The position numbers were made by a program, and so were the translations under genes. Positions 1 to 64,000 of a stretch of 64,000 nt of DNA are shown piece after piece; the stretch's first letter is position 1, and each line of letters starts with the position of its first letter. Below the pieces are notes generated by a model. The model was not told where the DNA came from. It did not search any database and saw nothing but the letters and a program-made list of their open reading frames with translations. This DNA comes from an uncultured Coriobacteriaceae bacterium (GTDB lineage Bacteria > Actinomycetota > Coriobacteriia > Coriobacteriales > CADBOM01). The stretch spans positions 14,354 through 78,353 of the forward strand of contig CAZLCK010000002.1 of NCBI GenBank assembly GCA_964558235.1, given 5' to 3'.

Positions 1-1230
1 GTCGTTATACCGCTTTCTGCCTATCTAATGAGTCGTTTTAGCACAAGACAGCTATTTATTGGCGGTTTTATCCTCTTTTCTATAGGAAGCTTTTTGTGTG
101 CATCTTCTCCGCAATTTTGGGTCATGTTGGTTGGTCGAGTCTGTCAGGCTGCATGCACCGGTTTTGTTATGCCGATGGTCACTGCTCTTATTCTTTTAAT
201 TTTCCCGCGCGAAAAACGCGGATCGGCTATGGGTCTTGTAACACTAATCATTGGGTTTGCACCAGCCATTGGGCCATCTGTCTCTGGTCTACTTGTAGAT
301 TCCATTGGCTGGAGATGGCTTTTCTACGGCATCACTGCTCTTTCTGTCCTTATTGTTTTCTTTGCGTTTGTTACGCTTAAAAATTTCGAGGGATTTGCAC
401 GAGGAACATTCGATCCACTTTCGGTTGCACTCTCAACTTTAGGTCTTCTTGGTGTTCTTTATGGGCTTTCAACCTTTACAGAAACAACAAACATGACTCT
501 TACTCTTTCTCTTATTGCTGCAGGTATTGTGTTGATTGTTCTATTTATTATTAGGCAACAACACCTCGAAGAGCCAATGTTAAAGGTAGATATCTTCAAG
601 ACCAGAAATTACCGCATTGCTGTAATTATTGTGGTTATCATTCAGCTTGCGATTATTGGCGGTGGTGTTGTTGTTCCAATCTTTATCCAGAATGTCTTAG
701 GTTTTAGCGCTACTGTCACTGGTTTGGTTATTTTGCCTGGCGCCATTTTAGGTGCGATTGTTTCGATGTTTGCAGGTCGTTTGTTCGACAGAGTTGGTGT
801 TCGTCCAGTTGCAATCATTGGTGGCATTATCATGAGTGTTGGCGCTATAGGGTTGTATTTTTTCAATATAGGTACTGAGCTTTGGTTTTTAATCGCTTCA
901 AATATAATCATGACAGTTGGTTTGCAAGCAACTCTTACACCAATTAATACATGGGGTATAAATTCTCTCGACAATAAGGTTATTCAGCATGGAACCGCTC
1001 TTTTTAATACGATGAACCAGATCGGAGGTTCATTTGGAACAGCACTGCTAGTATCGCTTTCTGCTCTTGGAGCAATTTTTTACACTGGGTCTCCAGAGAT
1101 TGTTCAAACAGCTGAAGGGATGCATATTGCAATGTCTGCCCAAGCTTCGTTTATTATTCTTGATTTCATTATTGTTTTGATCTTTGCGCGTAGCCGAAAT
1201 AAAAACAAAAATAAAAACGTTTCTGATTAG
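1..1230 (+). CDS. MFS transporter, DHA2 (EmrB/QacA)-like; 5' end lies outside the window
   Basis: The frame is open from nt 1 (VVIPLSAYL precedes the first Met at 28), so the track ORF 28..1230 is N-terminally truncated. It has many hydrophobic helices, an MFS-type loop (LVGRVCQAACTG) and a low-complexity NKNKNKN tail. Confidence 0.8.
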   Translation, partial: VVIPLSAYLMSRFSTRQLFIGGFILFSIGSFLCASSPQFWVMLVGRVCQAACTGFVMPMVTALILLIFPREKRGSAMGLVTLIIGFAPAIGPSVSGLLVDSIGWRWLFYGITALSVLIVFFAFVTLKNFEGFARGTFDPLSVALSTLGLLGVLYGLSTFTETTNMTLTLSLIAAGIVLIVLFIIRQQHLEEPMLKVDIFKTRNYRIAVIIVVIIQLAIIGGGVVVPIFIQNVLGFSATVTGLVILPGAILGAIVSMFAGRLFDRVGVRPVAIIGGIIMSVGAIGLYFFNIGTELWFLIASNIIMTVGLQATLTPINTWGINSLDNKVIQHGTALFNTMNQIGGSFGTALLVSLSALGAIFYTGSPEIVQTAEGMHIAMSAQASFIILDFIIVLIFARSRNKNKNKNVSD

Positions 1231-1252
1231 CTTTTTCTAGAAGCTAGCTGAT

Positions 1253-2476
1253 CTATTTGTTTAGAAGCTTATTTACAAGCTTTGTAATTGCTTGATAAGA
1301 CGTTTTTCTATCAAATTGCTCTAATGCGACTTTTCTGGCATTTTGGCCCATTTTTGTCATCATGTCGGGGTTATTAATTAGAGCTAGGATTGCATCAACC
1401 AATGCGTGATGGTCTTCAGCGGCTACATTAGTTCCAAATCCATCATCAATAACTTTGTCTCTAAATTCAAGGCTAGATCCAGTATTTATCATCGGATGTC
1501 CGCTGGCTAGATAATCAGCAATTTTTGTAACAATAGATTGCGGAGCTTTAGCTACAAGTGAATTAATAGTGATGTCGGATTTCGCAAGCCATGCTGCCAT
1601 TTTCTCATAAGGTTGATAGCCTAAGAAATCAACATTACATTCAAGAGAGTTTGCAATCTCTTGAAGTCTTTGCATATCTGGCCCATCGCCTAAGATCTTG
1701 ATTCTAATGTGTCTATGGTTTATTTCATTTAGCTTAGCAGAGGCTTTGATCAACGTTTCAAGATCATAGCTTCTCCCAATTGTTCCTGTGTAGATGATCC
1801 AAATTTCACCTTCTGGTTTTACAATCTCATCAGAATATTTTTTAACTGACTCATCAAAAAGATCGATGTCATTTCCAACATAGACAGTTATATGTTCGAT
1901 CGATTTATCACAGTCGGTGTAGGGACGCTTTGCATATTCATCTGAAGTTCCTACAACGCCAGATAGACGTTTATAAACCTCACTTGCATCCTTTGCAAGA
2001 CCATGAAACAAAATATCACTAATAATAGGAACATCTAAAACCATACGCATAGCTTCTGGCCAAAGATCGTTAATATCCCCAACAAAAGGAATATTGTTAT
2101 TTTCGGCAAGTTTAGCTGCAGCAAAAGCTACATCATTTGGTGGGATCTCACAATATATTAAATCGTAGAATCCGTTTTGGTCTAAAAGTCTGGACAGATT
2201 TTTAGCTGCAATCCTATGACTTTTCATGCGTTTTAGATCTATATTCTTGGCATATCCTGGCTCGTAGACAAATTTGATTCCAAATGGATATATATCGTAT
2301 GGGAAAACATCAAGATCGCGCTGTCTTTTCTCCCAATGCTGAAAAGATGATGTGATCAGGTCGACCTCATGACCTGCTGCATGAAGTGTTTGAGCAACAG
2401 ATAAAAAGCGCGTATAACCTTTGGTCTCATACCCGAGTTTTACACCCATTGTTACAACTGCGATCTTAGCGCACAT
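1253..2476 (-). CDS. Glycosyltransferase, GT-B fold (family 4-like)
   Basis: About 400 aa with typical GT4 organisation; the C-terminal half (ILGDGPD...LGYQPYEK...INSLVAKAPQS) resembles retaining GT4 enzymes. The likely start is ATG 2476 (SD GGGAGA 5 nt upstream), 1 nt after the stop of the upstream gene. Confidence 0.75.
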   Translation of the reverse strand: MCAKIAVVTMGVKLGYETKGYTRFLSVAQTLHAAGHEVDLITSSFQHWEKRQRDLDVFPYDIYPFGIKFVYEPGYAKNIDLKRMKSHRIAAKNLSRLLDQNGFYDLIYCEIPPNDVAFAAAKLAENNNIPFVGDINDLWPEAMRMVLDVPIISDILFHGLAKDASEVYKRLSGVVGTSDEYAKRPYTDCDKSIEHITVYVGNDIDLFDESVKKYSDEIVKPEGEIWIIYTGTIGRSYDLETLIKASAKLNEINHRHIRIKILGDGPDMQRLQEIANSLECNVDFLGYQPYEKMAAWLAKSDITINSLVAKAPQSIVTKIADYLASGHPMINTGSSLEFRDKVIDDGFGTNVAAEDHHALVDAILALINNPDMMTKMGQNARKVALEQFDRKTSYQAITKLVNKLLNK

Positions 2477-2477
2477 A

Positions 2478-3083
2478 TCATTTCTCCCGATCATCAGCTG
2501 TGTTATAGATGCCCTTTTGGTTTACAACGCTAGAAATTGTTTTAAAAAAGATCTTTACATCTAATGTAAAAGAGATCCGATTTACATACTCAACATCTAA
2601 TTTCAGGCGGCTTTTCCATGGAATAGAATTCCTTCCATAAACCTGAGCATATCCGGTAATTCCAGGTAAAACTTCGAGTTTTCTAGCCTCATCTCCCTCG
2701 TAGAGTTCAGCTTCTTCCAAAAGGTCTGGCCTAGGTCCAATTAGACTCATATCACCTTTTAAAATATTAAAAAATTGTGGGATCTCATCGATGCTAGTAC
2801 GTCTAAGAAATGCTCCAATTTTAGTCATCCTAGGATCATCGGGCGCATTATAGGTAGATCCGTCTGGCATTTTTAAATCGGGGGAGTTGACTTTCATCGA
2901 GCGAAACTTATACATCGTAAATAAGCGTCCGCCACGACCAACCCTAGGCGCATTATAGAAAATAGGACCAGAGTCTTCATGCTTGATAATAGGCGAAACA
3001 ATGGCGCAAGCTATCAGTACAAAGGGTATAGCGATAATAGATATTATGATGTCAAGAACACGCTTTACGACTTTTACGTACAT
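2478..3083 (-). CDS. Small monotopic phosphoglycosyl transferase (bacterial sugar transferase family, PglC/WecA-alternative type)
   Basis: 201 aa with one N-terminal re-entrant hydrophobic helix. Signature: SIDEIPQFFNILKGDMSLIGPRP (DE dyad ... GPRP). Confidence 0.85.
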   Translation of the reverse strand: MYVKVVKRVLDIIISIIAIPFVLIACAIVSPIIKHEDSGPIFYNAPRVGRGGRLFTMYKFRSMKVNSPDLKMPDGSTYNAPDDPRMTKIGAFLRRTSIDEIPQFFNILKGDMSLIGPRPDLLEEAELYEGDEARKLEVLPGITGYAQVYGRNSIPWKSRLKLDVEYVNRISFTLDVKIFFKTISSVVNQKGIYNTADDREK

Positions 3084-3088
3084 TTAAG

Positions 3089-4300
3089 CTAACCCAGGCA
3101 TTCCTTTGTTGAGATCAAAAACGATTCAATAATATAGCCTATTTCATCATCAGTTAACAAAGTGAATAGTGGAAGTGTGATTTCGTTCTTATACATTTCA
3201 TATGCATTTGGGTAATCCATAATAGAAAATCCAATATTTTGATATGCACTGAGCATTGGCAGCGGGCGATAGTGAACATTGCATGAGATGCCTTTCTTAG
3301 CCATTTTGACAATTATTTCGTCTCGCTGTTGTTCTGTTGCCCCTAATACTCTTGTTAGAGCAAGATGTCCACTAGAAGATCCCTCATCTGTGTAGTGAAG
3401 TGCCATGTAGATATCTGAATCTGCAAGCTCTTTTTCATATCTTTCGATGATTTCTTTTCTCCTAGCAAGCATGGATGGATAACGTTGCAATTGAGCAAGA
3501 CCAATTGATGCAGCAATATCAGTCATATTCCACTTGTAACCAAACTCTGCAATATCATATTTCCACGAGCCTGGCTCAAGCTTTTCATAGGCACTTTTGG
3601 TCTGTCCATGCAAAGAAAATGAAAAAGCACGTTTAAAAAGCTCTTCGTTATCCATGCCATTAATATTTTTCCATGCAAGAGCACCACCTTCAGCGGTTGT
3701 AAGATTTTTTACAGCATGGAAAGAAAAGGCAGTGAAATCTGCGACAGATCCAGATGGCTTTCCGTGATAGGTTGCACCCAAAGAATGTGCCCCATCAGCC
3801 AAAACAACAACTCTGCCAATAGCCTTTTGGATATCATTTTTAGCTTTAAAGAGTTCCTGCTTTGATTCTACGATAGAAAAAATCCTATCGTAATCGCACA
3901 TAATTCCACCAACATCAACTGGTATTATTGCCTTCGTATTTTCTGTGATTGCATCTTCTAGGAGTTCATAGTCCATCTGAAGAGAGTCCTCAGATAAGTC
4001 GACCAAAACTGGTTTAGCGCCAACGTGAACTATAACGCTACAAGAAGATGTATATGTATATGGAGTGGTAATAACCTCGTCACCTTCACCAATACCAAGA
4101 ATTCTTAGAGCTAGCTCAAGTGCAGAAGTTGCTGACGATAAGCAAAGTAAGTTATCTACTCCGCAGTATTGCGCTAATTGATCTTGAAACTGAATGACCT
4201 TTGGCCCAGAAGTGATCCATCCACTTTTGAGGGTATTGCAAACCTCTTTAATTTCTTGCTCAGTTATATCTGGCCTGAAAAAGGGGATATTCTTTTCCAA
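3089..4300 (-). CDS. DegT/DnrJ/EryC1/StrS-family sugar aminotransferase (PglE-like)
   Basis: 403 aa. PLP-lysine motif FSFHAVKNLTTAEGG. TTG start preceded by AGGAGG at 7 nt. Confidence 0.85.
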   Translation of the reverse strand: MEKNIPFFRPDITEQEIKEVCNTLKSGWITSGPKVIQFQDQLAQYCGVDNLLCLSSATSALELALRILGIGEGDEVITTPYTYTSSCSVIVHVGAKPVLVDLSEDSLQMDYELLEDAITENTKAIIPVDVGGIMCDYDRIFSIVESKQELFKAKNDIQKAIGRVVVLADGAHSLGATYHGKPSGSVADFTAFSFHAVKNLTTAEGGALAWKNINGMDNEELFKRAFSFSLHGQTKSAYEKLEPGSWKYDIAEFGYKWNMTDIAASIGLAQLQRYPSMLARRKEIIERYEKELADSDIYMALHYTDEGSSSGHLALTRVLGATEQQRDEIIVKMAKKGISCNVHYRPLPMLSAYQNIGFSIMDYPNAYEMYKNEITLPLFTLLTDDEIGYIIESFLISTKECLG

Positions 4301-4396
4301 GGCTAAGCCTCCTAATAAAGCTAAAAATGTTCTATGTTAAGCAGGTCTTGTGGCTAAGAATTCTGCTTCGAAGTATTAATTAAAACGAATCTAATT

Positions 4397-5170
4397 TTAA
4401 ATGTAGAGTATGAATTTCTTTTGAAGTTTCTTAAATACGTAATATCCAACTACATATGTTATTAATGCCATACCTACGCACACCAATGTTTCGGTTACGC
4501 TTGGGATAGTTGCATACAAAACAACATCGCGCATATATGTGACAAAGTGGTACATCGGATTCCACCAGATGATCTGTAGCATCCAGTCTTGCAAGATAGA
4601 TATTGGGTAAAAAAGTGGAGTTAGATATGTCCATAGAGTTATCAAAACACCCCATAGATGCAGAAAATCGTGGAAAAATGTAGCCAATGCACTAAGTAGT
4701 AAGCTCAATCCAAGAGCAAAAATAGCAGTGAGCAAGACTACAAATGGAATAAGAAACATTGTTGGGCTTGGTGGGACTTGAAAATAAATGAGAACTAAAA
4801 AGATTGCTATTAAAGAAAAGGCATAGTTAACTACGGCAAAAATTATTTTTTCAACAGGAAAGACCAATTTGTTGACCTTGATCTTTTTGATCAACGGAGC
4901 TGAGTCGATAATAGATCGCATTGCTTCGCCGACTCCATCGGCCATCATGTTAAAGAGCGTTTGTCCTAGAATAAAATATAATGGGTAGTATTCGATTTCA
5001 AAACGAAACATATAAGAAAAGACCGCCGATAAAACAATCATTGTTAAGAGTGGATTTAAAACACTCCACAAAACACCCAAAACCGAACGTCTATATTTAA
5101 GTTTGAAATCTTTAGAAACTAGGTTTTGCAATAGGTATACGCTATCTTTTAGACCTCTAATAAGATCCAT
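4397..5170 (-). CDS. ABC-2 type polysaccharide/teichoic-acid exporter permease (Wzm/TagG-like)
   Basis: Six predicted TM helices with ABC-2 permease-like sequence (YRRSVLGVLWSVLNPLL). ATG 5170 has SD GGGAG; the track start at 5191 is a TTG. Confidence 0.75.
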   Translation of the reverse strand: MDLIRGLKDSVYLLQNLVSKDFKLKYRRSVLGVLWSVLNPLLTMIVLSAVFSYMFRFEIEYYPLYFILGQTLFNMMADGVGEAMRSIIDSAPLIKKIKVNKLVFPVEKIIFAVVNYAFSLIAIFLVLIYFQVPPSPTMFLIPFVVLLTAIFALGLSLLLSALATFFHDFLHLWGVLITLWTYLTPLFYPISILQDWMLQIIWWNPMYHFVTYMRDVVLYATIPSVTETLVCVGMALITYVVGYYVFKKLQKKFILYI

Positions 5171-5366
5171 TTGCTCCCAGTCTTTCGTCAAAATAGCAAC
5201 ATAGCTATTAGCAGTTCATTTTCAATCATTAGCAATATGCTTTATCACAAGTCTATCATTATGACAGATTAATAGTTATAAGCATTAGCGTTCGTTATCA
5301 TCTTGAGAATATTTTGCATAAAATAAAGAAACCGATAAAAAATTTAGAGTTTAAGTTGGTAATAAG

Positions 5367-6515
5367 ATGATCTCAATCATATGTATTGATTGCAATATAG
5401 GCTCTCCTGATCTTTTTGATAGGGAGAGTCCTGTCACAACTAGATCGCTAAAAAGCCTTTTCTCTCAAAAAGAAGAGGTGGAAATTGTAATTGTTTGTGA
5501 GTCTGATAGTCCATATTTAAACAACCTGCAAAAATATCTAGATGAAGCTCATAAGCTAAAAGTAATTCAAGTTGATGCTGCTTCTACTTTTGGTGAGTCT
5601 ATGAGACTTGGCTATGAAGCTTCTTCGGGCGATCTAGTTACATTTGTGGACTTTAATACCACGATATCTGCTGATTTTGCAATCTTCGCTTCAAGTATTT
5701 ATAGGGAAGCTCCAACCGATATAATTTCATTTCACTTACAAATTAAAGACCTTGATACTTCTAAGTTTGTTACGTGTAGAAGATCTACTCGCTCACCTTA
5801 TGCTAAGCGAGCAAAGATCCTAAGCACAAGTGAGGTTGAATCTGAGCTTTTAGCTACAATGGGTCTTTCTGTTTGTGGGCTTGTCTTTGCAAGAAAGCTT
5901 CTAAATTCTTATGGTGCAGATTTTACTGCCAAGTCAAGCATATCTTTTGATCCATACGTCTTAGAACTCATCTTTTCAGCCCAGAAGATAGCAGATTCTA
6001 GATGGGCTTTAGTCGCTAAAGAATTCTCTTTTTCAAGGGTATTTTCTAACATAAGCGAATCAGACTTGAGCATCTTCTTAGATGAAATTGAAACTTGTTC
6101 GCAAAAGCATGAATCTGATTTAGCCGAACAATATATTAAGACCGTTACTGCTCATTGGGTCGCACAAGCTTCTATGGTGCTTTTCGATATGGCAATCGAT
6201 TATCAAAAAGGCGATTACAGCAATTTAGCGCAACTTGTCTATTCAAAAAATGCTACCATCATTCAAAATCTTCTCGGGGATGAATGGGGTTTAGATAAGA
6301 ATGGTCTGCCAGATTTATCATGCAATCATCCATATATCGCTCGCTTGCGTATGCTCGGTATGGATACCTTAGAGCTGACAAAAAGACTAACTTGTGCCCA
6401 AAATTTGTTGATGGAATCTATATATCAACAAAAACTTCTTGAGATGCAGGTCTCTAAGAACGAAATTGATGAACTTCCAGAAAAACAGAGGAAGAAGCGT
6501 AGGTTTTTTAAGTAA
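5367..6515 (+). CDS. Hypothetical protein with a degenerate GT-A (GT2-like) N-terminal domain
   Basis: The N-terminal 110 aa follow the GT2 pattern (ISIICIDCN / EVEIVIVCESDS / GDLVTFVDFNT). The acidic DxD positions read DFN and the DD of the first motif reads ES. The C-terminal ~270 aa are unrecognised. Confidence 0.4.
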   Translation: MISIICIDCNIGSPDLFDRESPVTTRSLKSLFSQKEEVEIVIVCESDSPYLNNLQKYLDEAHKLKVIQVDAASTFGESMRLGYEASSGDLVTFVDFNTTISADFAIFASSIYREAPTDIISFHLQIKDLDTSKFVTCRRSTRSPYAKRAKILSTSEVESELLATMGLSVCGLVFARKLLNSYGADFTAKSSISFDPYVLELIFSAQKIADSRWALVAKEFSFSRVFSNISESDLSIFLDEIETCSQKHESDLAEQYIKTVTAHWVAQASMVLFDMAIDYQKGDYSNLAQLVYSKNATIIQNLLGDEWGLDKNGLPDLSCNHPYIARLRMLGMDTLELTKRLTCAQNLLMESIYQQKLLEMQVSKNEIDELPEKQRKKRRFFK

Positions 6516-6575
6516 TTCCACACATTATAAATCTCGTATAAGTGGTCTTATATAAGTGGTAGACTTTAATACAAT

Positions 6576-8441
6576 ATGGAATTTAAATTACAGACCAGAG
6601 TTATCCTCCTAGTTTTTTGGGATATCCTTTCAAGCTACGCTGCATATCTGCTTTCTATTATTTTAACTGGACAAGCAGGTGAGATTTTGATTTCTACCGA
6701 TATCTTATTTGATATCGGTTTACTTTCGCTTTTTAATTGCGGGATTCTCCTCATCTTTAGACTTTATAACGATCTATGGGAATACGCGTCATCTTACGAA
6801 TTGTTAAAAATTATCGGTGTTACGGCGCTCTCTACCTTTATAGGTGCCTCTGTTCTATTTTTAGTTGATCTCAGATTTCCAATTAGAGTCTATTTTGTTG
6901 CGTGGTTAATCCTGTTTATTTTTGTAGGCGCAGGTCGCTATGCATTTAGATTTTTTAGTGGTCGAAGAACTATTAATGCTAGTGCTAAAGCAAGTAGAAA
7001 GCGCACATTAGTTGTTGGTGCTGGTGAGACTGCATCTCTTACAATTAAGCGTCTAACTTCTGGTGACTACTATATGAACGGAAATCCAATTGTTGCTGTT
7101 GATGATGATCCTTCTAAGATCGGTATGCGCATTCATGGTGTTAAGGTCGCTGGAGATAGACATGCAATTCCTGATCTTGTTAAACACAATGCAATCGAAC
7201 AGATCATCATTGCAATTCCTTCGGCTAAAAGATCTGATCTAAAAGAGATTTATGACATTTGCATGTCAACCGGATGTCATCTTTTGACCTTACCTAATGT
7301 TAGAGATATCCCAATTGATGAGCTTGGAGATGTCAAGTTGCGAGATGTTAGCGTTGAGGATCTTTTGAGTAGGGAAGAGGTCATTTTAGATACGCGATCT
7401 GTTAGTGGATATATTGCTGGTAAAACCATCTTAGTTACAGGTGGTGGTGGATCTATTGGATCTGAAATCGTAAGACAGCTTTGCATAGTTAAACCAAATA
7501 AGATTGTCATTTTTGATAACTATGAGAATACTACCTATGAGCTTTTAAAAGAGATTCAAAGTCATTATGATGACGTCAAAATTGTTATTGAAATCGGATC
7601 TATTCGTGATTATCCAAGGCTAGTTGCTGCTTTTAATAAACATATGCCCCAAGTTGTATTTCACGCTGCTGCTCATAAACATGTGCCTTTGATGGAGTCT
7701 TGTCCTCAGGAGGCTATTCGCAATAACGTCTTTGGGACTATGAATGTTGCTAATGCTTCTAGGCTTCATGGCGTTGAACGCTTCATAATGATATCTACTG
7801 ATAAAGCTGTTAATCCAACTAGTGTTATGGGTGCCACTAAAAAGTTAGGTGAGATGGTTATCCAATCATTAGCGCATGACTCTCAAACTATTTTTGCTGC
7901 GGTTAGATTCGGTAATGTTTTGGGATCACATGGAAGTGTAATTCCTCTATTTAAAAGACAGATTGCAGAGGGCGGTCCGGTTACTGTTACCGATCCTGAA
8001 ATTACTCGTTACTTCATGACTATTCCTGAGGCTTCTAAGCTTGTTATCCATGCTGGAGGCCTAGCTAAAGGTGGAGAGATTTTCATTCTTGATATGGGTG
8101 AACCTGTCAAGATAGCCGACTTAGCAAAAAAACTTATCCGACTATCAGGACTTACACCGGATAAAGATATTGAGATCAAATTCATCGGACTTCGTCCTGG
8201 AGAAAAGCTCTATGAAGAGCTGATGACAGATATGGAAAAGATGCAGTCTACTTCTAAAAAAGGGATTATGGTTTCGACTGACGATCCTGTTGATATCGAT
8301 TACGTACAGAATATGCTTCGAGATTTAGGAAACGCTTTAGAGAGTAGCTCAAAGGATATAAAGCTTAAGCTTCATGAGTACATCCCAACATATAAGCCAT
8401 GCATTACAGATACAGACGATGACGAAGTGATATTTGATTAA
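6576..8441 (+). CDS. Membrane-anchored polysaccharide biosynthesis protein CapD/PglF-like (UDP-HexNAc 4,6-dehydratase)
   Basis: 621 aa with four N-terminal TM helices and two Rossmann segments (VVGAGETA; VTGGGGSIGSE). SDR-extended motifs include MGATKKLGE. Confidence 0.85.
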   Translation: MEFKLQTRVILLVFWDILSSYAAYLLSIILTGQAGEILISTDILFDIGLLSLFNCGILLIFRLYNDLWEYASSYELLKIIGVTALSTFIGASVLFLVDLRFPIRVYFVAWLILFIFVGAGRYAFRFFSGRRTINASAKASRKRTLVVGAGETASLTIKRLTSGDYYMNGNPIVAVDDDPSKIGMRIHGVKVAGDRHAIPDLVKHNAIEQIIIAIPSAKRSDLKEIYDICMSTGCHLLTLPNVRDIPIDELGDVKLRDVSVEDLLSREEVILDTRSVSGYIAGKTILVTGGGGSIGSEIVRQLCIVKPNKIVIFDNYENTTYELLKEIQSHYDDVKIVIEIGSIRDYPRLVAAFNKHMPQVVFHAAAHKHVPLMESCPQEAIRNNVFGTMNVANASRLHGVERFIMISTDKAVNPTSVMGATKKLGEMVIQSLAHDSQTIFAAVRFGNVLGSHGSVIPLFKRQIAEGGPVTVTDPEITRYFMTIPEASKLVIHAGGLAKGGEIFILDMGEPVKIADLAKKLIRLSGLTPDKDIEIKFIGLRPGEKLYEELMTDMEKMQSTSKKGIMVSTDDPVDIDYVQNMLRDLGNALESSSKDIKLKLHEYIPTYKPCITDTDDDEVIFD

Positions 8442-8520
8442 TTTTATTTATTTTTATCATTCCGTTTACAAAATATCTGAATATTTTAAATAAAATATCT
8501 AAAATTCTGCATATACTTTA

Positions 8521-8549
8521 TTGAAGTTAAAAATTAATCAGTTTATAGA
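8521..8549 (+). promoter_or_regulatory. Candidate sigma-70-type promoter of the arg operon
   Basis: TTGAAG (8521-8526), exactly 17 nt spacer, TATAGA (8544-8549). It lies 82 nt upstream of the argC ATG. Confidence 0.35.
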
Positions 8550-8630
8550 CTTTTTATGAGCAGGGGATTTATACATCCCTTGTTTTGAATAAAAAAGTAC
8601 TAAAGCCTTTCAGGGGGCGAAAGATTTAAG

Positions 8631-9686
8631 ATGATTCAAGCAGCAATTGTTGGTTCAGGCGGTTTTGCAGGAATAGAGGTTTTTAGGCTTCTATTAAATC
8701 ATCCATATATTGAACCAGTACTTGCAATATCTGATTCGCTTGCTGGCCAAAAGGTCTCAGAAGTCTATCCTTCGCTTTGCGGTCAAAGTGATATTGAATT
8801 TTCTAAGTTAGATATTGAGAAAATAATTGAATCATCTCAAATTGCATTTTTAGCAGTACCTCATACAGCTTCAATGAATATTGCGCCAACTTTAATTAAT
8901 AATGGTATTGCAGTTGTTGATCTTTCTGCGGACTTTAGGCTTCATGATGCTGATGTTTATGAAAAGTGGTATGGAGTAGAGCATAGTGCTAAAGATCTGC
9001 TAGGGAAGGCCCGTTTTGGTCAACCTGAAACTCATCGTGAAGAGTTGCGAGATATTGCACAAAACGGTAGTACGCCTTTAGTTGCATGCGCTGGATGTTA
9101 TCCAACAGCATCAATCTTAGCTGCATATCCAGCTCTAAAAAATGGGTTTGTCGACAGCACTACTGTGTTTATAAATGCTATGTCTGGCGTCAGCGGGGCT
9201 GGAAAAAGTCCATCAGAAAAAAACCAATTTTGCAATGTTGCAGAGACAGTAATGCCTTATTCGCCCGCTTCACATAGGCATACTCCAGAGATCTCACAGG
9301 AATATTCTGAGATTGCTGGAACCGATATCGATGTTGTATTTATTCCGCATCTTGTGCCAATGAAGCGTGGTTTAATCTCAACTGTAACGATGCAGTGTAA
9401 AGACACGATTACCTCTCAAGATATTTATGATGCGTATACACAAGCCTATATAGATGAGACTTTCGTTCATTTTTTGGGTAATACGATGCCTTCGAGCGCT
9501 TCTGTTGTTGGGGGAAATCATGCGCAAGTAGGTGTTGTATTTGATGAATCAACACAGTGTATTGTTGCATCTTGTGCGATTGATAACCTAGATAAAGGAG
9601 CTGCCTCACAAGCTATTCAATGCGCGAATATTATTCTAGGTCTTGATGAAGGTTCTGGCTTAAATTTTAGCATTTGCGTTGTTTAG
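8631..9686 (+). CDS. argC: N-acetyl-gamma-glutamyl-phosphate reductase
   Basis: 351 aa. N-terminal GxGxxG (VGSGGFAG), active-site Cys motif ACAGCYPTA, first gene of the arg cluster. Confidence 0.9.
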   Translation: MIQAAIVGSGGFAGIEVFRLLLNHPYIEPVLAISDSLAGQKVSEVYPSLCGQSDIEFSKLDIEKIIESSQIAFLAVPHTASMNIAPTLINNGIAVVDLSADFRLHDADVYEKWYGVEHSAKDLLGKARFGQPETHREELRDIAQNGSTPLVACAGCYPTASILAAYPALKNGFVDSTTVFINAMSGVSGAGKSPSEKNQFCNVAETVMPYSPASHRHTPEISQEYSEIAGTDIDVVFIPHLVPMKRGLISTVTMQCKDTITSQDIYDAYTQAYIDETFVHFLGNTMPSSASVVGGNHAQVGVVFDESTQCIVASCAIDNLDKGAASQAIQCANIILGLDEGSGLNFSICVV

Positions 9687-9720
9687 TAATTTGTTTTAAC
9701 AAATAGGTGGAAAGGATGAG

Positions 9721-11043
9721 ATGAACACCAATAACGGTTGCAATAAAAAAAATCAATATCACATTGATCACAACGTTAAAGTCAAAATTGATTTTTATGC
9801 TGATGCACCAGAGAATATCGAGTTCATTGATGGTGGATTTAGTTTGATTGATGGGATTGAATTTACCGGTATTCATGCAAAGTTTAGAAGAAATCCAAAT
9901 AAAAATGATCTAGCGCTCATTTATGCGCCTGAGCCAGTTAGAGCAGCTGGTGTTTTTACAAAAAATAAGTTTTGCGCTGCTCCTGTTGAGCTTTGTAAAG
10001 AGAGAATTGCTTCTGGGAAAACCAGAGCAGTAATGATTAATTCGGGAAATGCAAATGCTGCAACAGGCGAGCTCGGTAGACAAAATGCTATTAAAAGCAC
10101 AAAGATCTTGGCCGATGCTTTAGGTATTAAAGAGGAGGATATTCTAGTCTGCTCTACTGGAGTAATTGGCGTTCAACTCAAAATGGAATGTTTTGAGTAC
10201 GGAATTCCTAAAGCTATCGCATCTTTAGGAACAGATGAGGAACATAGCCATGCTGCAGCCAGAGCTATTATGACTACCGATACAGTTTCAAAGCACGCAG
10301 CAGTTAAGTTTTGCGCTACACAATCTGATGGTAGTGAGGTAACGATCCATATTGCCGGTATCGCTAAAGGCTCTGGAATGATTGAGCCAGATATGGCCAC
10401 TATGATCTCTATAATCGCTACAGACGCTGCAATTGAGCCTTCTGCACTAAAGAGTGCTCTAAAGGAAGCTTCTGATGTTTCGTTTAACAGGGTTACGATC
10501 GACAGTGATACCTCTACAAACGATTGTGCAATCGCACTTGCTACAGGCAAAAATGGGGGCAAAACAATTACTGAAGATTGTCCAGTCTATCCAATGTTTT
10601 TGCTTGCGCTTAAAACTTTGTGCGTGAGTCTTGCTAAACAAATTGCGGCTGATGGCGAGGGTGCAACAAAGCTAGTAACAGTTGAGGTTTCTGGAGCAAA
10701 AGATGATGAGCAGGCATATGAGGCAGCAAAATCGATTGCAAATTCTCCACTTGTTAAGACTGCAATCGCTGGTCACGATGCTAATTGGGGGCGGCTTGCT
10801 ATGGCATTAGGCAAGAGCAATGCGGAGTTTAAGCAAGAAAATGTCTCAATTTCAATCATGGGAATTAAGGTTTGCCAAGATGGTATCGCCCTAGAATTTG
10901 ATGAGAATGAGGCTCTAAAGGCATTTGAAAATGATGAGATCTTACTTCAAGCAGATCTGGGGTGTGGTGAAGGATTTAGCAGAATTTGGACCTGTGATTT
11001 AACACATGGATATATCACGATCAATGGAGATTACAGAACATAA
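9721..11043 (+). CDS. argJ: Bifunctional ornithine acetyltransferase / N-acetylglutamate synthase
   Basis: Autoprocessing motif PDMATMISIIATDA (cleavage before the Thr), with KDLALIY and GANAATG motifs. It has a ~35 aa N-terminal extension relative to typical ArgJ, so the start is somewhat uncertain. Confidence 0.9.
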   Translation: MNTNNGCNKKNQYHIDHNVKVKIDFYADAPENIEFIDGGFSLIDGIEFTGIHAKFRRNPNKNDLALIYAPEPVRAAGVFTKNKFCAAPVELCKERIASGKTRAVMINSGNANAATGELGRQNAIKSTKILADALGIKEEDILVCSTGVIGVQLKMECFEYGIPKAIASLGTDEEHSHAAARAIMTTDTVSKHAAVKFCATQSDGSEVTIHIAGIAKGSGMIEPDMATMISIIATDAAIEPSALKSALKEASDVSFNRVTIDSDTSTNDCAIALATGKNGGKTITEDCPVYPMFLLALKTLCVSLAKQIAADGEGATKLVTVEVSGAKDDEQAYEAAKSIANSPLVKTAIAGHDANWGRLAMALGKSNAEFKQENVSISIMGIKVCQDGIALEFDENEALKAFENDEILLQADLGCGEGFSRIWTCDLTHGYITINGDYRT

Positions 11044-11107
11044 TCCAAATAACTTCTAGTTTTTTATTGCGCTGCGGTTATATACATTTATGGAAGTGTG
11101 ATTAGGA

Positions 11108-12070
11108 TTGGAATACGAAAAAGATAGGAAAAACGATACAGAAAAGCTTCAAAAGCTTGCAAATATTTTGATAGAAGCTTTTCCTTGGGTGAAAAATTCG
11201 ACTGGCAAGACCGTTGTTATCAAGTATGGTGGGGCTGCAATGGTCGACTCAGAACTTCGTGCTGCAGTGATGAGTGACATCGTAATGCTCAAAATCATGG
11301 GCTTGAATCCGATTATTGTTCATGGCGGTGGCAATGATATTAATCGTATGCTCAAGCAATTTAACATGGAGTCGAACTTTATTGAGGGACTTAGAATTAC
11401 TGACAAAAAAACCATGGAAATTGTAAAGATGGTTTTAGTCGGCAAGGTTAACACCGAACTTGTTGCTGCTATGAATAAGCATGGCGCTATTGCTGTAGGT
11501 CTTTCTGGTGTTGATGCTTCTACTGTTATCGCTGAGCCCTGTGATGAAATTCATCAATATGCTGGCTACGTCACCTCTATAAACGATATCTATATACGTG
11601 ACATCCTTGCTAAAGATTACATCCCAGTTATTGCATCTGTTGCAACAAGTGCAGATCATAATAATTTTCTTAATGTTAATGCGGATACAGTTGCGGGCGA
11701 AGTTGCAGCGGCTGTTGGGGCTCATAAGATTATGTTTTTGTCGGATGTTGATGGTTTATATGAAGATCTCAATGATAAGGACACTCTTATTTCTCGAATG
11801 ACACTTTCTGAAGCTCGCGAGATGCTCGAACAAAATAAAGTATCAAGTGGGATGATTCCAAAGATGACATCTATCGTTAATGCGTTAGACGCTGGTGTTC
11901 CTCGAGCTCATCTATTAAACGGCACAGTTCCACATTGCCTACTTCTTGAGGTGTTCACTAATAAAGGAGTTGGCACTATGGTTGCGCGTGACGTTAATGG
12001 AGAAGATAGTAGCAATGGTTTTGAGCCATTTCTACTCGACAATTTTGCATCAAAATTGCAGGAGGATTAA
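11108..12070 (+). CDS. argB: Acetylglutamate kinase
   Basis: Motifs VVIKYGGAAM, IIVHGGG and NVNADTVAGEVA. TTG start as given in the track. Confidence 0.9.
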   Translation: MEYEKDRKNDTEKLQKLANILIEAFPWVKNSTGKTVVIKYGGAAMVDSELRAAVMSDIVMLKIMGLNPIIVHGGGNDINRMLKQFNMESNFIEGLRITDKKTMEIVKMVLVGKVNTELVAAMNKHGAIAVGLSGVDASTVIAEPCDEIHQYAGYVTSINDIYIRDILAKDYIPVIASVATSADHNNFLNVNADTVAGEVAAAVGAHKIMFLSDVDGLYEDLNDKDTLISRMTLSEAREMLEQNKVSSGMIPKMTSIVNALDAGVPRAHLLNGTVPHCLLLEVFTNKGVGTMVARDVNGEDSSNGFEPFLLDNFASKLQED

Positions 12071-12073
12071 GAG

Positions 12074-13348
12074 ATGCAAGGAAATATAAAGCCATCTCTT
12101 GAAAATGAGATCAAACTTGAATCTGAATATGTGATGCACACCTATGGTCGCAAGAATGTTGAATTTGTTGAGGGCCATGGGATGGTTTTAGTAGATGATG
12201 AAGGCAAAGAATACCTGGACTTTTTAGCGGGAATAGCTGTGCTTTCTTTGGGTCACAGCCACCCAAAGATTGTTGAAACAATACAAAATCAAGCTTCTAG
12301 GTTAATGCAGACATCCAATTATTTTTATGCTGATGGTCGTGGAGAGCTTGCAAAGATGATTAGCGAATTAATTTGTGAGCGCTCTAATACTTCGCTTGAT
12401 TGGATCTATGGTTTAGGAGGATTAGAGGGTCAAAGTCAATATATGACCTTCTTTGCTAATTCTGGTGCCGAAGCCAATGAGGGTGCTTTTAAACTTGCTA
12501 GAAGATATTCAGAAATCACTGGCTCAAAAGCAAAGACTATTCTTTTTATGAGTGGGTCTTTCCATGGGCGAACTCTTGCAACCATTGCTGCAACTGGTCA
12601 ATCTTCTAAGCAAGAATATTTCAAGCCTTTACCAGATGGCTTTCTTCAAATTGATTTTAATGATCCTGATGATTTTCTTAAGGCTTTAGATACAAAGAAC
12701 AATGGCGGAGTTTGTGCTGTTGTGCTCGAATGTGTGCAGGGAGAAAGCGGAATTTGGCCATGTGATCAAGAGTATCTAAGGATGATACGATCTGAAACTT
12801 CAAAGCGTGGAATAGCTTTAATAGTAGATGAGGTTCAAACAGGCTTTTATAGATGTGGTGAGTACCCATTTGCCTTTCAGCATTATGGAATTGTTCCAGA
12901 CATCATTACGATGGCCAAAGGAATTGCTGGTGGTTTTCCATGTGGTGCTTTTGCTGCTTCTAAAGAAGTTGCAAAAGCATTTCAGCCCGGAGATCACGGT
13001 TCTACTTTTGGTGGAAATCCATTAGCTATAGCAGCAGCAAAAGCAACTATTCAGGAGATGAAAGATTCTACTATTGGAAAAAACAGTGCTGAAGTGGGAG
13101 CTTATTTAAAGAAAAAGCTTTCAGGTATGCCACTAATTAGTGAAGTGAGGGGCTTTGGCCTTATGCTTGGCGCGGAGCTTGATAAAGATATTGCCTCTCA
13201 AGTTGTTGATAGGGCCTTAGAGAGCGGTCTCGTAATCAATGCGCCCAAAGCTAATATATTGCGTTTTGTTCCGCCTTTAATTTGTACAAAAGACGATGTG
13301 GATAAGATGATATTGATTCTTCAGCCAATCCTATCTTCATTTGAATGA
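12074..13348 (+). CDS. argD: Acetylornithine aminotransferase (class III PLP)
   Basis: LIVDEVQTGFYRCG and the PLP-Lys context ITMAKGIAGGFP. SD AGGAGGA upstream. Confidence 0.9.
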   Translation: MQGNIKPSLENEIKLESEYVMHTYGRKNVEFVEGHGMVLVDDEGKEYLDFLAGIAVLSLGHSHPKIVETIQNQASRLMQTSNYFYADGRGELAKMISELICERSNTSLDWIYGLGGLEGQSQYMTFFANSGAEANEGAFKLARRYSEITGSKAKTILFMSGSFHGRTLATIAATGQSSKQEYFKPLPDGFLQIDFNDPDDFLKALDTKNNGGVCAVVLECVQGESGIWPCDQEYLRMIRSETSKRGIALIVDEVQTGFYRCGEYPFAFQHYGIVPDIITMAKGIAGGFPCGAFAASKEVAKAFQPGDHGSTFGGNPLAIAAAKATIQEMKDSTIGKNSAEVGAYLKKKLSGMPLISEVRGFGLMLGAELDKDIASQVVDRALESGLVINAPKANILRFVPPLICTKDDVDKMILILQPILSSFE

Positions 13349-13376
13349 CCTATATGAATTGTAAGGAAATATATCA

Positions 13377-14330
13377 ATGACTACATATGATAATAACCCT
13401 CTAGCAGGTAGGGATGTTCTTAGACTGATGGATCTTACTCCAGATGAGGTCGCTTTAGTATTAGAAACTGCTGAACAACAAAAGAAAGATTGGAAAAATG
13501 GAGTTCGGCATAAGTACTATGAGGGCAAAAGTGTAGCTGTTATTTTAGAGAAGCCTTCAATGCGAACCAGAATTTCATTTGAAACTGCAATCTATAGACT
13601 GGGTGCTCATCCTGCGTTAATGGCAGACTCAAATTCTGCTTTTTCTAGGGGAGAGACTATTCAAGATACAACCCTTGTTCTTGAAAGATTTGTGGATGCA
13701 ATAGTAATTAGGACATTTGAACAAAATAAGGTTGAAGAGATCGCAAACTGGGCATCTATTCCTGTTATTAATGCTTTAACAGATAATTTTCATCCATGCC
13801 AAGTCTTAGCCGATTTACTTACAATTCGTGAGCATTTAGGTCAGTTAGCTGGTTTAAAACTTGCTTATGTGGGTGATGGAAATAATATGGCTAACACCTA
13901 TATGGAAGGTGCTGCACTTTGTGGGATGGATGCAATTATTGCAACACCTGCAGATTATGCTCCTCCTGCAAAGTATATAGAAGAATGCATGGAGGAAGCT
14001 AAGAAAAATGGTGGATCGATTCAGGTTATTACAGATCCTATAACGGCACTATTGGATGCTGATATTGTTATTACCGATACTTGGACCTCAATGGGAGACG
14101 AAGAAGAACACGATCAAAGGCTAAACATCTTTAGAGATTACCAAATTGATCTCGAAAAGATGGCGCTAGCAAAAAGCAGTGCGATCTTCATGCATTGTTT
14201 ACCAGCGCATAGAGGCGAAGAGGTCACAGATGAAGTGATGGATGGTCCACAATCTGTAATTTTTGATGAAGCTGAGAACAGACTTCATGCTCAAAAAGCA
14301 TTGTTATCTCTTGTGTTAGCAAATGAATGA
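13377..14330 (+). CDS. argF: Ornithine carbamoyltransferase
   Basis: Carbamoyl-phosphate motif SMRTRISFE, plus HPCQ and FMHCLPAHRGEE. Confidence 0.9.
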   Translation: MTTYDNNPLAGRDVLRLMDLTPDEVALVLETAEQQKKDWKNGVRHKYYEGKSVAVILEKPSMRTRISFETAIYRLGAHPALMADSNSAFSRGETIQDTTLVLERFVDAIVIRTFEQNKVEEIANWASIPVINALTDNFHPCQVLADLLTIREHLGQLAGLKLAYVGDGNNMANTYMEGAALCGMDAIIATPADYAPPAKYIEECMEEAKKNGGSIQVITDPITALLDADIVITDTWTSMGDEEEHDQRLNIFRDYQIDLEKMALAKSSAIFMHCLPAHRGEEVTDEVMDGPQSVIFDEAENRLHAQKALLSLVLANE

Positions 14331-14350
14331 TAGTTTGAAAAGAGGAAGCA

Positions 14351-14782
14351 GTGAGCAAGAGGCGTGATAGACATTTTGCGATGAGGCAAATTGTCAGGGA
14401 ACAAAATGTGCGAACCCAGCAAGAATTAGCCGATGCTTTACAAGGCCTAGGATATGAGTGCACACAAGCAACAATTTCAAGGGATATTGTTGATGTAGGA
14501 CTCAAAAAGGCATCAGATGGCACCTATGTTTTGCAAGAGGATTTAATCTTAAAAAAGATGATCAGCGAAATGCTTATTAATGCTGAGCAAATTGATAAGT
14601 TTTTGGTTATTAAAGTTTTGCCCGGCACTGCATCTGGAGTTGCAGCAGCAATTGATGGAGCTGACTTTGAAGATATTGTTGGTACCGTTGCAGGAGATGA
14701 TACTATCTTTGTTTTGTGTAGGGGAGAAGAGAAAGCTTCGGATTTAGCTAATTTGATTGTAAGAATGAGCGGAGACAAATAG
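14351..14782 (+). CDS. argR: Arginine repressor
   Basis: 143 aa. Winged-HTH N-terminus (QQELADAL...CTQATISRDI) and C-terminal oligomerisation/arginine site GTVAGDDTIFV. GTG start with SD AGAGGA. Confidence 0.85.
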   Translation: MSKRRDRHFAMRQIVREQNVRTQQELADALQGLGYECTQATISRDIVDVGLKKASDGTYVLQEDLILKKMISEMLINAEQIDKFLVIKVLPGTASGVAAAIDGADFEDIVGTVAGDDTIFVLCRGEEKASDLANLIVRMSGDK

Positions 14783-14821
14783 TCTTTCGAGTTTAAATTA
14801 TTACATGTAAATCTCTGTGAT

Positions 14822-14848
14822 AACTATCCAAAAATACTTCGGATAGTT
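14822..14848 (+). other. 8-bp stem hairpin between argR and argG (AACTATCC-N11-GGATAGTT)
   Basis: Perfect 8-bp inverted repeat seen directly. There is no U-tract after it, so it may be a processing or weak pause element rather than a terminator. Confidence 0.3.
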
Positions 14849-14921
14849 TATAAGTTATCAACTGGGCAACTAGCTTTTACAGATAATATCTTTTATTCGT
14901 TTGCGAAGGGAGCGAATCAAT

Positions 14922-16124
14922 ATGAGTAAGGAAAAGGTTGTATTAGCGTATTCCGGAGGTCTTGACACTTCTGTATGCATCAGATGGTTAATGGATGTTA
15001 AAGATTTGGATGTAATCTGCGTTGCTGGAGATGTGGGACAAGAGAGAGACGACCTTGAAGCGGTTCGCGAAAAGGCGCTTAAGATCGGTGCAATTGAGTC
15101 GATAGTTGTCGATATGCGCGAAGAGTTCTGTAATGAATTTTTAGATAAGGCAATATTTGCAAACGCAATGTATGAGAACAAGTATCCTTTGCTTTCAGCG
15201 CTTTCACGACCTGTTATTGTTAAGCATCTTGTTGAAGCTGCTCATAAGTATGGCGCAAAGTACATTGCACATGGATGTACAGGTAAAGGAAATGATCAAG
15301 TTCGTTTTGAAGTTGGTATCCGTGCACTCGATCCATCTATTGAGATAATCGCCCCTGTTCGCGAGTGGGATTTGCGTACTCGTGATGAAGAGATGGATTG
15401 GGCAGAAGCACATGGCGTTCCTGTACCAACAACTAAGAAGTCTCCATACTCAATCGATGACAATCTATGGGGTCGTGCAATTGAGTGTGGAGTTTTAGAG
15501 GATCCATGGAATCTTCCTCCAGATGATATCTATACAATGACAGTTGATCCAAAGGATGCTCCTGATGCCGAGGAGATTGTTGAACTTGAATTTGAACATG
15601 GTCGTCCAAGTGCAATCAATGGCGAGAAGATGACAATTCATCAAATCATATTAAAGATGAATGAGATTGCGGGACGCAATGGATATGGTCGTATCGACAT
15701 GATTGAGAATAGGCTTGTTGGTGTTAAGTCGAGGGAGTGCTATGAGCAACCAGGTGCGCTTTCTATAATCAAAGCTCACAAAGCATTAGAGGATATGTGT
15801 CTAGAGCGCGAAACTCTTCACTACAAGTTAAAGCTTGAGTATGATTGGGCGACACTTGTCTACAACGGACTATGGTATTCACCACTAAAAAACGCTATGG
15901 ATGCATTTATTGCATACACACAGGAATCAATTAACGGTGTTGTAAGGCTTAGTTTCTACAAGGGAACTTGTACGGTCACAGGTTGCAAAAGTGATGATTC
16001 TCTATATGATTACAGCCTAGCAACTTATGATAAGGCCGACTCCTTTAATCATGATGCTTCTGCTGGATTTATCGAGCTTTTTGGCCTTCCGACAAAGGTG
16101 TGGGCTTCTAAGAGGAGGAAATAG
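14922..16124 (+). CDS. argG: Argininosuccinate synthase
   Basis: The N-terminus MSKEKVVLAYSGGLDTS carries the ATP PPi-loop. ATG 14922 has SD AAGGGAG; the track start at 14901 is less likely. Confidence 0.9.
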   Translation: MSKEKVVLAYSGGLDTSVCIRWLMDVKDLDVICVAGDVGQERDDLEAVREKALKIGAIESIVVDMREEFCNEFLDKAIFANAMYENKYPLLSALSRPVIVKHLVEAAHKYGAKYIAHGCTGKGNDQVRFEVGIRALDPSIEIIAPVREWDLRTRDEEMDWAEAHGVPVPTTKKSPYSIDDNLWGRAIECGVLEDPWNLPPDDIYTMTVDPKDAPDAEEIVELEFEHGRPSAINGEKMTIHQIILKMNEIAGRNGYGRIDMIENRLVGVKSRECYEQPGALSIIKAHKALEDMCLERETLHYKLKLEYDWATLVYNGLWYSPLKNAMDAFIAYTQESINGVVRLSFYKGTCTVTGCKSDDSLYDYSLATYDKADSFNHDASAGFIELFGLPTKVWASKRRK

Positions 16125-17518
16125 TGAGCGATGCCTTATGGGGCGGAAGGTTTGAAGCTAAGCCCGAAGAATTTACGCAATCTTTTGGCGCATCACTTTT
16201 CGTCGATAAGCGAATGTGGCGAAGTGATATTAAAGCCTCTAAAGCACATGCAAAGATGTTAGGCAGGCAAGGTATTATCTCTGCTGAAGACGTCGAAGCG
16301 ATCCTTGCTGGTTTAGATGATATTGCTGCTGAGATTGATGCTGGCACTTTCGTTTTTGATGTCAACGATGAAGATATCCATATGGCTGTTGAAGCTGAGT
16401 TAACTCGAAAGATTGGCTCAGCTGGAGGTCGTCTTCATACTGCTAGGAGCAGAAATGATCAGGTTGCAACTGATACGCGTTTATACGTTAAAGAGGTGCT
16501 TCAGAATCTTTTAGTAAAGATTGTTGATCTTCAAGAAGCACTCTATAAGCAGGCAAAGGATAATTTTGGCGTTGTAATGCCAGGCTATACACATATGCAG
16601 CGTGCACAACCTGTGCTCTTTTCGCATCACTTGCTCGCTTATTTTTGGATGTTTGCCAGAGATTTTGAACGTGTAAAGATGGCGCTAAATTCTACTGACA
16701 GACTTCCTTTAGGAAGCGCCGCTTTAGCTGGCACAACATATCCGCTCGATAGACAATATGTCGCTGATGAACTTGGATTTAGCGAAGTAATTCCCAATTC
16801 TATGGACGCAGTCTCTGACAGAGACTTTTTGCTAGACAGCAACTACGCCTGTAGCGTAGGGATGATTCATCTCTCTAGGCTTTGCGAGGAGCTCATCTAT
16901 TGGTCTAGTAGTGAATTTGGATTTGTTACGATGTCAGATTCTTATTCAACTGGCTCTTCGATTATGCCTCAGAAGAAAAATCCAGATTTTGCTGAGCTAA
17001 TTCGCGGTAAAAGCGGTCGAGTTGTAGGGGATTTGGTTGCTCTTCTTATAACTTTAAAGTCTTTACCTCTTTGCTATAACAAAGATATGCAAGAAGACAA
17101 AGAGGGCGCCTTTGATGCTTTAGATACTTTTGCTGATTCTCTTCATTGTATGACTGGTATGATCTCTACAATTGTTGTCAATGAAGAAAAGATGACTGAA
17201 GCTGCCCATGGTGGATTTATGGCTGCAACTGATTTAGCAGACTATCTTGTTGGCAAGGGTGTTGCATTTAGAGAGGCTCATAACATCATCGGCAAACTCG
17301 TTTTAGAATGCGAAAAGCAGGGGAGGACTTTACAATCATTTTCAGTTGATGAGCTTAAGCAACATTGTGAGTTATTTGATGAGGATGCTTTAGAAGCTCT
17401 TAATATCAACAATATTGTTGCAAAGCGTACAACTGAGGGTGGAACCGGAAATAGCGCTGTTGAAGAGCAGATGAAAAAGTGCGAAGCAGTTTTAATTCAG
17501 GAGAAGGCCGAGCTGTAA
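16124..17518 (+). CDS. argH: Argininosuccinate lyase
   Basis: Fumarate-lyase signature GSSIMPQKKNPD and motif TARSRNDQVATD. The GTG start overlaps the argG TAG stop by 1 nt, after AGGAGGA. Confidence 0.9.
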   Translation: MSDALWGGRFEAKPEEFTQSFGASLFVDKRMWRSDIKASKAHAKMLGRQGIISAEDVEAILAGLDDIAAEIDAGTFVFDVNDEDIHMAVEAELTRKIGSAGGRLHTARSRNDQVATDTRLYVKEVLQNLLVKIVDLQEALYKQAKDNFGVVMPGYTHMQRAQPVLFSHHLLAYFWMFARDFERVKMALNSTDRLPLGSAALAGTTYPLDRQYVADELGFSEVIPNSMDAVSDRDFLLDSNYACSVGMIHLSRLCEELIYWSSSEFGFVTMSDSYSTGSSIMPQKKNPDFAELIRGKSGRVVGDLVALLITLKSLPLCYNKDMQEDKEGAFDALDTFADSLHCMTGMISTIVVNEEKMTEAAHGGFMAATDLADYLVGKGVAFREAHNIIGKLVLECEKQGRTLQSFSVDELKQHCELFDEDALEALNINNIVAKRTTEGGTGNSAVEEQMKKCEAVLIQEKAEL

Positions 17519-17551
17519 ACCTTATGTGAAATTACACGTAAAAAAGAGGAG

Positions 17552-17607
17552 GGGAGTGCAAACTTCGATCTGGATCAATGTTGATCCAATTTCATGTTTG
17601 CACTCCC
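17552..17607. terminator. Nested hairpin between convergent argH and the nitroreductase gene
   Basis: 12-bp perfect stem GGGAGTGCAAAC/GTTTGCACTCCC enclosing an inner 7-bp stem TGGATCA/TGATCCA. On the minus strand it is followed by CTCTTTTTTAC (U-tract). On the plus strand the tail is weak. Confidence 0.7.
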
Positions 17608-17632
17608 GAATAATATTGCATAAGGGTTAAAA

Positions 17633-18160
17633 TTACTCGACCCAGTTAACCTTGATGTTCTGTTTGATCTCTCGCTCAGAAAACTCATTAGCAGAAATTC
17701 CAATGCCAATAGATGACAAAATGGTGTAGCCCTTTGGGATATTTAGACGCTCAATAAGCTCTGGTTGCTCTTTTAGCTTCTTTATATATCCCCAAAGGAA
17801 AATGCTTCCAAGACCCATATCGGTTGCTTGCAAAAGCATATTTTCAATAGCGCATCCAATATTGCAATATTCAATGCTGTCCTCAGATGGACCAGTAGCA
17901 CTCAAAATGATTAGTGCAGAAACGCCGTAGGTTGGATCTCCCAGCGTTCCATCTTTTTTAGGGAACATACAAGATGAACGGATATCATCTAGCAATTGTT
18001 TATTGCTCACTACAGTTATGTGAGTCTTCGTGTAATCCGCGAGGGCGGTAGGTGCAATCTGAGCAGCATCAACGATCTTTTGTAATTGTTCTTTTGTTAC
18101 TTCACCATTTAAATATGATCTGCATGAAACACGTCGTTTTAGGACTTTTTCAAATTCCAT
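17633..18160 (-). CDS. Nitroreductase-family flavoprotein
   Basis: 175 aa. N-terminal RRSCRSY-type motif (KRRVSCRSY) and overall nitroreductase-like pattern. SD GGGAG. Confidence 0.7.
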   Translation of the reverse strand: MEFEKVLKRRVSCRSYLNGEVTKEQLQKIVDAAQIAPTALADYTKTHITVVSNKQLLDDIRSSCMFPKKDGTLGDPTYGVSALIILSATGPSEDSIEYCNIGCAIENMLLQATDMGLGSIFLWGYIKKLKEQPELIERLNIPKGYTILSSIGIGISANEFSEREIKQNIKVNWVE

Positions 18161-18245
18161 AATTCGCTCCCATTGTATATTTCTGTTTCACTTGGCCAAT
18201 TGCTCTTTCGGGCTTAATTCTAGTCTCTAATTGTTAGGAGTAACT

Positions 18246-19871
18246 TTAATTATTTGGAGTAACGCCTAAAATCTCTTCAACCATTAAAATTGGTAGGGTA
18301 ATACAGGTCATTCCAATGCTCATTCCACAAACACTAAAGTTGTAGATGTTTCCATAGACATCTCCGGTCATAATTCCAACGTTATAAAGTCCAGGAATTG
18401 GGTTGTCATTCTCGTCGCAGACCTCATTATGTAAGCTAGTACGAAGACCGCCATAGATGCTTAGCCAAGAGCCATCTGTAATAACGTTGTACTTTGCAGC
18501 ATAGAATGGTGCTTTGCGAATCGGAGCAAGATGAGCCTTATTCTTGTGGTATTCCTCATCAATTCCGGTGTCACAATAATGGTTGTAGCGTTCGATTGTC
18601 GATAGAGCATTATCGACATCGATGCCCCCTATCTGCTCAAGAGCCTCTCTTAGGGTATCTGCTTTTACGAATGTCCCCTTTTCAACTTCAGCCTCAATCT
18701 GGCGGACAATCTCCTCTGGTGGCCATGGCTTTGGACCGTTGTCACCCTCGTAGCTAACTCCAAAGTCTTCCCATTCATCATAGAAGTATGGGTAGTCAGC
18801 ATCCCAAACATAGAAGATATTTTGATTTGGCTGATAAAGATCCATCCATGCACCATAGGCGCAGGTTGTATCTTCATTCATGAAGCGGTCGCCGCGCTCG
18901 TTTAGATTGATTCCTTGGAAGTTACTCATAGATTGCTGATGGGGGACAGGTCCGAGTAGGTCTAATTGTGGAACATTTGGATATGTACGTTGCCAAGCAG
19001 CTCCAGCCCAAAGACCCATCTTTTGACCATCGCCAGTCATAACACCGCCAAAAACAAGCTCGTTATCGTAGTTCTTTGGGTTCTTTCCGTAGTATTGAAC
19101 AACCTCTGGGGAATATTTAGCAACCATGTCTATGTCATTGGAAAAATCTCCAGTAGCAAGAACAACAGCCTTATGTCCGATGTACTTTACATAGGAGTCA
19201 TCTTCGCGCTGTGCGACTGCTCCTATAACACGGCCAGAGTCATCTTTCACTAGGTATTTAGCAACAACCTTATAATCGATCTTCACTCCATTTTCGATAG
19301 CTTTTTTCTCTAAAACCTTCATCACAAGACGCTGTCCAGCCTTTGCTCCATTTGTAATTCCATCTCCTATCCATCCATGCGAAGAAGGAACTTGAGTGTA
19401 AGCGCCATCAACGTCTCTAAATGGGGCTTCTAGAGTTGTCTCATACCCAGCCTCTTCCATCATATCGATAAGCCAGTCCATGGTTCTAGCCGAGTTATCA
19501 ATCCATCTCCACCACTTTGCAACATCCACACGTCCACCATTGTTGGCAATTTCTTGTTTAATGCGAGCTTTTTCAGACTCACCATCAAATGTTATTCCAC
19601 GGCGTTTTTGAACCTTTGTACCCCAGCCGCAGTTTGATCCACCTCTGCTAATTGGGCGAGAACTTGCAGCAAAAAGTCTTACATCTGCACCAAGTTCACT
19701 AGCTTTTGTCGCTGTGACAAATCCAGAGACACCACCTCCGATAACTAAAATTTCAGACTCGAATGTTTCGACGATTTGACTTTCTGGAACTTCGGCTGGA
19801 GGAATCTCAAAATTCCATTTGGTATTGCGATACTTTTCGGCGTCCAAAATAAATTCATTGTTTTGAGACAT
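18246..19871 (-). CDS. FAD-dependent oxidoreductase (FAD_binding_2, fumarate/urocanate-reductase-like flavoprotein)
   Basis: Dinucleotide fold VIGGGVSGFVTATKASELGADV, ~540 aa, no signal peptide. The second ATG (19871) is better spaced from AGGAG than 19877. Confidence 0.75.
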   Translation of the reverse strand: MSQNNEFILDAEKYRNTKWNFEIPPAEVPESQIVETFESEILVIGGGVSGFVTATKASELGADVRLFAASSRPISRGGSNCGWGTKVQKRRGITFDGESEKARIKQEIANNGGRVDVAKWWRWIDNSARTMDWLIDMMEEAGYETTLEAPFRDVDGAYTQVPSSHGWIGDGITNGAKAGQRLVMKVLEKKAIENGVKIDYKVVAKYLVKDDSGRVIGAVAQREDDSYVKYIGHKAVVLATGDFSNDIDMVAKYSPEVVQYYGKNPKNYDNELVFGGVMTGDGQKMGLWAGAAWQRTYPNVPQLDLLGPVPHQQSMSNFQGINLNERGDRFMNEDTTCAYGAWMDLYQPNQNIFYVWDADYPYFYDEWEDFGVSYEGDNGPKPWPPEEIVRQIEAEVEKGTFVKADTLREALEQIGGIDVDNALSTIERYNHYCDTGIDEEYHKNKAHLAPIRKAPFYAAKYNVITDGSWLSIYGGLRTSLHNEVCDENDNPIPGLYNVGIMTGDVYGNIYNFSVCGMSIGMTCITLPILMVEEILGVTPNN

Positions 19872-20074
19872 GACCATTTCTCCTATTGATCGAACTTGCT
19901 CAACAAAACTTTTAGCACTTAGTAAACGAATTAACTAAAGTTCAAATCTGTCTAATTTCAAACACTTATTAGATTATACTGTCCGCCGCTTGTGTTTGTA
20001 GAATGTAATTAAATAACTATTGATTTTGTTAATATGTAGATTAGTAGAATTTATTGAGGAAGAGAGGCTAATAA

Positions 20075-21589
20075 ATGGCGTATTTTTATCCGGAAACTGC
20101 CCATACTTTTAACGAGTATTTATTAGTTCCAGGATATTCGTCGGCTGAGTGTATTCCAGATAAAGTGAGTCTCAAAACACCACTTGTAAAATTTAAAAAA
20201 GGACAAGAAAGTCCTATTAGTCTTTCTATTCCTTTAACTTCTGCAATCATGCAATCTGTATCCGATGACAAGATGGCAATTGCATTAGCTACCGAAGGCG
20301 GCTTGTCATTTATTTACGGATCTCAAACTATTGAATCTGAAGCCGCAATGATTGCTAGGGTCAAGGATTATAAAGCTGGTTTTGTTGAGAGTGATTCCAA
20401 CATTTCACCAGATATGACTTTGGCAGATGTCGTTGAACTCAAAAGGCAATCGGGGCATTCTACCATGCCTGTTACAGAGGATGGAAGTGCTCATGGCAAG
20501 ATTGTTGGAATCGTAACTAGTCGAGATTATAGACTTTCTAGAATGTCTTTGGATACTAAAGTCGTTGACTTTATGACTCCGCGTGAAAAGCTCATTGTAG
20601 CTGGTAAAGACACAACTTTATCCGAGGCTAATGACATTATTTGGGATCATCGAATAAATGCTTTACCAGTCGTTGATGAAGATGACAGGCTTTTGTCGAT
20701 GGTCTTTCGCAAAGATTATGATTCTCACAAAGAAAATCCAAATGAGCTACTAGATTCTCAAAAACGCTACATGGTTGGCGCTGGAATTAATACTCGTGAT
20801 TACAAAGAACGCGTTCCTGCTTTAATTGAAGCTGGGGCTGATGTTTTGTGCATCGACTCCTCTGAAGGCTTTACTGAATGGCAAAAAAATACTCTATCTT
20901 GGATTAGAGATAATTATGGCGACGATATTAAGGTCGGAGCTGGCAATATTGTTGATGCTGAGGGCTTTCGTTTCTTAGCAGATTGTGGAGCTGACTTCAT
21001 AAAGGTTGGAATTGGTGGCGGTTCCATTTGTATCACGCGTGAACAAAAGGGTATTGGACGTGGTCAGGCAACCTCTCTTATCGATGTTGCCCATGAACGT
21101 GATAAGTACTTTGAAGAAAAAGGCGTTTATATTCCAGTTTGTTCTGATGGTGGTGTGGTTTATGACCATCACATGACACTCGCTTTAGCAATGGGCGCAG
21201 ACTTTTTGATGTTAGGTCGTTATTTTGCAAGATTTGATGAGAGCCCAACTGCAAGAGTTTCAATCAATGGGAGCTATATGAAGGAATACTGGGGTGAGGG
21301 TTCTGCTCGCGCTCGCAATTGGCAAAGATATGACATGGGCGGAAAGAAGGGTCTTTCTTTTGAAGAGGGAGTTGACTCTTATGTGCCTTATGCTGGATCG
21401 CTTAAAGATAATGTCTCTCAGACTTTAATTAAGATGCGTTCTACAATGTGCAATTGTGGAGCACTTTCTATTCCAGAGTTTCAACAAAAAGCAAAAATTA
21501 CGCTGGTAAGTTCAACATCGATAATTGAGGGCGGAGCACACGATGTTTTGCTAAAAGACTCCGCTTCTGCTACTGGCGCATCATTTTAA
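20075..21589 (+). CDS. guaB: IMP dehydrogenase
   Basis: 504 aa with an internal CBS pair and the catalytic Cys loop [12 protein letters not shown]. Confidence 0.9.
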
Positions 21590-21614
21590 TCAAGACTAAA
21601 GGAGCACATAAAAG

Positions 21615-24164
21615 TTGATCGAAGAATATAACCCTAGATCGATTGAGCCAAAGTGGCAAAAGATCTGGGAAGAATCTGGTGAGTTTAAAGTAGATGAAAA
21701 CTCCGATAAACCCAAGATGTATGTCTTGGAGATGTTTCCATATCCATCTGGTGATATTCATATGGGGCATGTGCGCAACTATACAATTGGTGATGTGATT
21801 GCGCGCTATTCCAAGATGCAAGGATATGATGTTTTACATCCAATTGGTTGGGATGCCTTTGGACTACCTGCAGAAAATGCTGCTATTAAGCACAATTCTC
21901 ATCCAGCAAATTGGACTTATTCCAATATTGAAACCCAAAAGAACTCTTTTAGACGTATGGGATTTTCGTATGATTGGGATAGAACTGTTGTAACTTGTGA
22001 TGCCGATTACTATCGCTGGGGGCAATGGATTTTCTTAAAACTCTACGAGATGGGTCTTGTTGAAAGAAAGAGTTCACCTGTCAATTGGTGTCCTGGGTGC
22101 AAGACCGTTTTAGCTAATGAGCAAGTGTTGGATGGGGGAGCTTGTTGGAGATGCGATTCTGTTGTTGAAAAGCGTGAGCTAGAACAATGGTACTTTAAAA
22201 TTACCAATTATTCTCAAGAGCTTCTAGATGATTTGCAAAAGCTAAAAGGCTGGCCTACACGAGTTAAGCAGATGCAAGAGAATTGGATCGGAAGATCTGA
22301 GGGTGCTGAGGTTGACTTTACGCTATGTGATTCAAATGGTGAGATAACTGAGCAAAAGATCACTGTATTTACAACAAGAGCTGACACCTTGTTTGGATGT
22401 ACATTCTTTTTGTTAGCGCCGGAACATCCATTAGTTCATGAGCTCGTTTGTGGTACTGAATATGAGCAAGATGTAAATGAAGTAATTGAGATTGCCAGAA
22501 AATCCAGTGCTGTTGAAAGATCTTTAGGAAATCGTGAAAAGCATGGTGCCTTTACTGGAAGATATGTTGTTAATCCTGTAAACAATGAGAAAGTTCCTGT
22601 TTGGATTAGCGATTACGTCATGATGGACTATGGAACTGGCGCTGTTATGGCCGTTCCTTCTGGAGATCAGCGCGACTTCGAATTTGCTCGTAAATATAAC
22701 CTTCCAATTATTCCAGTTGTTTTGCCTAAGGGTGATCCTTTGTTCGCGCAACTAAAGGATGAAAAGGGTAGGGTAGTCACAAACGTCGATTGGGATCAGG
22801 CCTTTGACTGCGAAGGTTATATGGTTCAATCTGGCGATTTTACTGGACTTAAAGGTGGCAAAGGCTCTGAAGGATTTAATGCTGTAGTTAATTATTTAGA
22901 GGAATGCGGTACAGGACGTAAAGCTATTACCTACCGTTTGCGTGATTGGCTTATTTCGCGCCAGCGTTATTGGGGAAATCCAATTCCTATGATTCATTGC
23001 GACCATTGCGGAATCGTTCCTGTCGCAGAAAGTGACTTGCCAGTTTTGTTACCTATGGATGTAGATGTTTCTTCTGGTAAGTCAGTCAAAGATATTCCAG
23101 ATTTTTATAACGTTAAGTGTCCAAAGTGTGGGGCGGATGCTCATAGAGAGACCGACACAATGGACACCTTTACGTGTTCTTCTTGGTATTACTTGCGTTA
23201 TGCCGACCCTCATAATGACAAGCTTCCGTTTGATAAGGAAAAAGTTGACAGATGGCTTCCAACCGACCAATACATTGGTGGTATAGAGCATGCAATTTTG
23301 CACCTTTTATATTCGCGCTTCTTTGTGAAGGCTCTGCGCGATGCTGGACTTTTGAGTTTTGATGAGCCATTTGAAAATCTACTAACACAGGGTATGGTAA
23401 AGCTTGATGGTGCAGTTATGTCTAAATCTTTGGGGAACGTAATTGCTCCAGAAGACATGATAGAAAAATACGGCGTGGATGCGCTGCGTGCTTTTATCTT
23501 GTTTATGGCTCCTCCTGACAAGGATTTAGAATGGTCAAATGAAGGTCTTGAAGGCATTTGGCGCTTTATGAATAGAGTTTGGCGCATGGTTCATATTCTC
23601 TATGGAGAAAATGATGACCAGGTTGATCAAAACATCATTAGAGATATTACTGATTCTGAGCTTGAAAAGGCCAATAAGGATCTTACTCGAGAACTCCATC
23701 GTGTTATTGGGAAGTTTACTGACGATATGGATCGCAGAAACTTCAATACTGCAATTGCTGCACTTATGGAGCTAGTCAACAAAACTACTAACTATCTTCA
23801 TATTTCTGAAGAATATAGAGATGTAGAACTTTGTAAGCACGTTGGCAAAACTATAGTCGAGCTTTTTTCTCCAATTGCACCTCATTTTTGTGAAGAGCTC
23901 TATCATAGTGTGATCGGTGGAACTGGCTCTATTAATGATGTTGATTGGCCAGTTTATGATCCTGACCTTGCGAGGGCAGATGAGGTTGAAATTGCTATTC
24001 AGGTCAATGGCAAGATTAAAGCCAGAATTGATGTAGCAGCTGATACCAGTGAGAATGATGTCAAGGCCTTAGCTCAAGAAAGCGTTGCTGGCGCTTTGGA
24101 AGGTAAAGAGATTAAGAAGATCATCTATGTTGCTGGCAAGCTTGTAAATATTGTTGCTAAGTAG
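21615..24164 (+). CDS. leuS: Leucyl-tRNA synthetase
   Basis: HIGH-type motif [18 protein letters not shown]-type motif VMSKSLGN, 849 aa. TTG start. Confidence 0.95.
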
Positions 24165-24361
24165 AGATAAAGGCTTTAAAAGGGGATTAATCTAATGGAG
24201 AGTTTATCTGCCTGTAGAGCTATTTTCATAACTTTACATAAGATATATTATCAGATTTAAATAAAAGATAAGCTTTAAGTAGCCATCGATCCTAAATACT
24301 TTTTTAACGATACTTAAGTCATTTAAATGAGCTATAAGCATTAACAATTTTTACTTTAAAG

Positions 24362-24389
24362 TAACAAGCTTAAAGACATAAGCTTGTTA
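24362..24389. other. 11-bp perfect hairpin in the long leuS-downstream spacer
   Basis: TAACAAGCTTA-aagaca-TAAGCTTGTTA. It lies ~200 nt past the leuS stop and is not followed by a T-tract. Confidence 0.4.
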
Positions 24390-24608
24390 ACCTTACAAGC
24401 TGTTTAAACTGTTCTTCATTATTTGTATGTATGATGATTTGAATCTAATCAGTAAAAACGATCCACGCCATTGTAGATTTTCATTTTCTTCATAACCTGT
24501 ATTTCAATTCTCTACGGTTACTTTTATTGATGACCTACTTGACGTGGATCGCAATATTCTTTTTATAGTTAAAAGCTAGGATATTAAATGCTTTTAAATT
24601 TCAGCAGT

Positions 24609-26582
24609 TTAGATTATTGGATCAACTCCAATGTCCATAGCTGCTTGATAAGCGTTCCAATTTGCTTCACGAATGCTCTTTGAGGCTAGCGCATCGCCAA
24701 CCAGATAGAATTGCGGAGCACATAGACGCAAGCTCAAAGCTTCATCGCGCAGAGGACGCATACCCATTGCAGTTGCAACAGTATCGGCCTTGAAGAGCTG
24801 TTGAGTTCCATCAGGACCCTCGGCAATAACACCTTCTGGTGTAACTTCAATAGCGCGTGTTGATGTATGTACATCGATTCCATATTTTGGATACTGCAAG
24901 TTTAAAGCATTTTGCTGAAGAATATTTCCACCTGCATTTAAAGCTGGAGCCATCTCCAAAACGGTGCATTTCTTACCTTGCATTCCTAGATAAACGCTGA
25001 GCTCGCTACCTACAAGACCGCCACCAAGAATGACAACGTTGTCGCCTGCCTTCTCTGGATGTTTATAAAGTTCTTGAGCAGAGATTACATTGTCACCATC
25101 AATGCCCGGAATTGGAGCTACAAACTCTTTAGCTCCTAATGCAACGATAATTGCGTCAGCACCAATCTCATCGCAAATCTCTTGAGTCGCATTGGTATTG
25201 AGTCTAATATCAACACCTGCCTCTTCACAAAGGCGTGCTTGTTGAGCAATGTAATTATCTAGATGCTTTTTAAATGGAACGTCTTTCTCGCATGTCAATA
25301 CACCACCAAGATGATCGTTCTTTTCGAGCAAAATAACTTCATGCCCACGCTGAGCAGCGGTAATAGCCGCTGTCATACCTGCGATTCCACCACCGACTAC
25401 TAGAACTTTCTTTGGCTTAGCTTCAATACGCGGATATTTCTGCTCTTCAGCCCAGCCTATTTGCGGATTGATTGCGCATGAATACTCCTCTCCTTGTAAA
25501 ACATGGGAGAAGCAAGATGAACATCTTAAACACTGTCTTATGTGTTCATCGTCTCCATCATGCGCTTTATTTGGTAGATCTGGGTCAGCAGATAGTGCGC
25601 GCGCTAGCTCAACAACATCAGCTTTTCCGCTTGCAATGATCTCTTCCATCATTTCTGGATCAGAAAGCGATCCGACGCAGGCGACAGGTGTATCTACATG
25701 CTTTTTAATCTCAGCAGCATATTTAACATTAACACCGTCTTCCAAGAACATATTTGGATGAGTGATTGTAAATACTTCATCACGCTCGTGGCATCCAGCA
25801 GAAACGTGAATCAAATCTAGATGACCATCAAGATGCTTTGCAATCTCAACACCATAGTCGAGGTCATATCCACCATCATAGATCTCAGAGCCTGATATAC
25901 GCATCTCAATTACAAAGTTAGGGCCGCACTTCTTACGGATTGCATCGCATACAGCTATCGGGAAGCGCATACGATTTTCCATAGAACCGCCCCACTCATC
26001 TTTACGGTCATTTGTTGGATGCATAAACTGGGTCAGCAACCAACCATGCCCACCATGTAGCGTAACCATGCCAAACCCTAGATGTTTTGCAAGTGCTGCA
26101 GCATCAGCGAATTTATTGATTGTACGTTCGATTATCTCAGGTGGCATCTCCTCGGCAACAACATCGCCTTCATGATGGAAGTTATCGGTTTTTGTTGCAA
26201 CTGCTCCATAAATCGTATGACCCATGTCATAGGAAAGTCTAGCGGAAGAGCCGCAGTGATTTAACTCGATAGAAGGCACAGCACCATGTTTAGAAACACA
26301 TTTTGCCATCCTATTTAAATGAACACAATTCGCGATATTATCCATATGGATATGTGGGCCATTTCCCATTCCTAGTTCGCTATCTACGGTTGCATCTCCA
26401 TAGCAGACAGCGGCACATCCACCCATAGCCTTACGCTCATAAAACATCATATTTTCAGGCAAAGGCTGATTTCCATATGTGCTTAAACTAGTTCCTTGTG
26501 GTGAAGCAAAAATCCTGTTTTTAAAATAGGTGTTAGCCAAAATGATAGGCTCAAATAGATGAGGATATTTGAGTTTGTACAT
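24609..26582 (-). CDS. Old-yellow-enzyme family NADH:flavin oxidoreductase fused to an FAD/NAD(P) domain (2,4-dienoyl-CoA / enoate reductase type)
   Basis: 657 aa. The N-terminal TIM-barrel FMN domain carries TLHGGHGWLLTQF. Fe-S motif CLRCSSC...C. C-terminal GGGIAGMTAA and GGGLVGSE dinucleotide folds. Strong SD AAAGGAGAA. Confidence 0.85.
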   Translation of the reverse strand: MYKLKYPHLFEPIILANTYFKNRIFASPQGTSLSTYGNQPLPENMMFYERKAMGGCAAVCYGDATVDSELGMGNGPHIHMDNIANCVHLNRMAKCVSKHGAVPSIELNHCGSSARLSYDMGHTIYGAVATKTDNFHHEGDVVAEEMPPEIIERTINKFADAAALAKHLGFGMVTLHGGHGWLLTQFMHPTNDRKDEWGGSMENRMRFPIAVCDAIRKKCGPNFVIEMRISGSEIYDGGYDLDYGVEIAKHLDGHLDLIHVSAGCHERDEVFTITHPNMFLEDGVNVKYAAEIKKHVDTPVACVGSLSDPEMMEEIIASGKADVVELARALSADPDLPNKAHDGDDEHIRQCLRCSSCFSHVLQGEEYSCAINPQIGWAEEQKYPRIEAKPKKVLVVGGGIAGMTAAITAAQRGHEVILLEKNDHLGGVLTCEKDVPFKKHLDNYIAQQARLCEEAGVDIRLNTNATQEICDEIGADAIIVALGAKEFVAPIPGIDGDNVISAQELYKHPEKAGDNVVILGGGLVGSELSVYLGMQGKKCTVLEMAPALNAGGNILQQNALNLQYPKYGIDVHTSTRAIEVTPEGVIAEGPDGTQQLFKADTVATAMGMRPLRDEALSLRLCAPQFYLVGDALASKSIREANWNAYQAAMDIGVDPII

Positions 26583-26614
26583 TCATTCTCCTTTCAAACT
26601 TTCCTAATGAGCAC

Positions 26615-26658
26615 ACAAAAAAGGTGCCTAGACGGGATATCTCCGCCACGGCACCTTT
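26615..26658 (-). terminator. Intrinsic terminator after the URO-D-like gene
   Basis: 9-bp stem AAAGGTGCC/GGCACCTTT with a 21-nt loop. On the minus strand it is followed by TTTTTTGTG. Confidence 0.7.
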
Positions 26659-26715
26659 GTGGCAAATCTATTATCTAAATACTAACAACTATAACTTAGA
26701 TTTAACAGTAAAACA

Positions 26716-27759
26716 CTAGTCATAGAAGCATCCACCATAGTCATAGACAGCTTTTTCAAGTGTCATTTGCTTACGCATGTTATTTTCGTCACCAATCGGT
26801 CCAACAAAGCCTCCACAGAATGCATATCCACCATCTGGAGCAAAGGTATCGATGATGTTTTTTACCTCTTCAATGATGGCTTCATCTGGACAATCTGGTT
26901 CTAGAAGAATTCCTGATGGATCAAATGCGCCAACAATAGCAATCTCGCGACCCCACTTCTTCTTAAATCCAACAAGATCGTTCATTGTTTGAGCTGGATC
27001 CCATGCAACAACACCAGCCTCATCATGGCATATTTCGATGAAGTTTGCAGCTGTACCACAGTTATGGAATTGAATTGGGATATCGTTTTGTAAAGCGATC
27101 TCAGCCATACGCTTATAGCATGGCAAGAAGAAGCGTCTGAACATCTCTTCGCTCATAAATGGGACATTTGCAGAACAGGTATCATCGACCATCCAAAGTG
27201 CATCTGGCTTTAAATATTTGAAATACTTTTCTTCGATGTCGCAGTAGAAGTCCATAATGTACTCAAGTAGAGCTTCAACTTCTTCTGGCTCTTCTGACAT
27301 TGCAATGAGACCTTCAGTAAAGCCCATGAAAGATACGAATGTTTGGAATGGGCCTACAAATATATTTTGAGCAACAGCAGTTACATTGCGATCGATCTTC
27401 CAAAGTTTTAGATCATCTTTTACCATCTGCTCCCAGTCTACATCGCTATAATCTGGAGCTTTAATAACGTCACGCCATTTAGTTATGTCATCTAAAATGA
27501 AATTATTTGGCTCAGGAAGTTTTGCGCCTCCAACCTTCTCCTCGCCTACCCACTTTACACCCCAGATGTCAATTCCATCTCCATTAGGATCCATATGGCC
27601 GCTTGTTATAGAAGGTCCAACTGGCATTAGAGGGATAACTTTTTCAAACGACAAAGGCATACCCACCGACCAGATCGGAACCCACTCGGGAATCTCATGT
27701 CTGAGCATTCTCATATAGTTTTCGCCAGGAGTAAGCTTTCGATCTTCAATCTTTGGCAT
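26716..27759 (-). CDS. Uroporphyrinogen-decarboxylase-fold protein (MtaA/CmuA-like methyltransferase family)
   Basis: 347 aa with a URO-D family pattern (MRMLRHEIPEWVPIW...; C-terminal HNCG...). No corrinoid protein gene is adjacent. Confidence 0.65.
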   Translation of the reverse strand: MPKIEDRKLTPGENYMRMLRHEIPEWVPIWSVGMPLSFEKVIPLMPVGPSITSGHMDPNGDGIDIWGVKWVGEEKVGGAKLPEPNNFILDDITKWRDVIKAPDYSDVDWEQMVKDDLKLWKIDRNVTAVAQNIFVGPFQTFVSFMGFTEGLIAMSEEPEEVEALLEYIMDFYCDIEEKYFKYLKPDALWMVDDTCSANVPFMSEEMFRRFFLPCYKRMAEIALQNDIPIQFHNCGTAANFIEICHDEAGVVAWDPAQTMNDLVGFKKKWGREIAIVGAFDPSGILLEPDCPDEAIIEEVKNIIDTFAPDGGYAFCGGFVGPIGDENNMRKQMTLEKAVYDYGGCFYD

Positions 27760-27919
27760 AATGCATAACCTCTTCTCTTATCTAGTTACTTCCATCTCTA
27801 AATGATATAAAAACCATTTAAATTTAAAAGGTATTAAGAAGAAGTTTTTAGTTTTCTTAAAGGATAAAATTTAAAAATGATTAATTTAGGAAAAAGAATA
27901 GGTAATAATTTATTAAGAC

Positions 27920-28771
27920 TTAAAATTTTCCCTGCTTAAAAGCAATAATCAATGACCTAGTTAAAGATAGATCATCATCTTCTTCATAGATATCTTTTCT
28001 ATTAACCCACTCAGCATAGCAAAGCTCGTTTTTATCCATTTTTAATTGTGAACTTCCATCTAAGTTAGCTATAAATCCCATCAAAATATCGCTAGCAAAA
28101 CCCCATGGTTGGCTCGAAAAGTACCTGATGTCTTTAACGCAAACACCTGTCTCTTCTCTAACTTCTCGCATTACAGTTTGCTCTAAAGTCTCCCCAATCT
28201 CACAAAAACCAGCTATCAAAGCGCGTTCGGTGTACTCTCCCCTAGCATATTTGGTCATCAATATATTCTCTCCGTCAATAACAGCAACAATGATTGCAGG
28301 ATTAATTCTTGGGTAAACTCTATTTGAACATTGCGGACAATATAATGCTCTTTCGTCTAAGGCAACTTCCATCTTATGAGTGCATCTTCCGCAATATCTA
28401 TTTGTTTCATACCAAGTTCCAAGTTGATATCCAACAGAAATAGCAAATTGCTCGTCTTTTAAAAACGGAGTTGAACTACGTAAAATCGGCTCATAACTTG
28501 TAGCTTTGATATCAACATCAAATTCTGGATGCCAAAAATATGGTTCATCATCGATTGAAAAAAGATAGATAAAATTTTCGTCTAAATCTATGTTGGATTT
28601 TGATAAGTCAAAAAAAGTTGGAACGGTAAAATCTCTATCTCGATCTACGCTCATAAGGACATCTCTGCCCTTAAAAGTCAATATTTTAGACTCATCAGTA
28701 GGAGTACAAACCTTGTAAGAATTGATGAATAATTTTGGATTTATATCTTGGAGCAAGATGACTCCTCTCAA
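27920..28771 (-). CDS. nudC: NAD+ diphosphatase (NADH pyrophosphatase)
   Basis: Zinc ribbon CGRCTHKM...CPQC followed by the Nudix box GFCEIGETLEQTVMREVREETG and SQPWGFASD. The true start may be TTG 28756 (GGAG 5 nt upstream). Confidence 0.8.
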   Translation of the reverse strand: MRGVILLQDINPKLFINSYKVCTPTDESKILTFKGRDVLMSVDRDRDFTVPTFFDLSKSNIDLDENFIYLFSIDDEPYFWHPEFDVDIKATSYEPILRSSTPFLKDEQFAISVGYQLGTWYETNRYCGRCTHKMEVALDERALYCPQCSNRVYPRINPAIIVAVIDGENILMTKYARGEYTERALIAGFCEIGETLEQTVMREVREETGVCVKDIRYFSSQPWGFASDILMGFIANLDGSSQLKMDKNELCYAEWVNRKDIYEEDDDLSLTRSLIIAFKQGKF

Positions 28772-28888
28772 TTGATTAACGTCTTATTTAGTTTAGTGGG
28801 TTATACTCTAACCGGCGACTATAAATCTAAAAAATACGGGGTAGTTTCTAGCTTTTTTAAAGGTAGAAGACGGAAAGGGCGAGCATAG

Positions 28889-30379
28889 ATGCCTAATTCG
28901 ATTGGTTTTGATAAAGATAAGTATATCTCAATGCAGGCTGAGAGGATTCGTCAAAGAATTTCGGATTTCGGAGGAAAGCTTTATCTAGAATTTGGCGGGA
29001 AGCTTTACGACGATCATCATGCGACGAGAGTTCTACCCGGTTTTGAGCCTGATATTAAGCTCAGCATGTTAAAAAGCATGATAAATGATGTCGAGATCAT
29101 CATCGTAATTAGCGCTAGTGATATCGAGAAAAGTAAAGTTAGAGGCGATCTTGGGATTACATATGATGAAGATCTCCTGAGACTGATGGGTATATTTTTA
29201 AACCTAGGCTTTATGGTGGGATCAGTTGTAATAACGCACTATACTGGTCAAACCAATGCTCACGCTTTTCAAAAACGTCTCGAGTCTTTGGGGGTTAAGT
29301 GCTATATGCACTCTCCTATCGAAGGATATCCATATAACATTGATTTGATTGTAAGTGATGAAGGTTATGGGAAAAATCCCTATATAGAGACCAGCCGTCC
29401 GTTAGTTGTAATTACCGCACCGGGTCCTGGCAGCGGAAAGATGGCAACCTGTCTTTCGCAGCTCTACCACGAATATCGTCGTGAAAACAAGGCTGGTTAT
29501 GCAAAATTTGAGACCTTCCCTATTTGGAATTTACCACTTGATCATCCAGTAAATATCGCTTATGAAGCTGCAACCGTTGATTTGGGAGATGTAAATGCAA
29601 TCGATCCATTTCATCTAGAAGCTTATGGGGAATCTACTGTTAATTACAATCGCGACATAGAGATATTCCCAGTTCTTCGCAATATTATGGAAAAAGTTAT
29701 GGGTGGAGAGTGTCCTTATAAATCACCGACCGACATGGGTGTAAATATGGCTGGTATGGCCATTTGTAATGATGATGTAATACGAGAGGCAGCTAAACGA
29801 GAGATCGTTAGACGTTATTATTCAGTTGCTGTTGAAGCTAAACGAACTGGCATGGGTGAAGAAAGTATAGCCCGTATCGAAATCATGATGAATCGAGCAG
29901 GAGTAAATGCTAATTACTCCCCTGCTCATAGTGCGGCTTTACTTAAAGAAGAGGTCAGTGGAGGCCCCGCAGGAGCAATGGAACTACCTGACGGACGAAT
30001 AATAACTGGAAAGACTTCTGCGCTTTTAACAGCACCTTCGTCATTGTTATTAAATGCATTAAAGGCACAAGCTGGGATTGATGACGATATCTATGTAATA
30101 AGTGACGCTGCTCTTGAGCCAATCTGTCATTTAAGGACTGAACAGCTTGGCTATGTGAATCCACATTTGCAACCAATGGAGATGTTAATCGCACTCTCTA
30201 CAAGTTCTTTGACTAGCCCCTTAGCTGCTCGAGTACTTGAGCATGCTCATGAACTTCGTGGGTGTGATGCTTACTTTTCTGTAATTATCTCTCAAGAAGA
30301 TGAACAGCTTTATAAAACACTAGGCATAAACGTTTGTTGTGAACCAAAGTATGAGGGCGGATCTCCAATAGTTCTTTAA
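28889..30379 (+). CDS. UPF0371 / DUF1846 family protein
   Basis: 496 aa. Highly characteristic blocks GGKLYLEFGGKLYDDHHATRVLPGFEPD and TAPGPGSGKMATCLSQLYHE...AGYAKFETFPIWNLPLDHPVN. Confidence 0.8.
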   Translation: MPNSIGFDKDKYISMQAERIRQRISDFGGKLYLEFGGKLYDDHHATRVLPGFEPDIKLSMLKSMINDVEIIIVISASDIEKSKVRGDLGITYDEDLLRLMGIFLNLGFMVGSVVITHYTGQTNAHAFQKRLESLGVKCYMHSPIEGYPYNIDLIVSDEGYGKNPYIETSRPLVVITAPGPGSGKMATCLSQLYHEYRRENKAGYAKFETFPIWNLPLDHPVNIAYEAATVDLGDVNAIDPFHLEAYGESTVNYNRDIEIFPVLRNIMEKVMGGECPYKSPTDMGVNMAGMAICNDDVIREAAKREIVRRYYSVAVEAKRTGMGEESIARIEIMMNRAGVNANYSPAHSAALLKEEVSGGPAGAMELPDGRIITGKTSALLTAPSSLLLNALKAQAGIDDDIYVISDAALEPICHLRTEQLGYVNPHLQPMEMLIALSTSSLTSPLAARVLEHAHELRGCDAYFSVIISQEDEQLYKTLGINVCCEPKYEGGSPIVL

Positions 30380-31221
30380 CAGTTTTTACTATATTTTGAG
30401 AAATTAACCAGATCAGGTAAAGCGAGTTCAAACTTTACTCCATACCAATGGTTTGTATCTGGTTGAGTAAGCTCTATGCATTTAACTGTATAATCGGCTG
30501 CAATTCTGGCCGACTCGATGGCATTATGTCCGTTCATCATCATTCCAACAAACGATGATGCATAAACGTCTCCTGTTCCATGGCATCCCTTTGAGATAAG
30601 CCTATGCTCATAATATGAATATGCACCATTTTCAAAAACAACCACACCGGTCTTGTCTTCTCTAAACGATACTCCAGTTAAAATAACATTTTTTGCACCT
30701 AGGTCACATAGTGCATGGAGGAGTTCTAGAATGTAATTTTCATCGTAGTTCTCGAGATATTCTAGTCCAGTAAGATAAGCAGCTTCTGTGATATTTGGCA
30801 AGATATAGTCTCCAACGGCGCATAAGCGCTTCATAGCATCTACATACTCATCATCAAAGGCTGGATAGAGTCTTCCATTGTCTGCCATGGCTGGATCGAT
30901 AAATTTTGGAGCTCCAGGATTACTAAGAGTATTAAAGATGTCGATCATATAGTCGATCTGCTCTTTACTCCCTAGATACCCGGTATAAAAAGCATCAAAG
31001 GTGATATTTTCCTTTTTCCAATGCGCTGCAATATCAGGGATATCCTTAGATAGATCTCTAACAGTAAAACCAGTAAATCCGCCGGTATGTGTTGACAAAA
31101 CTGCAGAAGGGATAATGCAAGTTTCAATACCACAGGCAGATATGATCGGAAGTGCTACAGTTAAGGAGCATTGTCCAACACACGAGATATCTTGAATAGT
31201 TAATATTCTCGAGTATTTCAT
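30376..31221 (-). CDS. pdxK: Pyridoxal/pyridoxine/pyridoxamine kinase
   Basis: 281 aa ribokinase-fold PdxK/PdxY pattern (ILTIQDISCVGQCSL..., C-terminal GTGDVYASSF). Its stop overlaps the convergent UPF0371 stop in the tetranucleotide TTAA. Confidence 0.8.
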   Translation of the reverse strand: MKYSRILTIQDISCVGQCSLTVALPIISACGIETCIIPSAVLSTHTGGFTGFTVRDLSKDIPDIAAHWKKENITFDAFYTGYLGSKEQIDYMIDIFNTLSNPGAPKFIDPAMADNGRLYPAFDDEYVDAMKRLCAVGDYILPNITEAAYLTGLEYLENYDENYILELLHALCDLGAKNVILTGVSFREDKTGVVVFENGAYSYYEHRLISKGCHGTGDVYASSFVGMMMNGHNAIESARIAADYTVKCIELTQPDTNHWYGVKFELALPDLVNFSKYSKNC

Positions 31222-31381
31222 AGTAATAAAGACACCTCTTTCAAGAAATAAATGGAAAATATCCGAAAAACATTCTCTTACAACAAAAGTGTTATCCGAC
31301 CTTCTTTTATGTATTTAATTATTAATAGTCCGTATATGGAGCAGTTTTAGCTTGTTATACTTATAGAAAAAAGGAGAGAAA

Positions 31382-31450
31382 ATGGCTAAAAAGATCGTCT
31401 ATAAAAAACCTAGAATTATCAAAGTCTCTATGACAACTATGATCTCTTAA
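31382..31450 (+). CDS. Candidate RiPP precursor peptide, 22 aa (MAKKIVYKKPRIIKVSMTTMIS)
   Basis: Not in the ORF track because it is too short. ATG preceded by AAGGAGAG with a 5-nt spacer, the strongest SD in this intergenic region. A 7-bp hairpin (31452-31479) follows its stop. It sits 62 nt upstream of, and on the same strand as, the rSAM + PqqD-like genes. Confidence 0.45.
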   Translation: MAKKIVYKKPRIIKVSMTTMIS

Positions 31451-31512
31451 TATGATTTAAAAAGTTGCAAGAAAATCATTTGGACAACGATTCAGATTCA
31501 TAATCCTTAAAG

Positions 31513-32451
31513 ATGACTAATCTCATTAGTGCAGGAAAGATCAAGGGGCTAAGCAGGGCGTGTCCAGGGCCATTGCTTCACATTAACTACAATATCAGTT
31601 TTAAATGTTCTTTTAATTGTCTTCATTGCTATAGCAGACTTGAAGAAGAACATAGTTTTGTCAAAGATGAACTCAACTTAAATCAAAAGCTTAAAGTTTG
31701 TAAAAATATTATTTCTTCGGGTGTTTTTAGCGTCAATCTAGGCGGAGGAGAACCTCTAGAGTGTGAAGATATCTATCCTGTAATTGAATATCTTTCTAAA
31801 AGCGGGGTACAGGTCTCTATATGTTCTAATGGGTGGGGGCTAACAGCAGAGGTTGCTGAAAAGCTAAAACATGCTGGCTTAAAAAAAGTGCATCTATCTC
31901 TAGATGATTCGATTGAAACAAAGCACGATACGCTTCGTAATCGACAAGATAGTTTTAAACATCTTTTACAAGCAGCAAATAATTGCAGAAAAACTGGAAT
32001 AAAAATAGGGATATCTACAACTTTATATCGTGATAACTTTAACCGATTGGACGAAATTGCTGAGATTGCACACAGGCTCAATGCCACTTCGTTTGAGATT
32101 AAAGGCCTAAAACCTAAGGGAAATGCAAAATTATTTTGGGACAAAACATTAACAGACGCTCAAGAATCTTCTCTTTATAACGAGATCAAGATACTCAAAG
32201 CAAAATATACTAATAAGGGCTTGGATGTTCGCCTTGTCTATTCTCATAATTCTTTTGAAGAGATTGATGACGGATGTCCTTGCGGAAGAACAGTTTTGGC
32301 GATATTGCCAAATGGAATCGTTGCACCATGTGTGTACAGCCCACGTATTGCAGGTAATGCTTTAACAGAGTCATTAAGTGATATATGGGTTAATTCCAAA
32401 GAATTAAATGAATTTAGATCTCTTAATATTTGTGCAGGATTGGAAAGATAG
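31513..32451 (+). CDS. Radical SAM enzyme with a C-terminal auxiliary-cluster (twitch/SPASM-like) region
   Basis: CxxxCxxC = CSFNCLHC, SAM-binding GGGEPL, and C-terminal Cys set DDGCPCG-x16-PC...NIC. 312 aa. Confidence 0.85.
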   Translation: MTNLISAGKIKGLSRACPGPLLHINYNISFKCSFNCLHCYSRLEEEHSFVKDELNLNQKLKVCKNIISSGVFSVNLGGGEPLECEDIYPVIEYLSKSGVQVSICSNGWGLTAEVAEKLKHAGLKKVHLSLDDSIETKHDTLRNRQDSFKHLLQAANNCRKTGIKIGISTTLYRDNFNRLDEIAEIAHRLNATSFEIKGLKPKGNAKLFWDKTLTDAQESSLYNEIKILKAKYTNKGLDVRLVYSHNSFEEIDDGCPCGRTVLAILPNGIVAPCVYSPRIAGNALTESLSDIWVNSKELNEFRSLNICAGLER

Positions 32452-32802
32452 ATGACTAAGTATGTTTTAAGTGATAAGGCAATTGTTCAACGTCCTTATT
32501 TGAATATTTCTGGATGTACAAATATCAAGCAAGTAGCACTTCGAGCTCTTGAAGATGAGAGCATTGATCCAGATGCAACAGCTGTGGCCGTTGGTCTTGG
32601 TGAAGAAAATGAAATCTATTGTTTAAACCTTAGTGCTGCTATTGTTTTTGAAGCTCTGTTGGTTGAAAAAGATCTTTGCTGGATTATCGAAACTCTATCA
32701 TCTGTATTTGATGCAAACGAGCAAGATTTAGCAAGCGATGTAAAAGAGACTATAGCGCAACTTTTGAACTTTGAGATTCTTATTGAATTGGAAAGCGAAT
32801 AG
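32452..32802 (+). CDS. PqqD-like protein (probable RiPP recognition element)
   Basis: 116 aa. The ATG immediately abuts the rSAM TAG stop. The C-terminal 70 aa fit the PqqD pattern (IYCLNLSAAIVFEALL...IIETLSSVFDANEQDLASDVKETIAQLLNFEILIE). Confidence 0.6.
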   Translation: MTKYVLSDKAIVQRPYLNISGCTNIKQVALRALEDESIDPDATAVAVGLGEENEIYCLNLSAAIVFEALLVEKDLCWIIETLSSVFDANEQDLASDVKETIAQLLNFEILIELESE

Positions 32803-32943
32803 CCATGGTGTTGCCTGGTCTGCCAGAACGTAGAACTAGTATTTTGGTTCAGAAGCTTATTATTCACATAATGATGCCTTGATGCTTGGAGATCATAGGC
32901 AAAATTTGCCTGATTAAATTGATGAGCTAGATTTTACTTGATG

Positions 32944-33984
32944 TCACCAAAGCCCAATTACATGCTGCATAGCAAGACTTACACAAGCAATCGCTATCCA
33001 ACAGGTTAATCCTAAAAGAAGTGGCTTTGCTCCGCTTTTTATAAGCTTTACTACGTCAGTTCCAAGTCCAATGGCTGCCATCGCCATAATGATTAAAAAT
33101 TTTGCAATGTTAGAAAAAGGATCAAAAAAAGAGTCATTAACTCCGATACTTGTTGCAATAGTTGTAATGATCGATGCAAAAACAAAGAAAAGGATGAACA
33201 TTGGAAAGGATTTCTTGAGGCTAAATCCTCCAACCGTAGAGCCGCCTTCGGCTTGAGCAAGTTTTCGTTCATGTGATGAGACCCACAATGCCAAAACTAA
33301 AGTGATCGGAATAATAGCCAATGTTCTTGTTAACTTGACAATAGTGGCATAATCTAGCGCATTAGAACCTGAATGCATTCCATCCCAAGCAGCAGCTGCA
33401 GCAGTAACAGAAGATGTATCATTAACGGCAGTTCCTGCAAAAAGTCCAAAGCCTTCATTAGTAAGTCCTAGTACACTACCTAAACTTGGAAAAATCAAAG
33501 CTGCAATAACATTAAATAAAAAGATAACTGAGATCGACTGAGCAACCTCTTCGTCTCTTGCCTTTATAACAGGAGCTGTTGCTGCAATTGCAGATCCACC
33601 ACAAATTGAAGAACCAACACCTATTAGTGTTGCGATTTCGCCTGGAATCTTAAGAGCTTTGCTTACCGCAAATGCAACTATCAGACTTGTGGAGATAGTT
33701 AAAAGGATTATTGGTAAAGATGTTATTCCAACTTGAGCAATCTGATTAAGATTAAGTCCAAATCCAAGTAGAATAACAGCTAATTGAAGAATCTTCTTAG
33801 ATGTAAAGCCTATCCCCTCGCCTGCTTTAGCATGATCTTTCCAAAAAATCGAGATAATCATTCCGGTAAGTATTGCAAAGACCGGACCGCCTACTACAGG
33901 AATCAAAGTGCCAATGTAATAACACGGGATCGCTATAATAAGACACACTAAAAAGCCAGGAAGAATCCTCAAAATCTTTGACAT
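32944..33984 (-). CDS. YeiH/UPF0324-family integral membrane protein (putative anion exporter)
   Basis: 346 aa, ~10 TM helices, with conserved [15 protein letters not shown] and TAVNDTSSV blocks. Confidence 0.75.
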
Positions 33985-34173
33985 CTTAAGTGACTCCTCA
34001 TACTAATAAAATATACTGTTTTAGTTTTTAAACGATTTTAATTCTTTCTAAAAATTACCATAATATAAATGTTTTAACTTGCACTCTAACGGCAGCGTTT
34101 TGGTTAATTTTCTCGTATGTTAATCGTTTGATTTGCTTATTTAAAAAGTATCCAAGCTGTTGTTGACACATAA

Positions 34174-35247
34174 TTGGAGAGTGTTTTGAATAAAAATATG
34201 TACAGATATTCAGAACGTTTGGCAGATAAGCTTATAGAGCACTCCACGCTTAGTGAAAATGAATTTTCTTATCTTATTTGTTATAGAACTCCTGAGATTG
34301 CATCAAAACTCGCCACCAGAGCTCTTGAAGTCAAAAAGTCAATATATGGCAACGAGATTTTTATTCGCGGACTTATTGAATTTAGTAATTTTTGTAAAAA
34401 TGATTGCCTTTATTGTGGAATTCGATCATCAAATAGAAGCTGTGAACGTTATAGGTTAGATATATCAACTATTCTTCAATGCTGTAAAAAAGGATATAAG
34501 CTTGGATTTCGTACTTTTGTATTGCAAGGCGGAGAAGATAATTGTATAGATGATAGTTTTCTTGTCGAAGTAATACAGGATATAAAAGACGAGTTCAAAG
34601 ACTGCGCAGTTACTCTTTCTATAGGCGAAAGATCGCAAAAGAGCTATAGAGCATTAAGAAAAGCTGGAGCTGATAGATATCTACTTCGTCATGAAACAGC
34701 AAGTTTTTCGCATTATAAGCTTCTCCATCCACGCAATATGTCTCAGATCAATCGAATCAATTGTCTATGTGAACTAAAGAACTTAGGATATCAAATTGGA
34801 GCAGGGTTTATGGTAGGCTCGCCTTATCAAACTCCTCAAACTTTAGCTAAAGATCTTGTTTTTATTCAAAGACTTAATCCAGATATGTGTGGAATTGGGC
34901 CATTTATCCCTCATCATGCAACTCCGCTATATAATTTCAATAAAGGAACTGTTGAGCTTACATGTTTTTTACTCTCAATTTTAAGAATTATTTGTCCTCA
35001 TATTTTGCTTCCAGCAACTACTGCGCTTGGAACAATAGATGAATTTGGGCGCGAAAAGGGCATTTTGTCAGGCGCAAATGTTGTTATGCCTAATTTAAGC
35101 CCACAAGATGTATTGGGAAAATATGAAATATATGAGAACAAGTTAGTTACTGGAACTGAAAATGCTCAAGCAATAGAAGCTCTACATAATAGATTTGCAA
35201 AGATAGGCTGTAAAATAAGTATCTCTCGTGGTGATGTTAGGAAATAA
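34174..35247 (+). CDS. hydE: [FeFe]-hydrogenase maturase HydE (radical SAM)
   Basis: IEFSNFCKNDCLYCGIRSSN (CxxxCxxC), LQGGED, GADRYLLRHETA, GAGFMVG, GIGPFIPH, LPATTALGT and GANVVMPN, all matching the HydE pattern. The start codon is uncertain (TTG 34174 or ATG 34198). Confidence 0.85.
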   Translation: MESVLNKNMYRYSERLADKLIEHSTLSENEFSYLICYRTPEIASKLATRALEVKKSIYGNEIFIRGLIEFSNFCKNDCLYCGIRSSNRSCERYRLDISTILQCCKKGYKLGFRTFVLQGGEDNCIDDSFLVEVIQDIKDEFKDCAVTLSIGERSQKSYRALRKAGADRYLLRHETASFSHYKLLHPRNMSQINRINCLCELKNLGYQIGAGFMVGSPYQTPQTLAKDLVFIQRLNPDMCGIGPFIPHHATPLYNFNKGTVELTCFLLSILRIICPHILLPATTALGTIDEFGREKGILSGANVVMPNLSPQDVLGKYEIYENKLVTGTENAQAIEALHNRFAKIGCKISISRGDVRK

Positions 35248-35290
35248 AATACATCACAGTAAAATACATTTGGAAAGAGGCACAAACTAG

Positions 35291-36736
35291 ATGTCATATA
35301 ATCTTTTGTCTGAAAATGCGGATGAGTTTATCTGTCACAATGAGATTCTAGAGACTCTAAAATATGCAGATGAACATGCTAATGATGTTGAACTTATCAA
35401 GAAGATTTTACGTAAAGCTACGCCAAAAGAAACTTCCAATGCGTATATATGTGAAGGACTAGATCATAGAGAAGCCTCTATTTTATTAGCTTGTCAAATT
35501 CCTGAAATAGTAGAAGAGATCAAAAAAATTGCAGAGAAGATCAAGCTTGCTTTTTATGGAAATAGAATTGTAATCTTTGCTCCTTTATATCTTTCCAATT
35601 ATTGCATCAATGGGTGTCTATATTGTCCATATCACAAGCAAAATTCTACAATTCCAAGAAAAAAATTAACCCAAGATGAGATTAGAAAAGAAGTTATTGC
35701 TCTACAGGATATGGGCCATAAGCGTCTAGCTATAGAGGCCGGCGAAGATCCTTTAAACAACCCTTTTGATTACATTTTAGAAAGTATAAATACAATCTAT
35801 TCGATTAAGCATAATAATGGCGCTATTAGACGTGTTAATGTAAATATTGCTGCTACGACAGTCGAAGAATATAAGATGCTACATGATGCTGGAATTGGCA
35901 CATATATTCTTTTCCAAGAAACTTACCATAAACAAAATTATTTAGAACTCCATCCATCTGGTCCTAAGCATAGCTATAACTACCATACAGAGGCAATGGA
36001 TCGTGCAATGCAAGGCGGAATCGATGACGTAGGTTTAGGTGTATTATTTGGCCTAGATAGATATAGATATGAATTCGCCGGACTTTTGATGCATGCCGAG
36101 CATCTGGAAGCTAAATTTGGAGTTGGCCCTCATACCATCAGTGTCCCAAGAGTTAAGCATGCTGATGATATCGATCCAAATGCCTTTGATAATTCCATCG
36201 ATGACGATACATTTATTAAGATTATCGCCTGCATTCGTTTAGCCGTTCCTTATACCGGAATGATTATTTCTACCAGGGAGAGCGAGTCCGTACGACAGAG
36301 AGCTCTTAGCGCGGGAATCTCGCAAATTAGCGGGGGTTCTAGAACCTCTGTTGGTGGATATACTGAACAAATACGTCCACGTGATACCGAGCAGTTTGAT
36401 GTCTCGGATCAACGCACTTTAGATGAAGTTATTTCATGGTTGATAGACAATGGACATATACCTTCCTTTTGCACAGCATGCTATAGGGCAGGACGTACGG
36501 GCGACAGGTTTATGGAATTTTGTAAAGCAGGTCAAATTTTGAACTACTGTCACCCTAACGCACTCATGACTTTGGCCGAGTATTTAGTTGATTATGCTTC
36601 TGAAGATACCTACAAAAAAGGTTTTAAAATGATTGAACATGAGTTAAATAAAATTCCATCTAAAAAAACTTTACAAATAGCATCTCAAAACATTAAAAGT
36701 ATTGCAGATGGCTCTGGAAGAGATTTTTCATTTTAA
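35291..36736 (+). CDS. hydG: [FeFe]-hydrogenase maturase HydG (tyrosine lyase, radical SAM)
   Basis: 481 aa. SNYCINGCLYCPYH (CxxxCxxC) and C-terminal auxiliary-cluster motif CTACYRAGRTGDRFMEFC. SD AAAGAGG. Confidence 0.85.
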   Translation: MSYNLLSENADEFICHNEILETLKYADEHANDVELIKKILRKATPKETSNAYICEGLDHREASILLACQIPEIVEEIKKIAEKIKLAFYGNRIVIFAPLYLSNYCINGCLYCPYHKQNSTIPRKKLTQDEIRKEVIALQDMGHKRLAIEAGEDPLNNPFDYILESINTIYSIKHNNGAIRRVNVNIAATTVEEYKMLHDAGIGTYILFQETYHKQNYLELHPSGPKHSYNYHTEAMDRAMQGGIDDVGLGVLFGLDRYRYEFAGLLMHAEHLEAKFGVGPHTISVPRVKHADDIDPNAFDNSIDDDTFIKIIACIRLAVPYTGMIISTRESESVRQRALSAGISQISGGSRTSVGGYTEQIRPRDTEQFDVSDQRTLDEVISWLIDNGHIPSFCTACYRAGRTGDRFMEFCKAGQILNYCHPNALMTLAEYLVDYASEDTYKKGFKMIEHELNKIPSKKTLQIASQNIKSIADGSGRDFSF

Positions 36737-36746
36737 AAATCTTACC

Positions 36747-37133
36747 TTATAGCTCAGGTTCAACCATAACTGGTGGTAAAATCTCAATCCAACATCCATC
36801 AGGATCTTCAATAAAGTAAACACCAAGCTGGTCGTTTACAAAGCATATACAGCCCATTTCTTCATGAAGAGCCTTAAAAGCGCCAAAGTCATCAACTTGT
36901 AGCGCCAAATGGGTGTCATCACTACCATTGTTATAAGCCTCTTCCCTACCCTTATTCCAAGTAAGTTCAATCTCAAAATCATCTTCACCATTACCAATAA
37001 AGACATTTAACCAAGAACCGTCTTTTGGTCCAAACTGATGAATCTTTTCAAATCCTAAGGCTTTTTTATAAAAATCTAGAGACTTTTCTAGATCCAATAC
37101 ATGAATGCAACGATGCACTACTCTAGCTTTCAT
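36747..37133 (-). CDS. VOC-family protein (glyoxalase I-like)
   Basis: 128 aa. Paired beta-alpha-beta-beta-beta pattern with metal ligands (H8...E55...H75...E116-like positions: HVLDL / EIELT / HLALQV / WIEIL). Confidence 0.7.
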   Translation of the reverse strand: MKARVVHRCIHVLDLEKSLDFYKKALGFEKIHQFGPKDGSWLNVFIGNGEDDFEIELTWNKGREEAYNNGSDDTHLALQVDDFGAFKALHEEMGCICFVNDQLGVYFIEDPDGCWIEILPPVMVEPEL

Positions 37134-37178
37134 ATAACCCCCAATTTCCCTTATTTTTATCGAATTTTAAGTTATCTA

Positions 37179-37206
37179 AGCGATCTTATTAATTAATAAG
37201 ATCGCT
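37179..37206. promoter_or_regulatory. Perfect 28-nt palindrome AGCGATCTTATTAA|TTAATAAGATCGCT
   Basis: 14/14 complementary positions, read directly. It lies 46 nt upstream of the VOC start codon inside a divergent (not convergent) intergenic region, so it is not an ordinary terminator. Confidence 0.45.
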
Positions 37207-37349
37207 ATTATATTCAATTGTTCTTATAAATTATTTTTAATTATACGCACTAACTATTATTCTAACTAGGACTATATCTTTTCCATACTTCTTATTTTAA
37301 ATCTCATCAATTTGCCACTCATAGAGAAAAAGTTAGATTTATAGCATTA

Positions 37350-37380
37350 TTGTATGAACACTTGTGCATATGTATATAAT
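37350..37380 (+). promoter_or_regulatory. Candidate promoter with embedded operator for the HMA/P1B-ATPase operon
   Basis: TTGTAT (37350-55), 19-nt spacer, TATAAT (37375-80). The spacer holds the 8-2-8 inverted repeat TATGAACA-CT-TGTGCATA (37353-37370, 7/8 pairs), which includes a TGAACA half-site. Confidence 0.45.
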
Positions 37381-37447
37381 TAAAATCAAATTTCATTAGT
37401 GAATATAGTCATTAAATAGATTTTGAACGAAGAAAAGAGGGGTTCGG

Positions 37448-37666
37448 ATGAAGAAGACTTTTATTCTTGAAGATCTTGGTTGTGCAAATTGTGCTGCAAA
37501 GATGGAGGATGCAATCTCTAAGATCGATGGTGTAAATTCTGCAAAAATCAATTTTGTTATGTCTAAATTGACGATTGATGCTGACTCGACGAGACTAGAT
37601 TCCATTCTTGATGAAGCTCAAAAGATCTGTTCAAGAATTGAGCCTGATGTTGTCATTGTGCATTAG
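37448..37666 (+). CDS. Heavy-metal-associated (HMA) domain metallochaperone
   Basis: 72 aa with the metal motif LGCANCAAK (CxxC) in a ferredoxin-like fold pattern. SD AGAGGGG. Confidence 0.8.
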   Translation: MKKTFILEDLGCANCAAKMEDAISKIDGVNSAKINFVMSKLTIDADSTRLDSILDEAQKICSRIEPDVVIVH

Positions 37667-37696
37667 TCTTTTATAGATATCATTGGTGAGTTAAAA

Positions 37697-39604
37697 GTGT
37701 CTACTAAACAGAAGAAGCTTCTAAGGCGTATTATTGTTGCCTTAGTTTTATTTGTCGTAATCTATTTCCTGCCTCTTAGTTTGTGGCTTCAATCTCCTTA
37801 CGATCTCTACGTAGAGTTTGCATTATTTCTCATCCCCTATTTCATTGCTGGATACGATGTTTTATTAAGAGCTGCAAAAAATATTGGCCACGGACAGATT
37901 TTTGATGAAAACTTCTTAATGTCCATAGCTACTATTGGTGCATTTGCCCTCGTATTTTTTCCAGACACAGACCCTCATATGGCTGAAGGTGCTGCTGTCA
38001 TGCTCTTTTATCAAATTGGAGAGCTCTTCCAAAGCTATGCTGTTGGTAAATCTAGAAAATCTATCGCAAAGATGATGGATATTGCACCTGATCATGCGAA
38101 TGTAAAGCGTGAAGGGCAACTTTTGGAGGTTGATCCTTCTGAAGTAGCTATCGGTGAGACAATTGTCTGTAAACCTGGAGAACGCGTGCCCCTTGATGGA
38201 ATCATTTTGACTGGCTCTTCTCAAATCGATACTTCGGCTCTTACAGGCGAGTCTGTGCCAAGAGTAGTTGAAGAGGGTTCAGAGGTTTTGTCTGGAAGCA
38301 TCAACCTTTCTGGACTAATAGAGATCCAAGTAAATAAACAATATGAAGAGTCTACTGTAGCGCGTATTTTAGAGCTTGTTGAAGAGGCATCCGAGAAGAA
38401 GGCAAGGACTGAGAATTTTATAACTCGCTTTGCAAGATTTTATACCCCTATCGTTGTAATAGTTGCAGTTCTTCTTATGGTAGGACCTCCCCTAATTGCT
38501 GGACTTTCATGGAGTAGTTGGGTAGAACGCGGTCTAGTATTTTTGGTTGTTTCTTGTCCTTGTGCGCTTGTTATATCTGTCCCTCTTTCGTTCTTTGGTG
38601 GAATTGGAGGAGCATCCAAGCTTGGAATTCTTGTTAAGGGAGGCAATTATTTTGAGGTTTTAGCTAAAGCTGACACAGTGGTCTTTGATAAAACTGGAAC
38701 ACTTACAGATGGTACGTTTGAGGTTGTAGCAATTCATGCTGAAGAGGATCTTGATCCTAATTATGTCCTTTCTATTGCAGCACACGCAGAGGCATATTCT
38801 GATCATCCAATTGCCATTTCAATTAGAGAAGCCTATTCGGGCGAGATCAATCATGAGATTATTGAAGAGGTCTCCGAAAAGGGAGGTCATGGGGTTAGTG
38901 CAACAATTGACAAACATGTGGTCATTGTTGGAAATGACAAGCTCATGAGGGAGAATAATATTGAATTTAATGATTGTGATCTAACTGGAACAATTTTACA
39001 TATCTCTTATGACGGCAGATATATTGGACATATTGTTATTGCAGATGTTATTAAAAAGAATGCAAAAGAAGCTATTGATGACCTTCGTAAGGTAGGCATC
39101 AAGCGAACTTATATGCTTACTGGTGATCGACTCGAAGTTGCAAAAGCTGTTGCATCAGAGATCGGAATCGATGAAGTACACGCTCAGTTATTACCTCAAG
39201 GAAAAGTTGATTTCATTGAAGAGTTGATAAATAAGCAAAATGATTCTTCTCGACTTGCTTTTGTTGGTGATGGAATTAATGATGCTCCTGTCCTAACAAG
39301 ATCAGATGTTGGAATTGCAATGGGTGCTGTTGGCTCTGATGCAGCTATTGAAGCTGCCGATATCGTTTTGGTAGACGACAATCCAAAAAGAATTGCACAA
39401 GCTATTCATATATCTAAAAAGACAGTCAAAATCGTTTGGCAAAATATTATCTTTGCTATTGGCGTTAAAGTCCTAATTATGATTTTAGCCGGATTTGGAC
39501 TTGCTAATATGTGGGAAGCTGTTTTTGGAGATGTTGGAGTTACAGTTATAGCAATAATTAATGCAATGCGAGCAATGAATGTTTCAAAATTCGCAAGGCA
39601 CTAA
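37697..39604 (+). CDS. P1B-type heavy-metal ATPase, Zn/Cd/(Co)-type; no fused N-terminal HMA domain
   Basis: TM6 CPC (VVSCPCALV), DKTGTLT, TGD, GDGINDAP and TGES. TM7/8 residues (N..GVK; FGDVGVTVIAIINAMR) resemble CadA/ZntA rather than CopA. Confidence 0.88.
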   Translation: MSTKQKKLLRRIIVALVLFVVIYFLPLSLWLQSPYDLYVEFALFLIPYFIAGYDVLLRAAKNIGHGQIFDENFLMSIATIGAFALVFFPDTDPHMAEGAAVMLFYQIGELFQSYAVGKSRKSIAKMMDIAPDHANVKREGQLLEVDPSEVAIGETIVCKPGERVPLDGIILTGSSQIDTSALTGESVPRVVEEGSEVLSGSINLSGLIEIQVNKQYEESTVARILELVEEASEKKARTENFITRFARFYTPIVVIVAVLLMVGPPLIAGLSWSSWVERGLVFLVVSCPCALVISVPLSFFGGIGGASKLGILVKGGNYFEVLAKADTVVFDKTGTLTDGTFEVVAIHAEEDLDPNYVLSIAAHAEAYSDHPIAISIREAYSGEINHEIIEEVSEKGGHGVSATIDKHVVIVGNDKLMRENNIEFNDCDLTGTILHISYDGRYIGHIVIADVIKKNAKEAIDDLRKVGIKRTYMLTGDRLEVAKAVASEIGIDEVHAQLLPQGKVDFIEELINKQNDSSRLAFVGDGINDAPVLTRSDVGIAMGAVGSDAAIEAADIVLVDDNPKRIAQAIHISKKTVKIVWQNIIFAIGVKVLIMILAGFGLANMWEAVFGDVGVTVIAIINAMRAMNVSKFARH

Positions 39605-39628
39605 ATATTCACAGAGTACTAAATCATT

Positions 39629-39664
39629 GGCTCTGTAAAAGCAAAACCTTGTTTTTACAGAGCC
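39629..39664 (+). terminator. Terminator hairpin after the ATPase gene
   Basis: 12-bp perfect stem GGCTCTGTAAAA/TTTTACAGAGCC with a 12-nt loop, followed by ATTCTTTC. Confidence 0.7.
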
Positions 39665-39736
39665 ATTCTTTCAAAAAATCAAAATAGACAGTTAGGTTTT
39701 TCAAATAAATTAATAAAAAGTAAATAGATAATCTGA

Positions 39737-40744
39737 CTATCTATTTAAAGCTTGATCGACAGCAACAGCGACAGCTACAGTGGCGCCAACCATAGGATTA
39801 TTGCCCATCCCAATGAATCCCATCATCTCAACATGAGCCGGAACTGATGAAGATCCAGCGAACTGAGCATCAGAATGCATTCTACCCATGGTGTCTGTCA
39901 TTCCATAAGACGCAGGGCCCGCTGCCATGTTATCGGGGTGTAAAGTTCTTCCTGTTCCGCCGCCAGAAGCAACAGAGAAGTACTTCTTACCCTTCTCGGT
40001 AGATAGTTTTTTGTATGTTGCAGCTACAGGATGTTGGAATCTTGTGGGATTAGTTGAGTTTCCTGTAATCGAAACATCAACATCTTCAAATTCCATGATT
40101 GCAACACCTTCACGAACATCATCTGCACCAAAGCATCTCACATCTCCACGCTCGCCTGAACTATATCTTTTTTCTCGCACAATAGAAAGTTCTCCAGTTG
40201 CGTAATCAAAGCTAGTCTGTACATATGTAAATCCATTGATGCGTGAAATAATTTGAGCGGCATCTTTTCCAAGTCCATTTAAGATAACGCGTAAAGGCTC
40301 TGTTCTTGCTTTATTTGCATTCTTAACAATACCAATTGCGCCTTCTGCTGCAGCAAAGCTCTCATGGCCTGCCAAAAATGCAAAGCAGGTTGTCTCTTCA
40401 CGAAGAAGCATAGCTCCTAAGTTTCCATGTCCTAATCCAACTTTTCTATCTTCAGCAACAGAACCTGGAATACAAAAAGCTTGTAGCCCAATTCCGATCT
40501 TTTCTGCAGCTTCTGCAGCACTTTTAATACCGGATTTAATTGCAATAGCAGCGCCAGCTGTATATGCCCACGCAGCATTTTCAAAACAAATTGGTTGAAC
40601 ACCTTTGACAATGTCATATGGAAGAGTCTTCATACCAGCTTGAGCACAAACGTCCCTTGCAGCTTCAAGGCTATCAATTCCGTAATTGCTAAGCTCTGCG
40701 CTGATCTTGTGGATTCTTCGCTCTTTGCCTTCAAAATCAGCCAT
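39737..40744 (-). CDS. GGGtGRT-family protein (function unknown)
   Basis: 335 aa containing the eponymous motif SVASGGGTGRTLHP and the conserved C-terminal block MGFIGMGNNPMVGATV. Confidence 0.7.
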   Translation of the reverse strand: MADFEGKERRIHKISAELSNYGIDSLEAARDVCAQAGMKTLPYDIVKGVQPICFENAAWAYTAGAAIAIKSGIKSAAEAAEKIGIGLQAFCIPGSVAEDRKVGLGHGNLGAMLLREETTCFAFLAGHESFAAAEGAIGIVKNANKARTEPLRVILNGLGKDAAQIISRINGFTYVQTSFDYATGELSIVREKRYSSGERGDVRCFGADDVREGVAIMEFEDVDVSITGNSTNPTRFQHPVAATYKKLSTEKGKKYFSVASGGGTGRTLHPDNMAAGPASYGMTDTMGRMHSDAQFAGSSSVPAHVEMMGFIGMGNNPMVGATVAVAVAVDQALNR

Positions 40745-40748
40745 AGGA

Positions 40749-41441
40749 TTATTCCTCTCTCGGGTCGATATACTTTACAGCTTCGTCAAACCTTCCATAT
40801 CTTCCCGAAGCGCCTTCCAAAGCTTCATTGGCATCCTTACCTGCTCGGATTGCCTCCATCATCTTTCCAAGATTGACATATTCATAGCCGATAATTTCAT
40901 CATCTTCATCAATAGCAAGCTTGGTCACATACCCTTCGGTTACTTCAAGATATCTAGAACCTTTTGCTTTAGTTCCATAGGTTGTTCCAATCATGGAACG
41001 ATCTCCCTTTCCAAGATCATCCATAGCGGCACCAATTGGAAGTCCGTCCTCAGAAAATGCAGTTTGGGAGCGTCCGTAGACTATCTGCAAGAATAGTTCA
41101 CGCATTGCAACATTGATTGCATCACAAACCAAATCTGTATTGAGTGCTTCAAGAATTGTCTTTCCAGGTAAAATCTCAGAAGCCATAGCGGCAGAGTGTG
41201 TCATTCCTGAACAACCGATAGTCTCAATAAGAGCCTCTTCGATAATTCCATCTTTTACATTTAACGTAAGTTTGCAAGCTCCTTGTTGAGGGGCACACCA
41301 CCCAACTCCATGAGTAAGGCCTGAGATATCAGATATCTCACGTGCTTTGACCCACTTACCCTCCTCAGGGATGGGGGCTGGCCCATGACATGCGCCCTGT
41401 GCGAGTGGGTACATATTTTCGATCTGAGTAGAATAGATCAA
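40749..41441 (-). CDS. NifU/IscU-like Fe-S scaffold-domain protein with an extra C-terminal domain
   Basis: The N-terminal ~120 aa show an IscU-like three-Cys pattern (GWCAPQQGAC...GCSGMTHSAAMAS...GKTILEA). The C-terminal ~100 aa are unrecognised. Its stop lies 4 nt from the GGGtGRT start. Confidence 0.65.
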   Translation of the reverse strand: MIYSTQIENMYPLAQGACHGPAPIPEEGKWVKAREISDISGLTHGVGWCAPQQGACKLTLNVKDGIIEEALIETIGCSGMTHSAAMASEILPGKTILEALNTDLVCDAINVAMRELFLQIVYGRSQTAFSEDGLPIGAAMDDLGKGDRSMIGTTYGTKAKGSRYLEVTEGYVTKLAIDEDDEIIGYEYVNLGKMMEAIRAGKDANEALEGASGRYGRFDEAVKYIDPREE

Positions 41442-41680
41442 TGCTCCATACCCTTTCTAATCCTGATTTTTCATAGTCAAAAAAGATCTTGATTGCTTTA
41501 TAAGATTGTAAAAATAAAGTTATATTTTTATCAATAATTGTACAACTTGCCAAACAACGAACATCATTGCAACTGGCAGAAGTCATCACTAAATCATAAA
41601 ACAATGATCAATATAATCTTTGATAAATCGATTACCTATCCTCTTGTATATATTGTTTTAGATCGAAATCATTGAGCTAA

Positions 41681-42310
41681 ATGTCAGATAAATACGTCAA
41701 ACGTATCTCATGTGGAATAGACAATTGTTATGTGGTTCGTCAAGGAACACATGCAATTTTGGTAGATACATGCAGAAGGTCTAATAGAACAAAAATTTTA
41801 AAGGCAGCTAAAGATGAGGCTGTTTCGTTGATAGTTTTAACTCATGGTCATTATGACCACATTGCAAATGCAAGAGTTATCGCTGAAACGCTAGATATTC
41901 CGATAGCCATGCATTCGGCAGATGTAGATATGATTTCAGATAATAAAATTCAAAAAATGCATGCAAACACTTTGCTTGGTTATCTGCTTTTGCTATTTAA
42001 TAAGTTTTTTATCCCAGTAAATAAGATCGATCAATTCTATCCTGATTTATTTTTGCAAGAAGGTGACTCGCTTAAGCCTTTTGGTATCGATGCTCAAATA
42101 ATTGAATTACCTGGGCATACGATGGGATCTATTGGTTTGGATATCTGGGGTACAGATTTAATAGTTGGTGATGCTTGTATGCCAAGTTGTAAGGATTATA
42201 GAACCACTATTTATGGCAACAGAAGGCACATGGAAAGCTCTCTCCATCGCGTAATTAGCATTGGAAAACGCACAATCCATTGCGGACATGGGAAGACTAT
42301 ATTTAATTAG
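41681..42310 (+). CDS. MBL-fold metallo-hydrolase
   Basis: Zn motif LTHGHYDHI, later LPGHTMGS and a C-terminal GH. 209 aa. Confidence 0.75.
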   Translation: MSDKYVKRISCGIDNCYVVRQGTHAILVDTCRRSNRTKILKAAKDEAVSLIVLTHGHYDHIANARVIAETLDIPIAMHSADVDMISDNKIQKMHANTLLGYLLLLFNKFFIPVNKIDQFYPDLFLQEGDSLKPFGIDAQIIELPGHTMGSIGLDIWGTDLIVGDACMPSCKDYRTTIYGNRRHMESSLHRVISIGKRTIHCGHGKTIFN

Positions 42311-42362
42311 TCTTTAGACGCTCTCCCCTTTTCTCACTAGTCCTACTTTTATCTTAATTTTT

Positions 42363-42396
42363 GGCTCTGTTAACCCAGCGTGGATATAACAGAGCC
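42363..42396. terminator. Hairpin between convergent MBL and Hcy-methyltransferase genes
   Basis: 10-bp perfect stem GGCTCTGTTA/TAACAGAGCC with a 14-nt loop and T-rich flanks. Its arms are related to the hairpin at 39629-39664. Confidence 0.6.
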
Positions 42397-42409
42397 TAAT
42401 TCTTAATTT

Positions 42410-43612
42410 TTAAATCAACACAGCACCATATTTTGCACAGACAGTTTTTAATGCAGAATTATTAATATCACCATTTACAAAAGCAATTCCTGAATAAAGT
42501 TTTAAATAGATGTCCAGTCTTTGAAGATCGTTTTTTGATTCAAATTGATTATCAGATTCAAAAACAATAGGCGCTAAAGTAGTTAGTTCCAAAATATCCC
42601 ACTTTTCAGTCGAACTATCTGAACAATCAACTCTTTCATAATCGTCAAAATTACATTGATTTGTATTCACCTGAACAACATCGCTCATAGATGCAAGATT
42701 AACTAATGAATCTTTGCCGCTACTTTTAGAATGTACATTATGCATGTTGCGATATGGTTGAGCTTCTTTTAAGACAACTGCGATCTCTTTTGTAAATGTT
42801 GGGTCGCTACCACAACAAGATCCAATAATTGTGGCTCCAACACCAACATAATCAAGAGCAAAAGAGGCCATCTCTTCTGGAGTGCCTGGATATATAACAG
42901 AACCATCCTCTTTTAAAATTGGAAGGCCAGCATTTGGCTGAACAATCAGCGGAAGTGCTGTTTGAGAGATCATCTCTTGGATAATCTTCAATGCTTCCTT
43001 AGGGCCTAGGCCACAATTCATCCCAACAGCATCAACACCAAGCTTTTCGCAAATTAAAGCTGCTGCTGCAGGTGTTGTTGAAGAGAGTGGCATCCTTGAA
43101 TCTGTATTAAAAGTACAACTTGCAATTATTGGTAAATCAGTACAGTCTTTGATAGCTAAAATTGCACACCTAATGTCGGCTATATCAATAAAAGTTTCAA
43201 GCAATATTGCATCGGGTTTTCTGCTCACAAGAGCTTCTACATGTCGTCTGTAGGCATCGTAAGCTGTTTCAAAACTAGTCGATCCTAATGGTTCTAATAC
43301 CAAAGCGCATGGTCCTACATCACCAAAGACAAGCCCATCGGGATTGCCCTTACGTGCTAGATCAACTGAAGCCTTAACCATTTTGGCTGCTAAAGCTTGA
43401 TCATTTTTATCATCCGATGTACAGATCGAAAAAGAGTTTGTTGTCGCACAAGTTGCTCCAGCTTTGTAGTATTGCCTATGGGTATCGACAATAGCTTGCG
43501 GATTTTCGAGATTTAGATAGGCAGAATTATCCTTTGGATCTAACCCCTGACGTAAAAGCATTGTGCCCATAGCGCCTTCGCTGATATAGATTTGATTAGC
43601 AAGATCTAGCAC
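42410..43612 (-). CDS. Homocysteine S-methyltransferase-domain protein with an unassigned ~110 aa C-terminal extension
   Basis: Hcy-binding TIM barrel with Zn ligands (GMNCGLGP; IIGSCCGSDP). Confidence 0.75.
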   Translation of the reverse strand: MLDLANQIYISEGAMGTMLLRQGLDPKDNSAYLNLENPQAIVDTHRQYYKAGATCATTNSFSICTSDDKNDQALAAKMVKASVDLARKGNPDGLVFGDVGPCALVLEPLGSTSFETAYDAYRRHVEALVSRKPDAILLETFIDIADIRCAILAIKDCTDLPIIASCTFNTDSRMPLSSTTPAAAALICEKLGVDAVGMNCGLGPKEALKIIQEMISQTALPLIVQPNAGLPILKEDGSVIYPGTPEEMASFALDYVGVGATIIGSCCGSDPTFTKEIAVVLKEAQPYRNMHNVHSKSSGKDSLVNLASMSDVVQVNTNQCNFDDYERVDCSDSSTEKWDILELTTLAPIVFESDNQFESKNDLQRLDIYLKLYSGIAFVNGDINNSALKTVCAKYGAVLI

Positions 43613-43645
43613 AAATTCTCCTAAACATTTCTATGTATGCTTACA

Positions 43646-45085
43646 TTATCTAAATGATGAGCAGAGCCTATATATCGCATGGACATAAATTCTGAATGCT
43701 TGCTTTAGAAGCTCTTCGCTTACACCTTCATCTGGACCATGCATACTTCCAATCCAGTCAGGCTTTTCCTCACTAGCTTTTCCTGGACCAAAGCTTGCTG
43801 CATTCTTAAAAAGACGCGCATAAGTTCCACCGCCCATCGTAAAGGGCTTTGCATTCTCTTTGGTTACATCATTGTAAGCATCGAGCAAGGCTCGAATTGG
43901 TTTGGACTTAGGATCTACTAAAAAGACGGGCTTATGCATTGTCTTTTCTATCTTTACATCTGAGTCAAAGATCTTATGAAGCTGGGTTTTAATTTTTTCT
44001 TCTGTTATAGAAGTTGGATATCTGATATCAAGAGTTTGAGTGACATTTTGTTTCTGCATTTTTATTAACCCGCAGGTCACAGAGAGTGGATCAAAATGTT
44101 CATCTGAACATTGAATTTCCAAAGATCTTCCATCGTAAAATTTGCAAATCTTTGCAATGATTTGCAAAAAGTTAGCTAATTTACCTTCAACAATTTTATT
44201 ATCGATGAGATATTTCAAAAGAATCCCAATTGCATTAATTCCCAAATCGGGAGTCGAAGCATGAGCGCTTTTTCCGTGAGCTGTAATCTTCGTGGTATTT
44301 ATATCGATAGCTTCAAGTTCTATGTTATTTTCATTTGGAAATTTTTTAATATTTTGAGCAACAGTAGCAAAAGCAAGACCAGGAACAGCATTTACAGCCA
44401 TTCCGCCATCTATAGAGATCAGCTTACAATCCGAAGGGATATCGCGACTTAACTCGTAATTTAAGATCCCCTTCTCTCCATAGCAGACGGGAAAGGATGC
44501 ATCTGGTGTAAAAAGAAAATCTGGATCTGGATAGTTCTTTTTGTACCATAAGACATCTTGCATGCCCGTTTCTTCATTGCACCCAATTAAAAAGCGTAGA
44601 TCTGACTCTAGTTTTATGCCCATTTGAGCCCAAAAACTACCTGCATGTAGAGCAATTATTGTAGGACCTTTGTCATCAAATATGCCACGTCCAATTAAAT
44701 ATCCATCTTTTCGAGTAAGGCTAAATGGATCAAAATTCCAATCGGGACCAGCAGGAACTACATCAACATGCCCTATAATTCCAACCTGCTTATCGGAATC
44801 TCCTTCTAGATCAGCAATGCCGATATACCCATCGCAATCTTTTGTCAAATATCCTAGTCTCTCTGCAATTTCAAGTGCGACATCTAGGGCATCTTTAGGC
44901 CCTTTGCCAAATGGTGCACCTTTTGATGCACAAGATAAATCCTCTACACTCTCGATTGCAATTAAACTAGCTATATCGGCAAGAACGGTTTGCCAATTAT
45001 CTTCAAGGTATTCATCAATCTTGCTATCTATTAGCTCATTTGAAATATTTTTATTAGCTTGGTTTTTATAAAAGTTTTGCTGCAT
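43646..45085 (-). CDS. pepV: M20-family dipeptidase (PepV/Sapep type)
   Basis: Motifs IIGHVDVVP, GRGIFDDKGP, CNEETG and GGGTYAR. ATG 45085 is preceded by AGGAGA; the track start at 45115 is less likely. Confidence 0.8.
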   Translation of the reverse strand: MQQNFYKNQANKNISNELIDSKIDEYLEDNWQTVLADIASLIAIESVEDLSCASKGAPFGKGPKDALDVALEIAERLGYLTKDCDGYIGIADLEGDSDKQVGIIGHVDVVPAGPDWNFDPFSLTRKDGYLIGRGIFDDKGPTIIALHAGSFWAQMGIKLESDLRFLIGCNEETGMQDVLWYKKNYPDPDFLFTPDASFPVCYGEKGILNYELSRDIPSDCKLISIDGGMAVNAVPGLAFATVAQNIKKFPNENNIELEAIDINTTKITAHGKSAHASTPDLGINAIGILLKYLIDNKIVEGKLANFLQIIAKICKFYDGRSLEIQCSDEHFDPLSVTCGLIKMQKQNVTQTLDIRYPTSITEEKIKTQLHKIFDSDVKIEKTMHKPVFLVDPKSKPIRALLDAYNDVTKENAKPFTMGGGTYARLFKNAASFGPGKASEEKPDWIGSMHGPDEGVSEELLKQAFRIYVHAIYRLCSSFR

Positions 45086-45200
45086 TTTATCTCCTGCGCA
45101 AAACATCGTTATCAATAATTAAGATTGTCTGTATTTTCTATTCTACTAAGATAATTGTCATTAATGATTTATCAAGCGGACAAATAACATTTAGGTATCA

Positions 45201-46055
45201 ATGGTTACAAATCTTTGCAAAAGACGTAAAAACTCATACAAAATAATAGAGTCGATAGATGTTTTAGCTACAGGAGATCTACCTGCATACAAACTAATAT
45301 ATAAACAAAATCTTAAAAATATTAGGCTTTCGTTTAATAAAAATTTTGGATCATTTACAGTATGCGCACCAAAATCAGCTAGCAGATCAGATATAGAAAA
45401 ATTTTTAAAATCTAAACAAAGATGGATCGATAAATCTTTAAAGTCCTTTGCTTTGGCAATAAAACACGAACCTATCGATTTTATCGACGGTGAAAAAATC
45501 ACAATTTGGGGAGAAATTTCAACTTTAAGAATTGTTAAAGCTAAAAATAATTCTAGAGGTTACCTCTTAAAAAATGGATCGACCATTGTACGAACAAGTT
45601 TCAGTTCTATCGAAAGTGCATATTCTTTGGAATACTTGGACACTGCTGATAAATCTATCACAACTAAACTCTCTAATTCGGGCAAAGAATTGTATCTAAT
45701 AACACAAGAGCCACATAATATTGAGAAGCTTAAATTACTTTGGAACAACTTTTTAAATGATGAGCTAAAAGCTCAAATTGACAAGAGATTAAATTATTTT
45801 GAAAGCATTACTGGGCTAAAATGCGAGAGTTATTCGATTAGAAAAATGAAAACACGATGGGGATCTTGCACACCTGCAACTAAAAAGATTCGCTTTTCAA
45901 ATAAGCTTGCTCTCTATCCCCCACAATGTTTAGACATGGTTATAGTTCATGAGCTTGGACATATCAAATTTCCAAATCACGGTAGCGGTTTTAAAGAACA
46001 TATGGGCAAATATTATCCAAACTACAAGTGTGCTGAAAAGCTTTTAAAAAATTAG
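45201..46055 (+). CDS. YgjP-like (DUF45/M48-related) metal-dependent hydrolase
   Basis: Zinc motif VIVHELGHIKFPNHGSGF near the C-terminus, plus MKTRWGSC. Confidence 0.7.
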   Translation: MVTNLCKRRKNSYKIIESIDVLATGDLPAYKLIYKQNLKNIRLSFNKNFGSFTVCAPKSASRSDIEKFLKSKQRWIDKSLKSFALAIKHEPIDFIDGEKITIWGEISTLRIVKAKNNSRGYLLKNGSTIVRTSFSSIESAYSLEYLDTADKSITTKLSNSGKELYLITQEPHNIEKLKLLWNNFLNDELKAQIDKRLNYFESITGLKCESYSIRKMKTRWGSCTPATKKIRFSNKLALYPPQCLDMVIVHELGHIKFPNHGSGFKEHMGKYYPNYKCAEKLLKN

Positions 46056-46147
46056 CTAGAAGCCAAGCTATTTTTAGACCAACATCTATTCCTTAAATGA
46101 TTAGTAAAAGTATCAGATTTCCAAGAAAACTACGGTTGAATGTACAA

Positions 46148-46588
46148 CTAACTTTTTACAAATTTCATAACTTGTTGTTGATACTCAAATATCAACATCT
46201 CAGTTTCGTCATCATAATCAATTTGAAATTGTCCGCCATCAGATGTAGAAGTTAATACAATTGCACTGTCATCATCGTTAGCTTCCCAAATTAAAGAAAG
46301 GCCAGAAAGAGGATCGGTATCTAATGAGCTAAAGGTTGCGCTACCATCAGAATTTAGATGAAGCGTCATTATATCGGCTCCGCTAGATCCAAGTGCACTA
46401 AAGTTCTCATCGTTATAAACAGTTCCATCGGCATTTTGATATTCAGACAATATCCATGTGCCTTCAAAATTTACCTTGTACGTTGCAGAACAGCCTGCCA
46501 AAATGAACATACTTAAAAGAAGTGCAAAAACAATTGAAACAAAAGAAGTTATTAAATATTGATTTAAATAAAACTTAGATTTTTTCAT
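46148..46588 (-). CDS. Lipoprotein, unknown function (paralog of 49266..49709)
   Basis: Lipobox LAGC after a signal peptide. Shared blocks with the paralog: F-x-GTW, L-x-LNSDG-S/T-A, W-E-A, and a C-terminal Y-D...L-x-F. Confidence 0.6.
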   Translation of the reverse strand: MKKSKFYLNQYLITSFVSIVFALLLSMFILAGCSATYKVNFEGTWILSEYQNADGTVYNDENFSALGSSGADIMTLHLNSDGSATFSSLDTDPLSGLSLIWEANDDDSAIVLTSTSDGGQFQIDYDDETEMLIFEYQQQVMKFVKS

Positions 46589-46797
46589 GAAAAATTCCCC
46601 AAATTAATCTATATCAAATCCGTTTTAATTAAGATTCAAAAATTTCGTATCTTTATTTATTTTAAATCAATCTAACAAATAGAAGCTTTTACCGGTTTAT
46701 GAATACAACATACCAAATATATGGAGCATTTATGAATCTATTGAAATATCTTAGTTAGGTTGGTTCTAGGACTATGGACTAAAGAAAGGAATTATTG

Positions 46798-48924
46798 ATG
46801 GAAGCATCACAAACGTTACCGCTTATCATCGGTTTAGTTGCTGGTGTTATCGCGGCCGTTTATGCGATAGCTCTTATTGTAAAAATTAAGAAGCTATCTG
46901 CTGGTAATGAAAAGATGCAAAGCATTGCATCCGCAATTCAAGAAGGTGCTATGGCCTACCTCAGCCGTCAATATCGCACTGTTGCGATCGTAGCTGTCGC
47001 TATAGCTATAGTTCTTTTAGTTCCTGGATTTTTAGGGGTATCTGGTTTTGGACTTTGGACCGCTATCGGATTTTTAGTCGGTGGCATAGCATCTGCCGCA
47101 GCAGGATTTATCGGAATGAGAATTTCTGTAACAGCGAATGTACGCACTGCTGAGGCTGCACGCAGCGGATTAGGAAAGGCTCTTCGTGTAGCTTTCCAAT
47201 CTGGAACTGTTACTGGCATGTTTGTAATTGGACTTGGAATTCTATCAGTTTCCATTATGTCCATCTTTGTTTTTGCTGGAATCGCCGATGATTCAGCTTT
47301 GGTGGGACTTGGATTTGGTGGTTCTTTAATCTCTGTCTTTGCCCGTCTTGGTGGTGGAATCTTCACCAAAGCCGCTGACGTTGGAGCCGACCTTGTAGGT
47401 AAGGTTGAAGCTGGAATTCCAGAGGATGATCCTCGTAATCCTGCAGTTATCGCAGACAATGTTGGTGATAATGTTGGTGACTGTGCAGGAATGGCGGCAG
47501 ACCTCTTTGAAACCTATGTTGTAACTACAGTTGCTGCAATGCTAATTGGTAACCTTGCTTTTGGAATTGATGACTTGGCTATCGCGCTTGGTTTTCCAAT
47601 TGTTATTGGAGCAGCATCTATCGTAGCTTCAATCATTGGAACCCTCTTCGTCAAGATGGGTAAAAATGGCACTATCATGGGCGCTCTCTATAAAGGTCTC
47701 TGGATTGCCGCTATCATCGCTATTATTGCATTCTTACCAATCACCTACTGGATGCTTGGTGATATTGAGATCAGCAATTCCCTACTTGCTCCGATTGGTA
47801 TCACTCCAATTCAAGTTTGGGTCTGTGCAATCATCGGTGTTGTCTTAACTGCAGCTATGGTATACATCACCGATCACTATACTTCTTCAACCAAAAAACC
47901 TGTCGATGGCATTGCTAAAGCTTCTGAGACTGGTCATGCAACCAATATTATTCAAGGTCTTGCTGTTGGAATGGAATCCACAGGATTACCAATTTTGGTC
48001 ATTGTTATCGCTACCTTAGTTAGCTATTTTCTAGGTGGCATCTTTGGTATTGCAGTCGCAGCATTAGCCATGCTTTCCATGGCTGGCATTGTTGTTGCGA
48101 TCGACTCATTTGGACCTGTTACAGATAACGCTGGTGGAATTGCTGAAATGAGCGGCCTACCAGAAGAGGTACGTGAAAATACCGATGCTCTCGATGCTGT
48201 TGGTAATACTACCAAAGCTGTTACCAAAGGCTATGCAATCGCCTCTGCAGCATTGGCAGCTGTTGTTTTGTTCGCCGACTTTACACATTCTGTCGCTGAG
48301 CAGACCGGTGCGTCTCTAACATTTGATCTCTCAAGTCCATTTGTTTTGATTGGTCTATTCATTGGTGGACTTCTTCCATACCTATTTGCCTCTAGAGCAA
48401 TGACAAGTGTTGGAAAGGCTGCTGGTGGAGTTGTAGAAGAAGTTCGCCGTCAATTTAAAGAAATTCCAGGAATCATGGAGGGAACTGCCAAACCAGACTA
48501 TGCAAAATGTGTTGATTTGGTTACCCGTGCCGCACTTCGTGAGATGGTTTTACCAGCGATGATTCCTATTTTGACTCCAATTATTATTATCGTCGTCGGT
48601 GTTATTCTAAATGCTTGTGGATACGATCAAGCATTTACGTTTACAACCACTGTTTTGGGTGGTGCTTTGGTAGGAACAATAGTTACTGGCCTGTTTGTTG
48701 CAATTTCAATGACAAATGGTGGTGGCGCTTGGGATAATGCCAAGAAACTCATTGAAGAAGGTAATTATGGAGGAAAGAACTCCTTCGCTCATCAAGCTGC
48801 TGTTACCGGAGATACCGTTGGAGATCCATACAAGGACACTGCCGGTCCTGCGCTGAACTCTATGATCAAGGTCTTTAACATCATGGCCTTATTGCTTGTT
48901 CCACTTTTGGCATTGCTTGCCTAA
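46798..48924 (+). CDS. hppA: Membrane-bound proton/sodium-translocating pyrophosphatase
   Basis: ~16 TM helices. Motifs [33 protein letters not shown] and [14 protein letters not shown]. Confidence 0.92.
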
Positions 48925-48958
48925 AAGATCCACTAAAGGTCAATTACTTAGATTTTTT

Positions 48959-48992
48959 AAGCCCCTTTAATTAAATTTGAAGGGGCTTTTAA
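48959..48992 (+). terminator. Intrinsic terminator of hppA
   Basis: 9-bp stem AAGCCCCTT/AAGGGGCTT with a 12-nt loop, followed by TTTAAAT. Confidence 0.7.
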
Positions 48993-49004
48993 ATCCGGAT
49001 TTTT

Positions 49005-49085
49005 CTATTCTTTCTTTTCAGATACACAAAACGTAGATTTATTTTTTGTCACTTTAACGGTCTCAAAAGCTGTAGCAAGTTTCAT
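49005..49085 (-). CDS. Possible small ORF, 26 aa (MKLATAFETVKVTKNKSTFCVSEKKE)
   Basis: ATG preceded by GAAGGA at 7 nt. It sits alone between two terminator hairpins. There is no other support. Confidence 0.2.
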   Translation of the reverse strand: MKLATAFETVKVTKNKSTFCVSEKKE

Positions 49086-49206
49086 AGAATTGTCCTTCTA
49101 ATGGAAGCTTGTCCGCACTCCCAAGAAGCCAAGAAAACAAACTAAAAGATTGTATTGTTTTAGAGCCAGATATTAAGAAGGTCTATGTAATCAAAAAAGG
49201 AATATT

Positions 49207-49243
49207 AAAAGGGGCACAAATCATACAAATTCATGCCCCTTTT
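49207..49243 (-). terminator. Terminator after the lipoprotein gene
   Basis: 10-bp stem AAAAGGGGCA/TGCCCCTTTT. A/T runs on both sides make it potentially bidirectional. Confidence 0.7.
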
Positions 49244-49265
49244 AAATTAATGTTATATAGATATC

Positions 49266-49709
49266 CTATTGCTTTTGAAAAGTAAGAATTTGATCGTCAT
49301 CAGAATAGGTAAGAGTGTCATCAGAAGAATCGTATGCTAGAACTACAGTCTCACCTTCGGCTGATAAAGTAACGCTATCTTCTCCAGCTTCCCAAGTTAC
49401 TGTTGTGCTATCAAATAGGCTTTCACCCAGCATAATAAGCTCAGCAGTTCCATCAGAGTTTAGGTCAAGATAAGCAAATTCAGAAGCATCAGAAATGCCA
49501 AGGCTATCACCATATCCTGAATCTAATACATCTTGTATATCATCTACGGTTACAACAGATCCATCGCTATCAACAGAGTAAAACCCCCAAGTACCAGCAA
49601 AATCAGAATTCACGGTGGATTCGCTTGATTGTGAGCAACCAGCAAGAGCCGCAAAAGAAGCAAGGGCGAACACAACTGAAAACGCAACTGTCAATAATCT
49701 TCTTTTCAT
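49266..49709 (-). CDS. Lipoprotein, unknown function (paralog of 46148..46588)
   Basis: Signal peptide plus lipobox LAGC and an acidic Ser/Asp-rich mature part. It lies 60 nt downstream of the NlpC/P60 gene on the same strand. Confidence 0.6.
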   Translation of the reverse strand: MKRRLLTVAFSVVFALASFAALAGCSQSSESTVNSDFAGTWGFYSVDSDGSVVTVDDIQDVLDSGYGDSLGISDASEFAYLDLNSDGTAELIMLGESLFDSTTVTWEAGEDSVTLSAEGETVVLAYDSSDDTLTYSDDDQILTFQKQ

Positions 49710-49769
49710 TAGACCCCCATCAATTAATTAATTAAACGACAAGAAAAATTATAAATGATATTGATAACA

Positions 49770-50765
49770 TCAGAATCTTAACACATATTGAAAGCCACTG
49801 GTTGAAAGGTTGCTAATAATCACACCCGTAGAAGAGGTCGATGCATGAACATATTGGCCTCCACCAATATAAATTCCGACATGACCCTGTTTCCATAAGA
49901 TATCTCCAGGCTGAGCTTCAGAAAGAGGCAGTCTTGATAGAGCATTCGCATAAAGCGAATCGCTTGATCTATATGGAGCTCCGCAGTAATAGCAAAGGCC
50001 AGAACAGTCAAAAGCATCTGGTCCAGCAGCTCCATATTCATAGGCAGAGCCAACTAATGAAAGCGCTAATTCAACATTGCATGTAACTCCTCCACCACCA
50101 TAAACATATTGAAGAGTCCCAGACGAAGATGATGATGTACTACTATTTGCTGCCATATCTTGAGCAGTAATTTGTTCTTGAAGCTCTGCGCTTAAACTAT
50201 CAAACTGAGCTTGTGCAGCAGCGGCTTTTGCGTCGACATCAGCTTTGGCCTGTTCAGCGGCAGCAAGCTCCTCAGCAGCAATTGCTTTCTGCTTTGCAAG
50301 CTCATCATAAGCAGCCTGCTGTTCTTCTCTTAATGCCTTAGTCTGTTCGATAATCATGGCATCATTTTCATTTAACGCAGAAAGCATAGTCCATGTTGTA
50401 GCAAAATCACTAAATGACGTACTTCCCAAAAAAACATCGAGCATTGTTGGGCTGCCAGATATATACATTGATACAGCGCGCTCAGACAACCTTTCTTGGT
50501 TGTATTCGATTTGAGCAGTAGTTTCTTGAATTTTCTGCTGAGCTTCATTCATGGCTTCAACCGCAGCATCATAAGCATCTAAAGCTTGATAATAGGTTTC
50601 AGCAGCTGCTACAGCCTCTTCACGAGCTGCATATAGCGCTTGTTGAGCACTGTCCACTTCAGCCTGTGTAACTGCATAAGCATAAAGAGAAAAAAATGGA
50701 GAAAGAGATACTGCGATTAATGCTGCGATAAGAATGGATATTGTCTTTCTTAAACAAGACTTCAT
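49770..50765 (-). CDS. Secreted coiled-coil + NlpC/P60 (C40) peptidoglycan endopeptidase, RipA-like
   Basis: Signal peptide (...LYAYA|VT), ~180 aa Ala/Glu/Gln-rich coiled coil, Ser-rich linker, and a C-terminal FDCSGL (catalytic Cys) ... GHVGIYIG (His). ATG 50765. Confidence 0.85.
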   Translation of the reverse strand: MKSCLRKTISILIAALIAVSLSPFFSLYAYAVTQAEVDSAQQALYAAREEAVAAAETYYQALDAYDAAVEAMNEAQQKIQETTAQIEYNQERLSERAVSMYISGSPTMLDVFLGSTSFSDFATTWTMLSALNENDAMIIEQTKALREEQQAAYDELAKQKAIAAEELAAAEQAKADVDAKAAAAQAQFDSLSAELQEQITAQDMAANSSTSSSSSGTLQYVYGGGGVTCNVELALSLVGSAYEYGAAGPDAFDCSGLCYYCGAPYRSSDSLYANALSRLPLSEAQPGDILWKQGHVGIYIGGGQYVHASTSSTGVIISNLSTSGFQYVLRF

Positions 50766-50841
50766 TCCAAACAATATGCTCGCCCTGTCTTTCGAGTTTG
50801 AAACTTGTTAGCTTTTTATGTTCTTTCTCGAAGTTTAACAG

Positions 50842-50874
50842 AAAAAAGAGACGCTCGCATTATGTAAGCGTCTC
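50842..50874 (-). terminator. Intrinsic terminator between the two NlpC/P60 genes
   Basis: 8-bp stem GAGACGCT/AGCGTCTC. On the minus strand it is followed by TTTTTTCTG. Confidence 0.7.
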
Positions 50875-50989
50875 TAAATTCAAATATTAGGTTTTTACTC
50901 TATACGCTTGATTAAAATCGTAACCTAAACACTGCCTTATTTTTATTTTGAATGAGATTCATAACAAAACGTACTATCCATTTTGTTAA

Positions 50990-52063
50990 CTAAAATCTCA
51001 ATGCATAAGTCCAAATGCTCATGTTATATGAGATCTTAACCACATCACCAGATGAAGGCGCGTGAATATAAGCTCCATTACCGATATAGATTCCTACATG
51101 TCCCTGTTTCCACAGGATATCCCCAGGTTGAGCTTCAGATACAGAAATCTTAGTTGCTGCAGAGTATTGGGCGCTAGATGTTCTTGGAATAGATATACCA
51201 GCTTGGCTATAGCACCATTGTGTTAGACCAGAACAGTCAAAGGTATCAGGTCCTGTAGCACCCCACACATAAGCACATCCGAGTCTAGAGTATGCAGCTT
51301 CAACAACAGATGAATATCCTCCAGAAGAACTACTGGAAGAACTTGAAGAGCTGCTAGAACTAGAACTTCCTGAAGAACTGCTGTTATTTTGCTGCCATTC
51401 CTGTTGAGCTGCTGCTTCTTCTGCAGCCTCCTCTTGAGCAATTAATTCAGCAACTTCAGCATCTAAGTTATCTAATTCTTCTTGGTATTGAGCAACCAAG
51501 GCCTCAGCTTCATTTTTAATGCTCTCAGCTTCTGCAAGTTTTTCAGCGGCAACACGCTCTTGTTCCTGATACTCAGCTAAAGCAGCCTCAGACTCAGCTT
51601 TTAATTCCTTATTGGTGGAGATAATTCGAGAAGTTTCCTCATTCCATGCAGATAAAAGCTCCCAAGTGGTTGAAAAATCTTGGAATGAAGTGGAACCTAG
51701 CAATACGTCCAAAAGAGTTGCTTGACCGCTTGTGTACATTGAGACGGCTCTTTGATTTAGAGCTTCTTGAGATTCCTCTATTTGAACTTCTAATTCATCA
51801 ATTTTTTGCTGCTCTTGCTCCATCGCTTCAACAGCGGCTTCGTACTCCTCAAGAGCGGTATAGTAATCATCAGATGCCTCATTTAGTTGATCTTGCATCT
51901 CAGAAAGTTTAGCTCTGACTTCATCAGCTTGAGCTTGCAGATCATCAGATGGAGCAGCATAAGACAGAGGAACTGTGCTTAGCAACAATACAAGAGCAAA
52001 AAATGCACAGAAAAATGCTCTAACTTTTTTAATATGACCGAAATTTTTTGTTTCTTGGATCAT
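50990..52063 (-). CDS. Secreted coiled-coil + NlpC/P60 (C40) peptidoglycan endopeptidase, RipA-like (paralog)
   Basis: Same architecture as 49770..50765: signal ...LSYA|AP, a linker with a 15-residue uninterrupted Ser run, then FDCSGL ... GHVGIYIG. ATG 52063 has SD GGGGA at 7 nt; the track TTG at 52117 is less likely. Confidence 0.85.
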   Translation of the reverse strand: MIQETKNFGHIKKVRAFFCAFFALVLLLSTVPLSYAAPSDDLQAQADEVRAKLSEMQDQLNEASDDYYTALEEYEAAVEAMEQEQQKIDELEVQIEESQEALNQRAVSMYTSGQATLLDVLLGSTSFQDFSTTWELLSAWNEETSRIISTNKELKAESEAALAEYQEQERVAAEKLAEAESIKNEAEALVAQYQEELDNLDAEVAELIAQEEAAEEAAAQQEWQQNNSSSSGSSSSSSSSSSSSSSSGGYSSVVEAAYSRLGCAYVWGATGPDTFDCSGLTQWCYSQAGISIPRTSSAQYSAATKISVSEAQPGDILWKQGHVGIYIGNGAYIHAPSSGDVVKISYNMSIWTYALRF

Positions 52064-52102
52064 AAAATAATCCCCGTTTCCTTTTTCACTGTCAGTTTTC
52101 TT

Positions 52103-52187
52103 GAATAAACGAAACAAAACAAAACGGATCTCTAGCGATCAAGCTCATAGCAAAACAAAATCAAACATAGTTGATCCAGAAGCTAGA
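52103..52187 (-). promoter_or_regulatory. Attenuator-like structure in the hydrolase leader
   Basis: Minus-strand RNA: UCUAGC-uucug-GAUC ...32 nt... GAUCGCUAGA (10 bp, one bulge), followed 6 nt later by GUUUUGUUUUGUUUCGUUU. It ends ~40 nt before the start codon. Confidence 0.3.
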
Positions 52188-52269
52188 TTGCGAGCACAAA
52201 ATGATTAAATAAGCCCGAGTTGTGTGTTTTTGCTTCATTTATTCAGGTTTTCAACCCAATGAGAAGGGC

Positions 52270-52410
52270 AAATGTTTCTTTACTTACGAAACGCATTAAT
52301 CCTACCAGAAAGACCTTGATTGAACAAGAATTCACCTAATCGTCATATTCTTTAATAAAAATAAGCTCGTTGAACGGTTCTCCGACTAAAAAATACATAA
52401 AAAAGACAGG
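52270..52410 (-). promoter_or_regulatory. Candidate structured 5' leader element (partial resemblance to the ydaO/c-di-AMP riboswitch)
   Basis: Minus-strand order CGGAGAACCG ... GGUGAAUUC-[small hairpin CUUG/CAAG]-...GGUAGGA ... CGUAAGU. These resemble, from memory, the ACGGAGGAACC / GGGGUGAAUCC / GGUAGGG / CGUAAGCG blocks. The conserved ACCCGACAGCUAAC block is NOT found. Confidence 0.2.
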
Positions 52411-52529
52411 TCATTGAATAAATTGAGATGAATTGATCGAGCAACAGTACTCTGAAATTATTTTTAGATGTTCTTGCAAACTTTTATTCAAAACCTCAAA
52501 CTGTGTCTACCAAAAACAAAGAGCATCAA

Positions 52530-53801
52530 TTATGCAATAGCGCTGTTTTCATTACAATCTTTAAGCATATATCTGCAATCGATAACTTTTTTATTCTTAG
52601 CATAATCTTTAACAACTTTAAATTGTCTCCAAGGAGTTGCAATAATAACAACATCACAAATGTCACAGATCTCTCTTACACTAAAACAATAATGAATCTT
52701 TTGCTTATAGACAGTTGCATAATCATCATTTGCGATTGGATCATAAGCATAGATCTTCTTGTAGCCCATCTTTAACAAGTTATCTATTATTTTGGCAGAG
52801 GCTGAGTTTCTTACATCTCCAGAGCCCTCTTTAAAAGTAAGTCCTAGTATGCCTAATTTTTCATCTTTTGAAGTCTTAGCAGATATTTCAGAACAGACTT
52901 TTGAGGGAAGCGTATCATTAATATGCAAAACAGATTCCAATAGCGACATATCCGCACCCTGGTCCTTTGCAATTTTTACAAAGTCAGATGTATCTTGCGG
53001 CAAAGCCACTCCCCCAAATCCACAGCCTGGGTAGACATATCCACGCATTGTATTATCAAACCATCTGGAGTCAGTTTGCATAATTCGAAAAGCCTCAGGG
53101 ATATTAATTCCACCCATAACTTTTGCAGCCTGAGCCATCTCATTTGAATAACTAATCATCGTGGCTAAAAGCGTCGAGGTCATATATCTAATAAACTCGG
53201 CAGTCTTATAGGAAACAGCCATTATAGGCGCATCAAAGGACTGATAATACTTCGATATAATCGAGAGATCTTTCTCATTTGAAAGGCCAATTACAACTCT
53301 ACTTGGATGAGTAAAATCGTGCCAACACTTGCCTTCACGAATAAACTCTGGACAAAATACAACGCCCAAATCCTCCCCTATCTTTACACCCTGGCTTTCA
53401 ATATATGGAACGATTTGTTCGTCCATAGTTCCGGGAAGCAAAGAAGTTTTAATTGCGATTGTAAAATAGCCTTCAAAACCAGCATCTAAGATGTCAGAAA
53501 TAGCACGCTTTGTATTTGTATGTTCTTGCTTGCCATTTTTTAAATTTGGAGTGCCGCAGCAAATAAAGAAGCAGTCAATTCCGTCAGGAAGATCATCAAT
53601 ATCATCAACCACAGAAAAATTGTGATTTAGATGACGCTCAAGTGCTTCATCAAGACCTGGCTCATAATAAGGGATCTTTCCACGTCTGATTAAATCAACT
53701 CTAAACTCATCAATGTCAACGCCGTAAACTTTTTCGCCATGTTCAGCAAATCCTAGAGCAACTGTAAGTCCGATAAAGCCAAGACCAAGAACAGCAATCA
53801 T
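52530..53801 (-). CDS. UDP-glucose/GDP-mannose dehydrogenase-family protein lacking the canonical catalytic Cys
   Basis: N-terminal Rossmann VLGLGFIGL and C-terminal UDP-binding block LGLTFKEGSGDVRNS. The active-site block reads PGCGFGGVALPQDT where family members have GxGGxCxPKD. Confidence 0.75.
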   Translation of the reverse strand: MIAVLGLGFIGLTVALGFAEHGEKVYGVDIDEFRVDLIRRGKIPYYEPGLDEALERHLNHNFSVVDDIDDLPDGIDCFFICCGTPNLKNGKQEHTNTKRAISDILDAGFEGYFTIAIKTSLLPGTMDEQIVPYIESQGVKIGEDLGVVFCPEFIREGKCWHDFTHPSRVVIGLSNEKDLSIISKYYQSFDAPIMAVSYKTAEFIRYMTSTLLATMISYSNEMAQAAKVMGGINIPEAFRIMQTDSRWFDNTMRGYVYPGCGFGGVALPQDTSDFVKIAKDQGADMSLLESVLHINDTLPSKVCSEISAKTSKDEKLGILGLTFKEGSGDVRNSASAKIIDNLLKMGYKKIYAYDPIANDDYATVYKQKIHYCFSVREICDICDVVIIATPWRQFKVVKDYAKNKKVIDCRYMLKDCNENSAIA

Positions 53802-54015
53802 CTTATAGAACTCTCCGATATGACTAATAAAGAAATAAACATTATCGAATTTGCACTTCGTTTTAAGTTGGTTATTTCACAAATCTGACACTTAAAACTC
53901 TAAAAAAGTATATTTTGATTAGATGAAATTTTTGCCACTTATCTTGCAATTGTGTACAGTAATTTGGCAAAAGGATTAGAGCTTTAAAGCTTATTATTAG
54001 TGTTTGCCCAATCGC

Positions 54016-54030
54016 TGTTCACAAGTGTTA
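54016..54030 (+). promoter_or_regulatory. Candidate operator upstream of the arsR-family gene
   Basis: TGTTCACAAGTGTTA contains TGTTCA (the reverse complement of TGAACA). It shares the 10-mer CACAAGTGTT with the ATPase promoter (reverse complement of 37357-37366). It overlaps a possible -35 (TTATTT, 18 nt, TATTAT). Confidence 0.4.
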
Positions 54031-54110
54031 TTTAAGCGTAAAAAATTGAGATATTATGTTAGTTAACTCTCTATGATTTTATTTTTAATCGCTTTAGAGG
54101 TGTGATTAAT

Positions 54111-54473
54111 ATGGCGTCTGTAAACAATACCGAACTAACTGATGATCAATACCAATCTGATAGCGCTGTTGAGCTAGCCAGAGAATCATTATCTGATGAA
54201 GAGACCTTATATGATCTGGCTGATCTATTCAGAATCTTTGCTGACACTACAAGAATTAAGGTTTTATATGCTTTGATGGTTGGAGAGATGAGCGTATCAG
54301 ATTTAGCCGAAGTTGTTGGTGTCTCACAATCGGCCATGTCACATCAATTACGCACACTCAAGCAAGCAAGGCTAGTTAAGTTCAAGAGAGATGGCAAGAA
54401 TATTTATTACTCTCTTTGTGATGATCATGTGAATACAATTCTTGCAACAGGCATGAATCATCTCTGTGAATAA
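54111..54473 (+). CDS. ArsR/SmtB-family metalloregulator with an alpha5 (SmtB/CzrA-type) metal site
   Basis: wHTH SVSDLAEVVGVSQSAMSHQLRTLKQARLV. The C-terminal DDH-x10-H-x2-E exactly matches DxHx10Hx2E. ATG 54111 is 10 nt after AGAGG; the track GTG at 54102 is too close to the SD. Confidence 0.85.
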   Translation: MASVNNTELTDDQYQSDSAVELARESLSDEETLYDLADLFRIFADTTRIKVLYALMVGEMSVSDLAEVVGVSQSAMSHQLRTLKQARLVKFKRDGKNIYYSLCDDHVNTILATGMNHLCE

Positions 54474-54484
54474 TTCCTTTGATA

Positions 54485-55825
54485 ATGAGTAGTTCTAAAG
54501 ACAAAAAGAGTGGATTTCTAGTTAAAAAGCAATTTACTCCCACTTTAATGTTTATTCAGGCGCTATGTTTTATTTGCTTTGGAATAATTTTGATAGCTGA
54601 GCCTAATCTTCTTGAACGACTTTTTAGCATAATCGTCTGTATCTTGATCCTATTTTTTGCAATTCCTTGGTGCATTAGCTTATATAAAGATAGCAAAAGG
54701 ATTCCAGCTTTGATTGCTGCTGTGATTTTACCTGCTTTGGCTGCTACTTTTTTGATCTACCCAATATTTTTTCAAGTAGCAATTTCACTTTTCTTTGGAT
54801 TTTTGTTCCTAGTTCTAGCGCTAATTAGGCTTCTGATGATAGTCCAGTGCAAAATTATGCAAATTCCTGGAATGTGCAGACATTTTATTTCTATGATTGT
54901 CTCTTTTATTTTCTCGGCAATAGTTTTTGCGTTTAGCGCAAATGAGAACTTAAATGTAGTGTTTTTAGTATCGGGAATTTATTTAATTATCTATGGTATC
55001 AGTGTTGCTATAGATGCATTCTCTGAAATATTGCTCGACACCGGATCTGCCAAAAGAATAAAAAAGTCTGTACGAATTGCATTGCCTGTATTTATCACCG
55101 CCATGCTTCCTGGACAAACAATAGACGCTTTTAATAGATACTTTAAAACTGTTGGTCAATCAAAAGGTACAATTTCTCAAACAGTTTTACCTAGAGCACC
55201 AAAACATACAGATCTTGAGATATTGATCCACACAGGAGAAAGTGGTCTTGCTCGAATTGGGCATGTAGATATCAGATATAAAGATATGGTCATATCTTAT
55301 GGAACATATGATGAGCATTCAATTAAACTTGGTGGTTTTTTATGTGATGGAGTATTTGTTTTTGCCCCATTTAAACCCTATTTAAAAAACTGTTTAGAGC
55401 AAGAGCATAAAGTTTTAATAGGTTTTGGAATAGAACTTAACGATGATGAGCGTCAACAAGTTGTTTCTAAGCTCGACGAACTTAAGTCACAAATGATTAG
55501 ATTTTATTGCGATTATGAATTGTGGGAACAGGGTAAATTAAAAGAGTGGAACCATGATGATTTCACCTGCAAACTTGTAAGAGATACTGGTGCAAAACTC
55601 TATAAAACTCCAAATGGACCTTTTAGAAAATATGTTGCTGTAAACACAAACTGCGTGCAGCTTGCTGAAACAATAATTGATGCAAGTGGATTAGACGTGT
55701 TGGCAGTTCATGGTATTCCAACTCCCGGAACATATCTAGACAACTTGAATTACCTATTTGAAATTGGCAATTCAATGGTCGTAAATCGCACAATTTATAC
55801 TGGTGGGGTAAACCAAGCTTTGTAA
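54485..55825 (+). CDS. Membrane protein (~6 TM N-terminal half) with an unassigned ~250 aa C-terminal soluble domain
   Basis: It starts 11 nt after the arsR stop. The N-terminal half is hydrophobic and repeat-like. The C-terminal domain carries IGHVDIRY ... NTNCVQLAE (His-then-Cys order). Confidence 0.6.
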   Translation: MSSSKDKKSGFLVKKQFTPTLMFIQALCFICFGIILIAEPNLLERLFSIIVCILILFFAIPWCISLYKDSKRIPALIAAVILPALAATFLIYPIFFQVAISLFFGFLFLVLALIRLLMIVQCKIMQIPGMCRHFISMIVSFIFSAIVFAFSANENLNVVFLVSGIYLIIYGISVAIDAFSEILLDTGSAKRIKKSVRIALPVFITAMLPGQTIDAFNRYFKTVGQSKGTISQTVLPRAPKHTDLEILIHTGESGLARIGHVDIRYKDMVISYGTYDEHSIKLGGFLCDGVFVFAPFKPYLKNCLEQEHKVLIGFGIELNDDERQQVVSKLDELKSQMIRFYCDYELWEQGKLKEWNHDDFTCKLVRDTGAKLYKTPNGPFRKYVAVNTNCVQLAETIIDASGLDVLAVHGIPTPGTYLDNLNYLFEIGNSMVVNRTIYTGGVNQAL

Positions 55826-55830
55826 AAAAG

Positions 55831-58341
55831 CTATTGCCTAATTGCGCCACCAGTTGCTTTTTGCACCTTCTCTATAACTTGTCGATGTCGTTTTTCAACT
55901 TCTTCGAATGTAAGTGTTTTGTCTGGGAGTCTGTAGATAATCGAAAAAGCCAAAGACTTCTTGTTTGCCCCTATTTTCTCTTCGTCCTTATAAACGTCAA
56001 AGACCGTTACAGACTCTATCATATTGCCACCAGCAGACTGAATTACGTTTATAACACTCGATGCTTCAATGGTGTCATCTAAAACAACGGATAAGTCCAT
56101 ATCAACAGCTGGATATTGTGGAATTTGCTTAAACGGACGAGACATGGTGGAGGTTTCGATCAATGCCTTTTCATCTAGCTCAAATGCAAACACACTTGAA
56201 TCTATATCAAAACTTGCACAAACCAACGGATGAATTGTTCCGACCCAGCCTAGGACTCTCTTTCCAGATAACACCTGAGCAGCACAACCAGGCTGCAACC
56301 ACTGAGCATTTTCTGGATCAATTGCTTTAAAACGAAGTTTAGGAATTGCTAATTCATGTGCAAGAGTCTCTATAATTCCTTTTGCATCATAAAAATCAAT
56401 TGCATGACTATTATCGTTCCAAGATTGTTCGTTCCAAGATCCTGTTAAAACACAAGAAACCTTCTGAGGTTCATCAGGCTGAGCTTTTCCCTCAATACCC
56501 TCAAACACAGCACCGCATTCATATAAGTGCACATTATTAACACCGCGCGAATGATTATATGCAATCGATCTCAAAAGACCTGGAATCAAAGTGCATCTCA
56601 TTACACTCATCTCAGAACTAAGTGGGTTAATAAGCACAACAGGCTCACCCTTAATAGCTCGCTCCATTTTTGCACGATCGATATCGTCTTGGCTAACAAA
56701 TGAATAAGTTAGTGTTTCGTTAACACCACAAGCTCTTAGAATAAGTCCGATTTTATTTGAGATCTGTTGGTCGTAAGTCCAACCACCAGCTGAACCTGAA
56801 CTTGAAGGCAAAGTGCCGTCAACTTTTTCTGTTCCCCAAATTCTTAGAATCTCTTCGTAAAGATCAATTTCACGCGTAAGATCGGGTCTATAAGATGGCG
56901 ATGTTACAACATATGTATGTTCCTTGCCACTCTCTTCAACCTTGCAACCAAGCTTAACGAGTATACGAACCATTACTTCATCTGGAATATCAGCTCCGAT
57001 AAATTCTCTAAGTCTATCTGCACGCAAGGTATTTTGATGAACCTCGGCTGGTTTTGGATAGATATCTACTACACCTGGACAGACCTTACCACCAGAAACC
57101 TCTGCAATTAAAGAGGCTGCATAGGCAGAAAAATCATCGCAGGTTTGAGCGTCAACACCTCTCTCATAGCGGGCAGCAGACTCACTGAATAGTTGAAGAT
57201 TTCTACTTGTACGTGAAGTGAAACCAGATCCAAAAGTTGCAGATTCTAGCAAAATTGTTGTTGTGGAATCGGTAACTTCGCTGTCAAGGCCGCCCATAAC
57301 ACCTGCCAAAGCTACTGGAGTTCCAGATTCAGGTAAACCATTTCGATGTTCGCATGGAGAATTACCATCAGCAATAACAGTCATATCTGAAGTTAAAATC
57401 CTGTCGTTACCATCCAAAGTGGTAAAGGGCTCATCATCAAAGGCTTTTCTTACAACGACATGAACCTTTCCATTTTCATCTTGCTTAAAGCATCCCATAT
57501 CAAAAGCATGTAATGGCTGCCCTAGCTCAAATAAAATATAGTTAGTTACATCAACGATGTTATTAATAGAACGCGCACCGCTAGCAACAATGCGCTGAAC
57601 AAGCCAATCGGGTGATGGGCCAATTTTTACATTCTCAATTACTCTAGCAGTATACCTTGGACATCTATCAGCATCTTCGATAGTCACATCAACTAATTCA
57701 GAAGCCGTCTTTGAGCCCTTTTCAACGAGTGTAGGAGGTTCAAATGTCACGTTCGTATCAAAGATAGCCCCTATTTCACGAGCCATACCTAACATCGACA
57801 TACAATCTGGTCTATTTGGAGTAATCTCAAGATCCAATACAGTGTCAGAGAGGTTTAGGTATTCACAAATTGGCATTCCAACTGGAGCATCCTTGGGCAA
57901 AATCATAATGCCCTCATGATCATCTGAGATACCAAGCTCTTTTGCAGAACAATTCATTCCATAAGAAGTAACACCGCGAAGCTTTGACTTCTTAATCTTT
58001 AAATCACCAGGCAAGACTGTCCCAATCATAGCTAGAGCAATCTTGTCTCCCGCTTCAAAGTTTTGTGCGCCACAGACAATTTGCAATGGTTGTGGATTTC
58101 CTGTCTCGTCAACGTTTTTATCTCCCACATCAACGGCGGTAACCCAAAGTTTGTCTGCATCTGGATGGTGCTCTTTTGAAACAATCTGACCAACTACAAC
58201 ACCATCTAACGAAGCACCAATTCTATTAACGCCTTCAACACCGGTGCCGGTCATATCCAAGCGATCACACAGGTAGTCTATATCGTCTGCCTCTTTCGGC
58301 ATATTGACCATTGTTTTAAGCCACTTTAATGAAACGAGCAT
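55831..58341 (-). CDS. pheT: Phenylalanyl-tRNA synthetase beta subunit
   Basis: 836 aa. N-terminal tRNA-binding OB domain (VVGQIVSKEHHPDADKLWV), B3/4 and B5 domains, and a C-terminal FDX-ACB-like domain. Confidence 0.93.
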   Translation of the reverse strand: MLVSLKWLKTMVNMPKEADDIDYLCDRLDMTGTGVEGVNRIGASLDGVVVGQIVSKEHHPDADKLWVTAVDVGDKNVDETGNPQPLQIVCGAQNFEAGDKIALAMIGTVLPGDLKIKKSKLRGVTSYGMNCSAKELGISDDHEGIMILPKDAPVGMPICEYLNLSDTVLDLEITPNRPDCMSMLGMAREIGAIFDTNVTFEPPTLVEKGSKTASELVDVTIEDADRCPRYTARVIENVKIGPSPDWLVQRIVASGARSINNIVDVTNYILFELGQPLHAFDMGCFKQDENGKVHVVVRKAFDDEPFTTLDGNDRILTSDMTVIADGNSPCEHRNGLPESGTPVALAGVMGGLDSEVTDSTTTILLESATFGSGFTSRTSRNLQLFSESAARYERGVDAQTCDDFSAYAASLIAEVSGGKVCPGVVDIYPKPAEVHQNTLRADRLREFIGADIPDEVMVRILVKLGCKVEESGKEHTYVVTSPSYRPDLTREIDLYEEILRIWGTEKVDGTLPSSSGSAGGWTYDQQISNKIGLILRACGVNETLTYSFVSQDDIDRAKMERAIKGEPVVLINPLSSEMSVMRCTLIPGLLRSIAYNHSRGVNNVHLYECGAVFEGIEGKAQPDEPQKVSCVLTGSWNEQSWNDNSHAIDFYDAKGIIETLAHELAIPKLRFKAIDPENAQWLQPGCAAQVLSGKRVLGWVGTIHPLVCASFDIDSSVFAFELDEKALIETSTMSRPFKQIPQYPAVDMDLSVVLDDTIEASSVINVIQSAGGNMIESVTVFDVYKDEEKIGANKKSLAFSIIYRLPDKTLTFEEVEKRHRQVIEKVQKATGGAIRQ

Positions 58342-58463
58342 TTTAAGGACATCTCCTAGCTCTCTAAATAAATTTCTTACAAAGATTTAAAAAATAACAG
58401 TTTTCGTAATAATCACCTGTTCAGGTGGTGAACCCAAAGTTATAAAAAGTCTCCGAACAGATT

Positions 58464-59525
58464 TTAAAACTGACGCAAAAATCGCATATCGCCCTCTAAA
58501 AGCATACGTAAATCTGGAACATCATATTTCAAGCAAGCAATTCTCTCTGCACCCATTCCAAAGGCGAAACCTGAATATTCTTCTGGATCAATGTCAACAA
58601 ATTCAAATACATTTGGATCTACCATTCCACAACCCAAAACTTCAACCCATCCAGTATTTTTACAAAAACGACAGCCTTCACCGTGGCAGATCATGCAACT
58701 AACATCTACCTCAACAGATGGTTCAGTAAAGGGAAAGAAGTGCGGACGAAATCTTGTCTTTCTATCTGGACCAAACATCTGCTTGCAAAAATAGTCCAAA
58801 GTTCCCTTTAGATCTCCAAAGGTGATCCCCTTATCAACTACCAAACCTTCAACCTGAGTAAATTGTGGTAGATGCGAAGGATCTGGTACATCTTTTCTAT
58901 AAACCTTACCTGGAGCAACAACATATATCGGAGGTTTCGCGGCTTCCATTGCATGAATTTGAACACCTGATGTTTGTGTACGAAGCAAAACGTCAGATTC
59001 TCCCCTTACATTGGTTTGAGCTCCTGTGGCGTCAACTACATAAAAAGAATCCTGTAGACCTCGTGAAGGATGATCTGGCGGTGTGTTTAAAGCCTCAAAA
59101 TTGTAGTATTGAGTTTCAACCTCGGGACCAGAGACAATTGCATATCCAAGGCCAATAAAGATTTCACATATTTGAGAAACAACATTTGCAATGAGATGTC
59201 TAGATCCTATTGTGTGCTGACGTCCTGGAAGTGTGACATCTATTGCCTCTGAGGCCATCTTTACCTCAAGCTCTTCAGCTTTCAGTTCATCTAGTCGTTT
59301 TTCGATCGCCTCTTCAAGAGACTTTCGAGCAATATTTGCAGCTTTTCCAATAGTTGCGCGCTCCTCTGCAGGAATTTTAGACATAGATCTTAAAATTGTC
59401 GTCAATGAACCCTTTTTGCCAAGGAGAGCAACTCTGGTGGAATCTAACTCATTTAAAGTTTGACATGCAGCAATGCTGTTTAGGCCATTAGAGCAAATAT
59501 CATCGATATTGTTTACCAAACTCAT
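58464..59525 (-). CDS. pheS: Phenylalanyl-tRNA synthetase alpha subunit
   Basis: Class II motifs: HPSRGLQDSFY, FRPHFFPFTEPS and GFAFGMGAERIA. Confidence 0.93.
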   Translation of the reverse strand: MSLVNNIDDICSNGLNSIAACQTLNELDSTRVALLGKKGSLTTILRSMSKIPAEERATIGKAANIARKSLEEAIEKRLDELKAEELEVKMASEAIDVTLPGRQHTIGSRHLIANVVSQICEIFIGLGYAIVSGPEVETQYYNFEALNTPPDHPSRGLQDSFYVVDATGAQTNVRGESDVLLRTQTSGVQIHAMEAAKPPIYVVAPGKVYRKDVPDPSHLPQFTQVEGLVVDKGITFGDLKGTLDYFCKQMFGPDRKTRFRPHFFPFTEPSVEVDVSCMICHGEGCRFCKNTGWVEVLGCGMVDPNVFEFVDIDPEEYSGFAFGMGAERIACLKYDVPDLRMLLEGDMRFLRQF

Positions 59526-59727
59526 CTATTATTTGCCTTTCAGAAATGACATTAAATTCGAATAAAAAACTTTACATTAAAGAAGGATATAGGATGCATA
59601 AATTTCGCATTCGATAATCCTAAAATTTATTCTACGAAAGTTATTTTGGATTAAATGAGCAATTTTCATGAAGTAGAATCATGCAACAAACGGTAAAGAT
59701 ATTTAATAAATTAGTTTGGAGGTTAAA

Positions 59728-59967
59728 ATGAGCAGAACACTAGAGCTATATACTATGACAGGCTGTCCCTTTTGCAATAAGGTCATTAATTTTATAAATC
59801 AGCGTAACATCAAAGATGTAAAGATCATTTACATTGAAGAGCCTAACGCAAGAGAGCGTCTATTAAACGAAGGTGGTAAAGTCCAAGTACCATGTCTGTT
59901 TATTGATGGAAAAGCAATGTATGAATCAGGAGACATTATCGCGTTTTTGGATAAAGAATACGCATAA
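59728..59967 (+). CDS. Glutaredoxin-like small thiol-disulfide protein
   Basis: 79 aa with the CPFC active site (YTMTGCPFCNKV) and a later VPCLFIDG. ATG 59728 follows GGAGG; the track start at 59716 is a TTG. Confidence 0.75.
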   Translation: MSRTLELYTMTGCPFCNKVINFINQRNIKDVKIIYIEEPNARERLLNEGGKVQVPCLFIDGKAMYESGDIIAFLDKEYA

Positions 59968-60243
59968 TTTGATCTTTGCCTATACAAATAGGTAATTACA
60001 AAAGATTATATCTCGTTTTAAATAATTGCTATCTTGAAGTTAAAAACTTTAGACTTTAATATATACGTCATACAATGTTGTTTTTCGACTGCTAATGAAA
60101 TTATTAAATCGAAAAAAATGAATATCCTTGGTGTAAAGAAAGTTAAACAAATAGATCTTGTTTTGTAAAACGACTTTTTGAAAATCTATTTGTGATATTG
60201 GCTTGTACCATTTTGAATTAGATTAAAGGAACGGTGTTTTTAC

Positions 60244-61470
60244 TTGGCAGAACCATCTAGACTTAACATCCTTAGAGCCAAGATGGATTTAGAGCTGGGA
60301 TCCTCATATATTCCAAAGCTAATTGCTAAGCAACCAAAGCTCTTTAGCCCCGGAATGCTTCAATTGATCTCTAAAAGTGAGCGTACTTTTACCCGTATTG
60401 ATGAGTATATGGGAAACAGCCCTTATTTAGAGTGTATCCAGAATACGCTTTTAAATTTGGAAGCCACTGCTTCTGCAGTTATTGATGGTGCAGAAGTGGA
60501 TTTATTTGGTCTACTTATGCACGATATTAAAAATCAAAAAGATGTAGCTCCTAGTGATTTGCGAGTCCATAGTCCAAGTGCAGGACGTGCAGTTCAGTAT
60601 CGTAATTACATCAAAGCTTATAATTCGTGCTCTGATGCAAGCGATTTTGTCTTCAATAAAGAATCGGTTATGAAGATTCATGAAGACCTTAATTACTCAA
60701 AGGATATTCAATTTAAAAAACAGTATCGTGGATCTGGAGTTGATAATTCAGAAATTTTGCATCCACAACTTCCTCAAAGGCGTATTCTTCCACCGAACCG
60801 TATTGAAGAATACATGGAAGATCTTTTCCAATTCTGTAACACCGACTATTACACACCACAGATTCAGGCTAGCTTGACGCACTTCCAACTAGAGTACATA
60901 CGCCCGTTCAAATCACGTATCGAAGCTTTAGCAAGGCAGCTATCTTACTTTGTTTATGCAAAAAGGAATTTCACGAACAATATCATAGTCACCGTTGCAA
61001 TTGAATCAATAAGACGTATCGATGATCCTTTTGATAATCTAAAAGCCAACTCTAAGGTTAGAGGAAAACAAAACCCATTAGAACTTTGGATATATCATGG
61101 CGCAAATTTATTATTGCGTGAAGCTCAAATGGTTCAAGATATGGAAAAACGCTATAGAGAGATCGAAGAGGATTGGCGGCGGCGAGTCCAAAAAGTTAGG
61201 CGAGACGATATCTGCGATATTTTGTTGCACGATCTTTTAGCGCATCCAATTATTAATGCAAAGTATGTTGCTGAGCGAAGCAATAAAACCTTGCCTGCAG
61301 CTAATGATGCTTTAAAAAAATTAGTTACTGCAAATGTATTAGCGCCAATAGATAATCGCAAGCGCAATAGATATTTCTACGCAATGGATATCGTAGACTA
61401 CTATCGGCAACTACTTGATAGTATTATTCCTCAAGGATGGCTACCGGGAATTGAGCTTTTTAACTCATAA
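60244..61470 (+). CDS. Fic-fold protein with a degenerate catalytic motif (probable pseudo-enzyme) and a C-terminal wHTH
   Basis: Fic_N-like block LNLEATASAVIDGAEV. The core helix THFQLEYIRPFKSRIEALAR stands in place of HxFx(D/E)GNGRxxR. C-terminal wHTH-like HPIINAKYVAERSNKTLPAANDALKKLVTANVL. The start is uncertain (TTG 60244 or ATG 60283). Confidence 0.6.
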   Translation: MAEPSRLNILRAKMDLELGSSYIPKLIAKQPKLFSPGMLQLISKSERTFTRIDEYMGNSPYLECIQNTLLNLEATASAVIDGAEVDLFGLLMHDIKNQKDVAPSDLRVHSPSAGRAVQYRNYIKAYNSCSDASDFVFNKESVMKIHEDLNYSKDIQFKKQYRGSGVDNSEILHPQLPQRRILPPNRIEEYMEDLFQFCNTDYYTPQIQASLTHFQLEYIRPFKSRIEALARQLSYFVYAKRNFTNNIIVTVAIESIRRIDDPFDNLKANSKVRGKQNPLELWIYHGANLLLREAQMVQDMEKRYREIEEDWRRRVQKVRRDDICDILLHDLLAHPIINAKYVAERSNKTLPAANDALKKLVTANVLAPIDNRKRNRYFYAMDIVDYYRQLLDSIIPQGWLPGIELFNS

Positions 61471-61551
61471 AATCTTATATAAGACTCTTAAGCGCAACAA
61501 CTGCTTTGCTAAGAATTTTATATAGCGTTCTCTTAAATATGGATTAAAGTC

Positions 61552-62565
61552 TTATAGATTCAAATAACGCTCTAAATCTTTAAACTGCTTTTTAGCCTGG
61601 TTATAGCCCATTTCATAGATCTCATAGAGCTTTCTTGCGTCACGCTCTAGAGTATTTAGATGAATCCGCTCAGGGGGCATTATCAAAAAGATCATTCCCT
61701 CTTTCGCAAGATTTATGCACCTTTCTCTTGAGTTATTAACAAGCGTGTAACGCTTTGTGACCTTTTCGGCAAACTCTGGATATTTCCTATACCAAAGCCA
61801 AGCAAGTTCATTAAACCTATTACGCTTTTGGATAAAAGTCTTATCTTGGGTTAACACAACAATTTGCTTTTCAACACCAGTGTTAATTGACCAATCGATT
61901 GGGATAGTATCTGCTACTCCCCCATCTAAATATAGTTTGGAATCTATATCAACGATCTGCGAAACAAAGGGCATAGCAGAAGATGCTTGCAAATATCTCA
62001 TCGAATCAAGTGGATCTGTGATATCAAAATATTCAGCTTCAGCAGTTTCTAGATTTGTTGCAACTGCAGTGAGTAAACATGGTGAACAAGTAAACTCTTC
62101 AAGTTTGTATGGTATCCACTCAAATGGAATATCGTGAAAACTCATCTCAACGTTAAAAGCATTGCCACTTGTCAAATACGACCAAATGCTCATATATCGT
62201 TTGTCTGAGCTAAAACCTATATTGAGTGCACATGTTCTACCGCGTGCTCCAACAATATAATTAAAGCCAGAGAGTGCTCCAGCAGAAACTCCAATAACCC
62301 TTTTTGGGAAAAGTCCCTCGTCTGAAAAATAATCCAAAACACCACATGTGAATTGAACTCTCATAGACCCGCCCTCTAAGACAAGATTAGCATCAACTGC
62401 ATCATGTCCAAAGTAAGCAGGACGATATCCTGGAACATCACTTGGAACAAATAAAGGTCGCTCTCCAGTAGTGGCATCTATCGCGAAAGGATCAGGAGCA
62501 CCATCGGGCGCACTCGGCCATATTTTTGAGATATCATTGTTATCCATAGTTTCAGAATAGCGCAT
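61552..62565 (-). CDS. Patatin-like phospholipase
   Basis: Oxyanion region VLEGGSMR, nucleophile elbow GVSAGALSG (GxSxG) and the catalytic Asp in LDGGVAD. 337 aa, no signal peptide. Confidence 0.8.
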   Translation of the reverse strand: MRYSETMDNNDISKIWPSAPDGAPDPFAIDATTGERPLFVPSDVPGYRPAYFGHDAVDANLVLEGGSMRVQFTCGVLDYFSDEGLFPKRVIGVSAGALSGFNYIVGARGRTCALNIGFSSDKRYMSIWSYLTSGNAFNVEMSFHDIPFEWIPYKLEEFTCSPCLLTAVATNLETAEAEYFDITDPLDSMRYLQASSAMPFVSQIVDIDSKLYLDGGVADTIPIDWSINTGVEKQIVVLTQDKTFIQKRNRFNELAWLWYRKYPEFAEKVTKRYTLVNNSRERCINLAKEGMIFLIMPPERIHLNTLERDARKLYEIYEMGYNQAKKQFKDLERYLNL

Positions 62566-62702
62566 TAAAAATCAATTGCCCTACAAAGAATCCAGAAGGC
62601 TGAGATTTATGGCTTTAAATGGATTAGTGTCTATACTTTGATTTTGAAGAGCCTAACTGAGGCTATACTCAATACCTTTTGAAATCAAACGAGTGAAAAA
62701 TA

Positions 62703-64000
62703 ATGTCTAAATACAGAGATGAAAGATCATTGATTATTATCGGAGCAGGAGCATCTGGACTCATGAGTGCTATTTTTGCTTCTGCTGGTTTTGATCAGGT
62801 TAAAATACTTGAATCTGATATAAAACCCGCACGAAAGTTGCTTCGTACTGGAAATGGAAGATGCAATCTTTCGAATAGTGCGATTACTTCTGCTAGCCCC
62901 GCAAGACTTCCAGATAATTATCCTAAATGGCATGGTGAAAGCTTAGTTAGTGAGGTCTTACATAGTTTTGGTTGTTCTGAAATTAGACGGCTTTTCTACA
63001 ATCTTGCTCTTATGACTTTTGAAGATTCGCAAGGCCATATCTATCCCATTACGAATAAAGCTAGATCTGTTGTTGATGTTCTACTTAATGCTTGTGAAGC
63101 TAAAGGCGTCGAAATAATTTGTGATTGTGTTGTTAAAAACCTGAGACAGATGAATGATGGGCGTTGGATTTGTATCAGTGAAGATGGAAGATCATTTAAT
63201 GCAGATAAAGTAGTAGTTGCATGCTCACATCCTGATTTTTTAGATGAGTTGAATATTCGTATCCTGCCTAAGTATGAGATTTTAGGCCCTTTGGAGACAG
63301 AAGAAAAAATTGTACGTCAGCTCGATGGAATTCGCTGGCGTGTAAAACTTACAATTCTGGATTCTAAACAGAGCAGTTTTAGTGATTCAAGAAAAACAAA
63401 AAGAGAAGAGATAACTTCTGACAATGCTAATTTCGCGATCAATAAATATGAGATGAATAACATAAAGTACTCATCTGAAGGTGAGCTCTTATTTAGAAAA
63501 TATGGTATTAGCGGCATTGTTGTGTTTGACGCTTCTCGTGTTAGTAAAATTGGAGATATGGCTCTAATCGATATGTTTCCAAATATGACAGAAGATGAAC
63601 TATTCAATGAATTGAATATTCGACTTAATAGAGCTTTAGCTATAGGGTATCAGACAGATCTTTTAGTATTGCTAGATGGAATTTTGCTAAGAGAAATAAC
63701 TAGGGCGATTTTAGATAAACTAGGTATTTCAGAGAGTAAAACTCCAAGCAAAAAGGATTTAAGGAGACTAGCACATCAGCTTAAGAACCTTAAATTAACG
63801 ATTGCATCAAATGCAAAAGCTGACAACTCACAGGTTTTGCGTGGTGGCATAGATATCGATGAGCTCGATCCAAAAACTCTAGCTCTTAAAAAATATAAAA
63901 ATTTATATGCATGTGGAGAGGTCATCGATGTTGATGGCCCATGCGGTGGCTTTAACCTTCATTGGGCTTGGATTTCTGGCGCTCTAGCGGGTGCGAGCTG
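62703..64000 (+). CDS. HI0933/YhiN (BaiN-like) family FAD flavoprotein, 3' end outside the window
   Basis: Not in the track because there is no stop inside the window; I translated it by hand and it is open from ATG 62703 to nt 64000. N-terminal IIIGAGASGLMSA, TGNGRCNLSN, and near-C-terminal GEVIDVDGPCGGFNLHWAWISGALAG. Confidence 0.8.
   Translation, partial: MSKYRDERSLIIIGAGASGLMSAIFASAGFDQVKILESDIKPARKLLRTGNGRCNLSNSAITSASPARLPDNYPKWHGESLVSEVLHSFGCSEIRRLFYNLALMTFEDSQGHIYPITNKARSVVDVLLNACEAKGVEIICDCVVKNLRQMNDGRWICISEDGRSFNADKVVVACSHPDFLDELNIRILPKYEILGPLETEEKIVRQLDGIRWRVKLTILDSKQSSFSDSRKTKREEITSDNANFAINKYEMNNIKYSSEGELLFRKYGISGIVVFDASRVSKIGDMALIDMFPNMTEDELFNELNIRLNRALAIGYQTDLLVLLDGILLREITRAILDKLGISESKTPSKKDLRRLAHQLKNLKLTIASNAKADNSQVLRGGIDIDELDPKTLALKKYKNLYACGEVIDVDGPCGGFNLHWAWISGALAGAS

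Follow-up and report, generated by a model that had tools for sequence, protein, structure and literature searches.

A three-gene operon that probably encodes a new family of radical-SAM-modified ribosomal peptides

Three genes on the forward strand of the 64-kb stretch of DNA analysed here (the window) probably form an operon for a new family of radical-SAM-modified ribosomal peptides. They encode a 22-aa precursor peptide (31382–31450), a radical SAM (rSAM) enzyme (31513–32451) and a discrete PqqD-type recognition element (RRE; 32452–32802), and the rSAM stop codon (TAG, 32449–32451) directly adjoins the ATG (32452) of the RRE gene. No peptide/rSAM/RRE family of this kind is described in the literature searched, most subscription journals lying outside its coverage. 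The composition and coordinates of the cassette agree with those given by a reading of the nucleotide sequence alone (the initial annotation), and the proposal that the three genes make up a genuine cassette is borne out by the conservation of the small ORF, the profile match of the RRE and the kinship of the rSAM enzyme with peptide maturases. The window copy is the family's minimal form: genes for tailoring, export or immunity are absent from it. Its features are as follows.

31371..31378, + strand: precursor-gene Shine-Dalgarno sequence, AAGGAGAG (GGAG at a spacing of 5 nt from the ATG)
31382..31450, + strand: precursor peptide gene, 22 aa, MAKKIVYKKPRIIKVSMTTMIS (ORF; 18 same-design peptides beside rSAM homologues)
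31400..31426, + strand: leader, putative RRE-docking motif Y7-K-K-P10-R-I12-I-K-V15 (column counts; match to a published motif)
31439..31447, + strand: proposed core M20-I21-S22, of the form [M/L]-x-[A/S]-COOH (last residue; Pro+10 counts)
31452..31479, + strand: AT-rich inverted repeat of 7 bp, downstream of the peptide stop codon, probably non-functional
31513..32451, + strand: radical SAM enzyme, 312 aa, with a shortened SPASM (twitch-like) C-terminal domain (Pfam, profile and fold)
31606..31629, + strand: CX3CX2C (C32, C36, C39), radical SAM [4Fe-4S] motif (invariant in 22 family members)
32275..32433, + strand: putative auxiliary-cluster region C255-P-C257-G ... G268-x4-C273 ... C307 (four invariant C-terminal Cys)
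32452..32802, + strand: predicted discrete PqqD-type RRE, 116 aa (ATG adjoins the rSAM stop; marginal Pfam score; family profile)

The precursor ORF runs from the ATG at 31382 to the TAA at 31448–31450. Its anti-Shine-Dalgarno duplex (−9.3 kcal/mol) is the best within the operon, compared with −4.9 kcal/mol for the PqqD-like gene and −0.1 kcal/mol for the rSAM gene, which has no recognisable Shine-Dalgarno sequence; the claim that it is the strongest of the region goes too far, since 3 of 13 neighbouring genes equal or exceed it. The inverted repeat that follows the stop codon (ATGATTT, 31452–31458; AAATCAT, 31473–31479) is present, but the terminator-like hairpin read into it is unsupported: the region folds at −6.4 kcal/mol against a shuffle mean of −8.7 (z = +0.91), 170 of 200 shuffles are at least as stable, and a terminator scan made no call at the repeat. 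It was rejected as a feature of the cassette, being no more stable than shuffled sequence. Rfam returned no match across the window at gathering thresholds and none at E ≤ 1 within 31150–31560, so no riboswitch or leader RNA is indicated; promoter and terminator scans gave no more than is expected of shuffled sequence. None of the curated families of NCBIfam or Pfam recognises the peptide, which contains neither Cys nor Trp nor a Glu-Tyr core, in keeping with the initial view that it fits no known class of rSAM-modified peptide. Gene callers miss genes of 19–22 codons, and the peptide ORF was uncalled in all contigs with gene calls that were inspected.

Eighteen peptides of the same design were collected, the window being one source and some 17 diverged loci the others; these loci range in GC content from 28 to 66%, and the family rSAM enzymes beside the peptides share 32–57% identity, save one pair (L017/L018) at 74%. 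The common design is [Y/F]xxPx[I/V/M/L]xx[hydrophobic] with a final Ala or Ser (18/18). Exactly 12 residues follow the Pro in 16 of the 18, and in these 16 the residue at Pro+10 is Met (11), Leu (4) or Ala (1). Column counts over the first 13 peptides with 12 post-Pro residues gave 13/13 each for Pro, for Tyr/Phe and for Ile/Val/Met/Leu at +2; for the three later peptides, fit to the motif was judged by reading and Pro+10 was counted by hand. Cys is absent from the window peptide and from 15 of the 17 others. Both strands of the window hold a single ORF with the family motif, the one at 31382, and the 594 kb made up of the window and related loci hold 14, all within rSAM gene clusters. Shuffled upstream regions yielded a motif ORF in 3 of 24,000 cases, a figure whose significance is somewhat overstated because the motif was derived post hoc from the same data. 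Conservation of the small ORF beside orthologous rSAM genes had been named as the check on its reality; frame, length and C-terminus, including the family motif and the last residue, are indeed kept beside diverged orthologues, and this pattern argues that the 22-codon gene is genuine and belongs to a conserved family of tiny peptides.

The 312-aa product of the second gene has all of the motifs ascribed to it initially (CSFNCLHC, GGGEP and CPCG...PC...C). Pfam assigns it to the radical SAM superfamily (Radical_SAM PF04055, 72.6 bits against a cut-off of 29.5, 5.4e-20; core from residue 26) and detects a SPASM domain (PF13186, 37.7 bits against 21.5, 2.5e-9); Fer4_12 is the only other model above noise. 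The four C-terminal cysteines listed above are the only ones invariant in that part of the 22 members, and in an alignment with PqqE and SkfB the first and second SPASM cysteines correspond to C255 and C273. The full seven-cysteine SPASM motif is incomplete, with CX12GX4C present and CX2CX5CX3C absent; since the latter is missing, this first half of the motif is predicted to bind a single auxiliary cluster.

No curated NCBIfam cut-off is passed by the rSAM enzyme. The top scores are those of GeoRSP_rSAM (TIGR04303; 151.3, cut-off 400), NirJ2 (139, cut-off 500) and AhbD (133, cut-off 500); lower scores come from MftC (TIGR03962; 112.4, cut-off 265), PqqE (111.6, cut-off 381) and skfB (79, cut-off 300), and StsB and SCIFF-type models are also below their cut-offs. 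The highest scores thus mix non-peptide SPASM enzymes (NirJ2, AhbD) with MftC and PqqE. Against solved structures, a profile of the rSAM family matches SkfB at 2.9e-33 and PqqE at 1e-25, and the top Foldseek matches to an AF2 model of the window enzyme (pLDDT 90.4) are SkfB (TM 0.73), SuiB and, as the third distinct structural match, PqqE. By sequence and modelled fold, then, the enzyme appears closest to SkfB, SuiB and PqqE, all of them peptide maturases, an affinity on which the initial reading of the locus had depended.

The 116-aa product of the third gene scores marginally against the Pfam PqqD model (PF05402, 23.1 bits; cut-off 23.4) and below the NCBIfam PqqD cut-off (18.8; cut-off 46). 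It aligns with RREs of the family that reach 32–40 bits, its homologues pass the Pfam model at 29–40 bits, and the RRE family profile matches the solved lasso RREs TbiB1 and TfuB1, with 5v1u, 6jx3 and 9x90 at about 1e-6. A word-indexed homologue search with the protein returned only itself, and its single-sequence AlphaFold model is unusable (pLDDT 46.6). An RRE homologue follows the rSAM gene in every family locus or is fused to it, as in L008 and four library representatives. The PqqD-like assignment made at the outset is therefore retained on profile evidence, and the arrangement appears to be that of a PqqD/RRE protein beside, or fused to, its modifying enzyme.

Discrete RREs recognize a leader motif, [Y/W]xxPx[L/V/I/A/F/Y], that is also found in PqqA and lasso peptides (PMC13381572), and a YxxPx-type RRE-docking motif is likewise reported in PMC12710340. 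The window peptide carries this motif as Y7-K-K-P10-R-I12. Published work gives YxxPxI as the leader signature to which RREs of this discrete type bind, so the lone Tyr of the peptide is, on the strength of the motif, a docking residue; the idea that Tyr in its Y-K-K context is the substrate was accordingly dropped, and Phe takes its place in 3 of the 18 peptides. The other substrate region put forward, a Ser/Thr/Met-rich tail, survives in part: the C-terminal [M/L]-x-[A/S] is kept, but the composition of the rest of the tail is not conserved. M20-I21-S22 is thus the putative site of chemistry. Met20, at Pro+10, stands in the register of the cross-linked Glu in two PqqA sequences, both confirmed by their passing TIGR02107 (40–45 bits). 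The PqqA Glu that is cross-linked by PqqE is Glu16 in M. extorquens. With Leu at Pro+10 in four relatives and Ala in another, sulfur chemistry cannot be general to the family, and since the core has no invariant residue beyond the small last one, the site of attack is weakly constrained.

In the proposed mechanism, the 22-aa peptide would be translated from its good Shine-Dalgarno sequence and its YxxPxIxxV motif, in the N-terminal two thirds, would be bound by the 116-aa RRE, as in the lasso-peptide and PQQ pathways. The RRE would hand the peptide to the SkfB/PqqE-like enzyme, with its one rSAM cluster and a shortened SPASM domain for a single auxiliary cluster, and the 12-residue spacing from Pro to C-terminus would serve as a ruler that places [M/L]-x-[A/S] (M20-I21-S22) in the active site. 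A 5'-deoxyadenosyl radical would then abstract a hydrogen, the likeliest site being Met20 and the alternative the invariant small C-terminal residue, while the auxiliary cluster takes or returns an electron. Possible outcomes are a crosslink or desaturation (−2 Da), epimerisation (0 Da) or oxidative loss of the terminal residue. Methylation, which had also been listed, is unlikely, because Pfam shows no cobalamin-binding domain in the enzyme, including the N-terminal B12-binding domain of class B rSAM methyltransferases.

Several known systems resemble the cassette in part. PQQ biosynthesis (PqqA/PqqD/PqqE) likewise uses a 22–29-aa peptide, a stand-alone chaperone of the PqqD type and an rSAM enzyme that bears a SPASM-type domain; a leader of the form [W/Y]xxPx[F/V/I]xx[L/I] is common to both, and the Glu attacked by PqqE lies at Pro+10, where the new family has Met or Leu. 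However, the window peptide has no Glu...Tyr pair and ends two residues past +10, its rSAM enzyme lacks CX2CX5CX3C, the operon lacks PqqB/PqqC, and the PqqA, PqqD and PqqE models all score below their cut-offs, the family peptides missing TIGR02107 while true PqqA sequences reach 40–45 bits. Mycofactocin biosynthesis (MftA/MftB/MftC) is also built around a short peptide, with an rSAM/SPASM enzyme and a separate RRE of the PqqD type, and its chemistry takes place at the extreme C-terminus, where MftC decarboxylates and cross-links the C-terminal Val-Tyr of MftA; the window peptide ends in M-I-S, not Gly-Val-Tyr, the MftC model falls short (112.4/265), and MftD/E/F are absent. SkfB, the best solved match to the window enzyme by profile and fold, has an auxiliary domain of the shortened one-cluster "twitch" type. 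In SkfB and the sacti-/ranthipeptide systems the RRE is an N-terminal domain, whereas in the window it is a separate protein encoded after the enzyme, and with no Cys in the precursor no thioether is possible, which places it outside the sacti- and ranthipeptides.

Lasso-peptide B1 proteins (TbiB1, TfuB1) are the best solved matches to the RRE family profile, and lasso leaders carry YxxPx[L/V/I] (PMC13381572); neither a lasso-type B2 cysteine protease nor an asparagine-synthetase-like cyclase adjoins the RRE of the cassette, whose partner is an rSAM enzyme. FzmZ of the fosfazinomycin pathway is a 21/22-residue peptide with an N-terminal YxxP that ORF callers missed (bioRxiv 2026, PMC13622209). 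Its C-terminal residues are modified without a dedicated protease, with discrete RREs and MFS transporters nearby, and although the cluster encodes no protease, this C-terminus becomes part of a compound of the Trojan-horse type (PMC13622209); unlike the window cassette, this pathway uses asparagine-synthetase-like enzymes, kinases and a nucleotidyltransferase, no rSAM enzyme, and its peptide ends in Val-Arg. In the uncharacterised GeoRSP system (TIGR04303) an rSAM/SPASM enzyme is partnered by a protein of the PqqD family; its rSAM model is the top NCBIfam model for the window enzyme, which nevertheless lies far outside it (151.3 against 400); no relevant paper on GeoRSP was found in the literature searched. 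The LPP family (PMC13381572) has the same leader motif and was rejected as a match, its 35–200-aa precursors being served by kinase and signal-peptidase machinery.

The gene neighbourhoods of relatives bear on what the modified peptide may be for. One possible reading, held tentatively, is that the product is an exported antimetabolite or bioactive peptide whose modified end is freed by general peptidases, that relatives tailor it toward an aminoacyl-tRNA-synthetase-directed compound with an extra ThrRS as self-resistance, and that the window holds the untailored form. MFS transporters lie beside the cassette in five loci (L001, L002-4, L007, L032, L033), and extra ThrRS copies occur in five (L017, L018, L020, L021, L036). 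The ThrRS of L017, L018 and L020 and one of the two L021 copies pass the TIGR00418 cut-off; the copies of L020 and L021 are N-terminally truncated, and L036 has a C-terminal ThrRS-like fragment. A DegT aminotransferase and a NodU-type carbamoyltransferase follow the same order in L017, L021 and L036, and a second rSAM gene was confirmed in L017 and L021. As the rSAM enzymes of the ThrRS-linked loci are only 41–51% identical, save L017/L018 at 74%, recent synteny does not account for this linkage. Wherever a ThrRS-linked locus has precursors, one or more of them bear a penultimate Thr, and fosfazinomycin sets a precedent for a 21/22-mer with YxxP (PMC13622209). Against such a product, no MFS transporter, ThrRS, aminotransferase or carbamoyltransferase of these kinds was found within the 64 kb of the window, the full-length ThrRS of L017 and L018 could be a housekeeping gene, and L001 has a penultimate Thr yet no ThrRS in the locus DNA examined.

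It is rather unlikely that the peptide gives rise to a redox cofactor that works inside the cell, or to a prosthetic group bound to an enzyme, in the manner of PQQ or mycofactocin and in the service of particular oxidoreductases; an intracellular cofactor was the product suggested initially from the lack of an adjacent exporter or immunity gene. To our knowledge, PQQ and mycofactocin are the two known systems in which a short peptide is served by an rSAM/SPASM enzyme together with a discrete chaperone of the PqqD type; the cassette has the same architecture, PqqE and MftC belong to the better-scoring NCBIfam models, and the leader motif and Pro+10 register are common to PqqA. L032 and P0182 each encode an aldehyde:ferredoxin oxidoreductase whose C-terminal tail is the complete precursor sequence, while ten related oxidoreductases end without a precursor-like tail. 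SDR dehydrogenases, with which mycofactocin is likewise associated, adjoin the cassette in L006, L033 and L040, and the cassette of the window, which includes no exporter, is surrounded by genes of anaerobic redox metabolism. However, the core lacks Tyr, Trp, Glu and any other side chain of evident redox activity, and Met, Leu, Ala and Ser make poor starting material for a cofactor; the operon lacks follow-up enzymes of the PqqB/C or MftD/E/F type; and no aldehyde:ferredoxin oxidoreductase was found in the window. The argument from the missing exporter is weakened by the MFS and extra ThrRS genes of five relatives each, which point elsewhere, and by fosfazinomycin, which needs no dedicated protease.

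It is very improbable that the small ORF is incidental and that the substrate of the rSAM/PqqD pair is instead the C-terminus of some other protein, encoded at a distance, or a non-peptide such as a tetrapyrrole (as for NirJ/AhbD or the uncharacterised GeoRSP system). In favour of this, GeoRSP_rSAM, NirJ2 and AhbD give the top NCBIfam scores, L022 and L036 show no free-standing precursor in the locus DNA examined, and the substrate-like sequence of L032 is a protein tail. Against it, those scores are far under their cut-offs, and L022 and L036 are short contigs that end close to the cassette. In L009, a GeoRSP-like locus of Geobacter with only 30–36% identity, the PqqD-like ORF lies upstream of the rSAM gene and no matching peptide was seen. 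The window peptide carries the exact motif bound by discrete PqqD-type RREs, and motif, length and C-terminus are kept across very diverged loci, with no further occurrence in the 594 kb.

Among the main sources of new enzymatic chemistry are the peptide natural products of rSAM enzymes, and nearly all characterised cases known to us act on Cys, aromatic or acidic residues. If the operon does specify a new peptide family, as is preferred here, it would offer a tractable system of a 22-mer and two small proteins, with a core free of all three residue types and a fixed docking-to-C-terminus spacing that amounts to a clear, testable rule of substrate positioning. A bolder and improbable extension is that a new rSAM reaction acts on a Cys-free, aromatic-free aliphatic tripeptide, [M/L]-x-[A/S], set by a 12-residue ruler from YxxP, and that the module is reused in three ways: on free 19–22-mers, as in the window; as the opening step of a route to antimetabolites directed at ThrRS, where the cluster also encodes an extra ThrRS, an aminotransferase and a carbamoyltransferase; and on the tail of a 700-aa tungsten/molybdenum-type aldehyde oxidoreductase, as a true protein modification. 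The relatives suggest that the module may feed antimetabolite pathways guarded by spare ThrRS genes, and that it may also modify the terminus of a large oxidoreductase; each of these roles, if true, would widen the scope of such enzyme-plus-chaperone pairs.

The neighbours of the window cassette are genes for a pyridoxamine kinase, a DUF1846 protein, a YeiH-type transporter, HydE and HydG; HydE, HydG and an OYE-type reductase represent anaerobic redox functions around it. HydE and HydG, 1.4 kb downstream, were rejected as members of the cluster because both pass equivalog cut-offs as [FeFe]-hydrogenase maturases and a gene on the opposite strand intervenes. A library profile search for the extent of the family gave a smooth decay of scores with no clean boundary, and the GCPCG signature occurred in about 20 of the 146 newly returned library representatives at 50% identity.

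The coordinates and sequences that the initial annotation gave for the cassette (31382-32802) were correct on re-reading of the window, and the cassette and its boundaries are laid out as follows.

Features of the cassette and its boundaries in the window
30376-31221, opposite strand: pyridoxamine kinase gene, upstream boundary
31371-31378, forward strand: Shine-Dalgarno of the peptide gene, AAGGAGAG
31382 (ATG) to 31450 (TAA), forward strand: precursor peptide gene, encoding MAKKIVYKKPRIIKVSMTTMIS
31513-32451, forward strand: radical SAM (rSAM) ORF, 312 aa, with CSFNCLHC, GGGEP and C255-P-C257-G...P-C273...C307
32452-32802, forward strand: RiPP recognition element (RRE) ORF, 116 aa, its ATG abutting the rSAM TAG
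32944-33984, reverse strand: YeiH-type transporter gene, downstream boundary

Because opposite-strand genes lie on both sides, the three genes form a compact operon. The Shine-Dalgarno of the peptide gene is good (-9.3 kcal/mol) and far above those of both enzyme genes, but it is not the strongest of the region, as had been claimed: three neighbouring genes equal or surpass it. For the hairpin proposed to follow the peptide gene, folding stability does not exceed that of shuffled sequences (z = +0.91), the terminator scan made no call there, and an Rfam search of the window for RNA elements returned none. No Shine-Dalgarno precedes the annotated rSAM ATG (-0.1 kcal/mol; 31488-31515), and compared with most homologues the enzyme is extended at its N-terminus by as many as ~17 residues; its true start, or the mode of its translation after the peptide gene, is uncertain. 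Two further rSAM genes, mistakable for cassette members and not counted in it, encode HydE (517 bits) and HydG (862 bits) at 34174-36736 on the forward strand, 1.4 kb downstream of the cassette; these H-cluster maturases of [FeFe]-hydrogenase mark the host as an anaerobe. The YeiH-family protein, a putative sulfate exporter convergent with the cassette and 141 bp from the RRE stop, is the sole membrane protein near it, and its link to the cassette is doubtful because no relative has that neighbour.

About 25 clear rSAM homologues besides the enzyme itself were found in a word-indexed protein collection, all of them metagenomic and 32-46% identical to the window rSAM; the DNA around homologues came from exact-sequence look-ups, a scan of species-representative genomes and a scan of metagenome contigs. 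GC content spans 28-66% across the host loci, Coriobacteriales and Clostridiaceae MAGs being among them, and pairwise identity among the family rSAMs is only 32-57%, one pair excepted at 74%. When 1.84 billion representatives were searched with a profile, scores fell off smoothly; of the 146 representatives that this search added, about 20 have the GCPCG signature. The rSAM family is small but real.

Beside these rSAM genes, 18 peptides of a single design were found, the window's included, one of which (at the related locus L032) is a protein tail and not a free peptide.

Precursor peptides of the window and of related loci (L numbers)
Window: MAKKIVYKKPRIIKVSMTTMIS
L001: MRKLKYAKPRIRLLTLITMTA
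L002: MAKYNEPKVMKCSEPVMNA
L006: MSKLPYSSPTIRELPPVPMSA
L007: MKDKIEYIAPEIKEVTLIGMAS
L017: MIDFVEPTIEEIEDVAMTA
L018, two copies: MISFVEPMINEIMDVAMTS, MISFVEPMINEIMDIAMQA
L020: MKKFQYASPTIKLVKSGAMTA
L021: MQKKKYVAPAMKAMAELAATS
L025: MNKLPYTEPTIIELPVVGLAS
L033: MDKLPYEEPTITELPDIPMSA
L038: MKKKLRYVKPQIRLIVLSTMAS
L039: MKKLKYSKPRIIKVVLSHLIS
L040: MSKIPYDPPVITEIPITSLSA
L035 and L008: looser variants

All share the family motif [Y/F]xxPx[I/V/M/L]xx[hydrophobic]. In 16 of the 18 peptides the stretch after the Pro is exactly 12 residues long, with Met (11), Leu (4) or Ala (1) at position +10 from the Pro in those 16, and every one of the 18 ends in Ala or Ser. Of 4,782 small ORFs on the two strands of 594 kb, 14 fit a regular expression for this design, every one of them inside rSAM gene clusters; 3 of 24,000 shuffled upstream regions fit it too. 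These counts are generous, since the expression was derived from these same peptides. The design is clearly specific to the rSAM gene clusters. Loss of the small ORF beside related enzymes had been named as the main refutation of the cassette; the ORF is instead kept beside diverged rSAM genes. In L018 (2899-3009 and 3178-3237; the same in L019), two tandem precursor copies have identical leaders and different ends (AMTS and AMQA), an arrangement typical of multi-precursor RiPP clusters. The L039 peptide (538-750) has the heptapeptide KPRIIKV and an x-I-S end in common with the window peptide, despite a locus of 63% GC and an rSAM only 42% identical to the window's, and lies ~840 nt upstream of its rSAM gene with a small HMA-like gene in between. 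The L008 precursor is longer (64 aa) and ends ...SSCTTA.

The leader is of a type shared with lasso peptides and PqqA: the published motif [Y/W]xxPx[L/V/I/A/F/Y] is what discrete PqqD-type recognition elements bind in the leaders of lasso peptides, and PqqA has it too (PMC13381572; PMC12710340). Tyr7, Pro10 and Ile12 of the window peptide occupy its positions. The lone Tyr7, previously considered as a possible substrate, belongs to this docking motif and is therefore a predicted docking residue of the leader, not a substrate; three relatives have Phe instead. Beyond the motif, conservation is confined to the spacing up to the C-terminus and to the final tripeptide, [M/L]-x-[A/S]. Two PqqA sequences used for comparison both pass NCBIfam TIGR02107 (39.9 and 44.8 bits; cut-off 20), and the new peptides match neither this nor any other NCBIfam model. 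PqqE attacks Glu16 of PqqA in M. extorquens (PMC10906245); the attacked Glu lies at Pro+10 in both PqqA sequences, where the new peptides have their Met/Leu position, and this shared register gives the strongest present pointer to a putative site of hydrogen abstraction.

Pfam PqqD scores the 116-aa protein at 23.1 bits, slightly below the 23.4 cut-off. The protein aligns over its full length with proteins that follow the rSAM in other loci, several of which exceed that cut-off (32-40 bits), and a profile built from eight of them, the window's included, matches the solved leader-binding RREs TbiB1 (5v1u, 1.1e-6) and TfuB1 (6jx3, 1.2e-6), as well as two "PqqD family chaperones" (9x90, 9x8z). 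In a local search with this profile, each family locus had a matching ORF immediately behind its rSAM gene. The two functions are tied by rSAM-RRE fusions, one of 418 aa in L008 (5944-7200; Radical_SAM, SPASM and PqqD) and others of about 400-420 aa in four library representatives (P0033, P0038, P0054, P0061). By these profile matches the 116-aa protein is a predicted RRE. A further RRE-like ORF lies upstream in L008 (5313-5642).

The 312-aa enzyme matches Pfam Radical_SAM (72.6 bits) and SPASM (37.7 bits), and no NCBIfam model comes near its cut-off on it (GeoRSP, 151 bits against 400; NirJ2, 139 against 500; AhbD, 133 against 500; MftC, 112 against 265; PqqE, 112 against 381). Against solved structures, a 22-member rSAM profile matches SkfB (2.9e-33) and PqqE (1e-25) over their full length, followed by BlsE, SuiB, MoaA and CteB. 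An AlphaFold model from the family alignment is confident (pLDDT 90.4), and its three best distinct PDB entries in Foldseek are SkfB, SuiB and PqqE. All three are peptide maturases, so the test for affinity to non-peptide enzymes failed to refute the assignment of the rSAM as a peptide-type enzyme. Only four C-terminal Cys are invariant in the family. Among them, C255 and C273 match the leading SPASM cysteines (CX12GX4C) in an alignment with PqqE and SkfB; the CX2CX5CX3C block is missing, so that only the first half of SPASM is present. From this Cys set, the enzyme can probably hold one auxiliary cluster, which makes the earlier label "twitch/SPASM-like" apt.

The first steps of PQQ and mycofactocin synthesis likewise combine a peptide, a discrete PqqD-type RRE and an rSAM, but the window cassette fails the PqqA, PqqD and PqqE models, and its rSAM fails those for MftC and GeoRSP. 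The cassette also differs from lasso peptide systems in having no lasso enzymes, and from Cys-core (thioether) peptides in a core without Cys. Judged by these sequence models, in which membership tests of the named families failed, the cassette probably represents a new rSAM-RiPP family; no description of this peptide/enzyme family was found in a literature search that covered subscription journals incompletely.

The gene triad, docking motif, fixed spacing, fusions and fold relationships established here suggest a mechanism in which the RRE would bind the peptide at YxxPxIxxV, the 12-residue spacer would bring the free C-terminal tripeptide to the SAM site, a 5'-deoxyadenosyl radical would take a hydrogen from the peptide, and the single auxiliary cluster would finish the redox step. 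Met20, at Pro+10, is a tentative site of abstraction, with a probability somewhat short of even; the invariant small last residue is the less likely one. Four relatives have Leu at +10 and another has Ala, so a chemistry specific to sulfur cannot hold for the whole family. A core without Cys, Trp or Tyr rules out the known thioether, cyclophane and Lys-Trp chemistries, and methylation appears unlikely because the rSAM has no B12 domain. The open candidates for the outcome are epimerisation of an aliphatic residue of the kind that YydG-type enzymes carry out, a short crosslink (C-C or C-O) inside the tripeptide, desaturation or hydroxylation, and oxidative loss of the small terminal residue, which, hypothetically, would account for the mere requirement for Ala or Ser at the end.

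The window cassette is the minimal form. The 64-kb window contains no homologues of the MFS, threonyl-tRNA synthetase (ThrRS), carbamoyltransferase and aldehyde:ferredoxin oxidoreductase (AFOR) genes of relatives, and its sole DegT-like match (3431-4189) lies ~27 kb from the cassette. Its product could be an exported antimetabolite with self-resistance, or it could have an enzyme-associated or cofactor-like role; the contexts of relatives are split between both readings. The missing protease says little, given that in the fosfazinomycin pathway a 21/22-mer YxxP peptide can act as a scaffold and have its C-terminus turned into a small molecule with no protease encoded in the cluster (PMC13622209).

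Five loci have MFS transporters next to the cassette, and five have ThrRS there. The ThrRS proteins of L017, L018, L020 and one L021 copy score above the TIGR00418 cut-off; L017 and L018 have the full-length protein, L020 and L021 have N-terminally truncated forms, with two copies in L021, and in L036 a C-terminal ThrRS-like fragment stands where the contig ends.

Extended clusters of related loci
L017, 2807-10074; L018, 297-5768; L021, 75-10178; L036, 3-4683: aminotransferase, carbamoyltransferase (NodU/CmcH-type) and ThrRS
L020, 40-8613, genes in their order: truncated ThrRS, precursor (1132-1197), NifB-like rSAM, NifE/N-like protein, NifH/CfbC-like ATPase, glycosyltransferase-like, family rSAM, RRE, methyltransferase, transglutaminase-like/TPR

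The order rSAM, RRE, DegT aminotransferase, NodU-type carbamoyltransferase is kept in L017, L021 and L036, the aminotransferase is present before the contig end in L018, and a second, MoaA-like rSAM follows these genes in L017 and L021. At least one precursor has Thr at the penultimate position in each precursor-bearing locus of this group; no precursor was found in the available L036 DNA. L020 has NifB-, NifE/N- and NifH-like genes, a methyltransferase and a transglutaminase-like protein instead of the DegT/NodU set.

L032 has no free precursor peptide. Directly upstream of its family rSAM, an AFOR of 721 aa (3839-6004) runs past the Pfam domain end into a tail, ...KPSYQAPVLYDIPGGVLGA, with the full precursor motif and 12 residues after the Pro. 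The complete precursor-like AFOR tails, ...SYQAPVLYDIPGGVLGA and ...GYEPPEAREVSAGSMAS, each have YxxP and 12 residues after the Pro, the latter ending a second tailed AFOR (the related protein P0182); ten related oxidoreductases end before the tail.

In three loci with a GC content of 54-66%, the cassette has SDR dehydrogenases beside it, together with PucR- or LysR-type regulators (L006, labelled Coriobacteriales, 2151-3134; L033, 213-1028 and 4215-4973; L040, 3-1037). In L002, a SAM synthetase and an MFS transporter (3344-5694, reverse strand) are transcribed divergently from the cassette, and a 62-aa ORF (6893-7081) with no recorded Pfam match separates the rSAM from the RRE.
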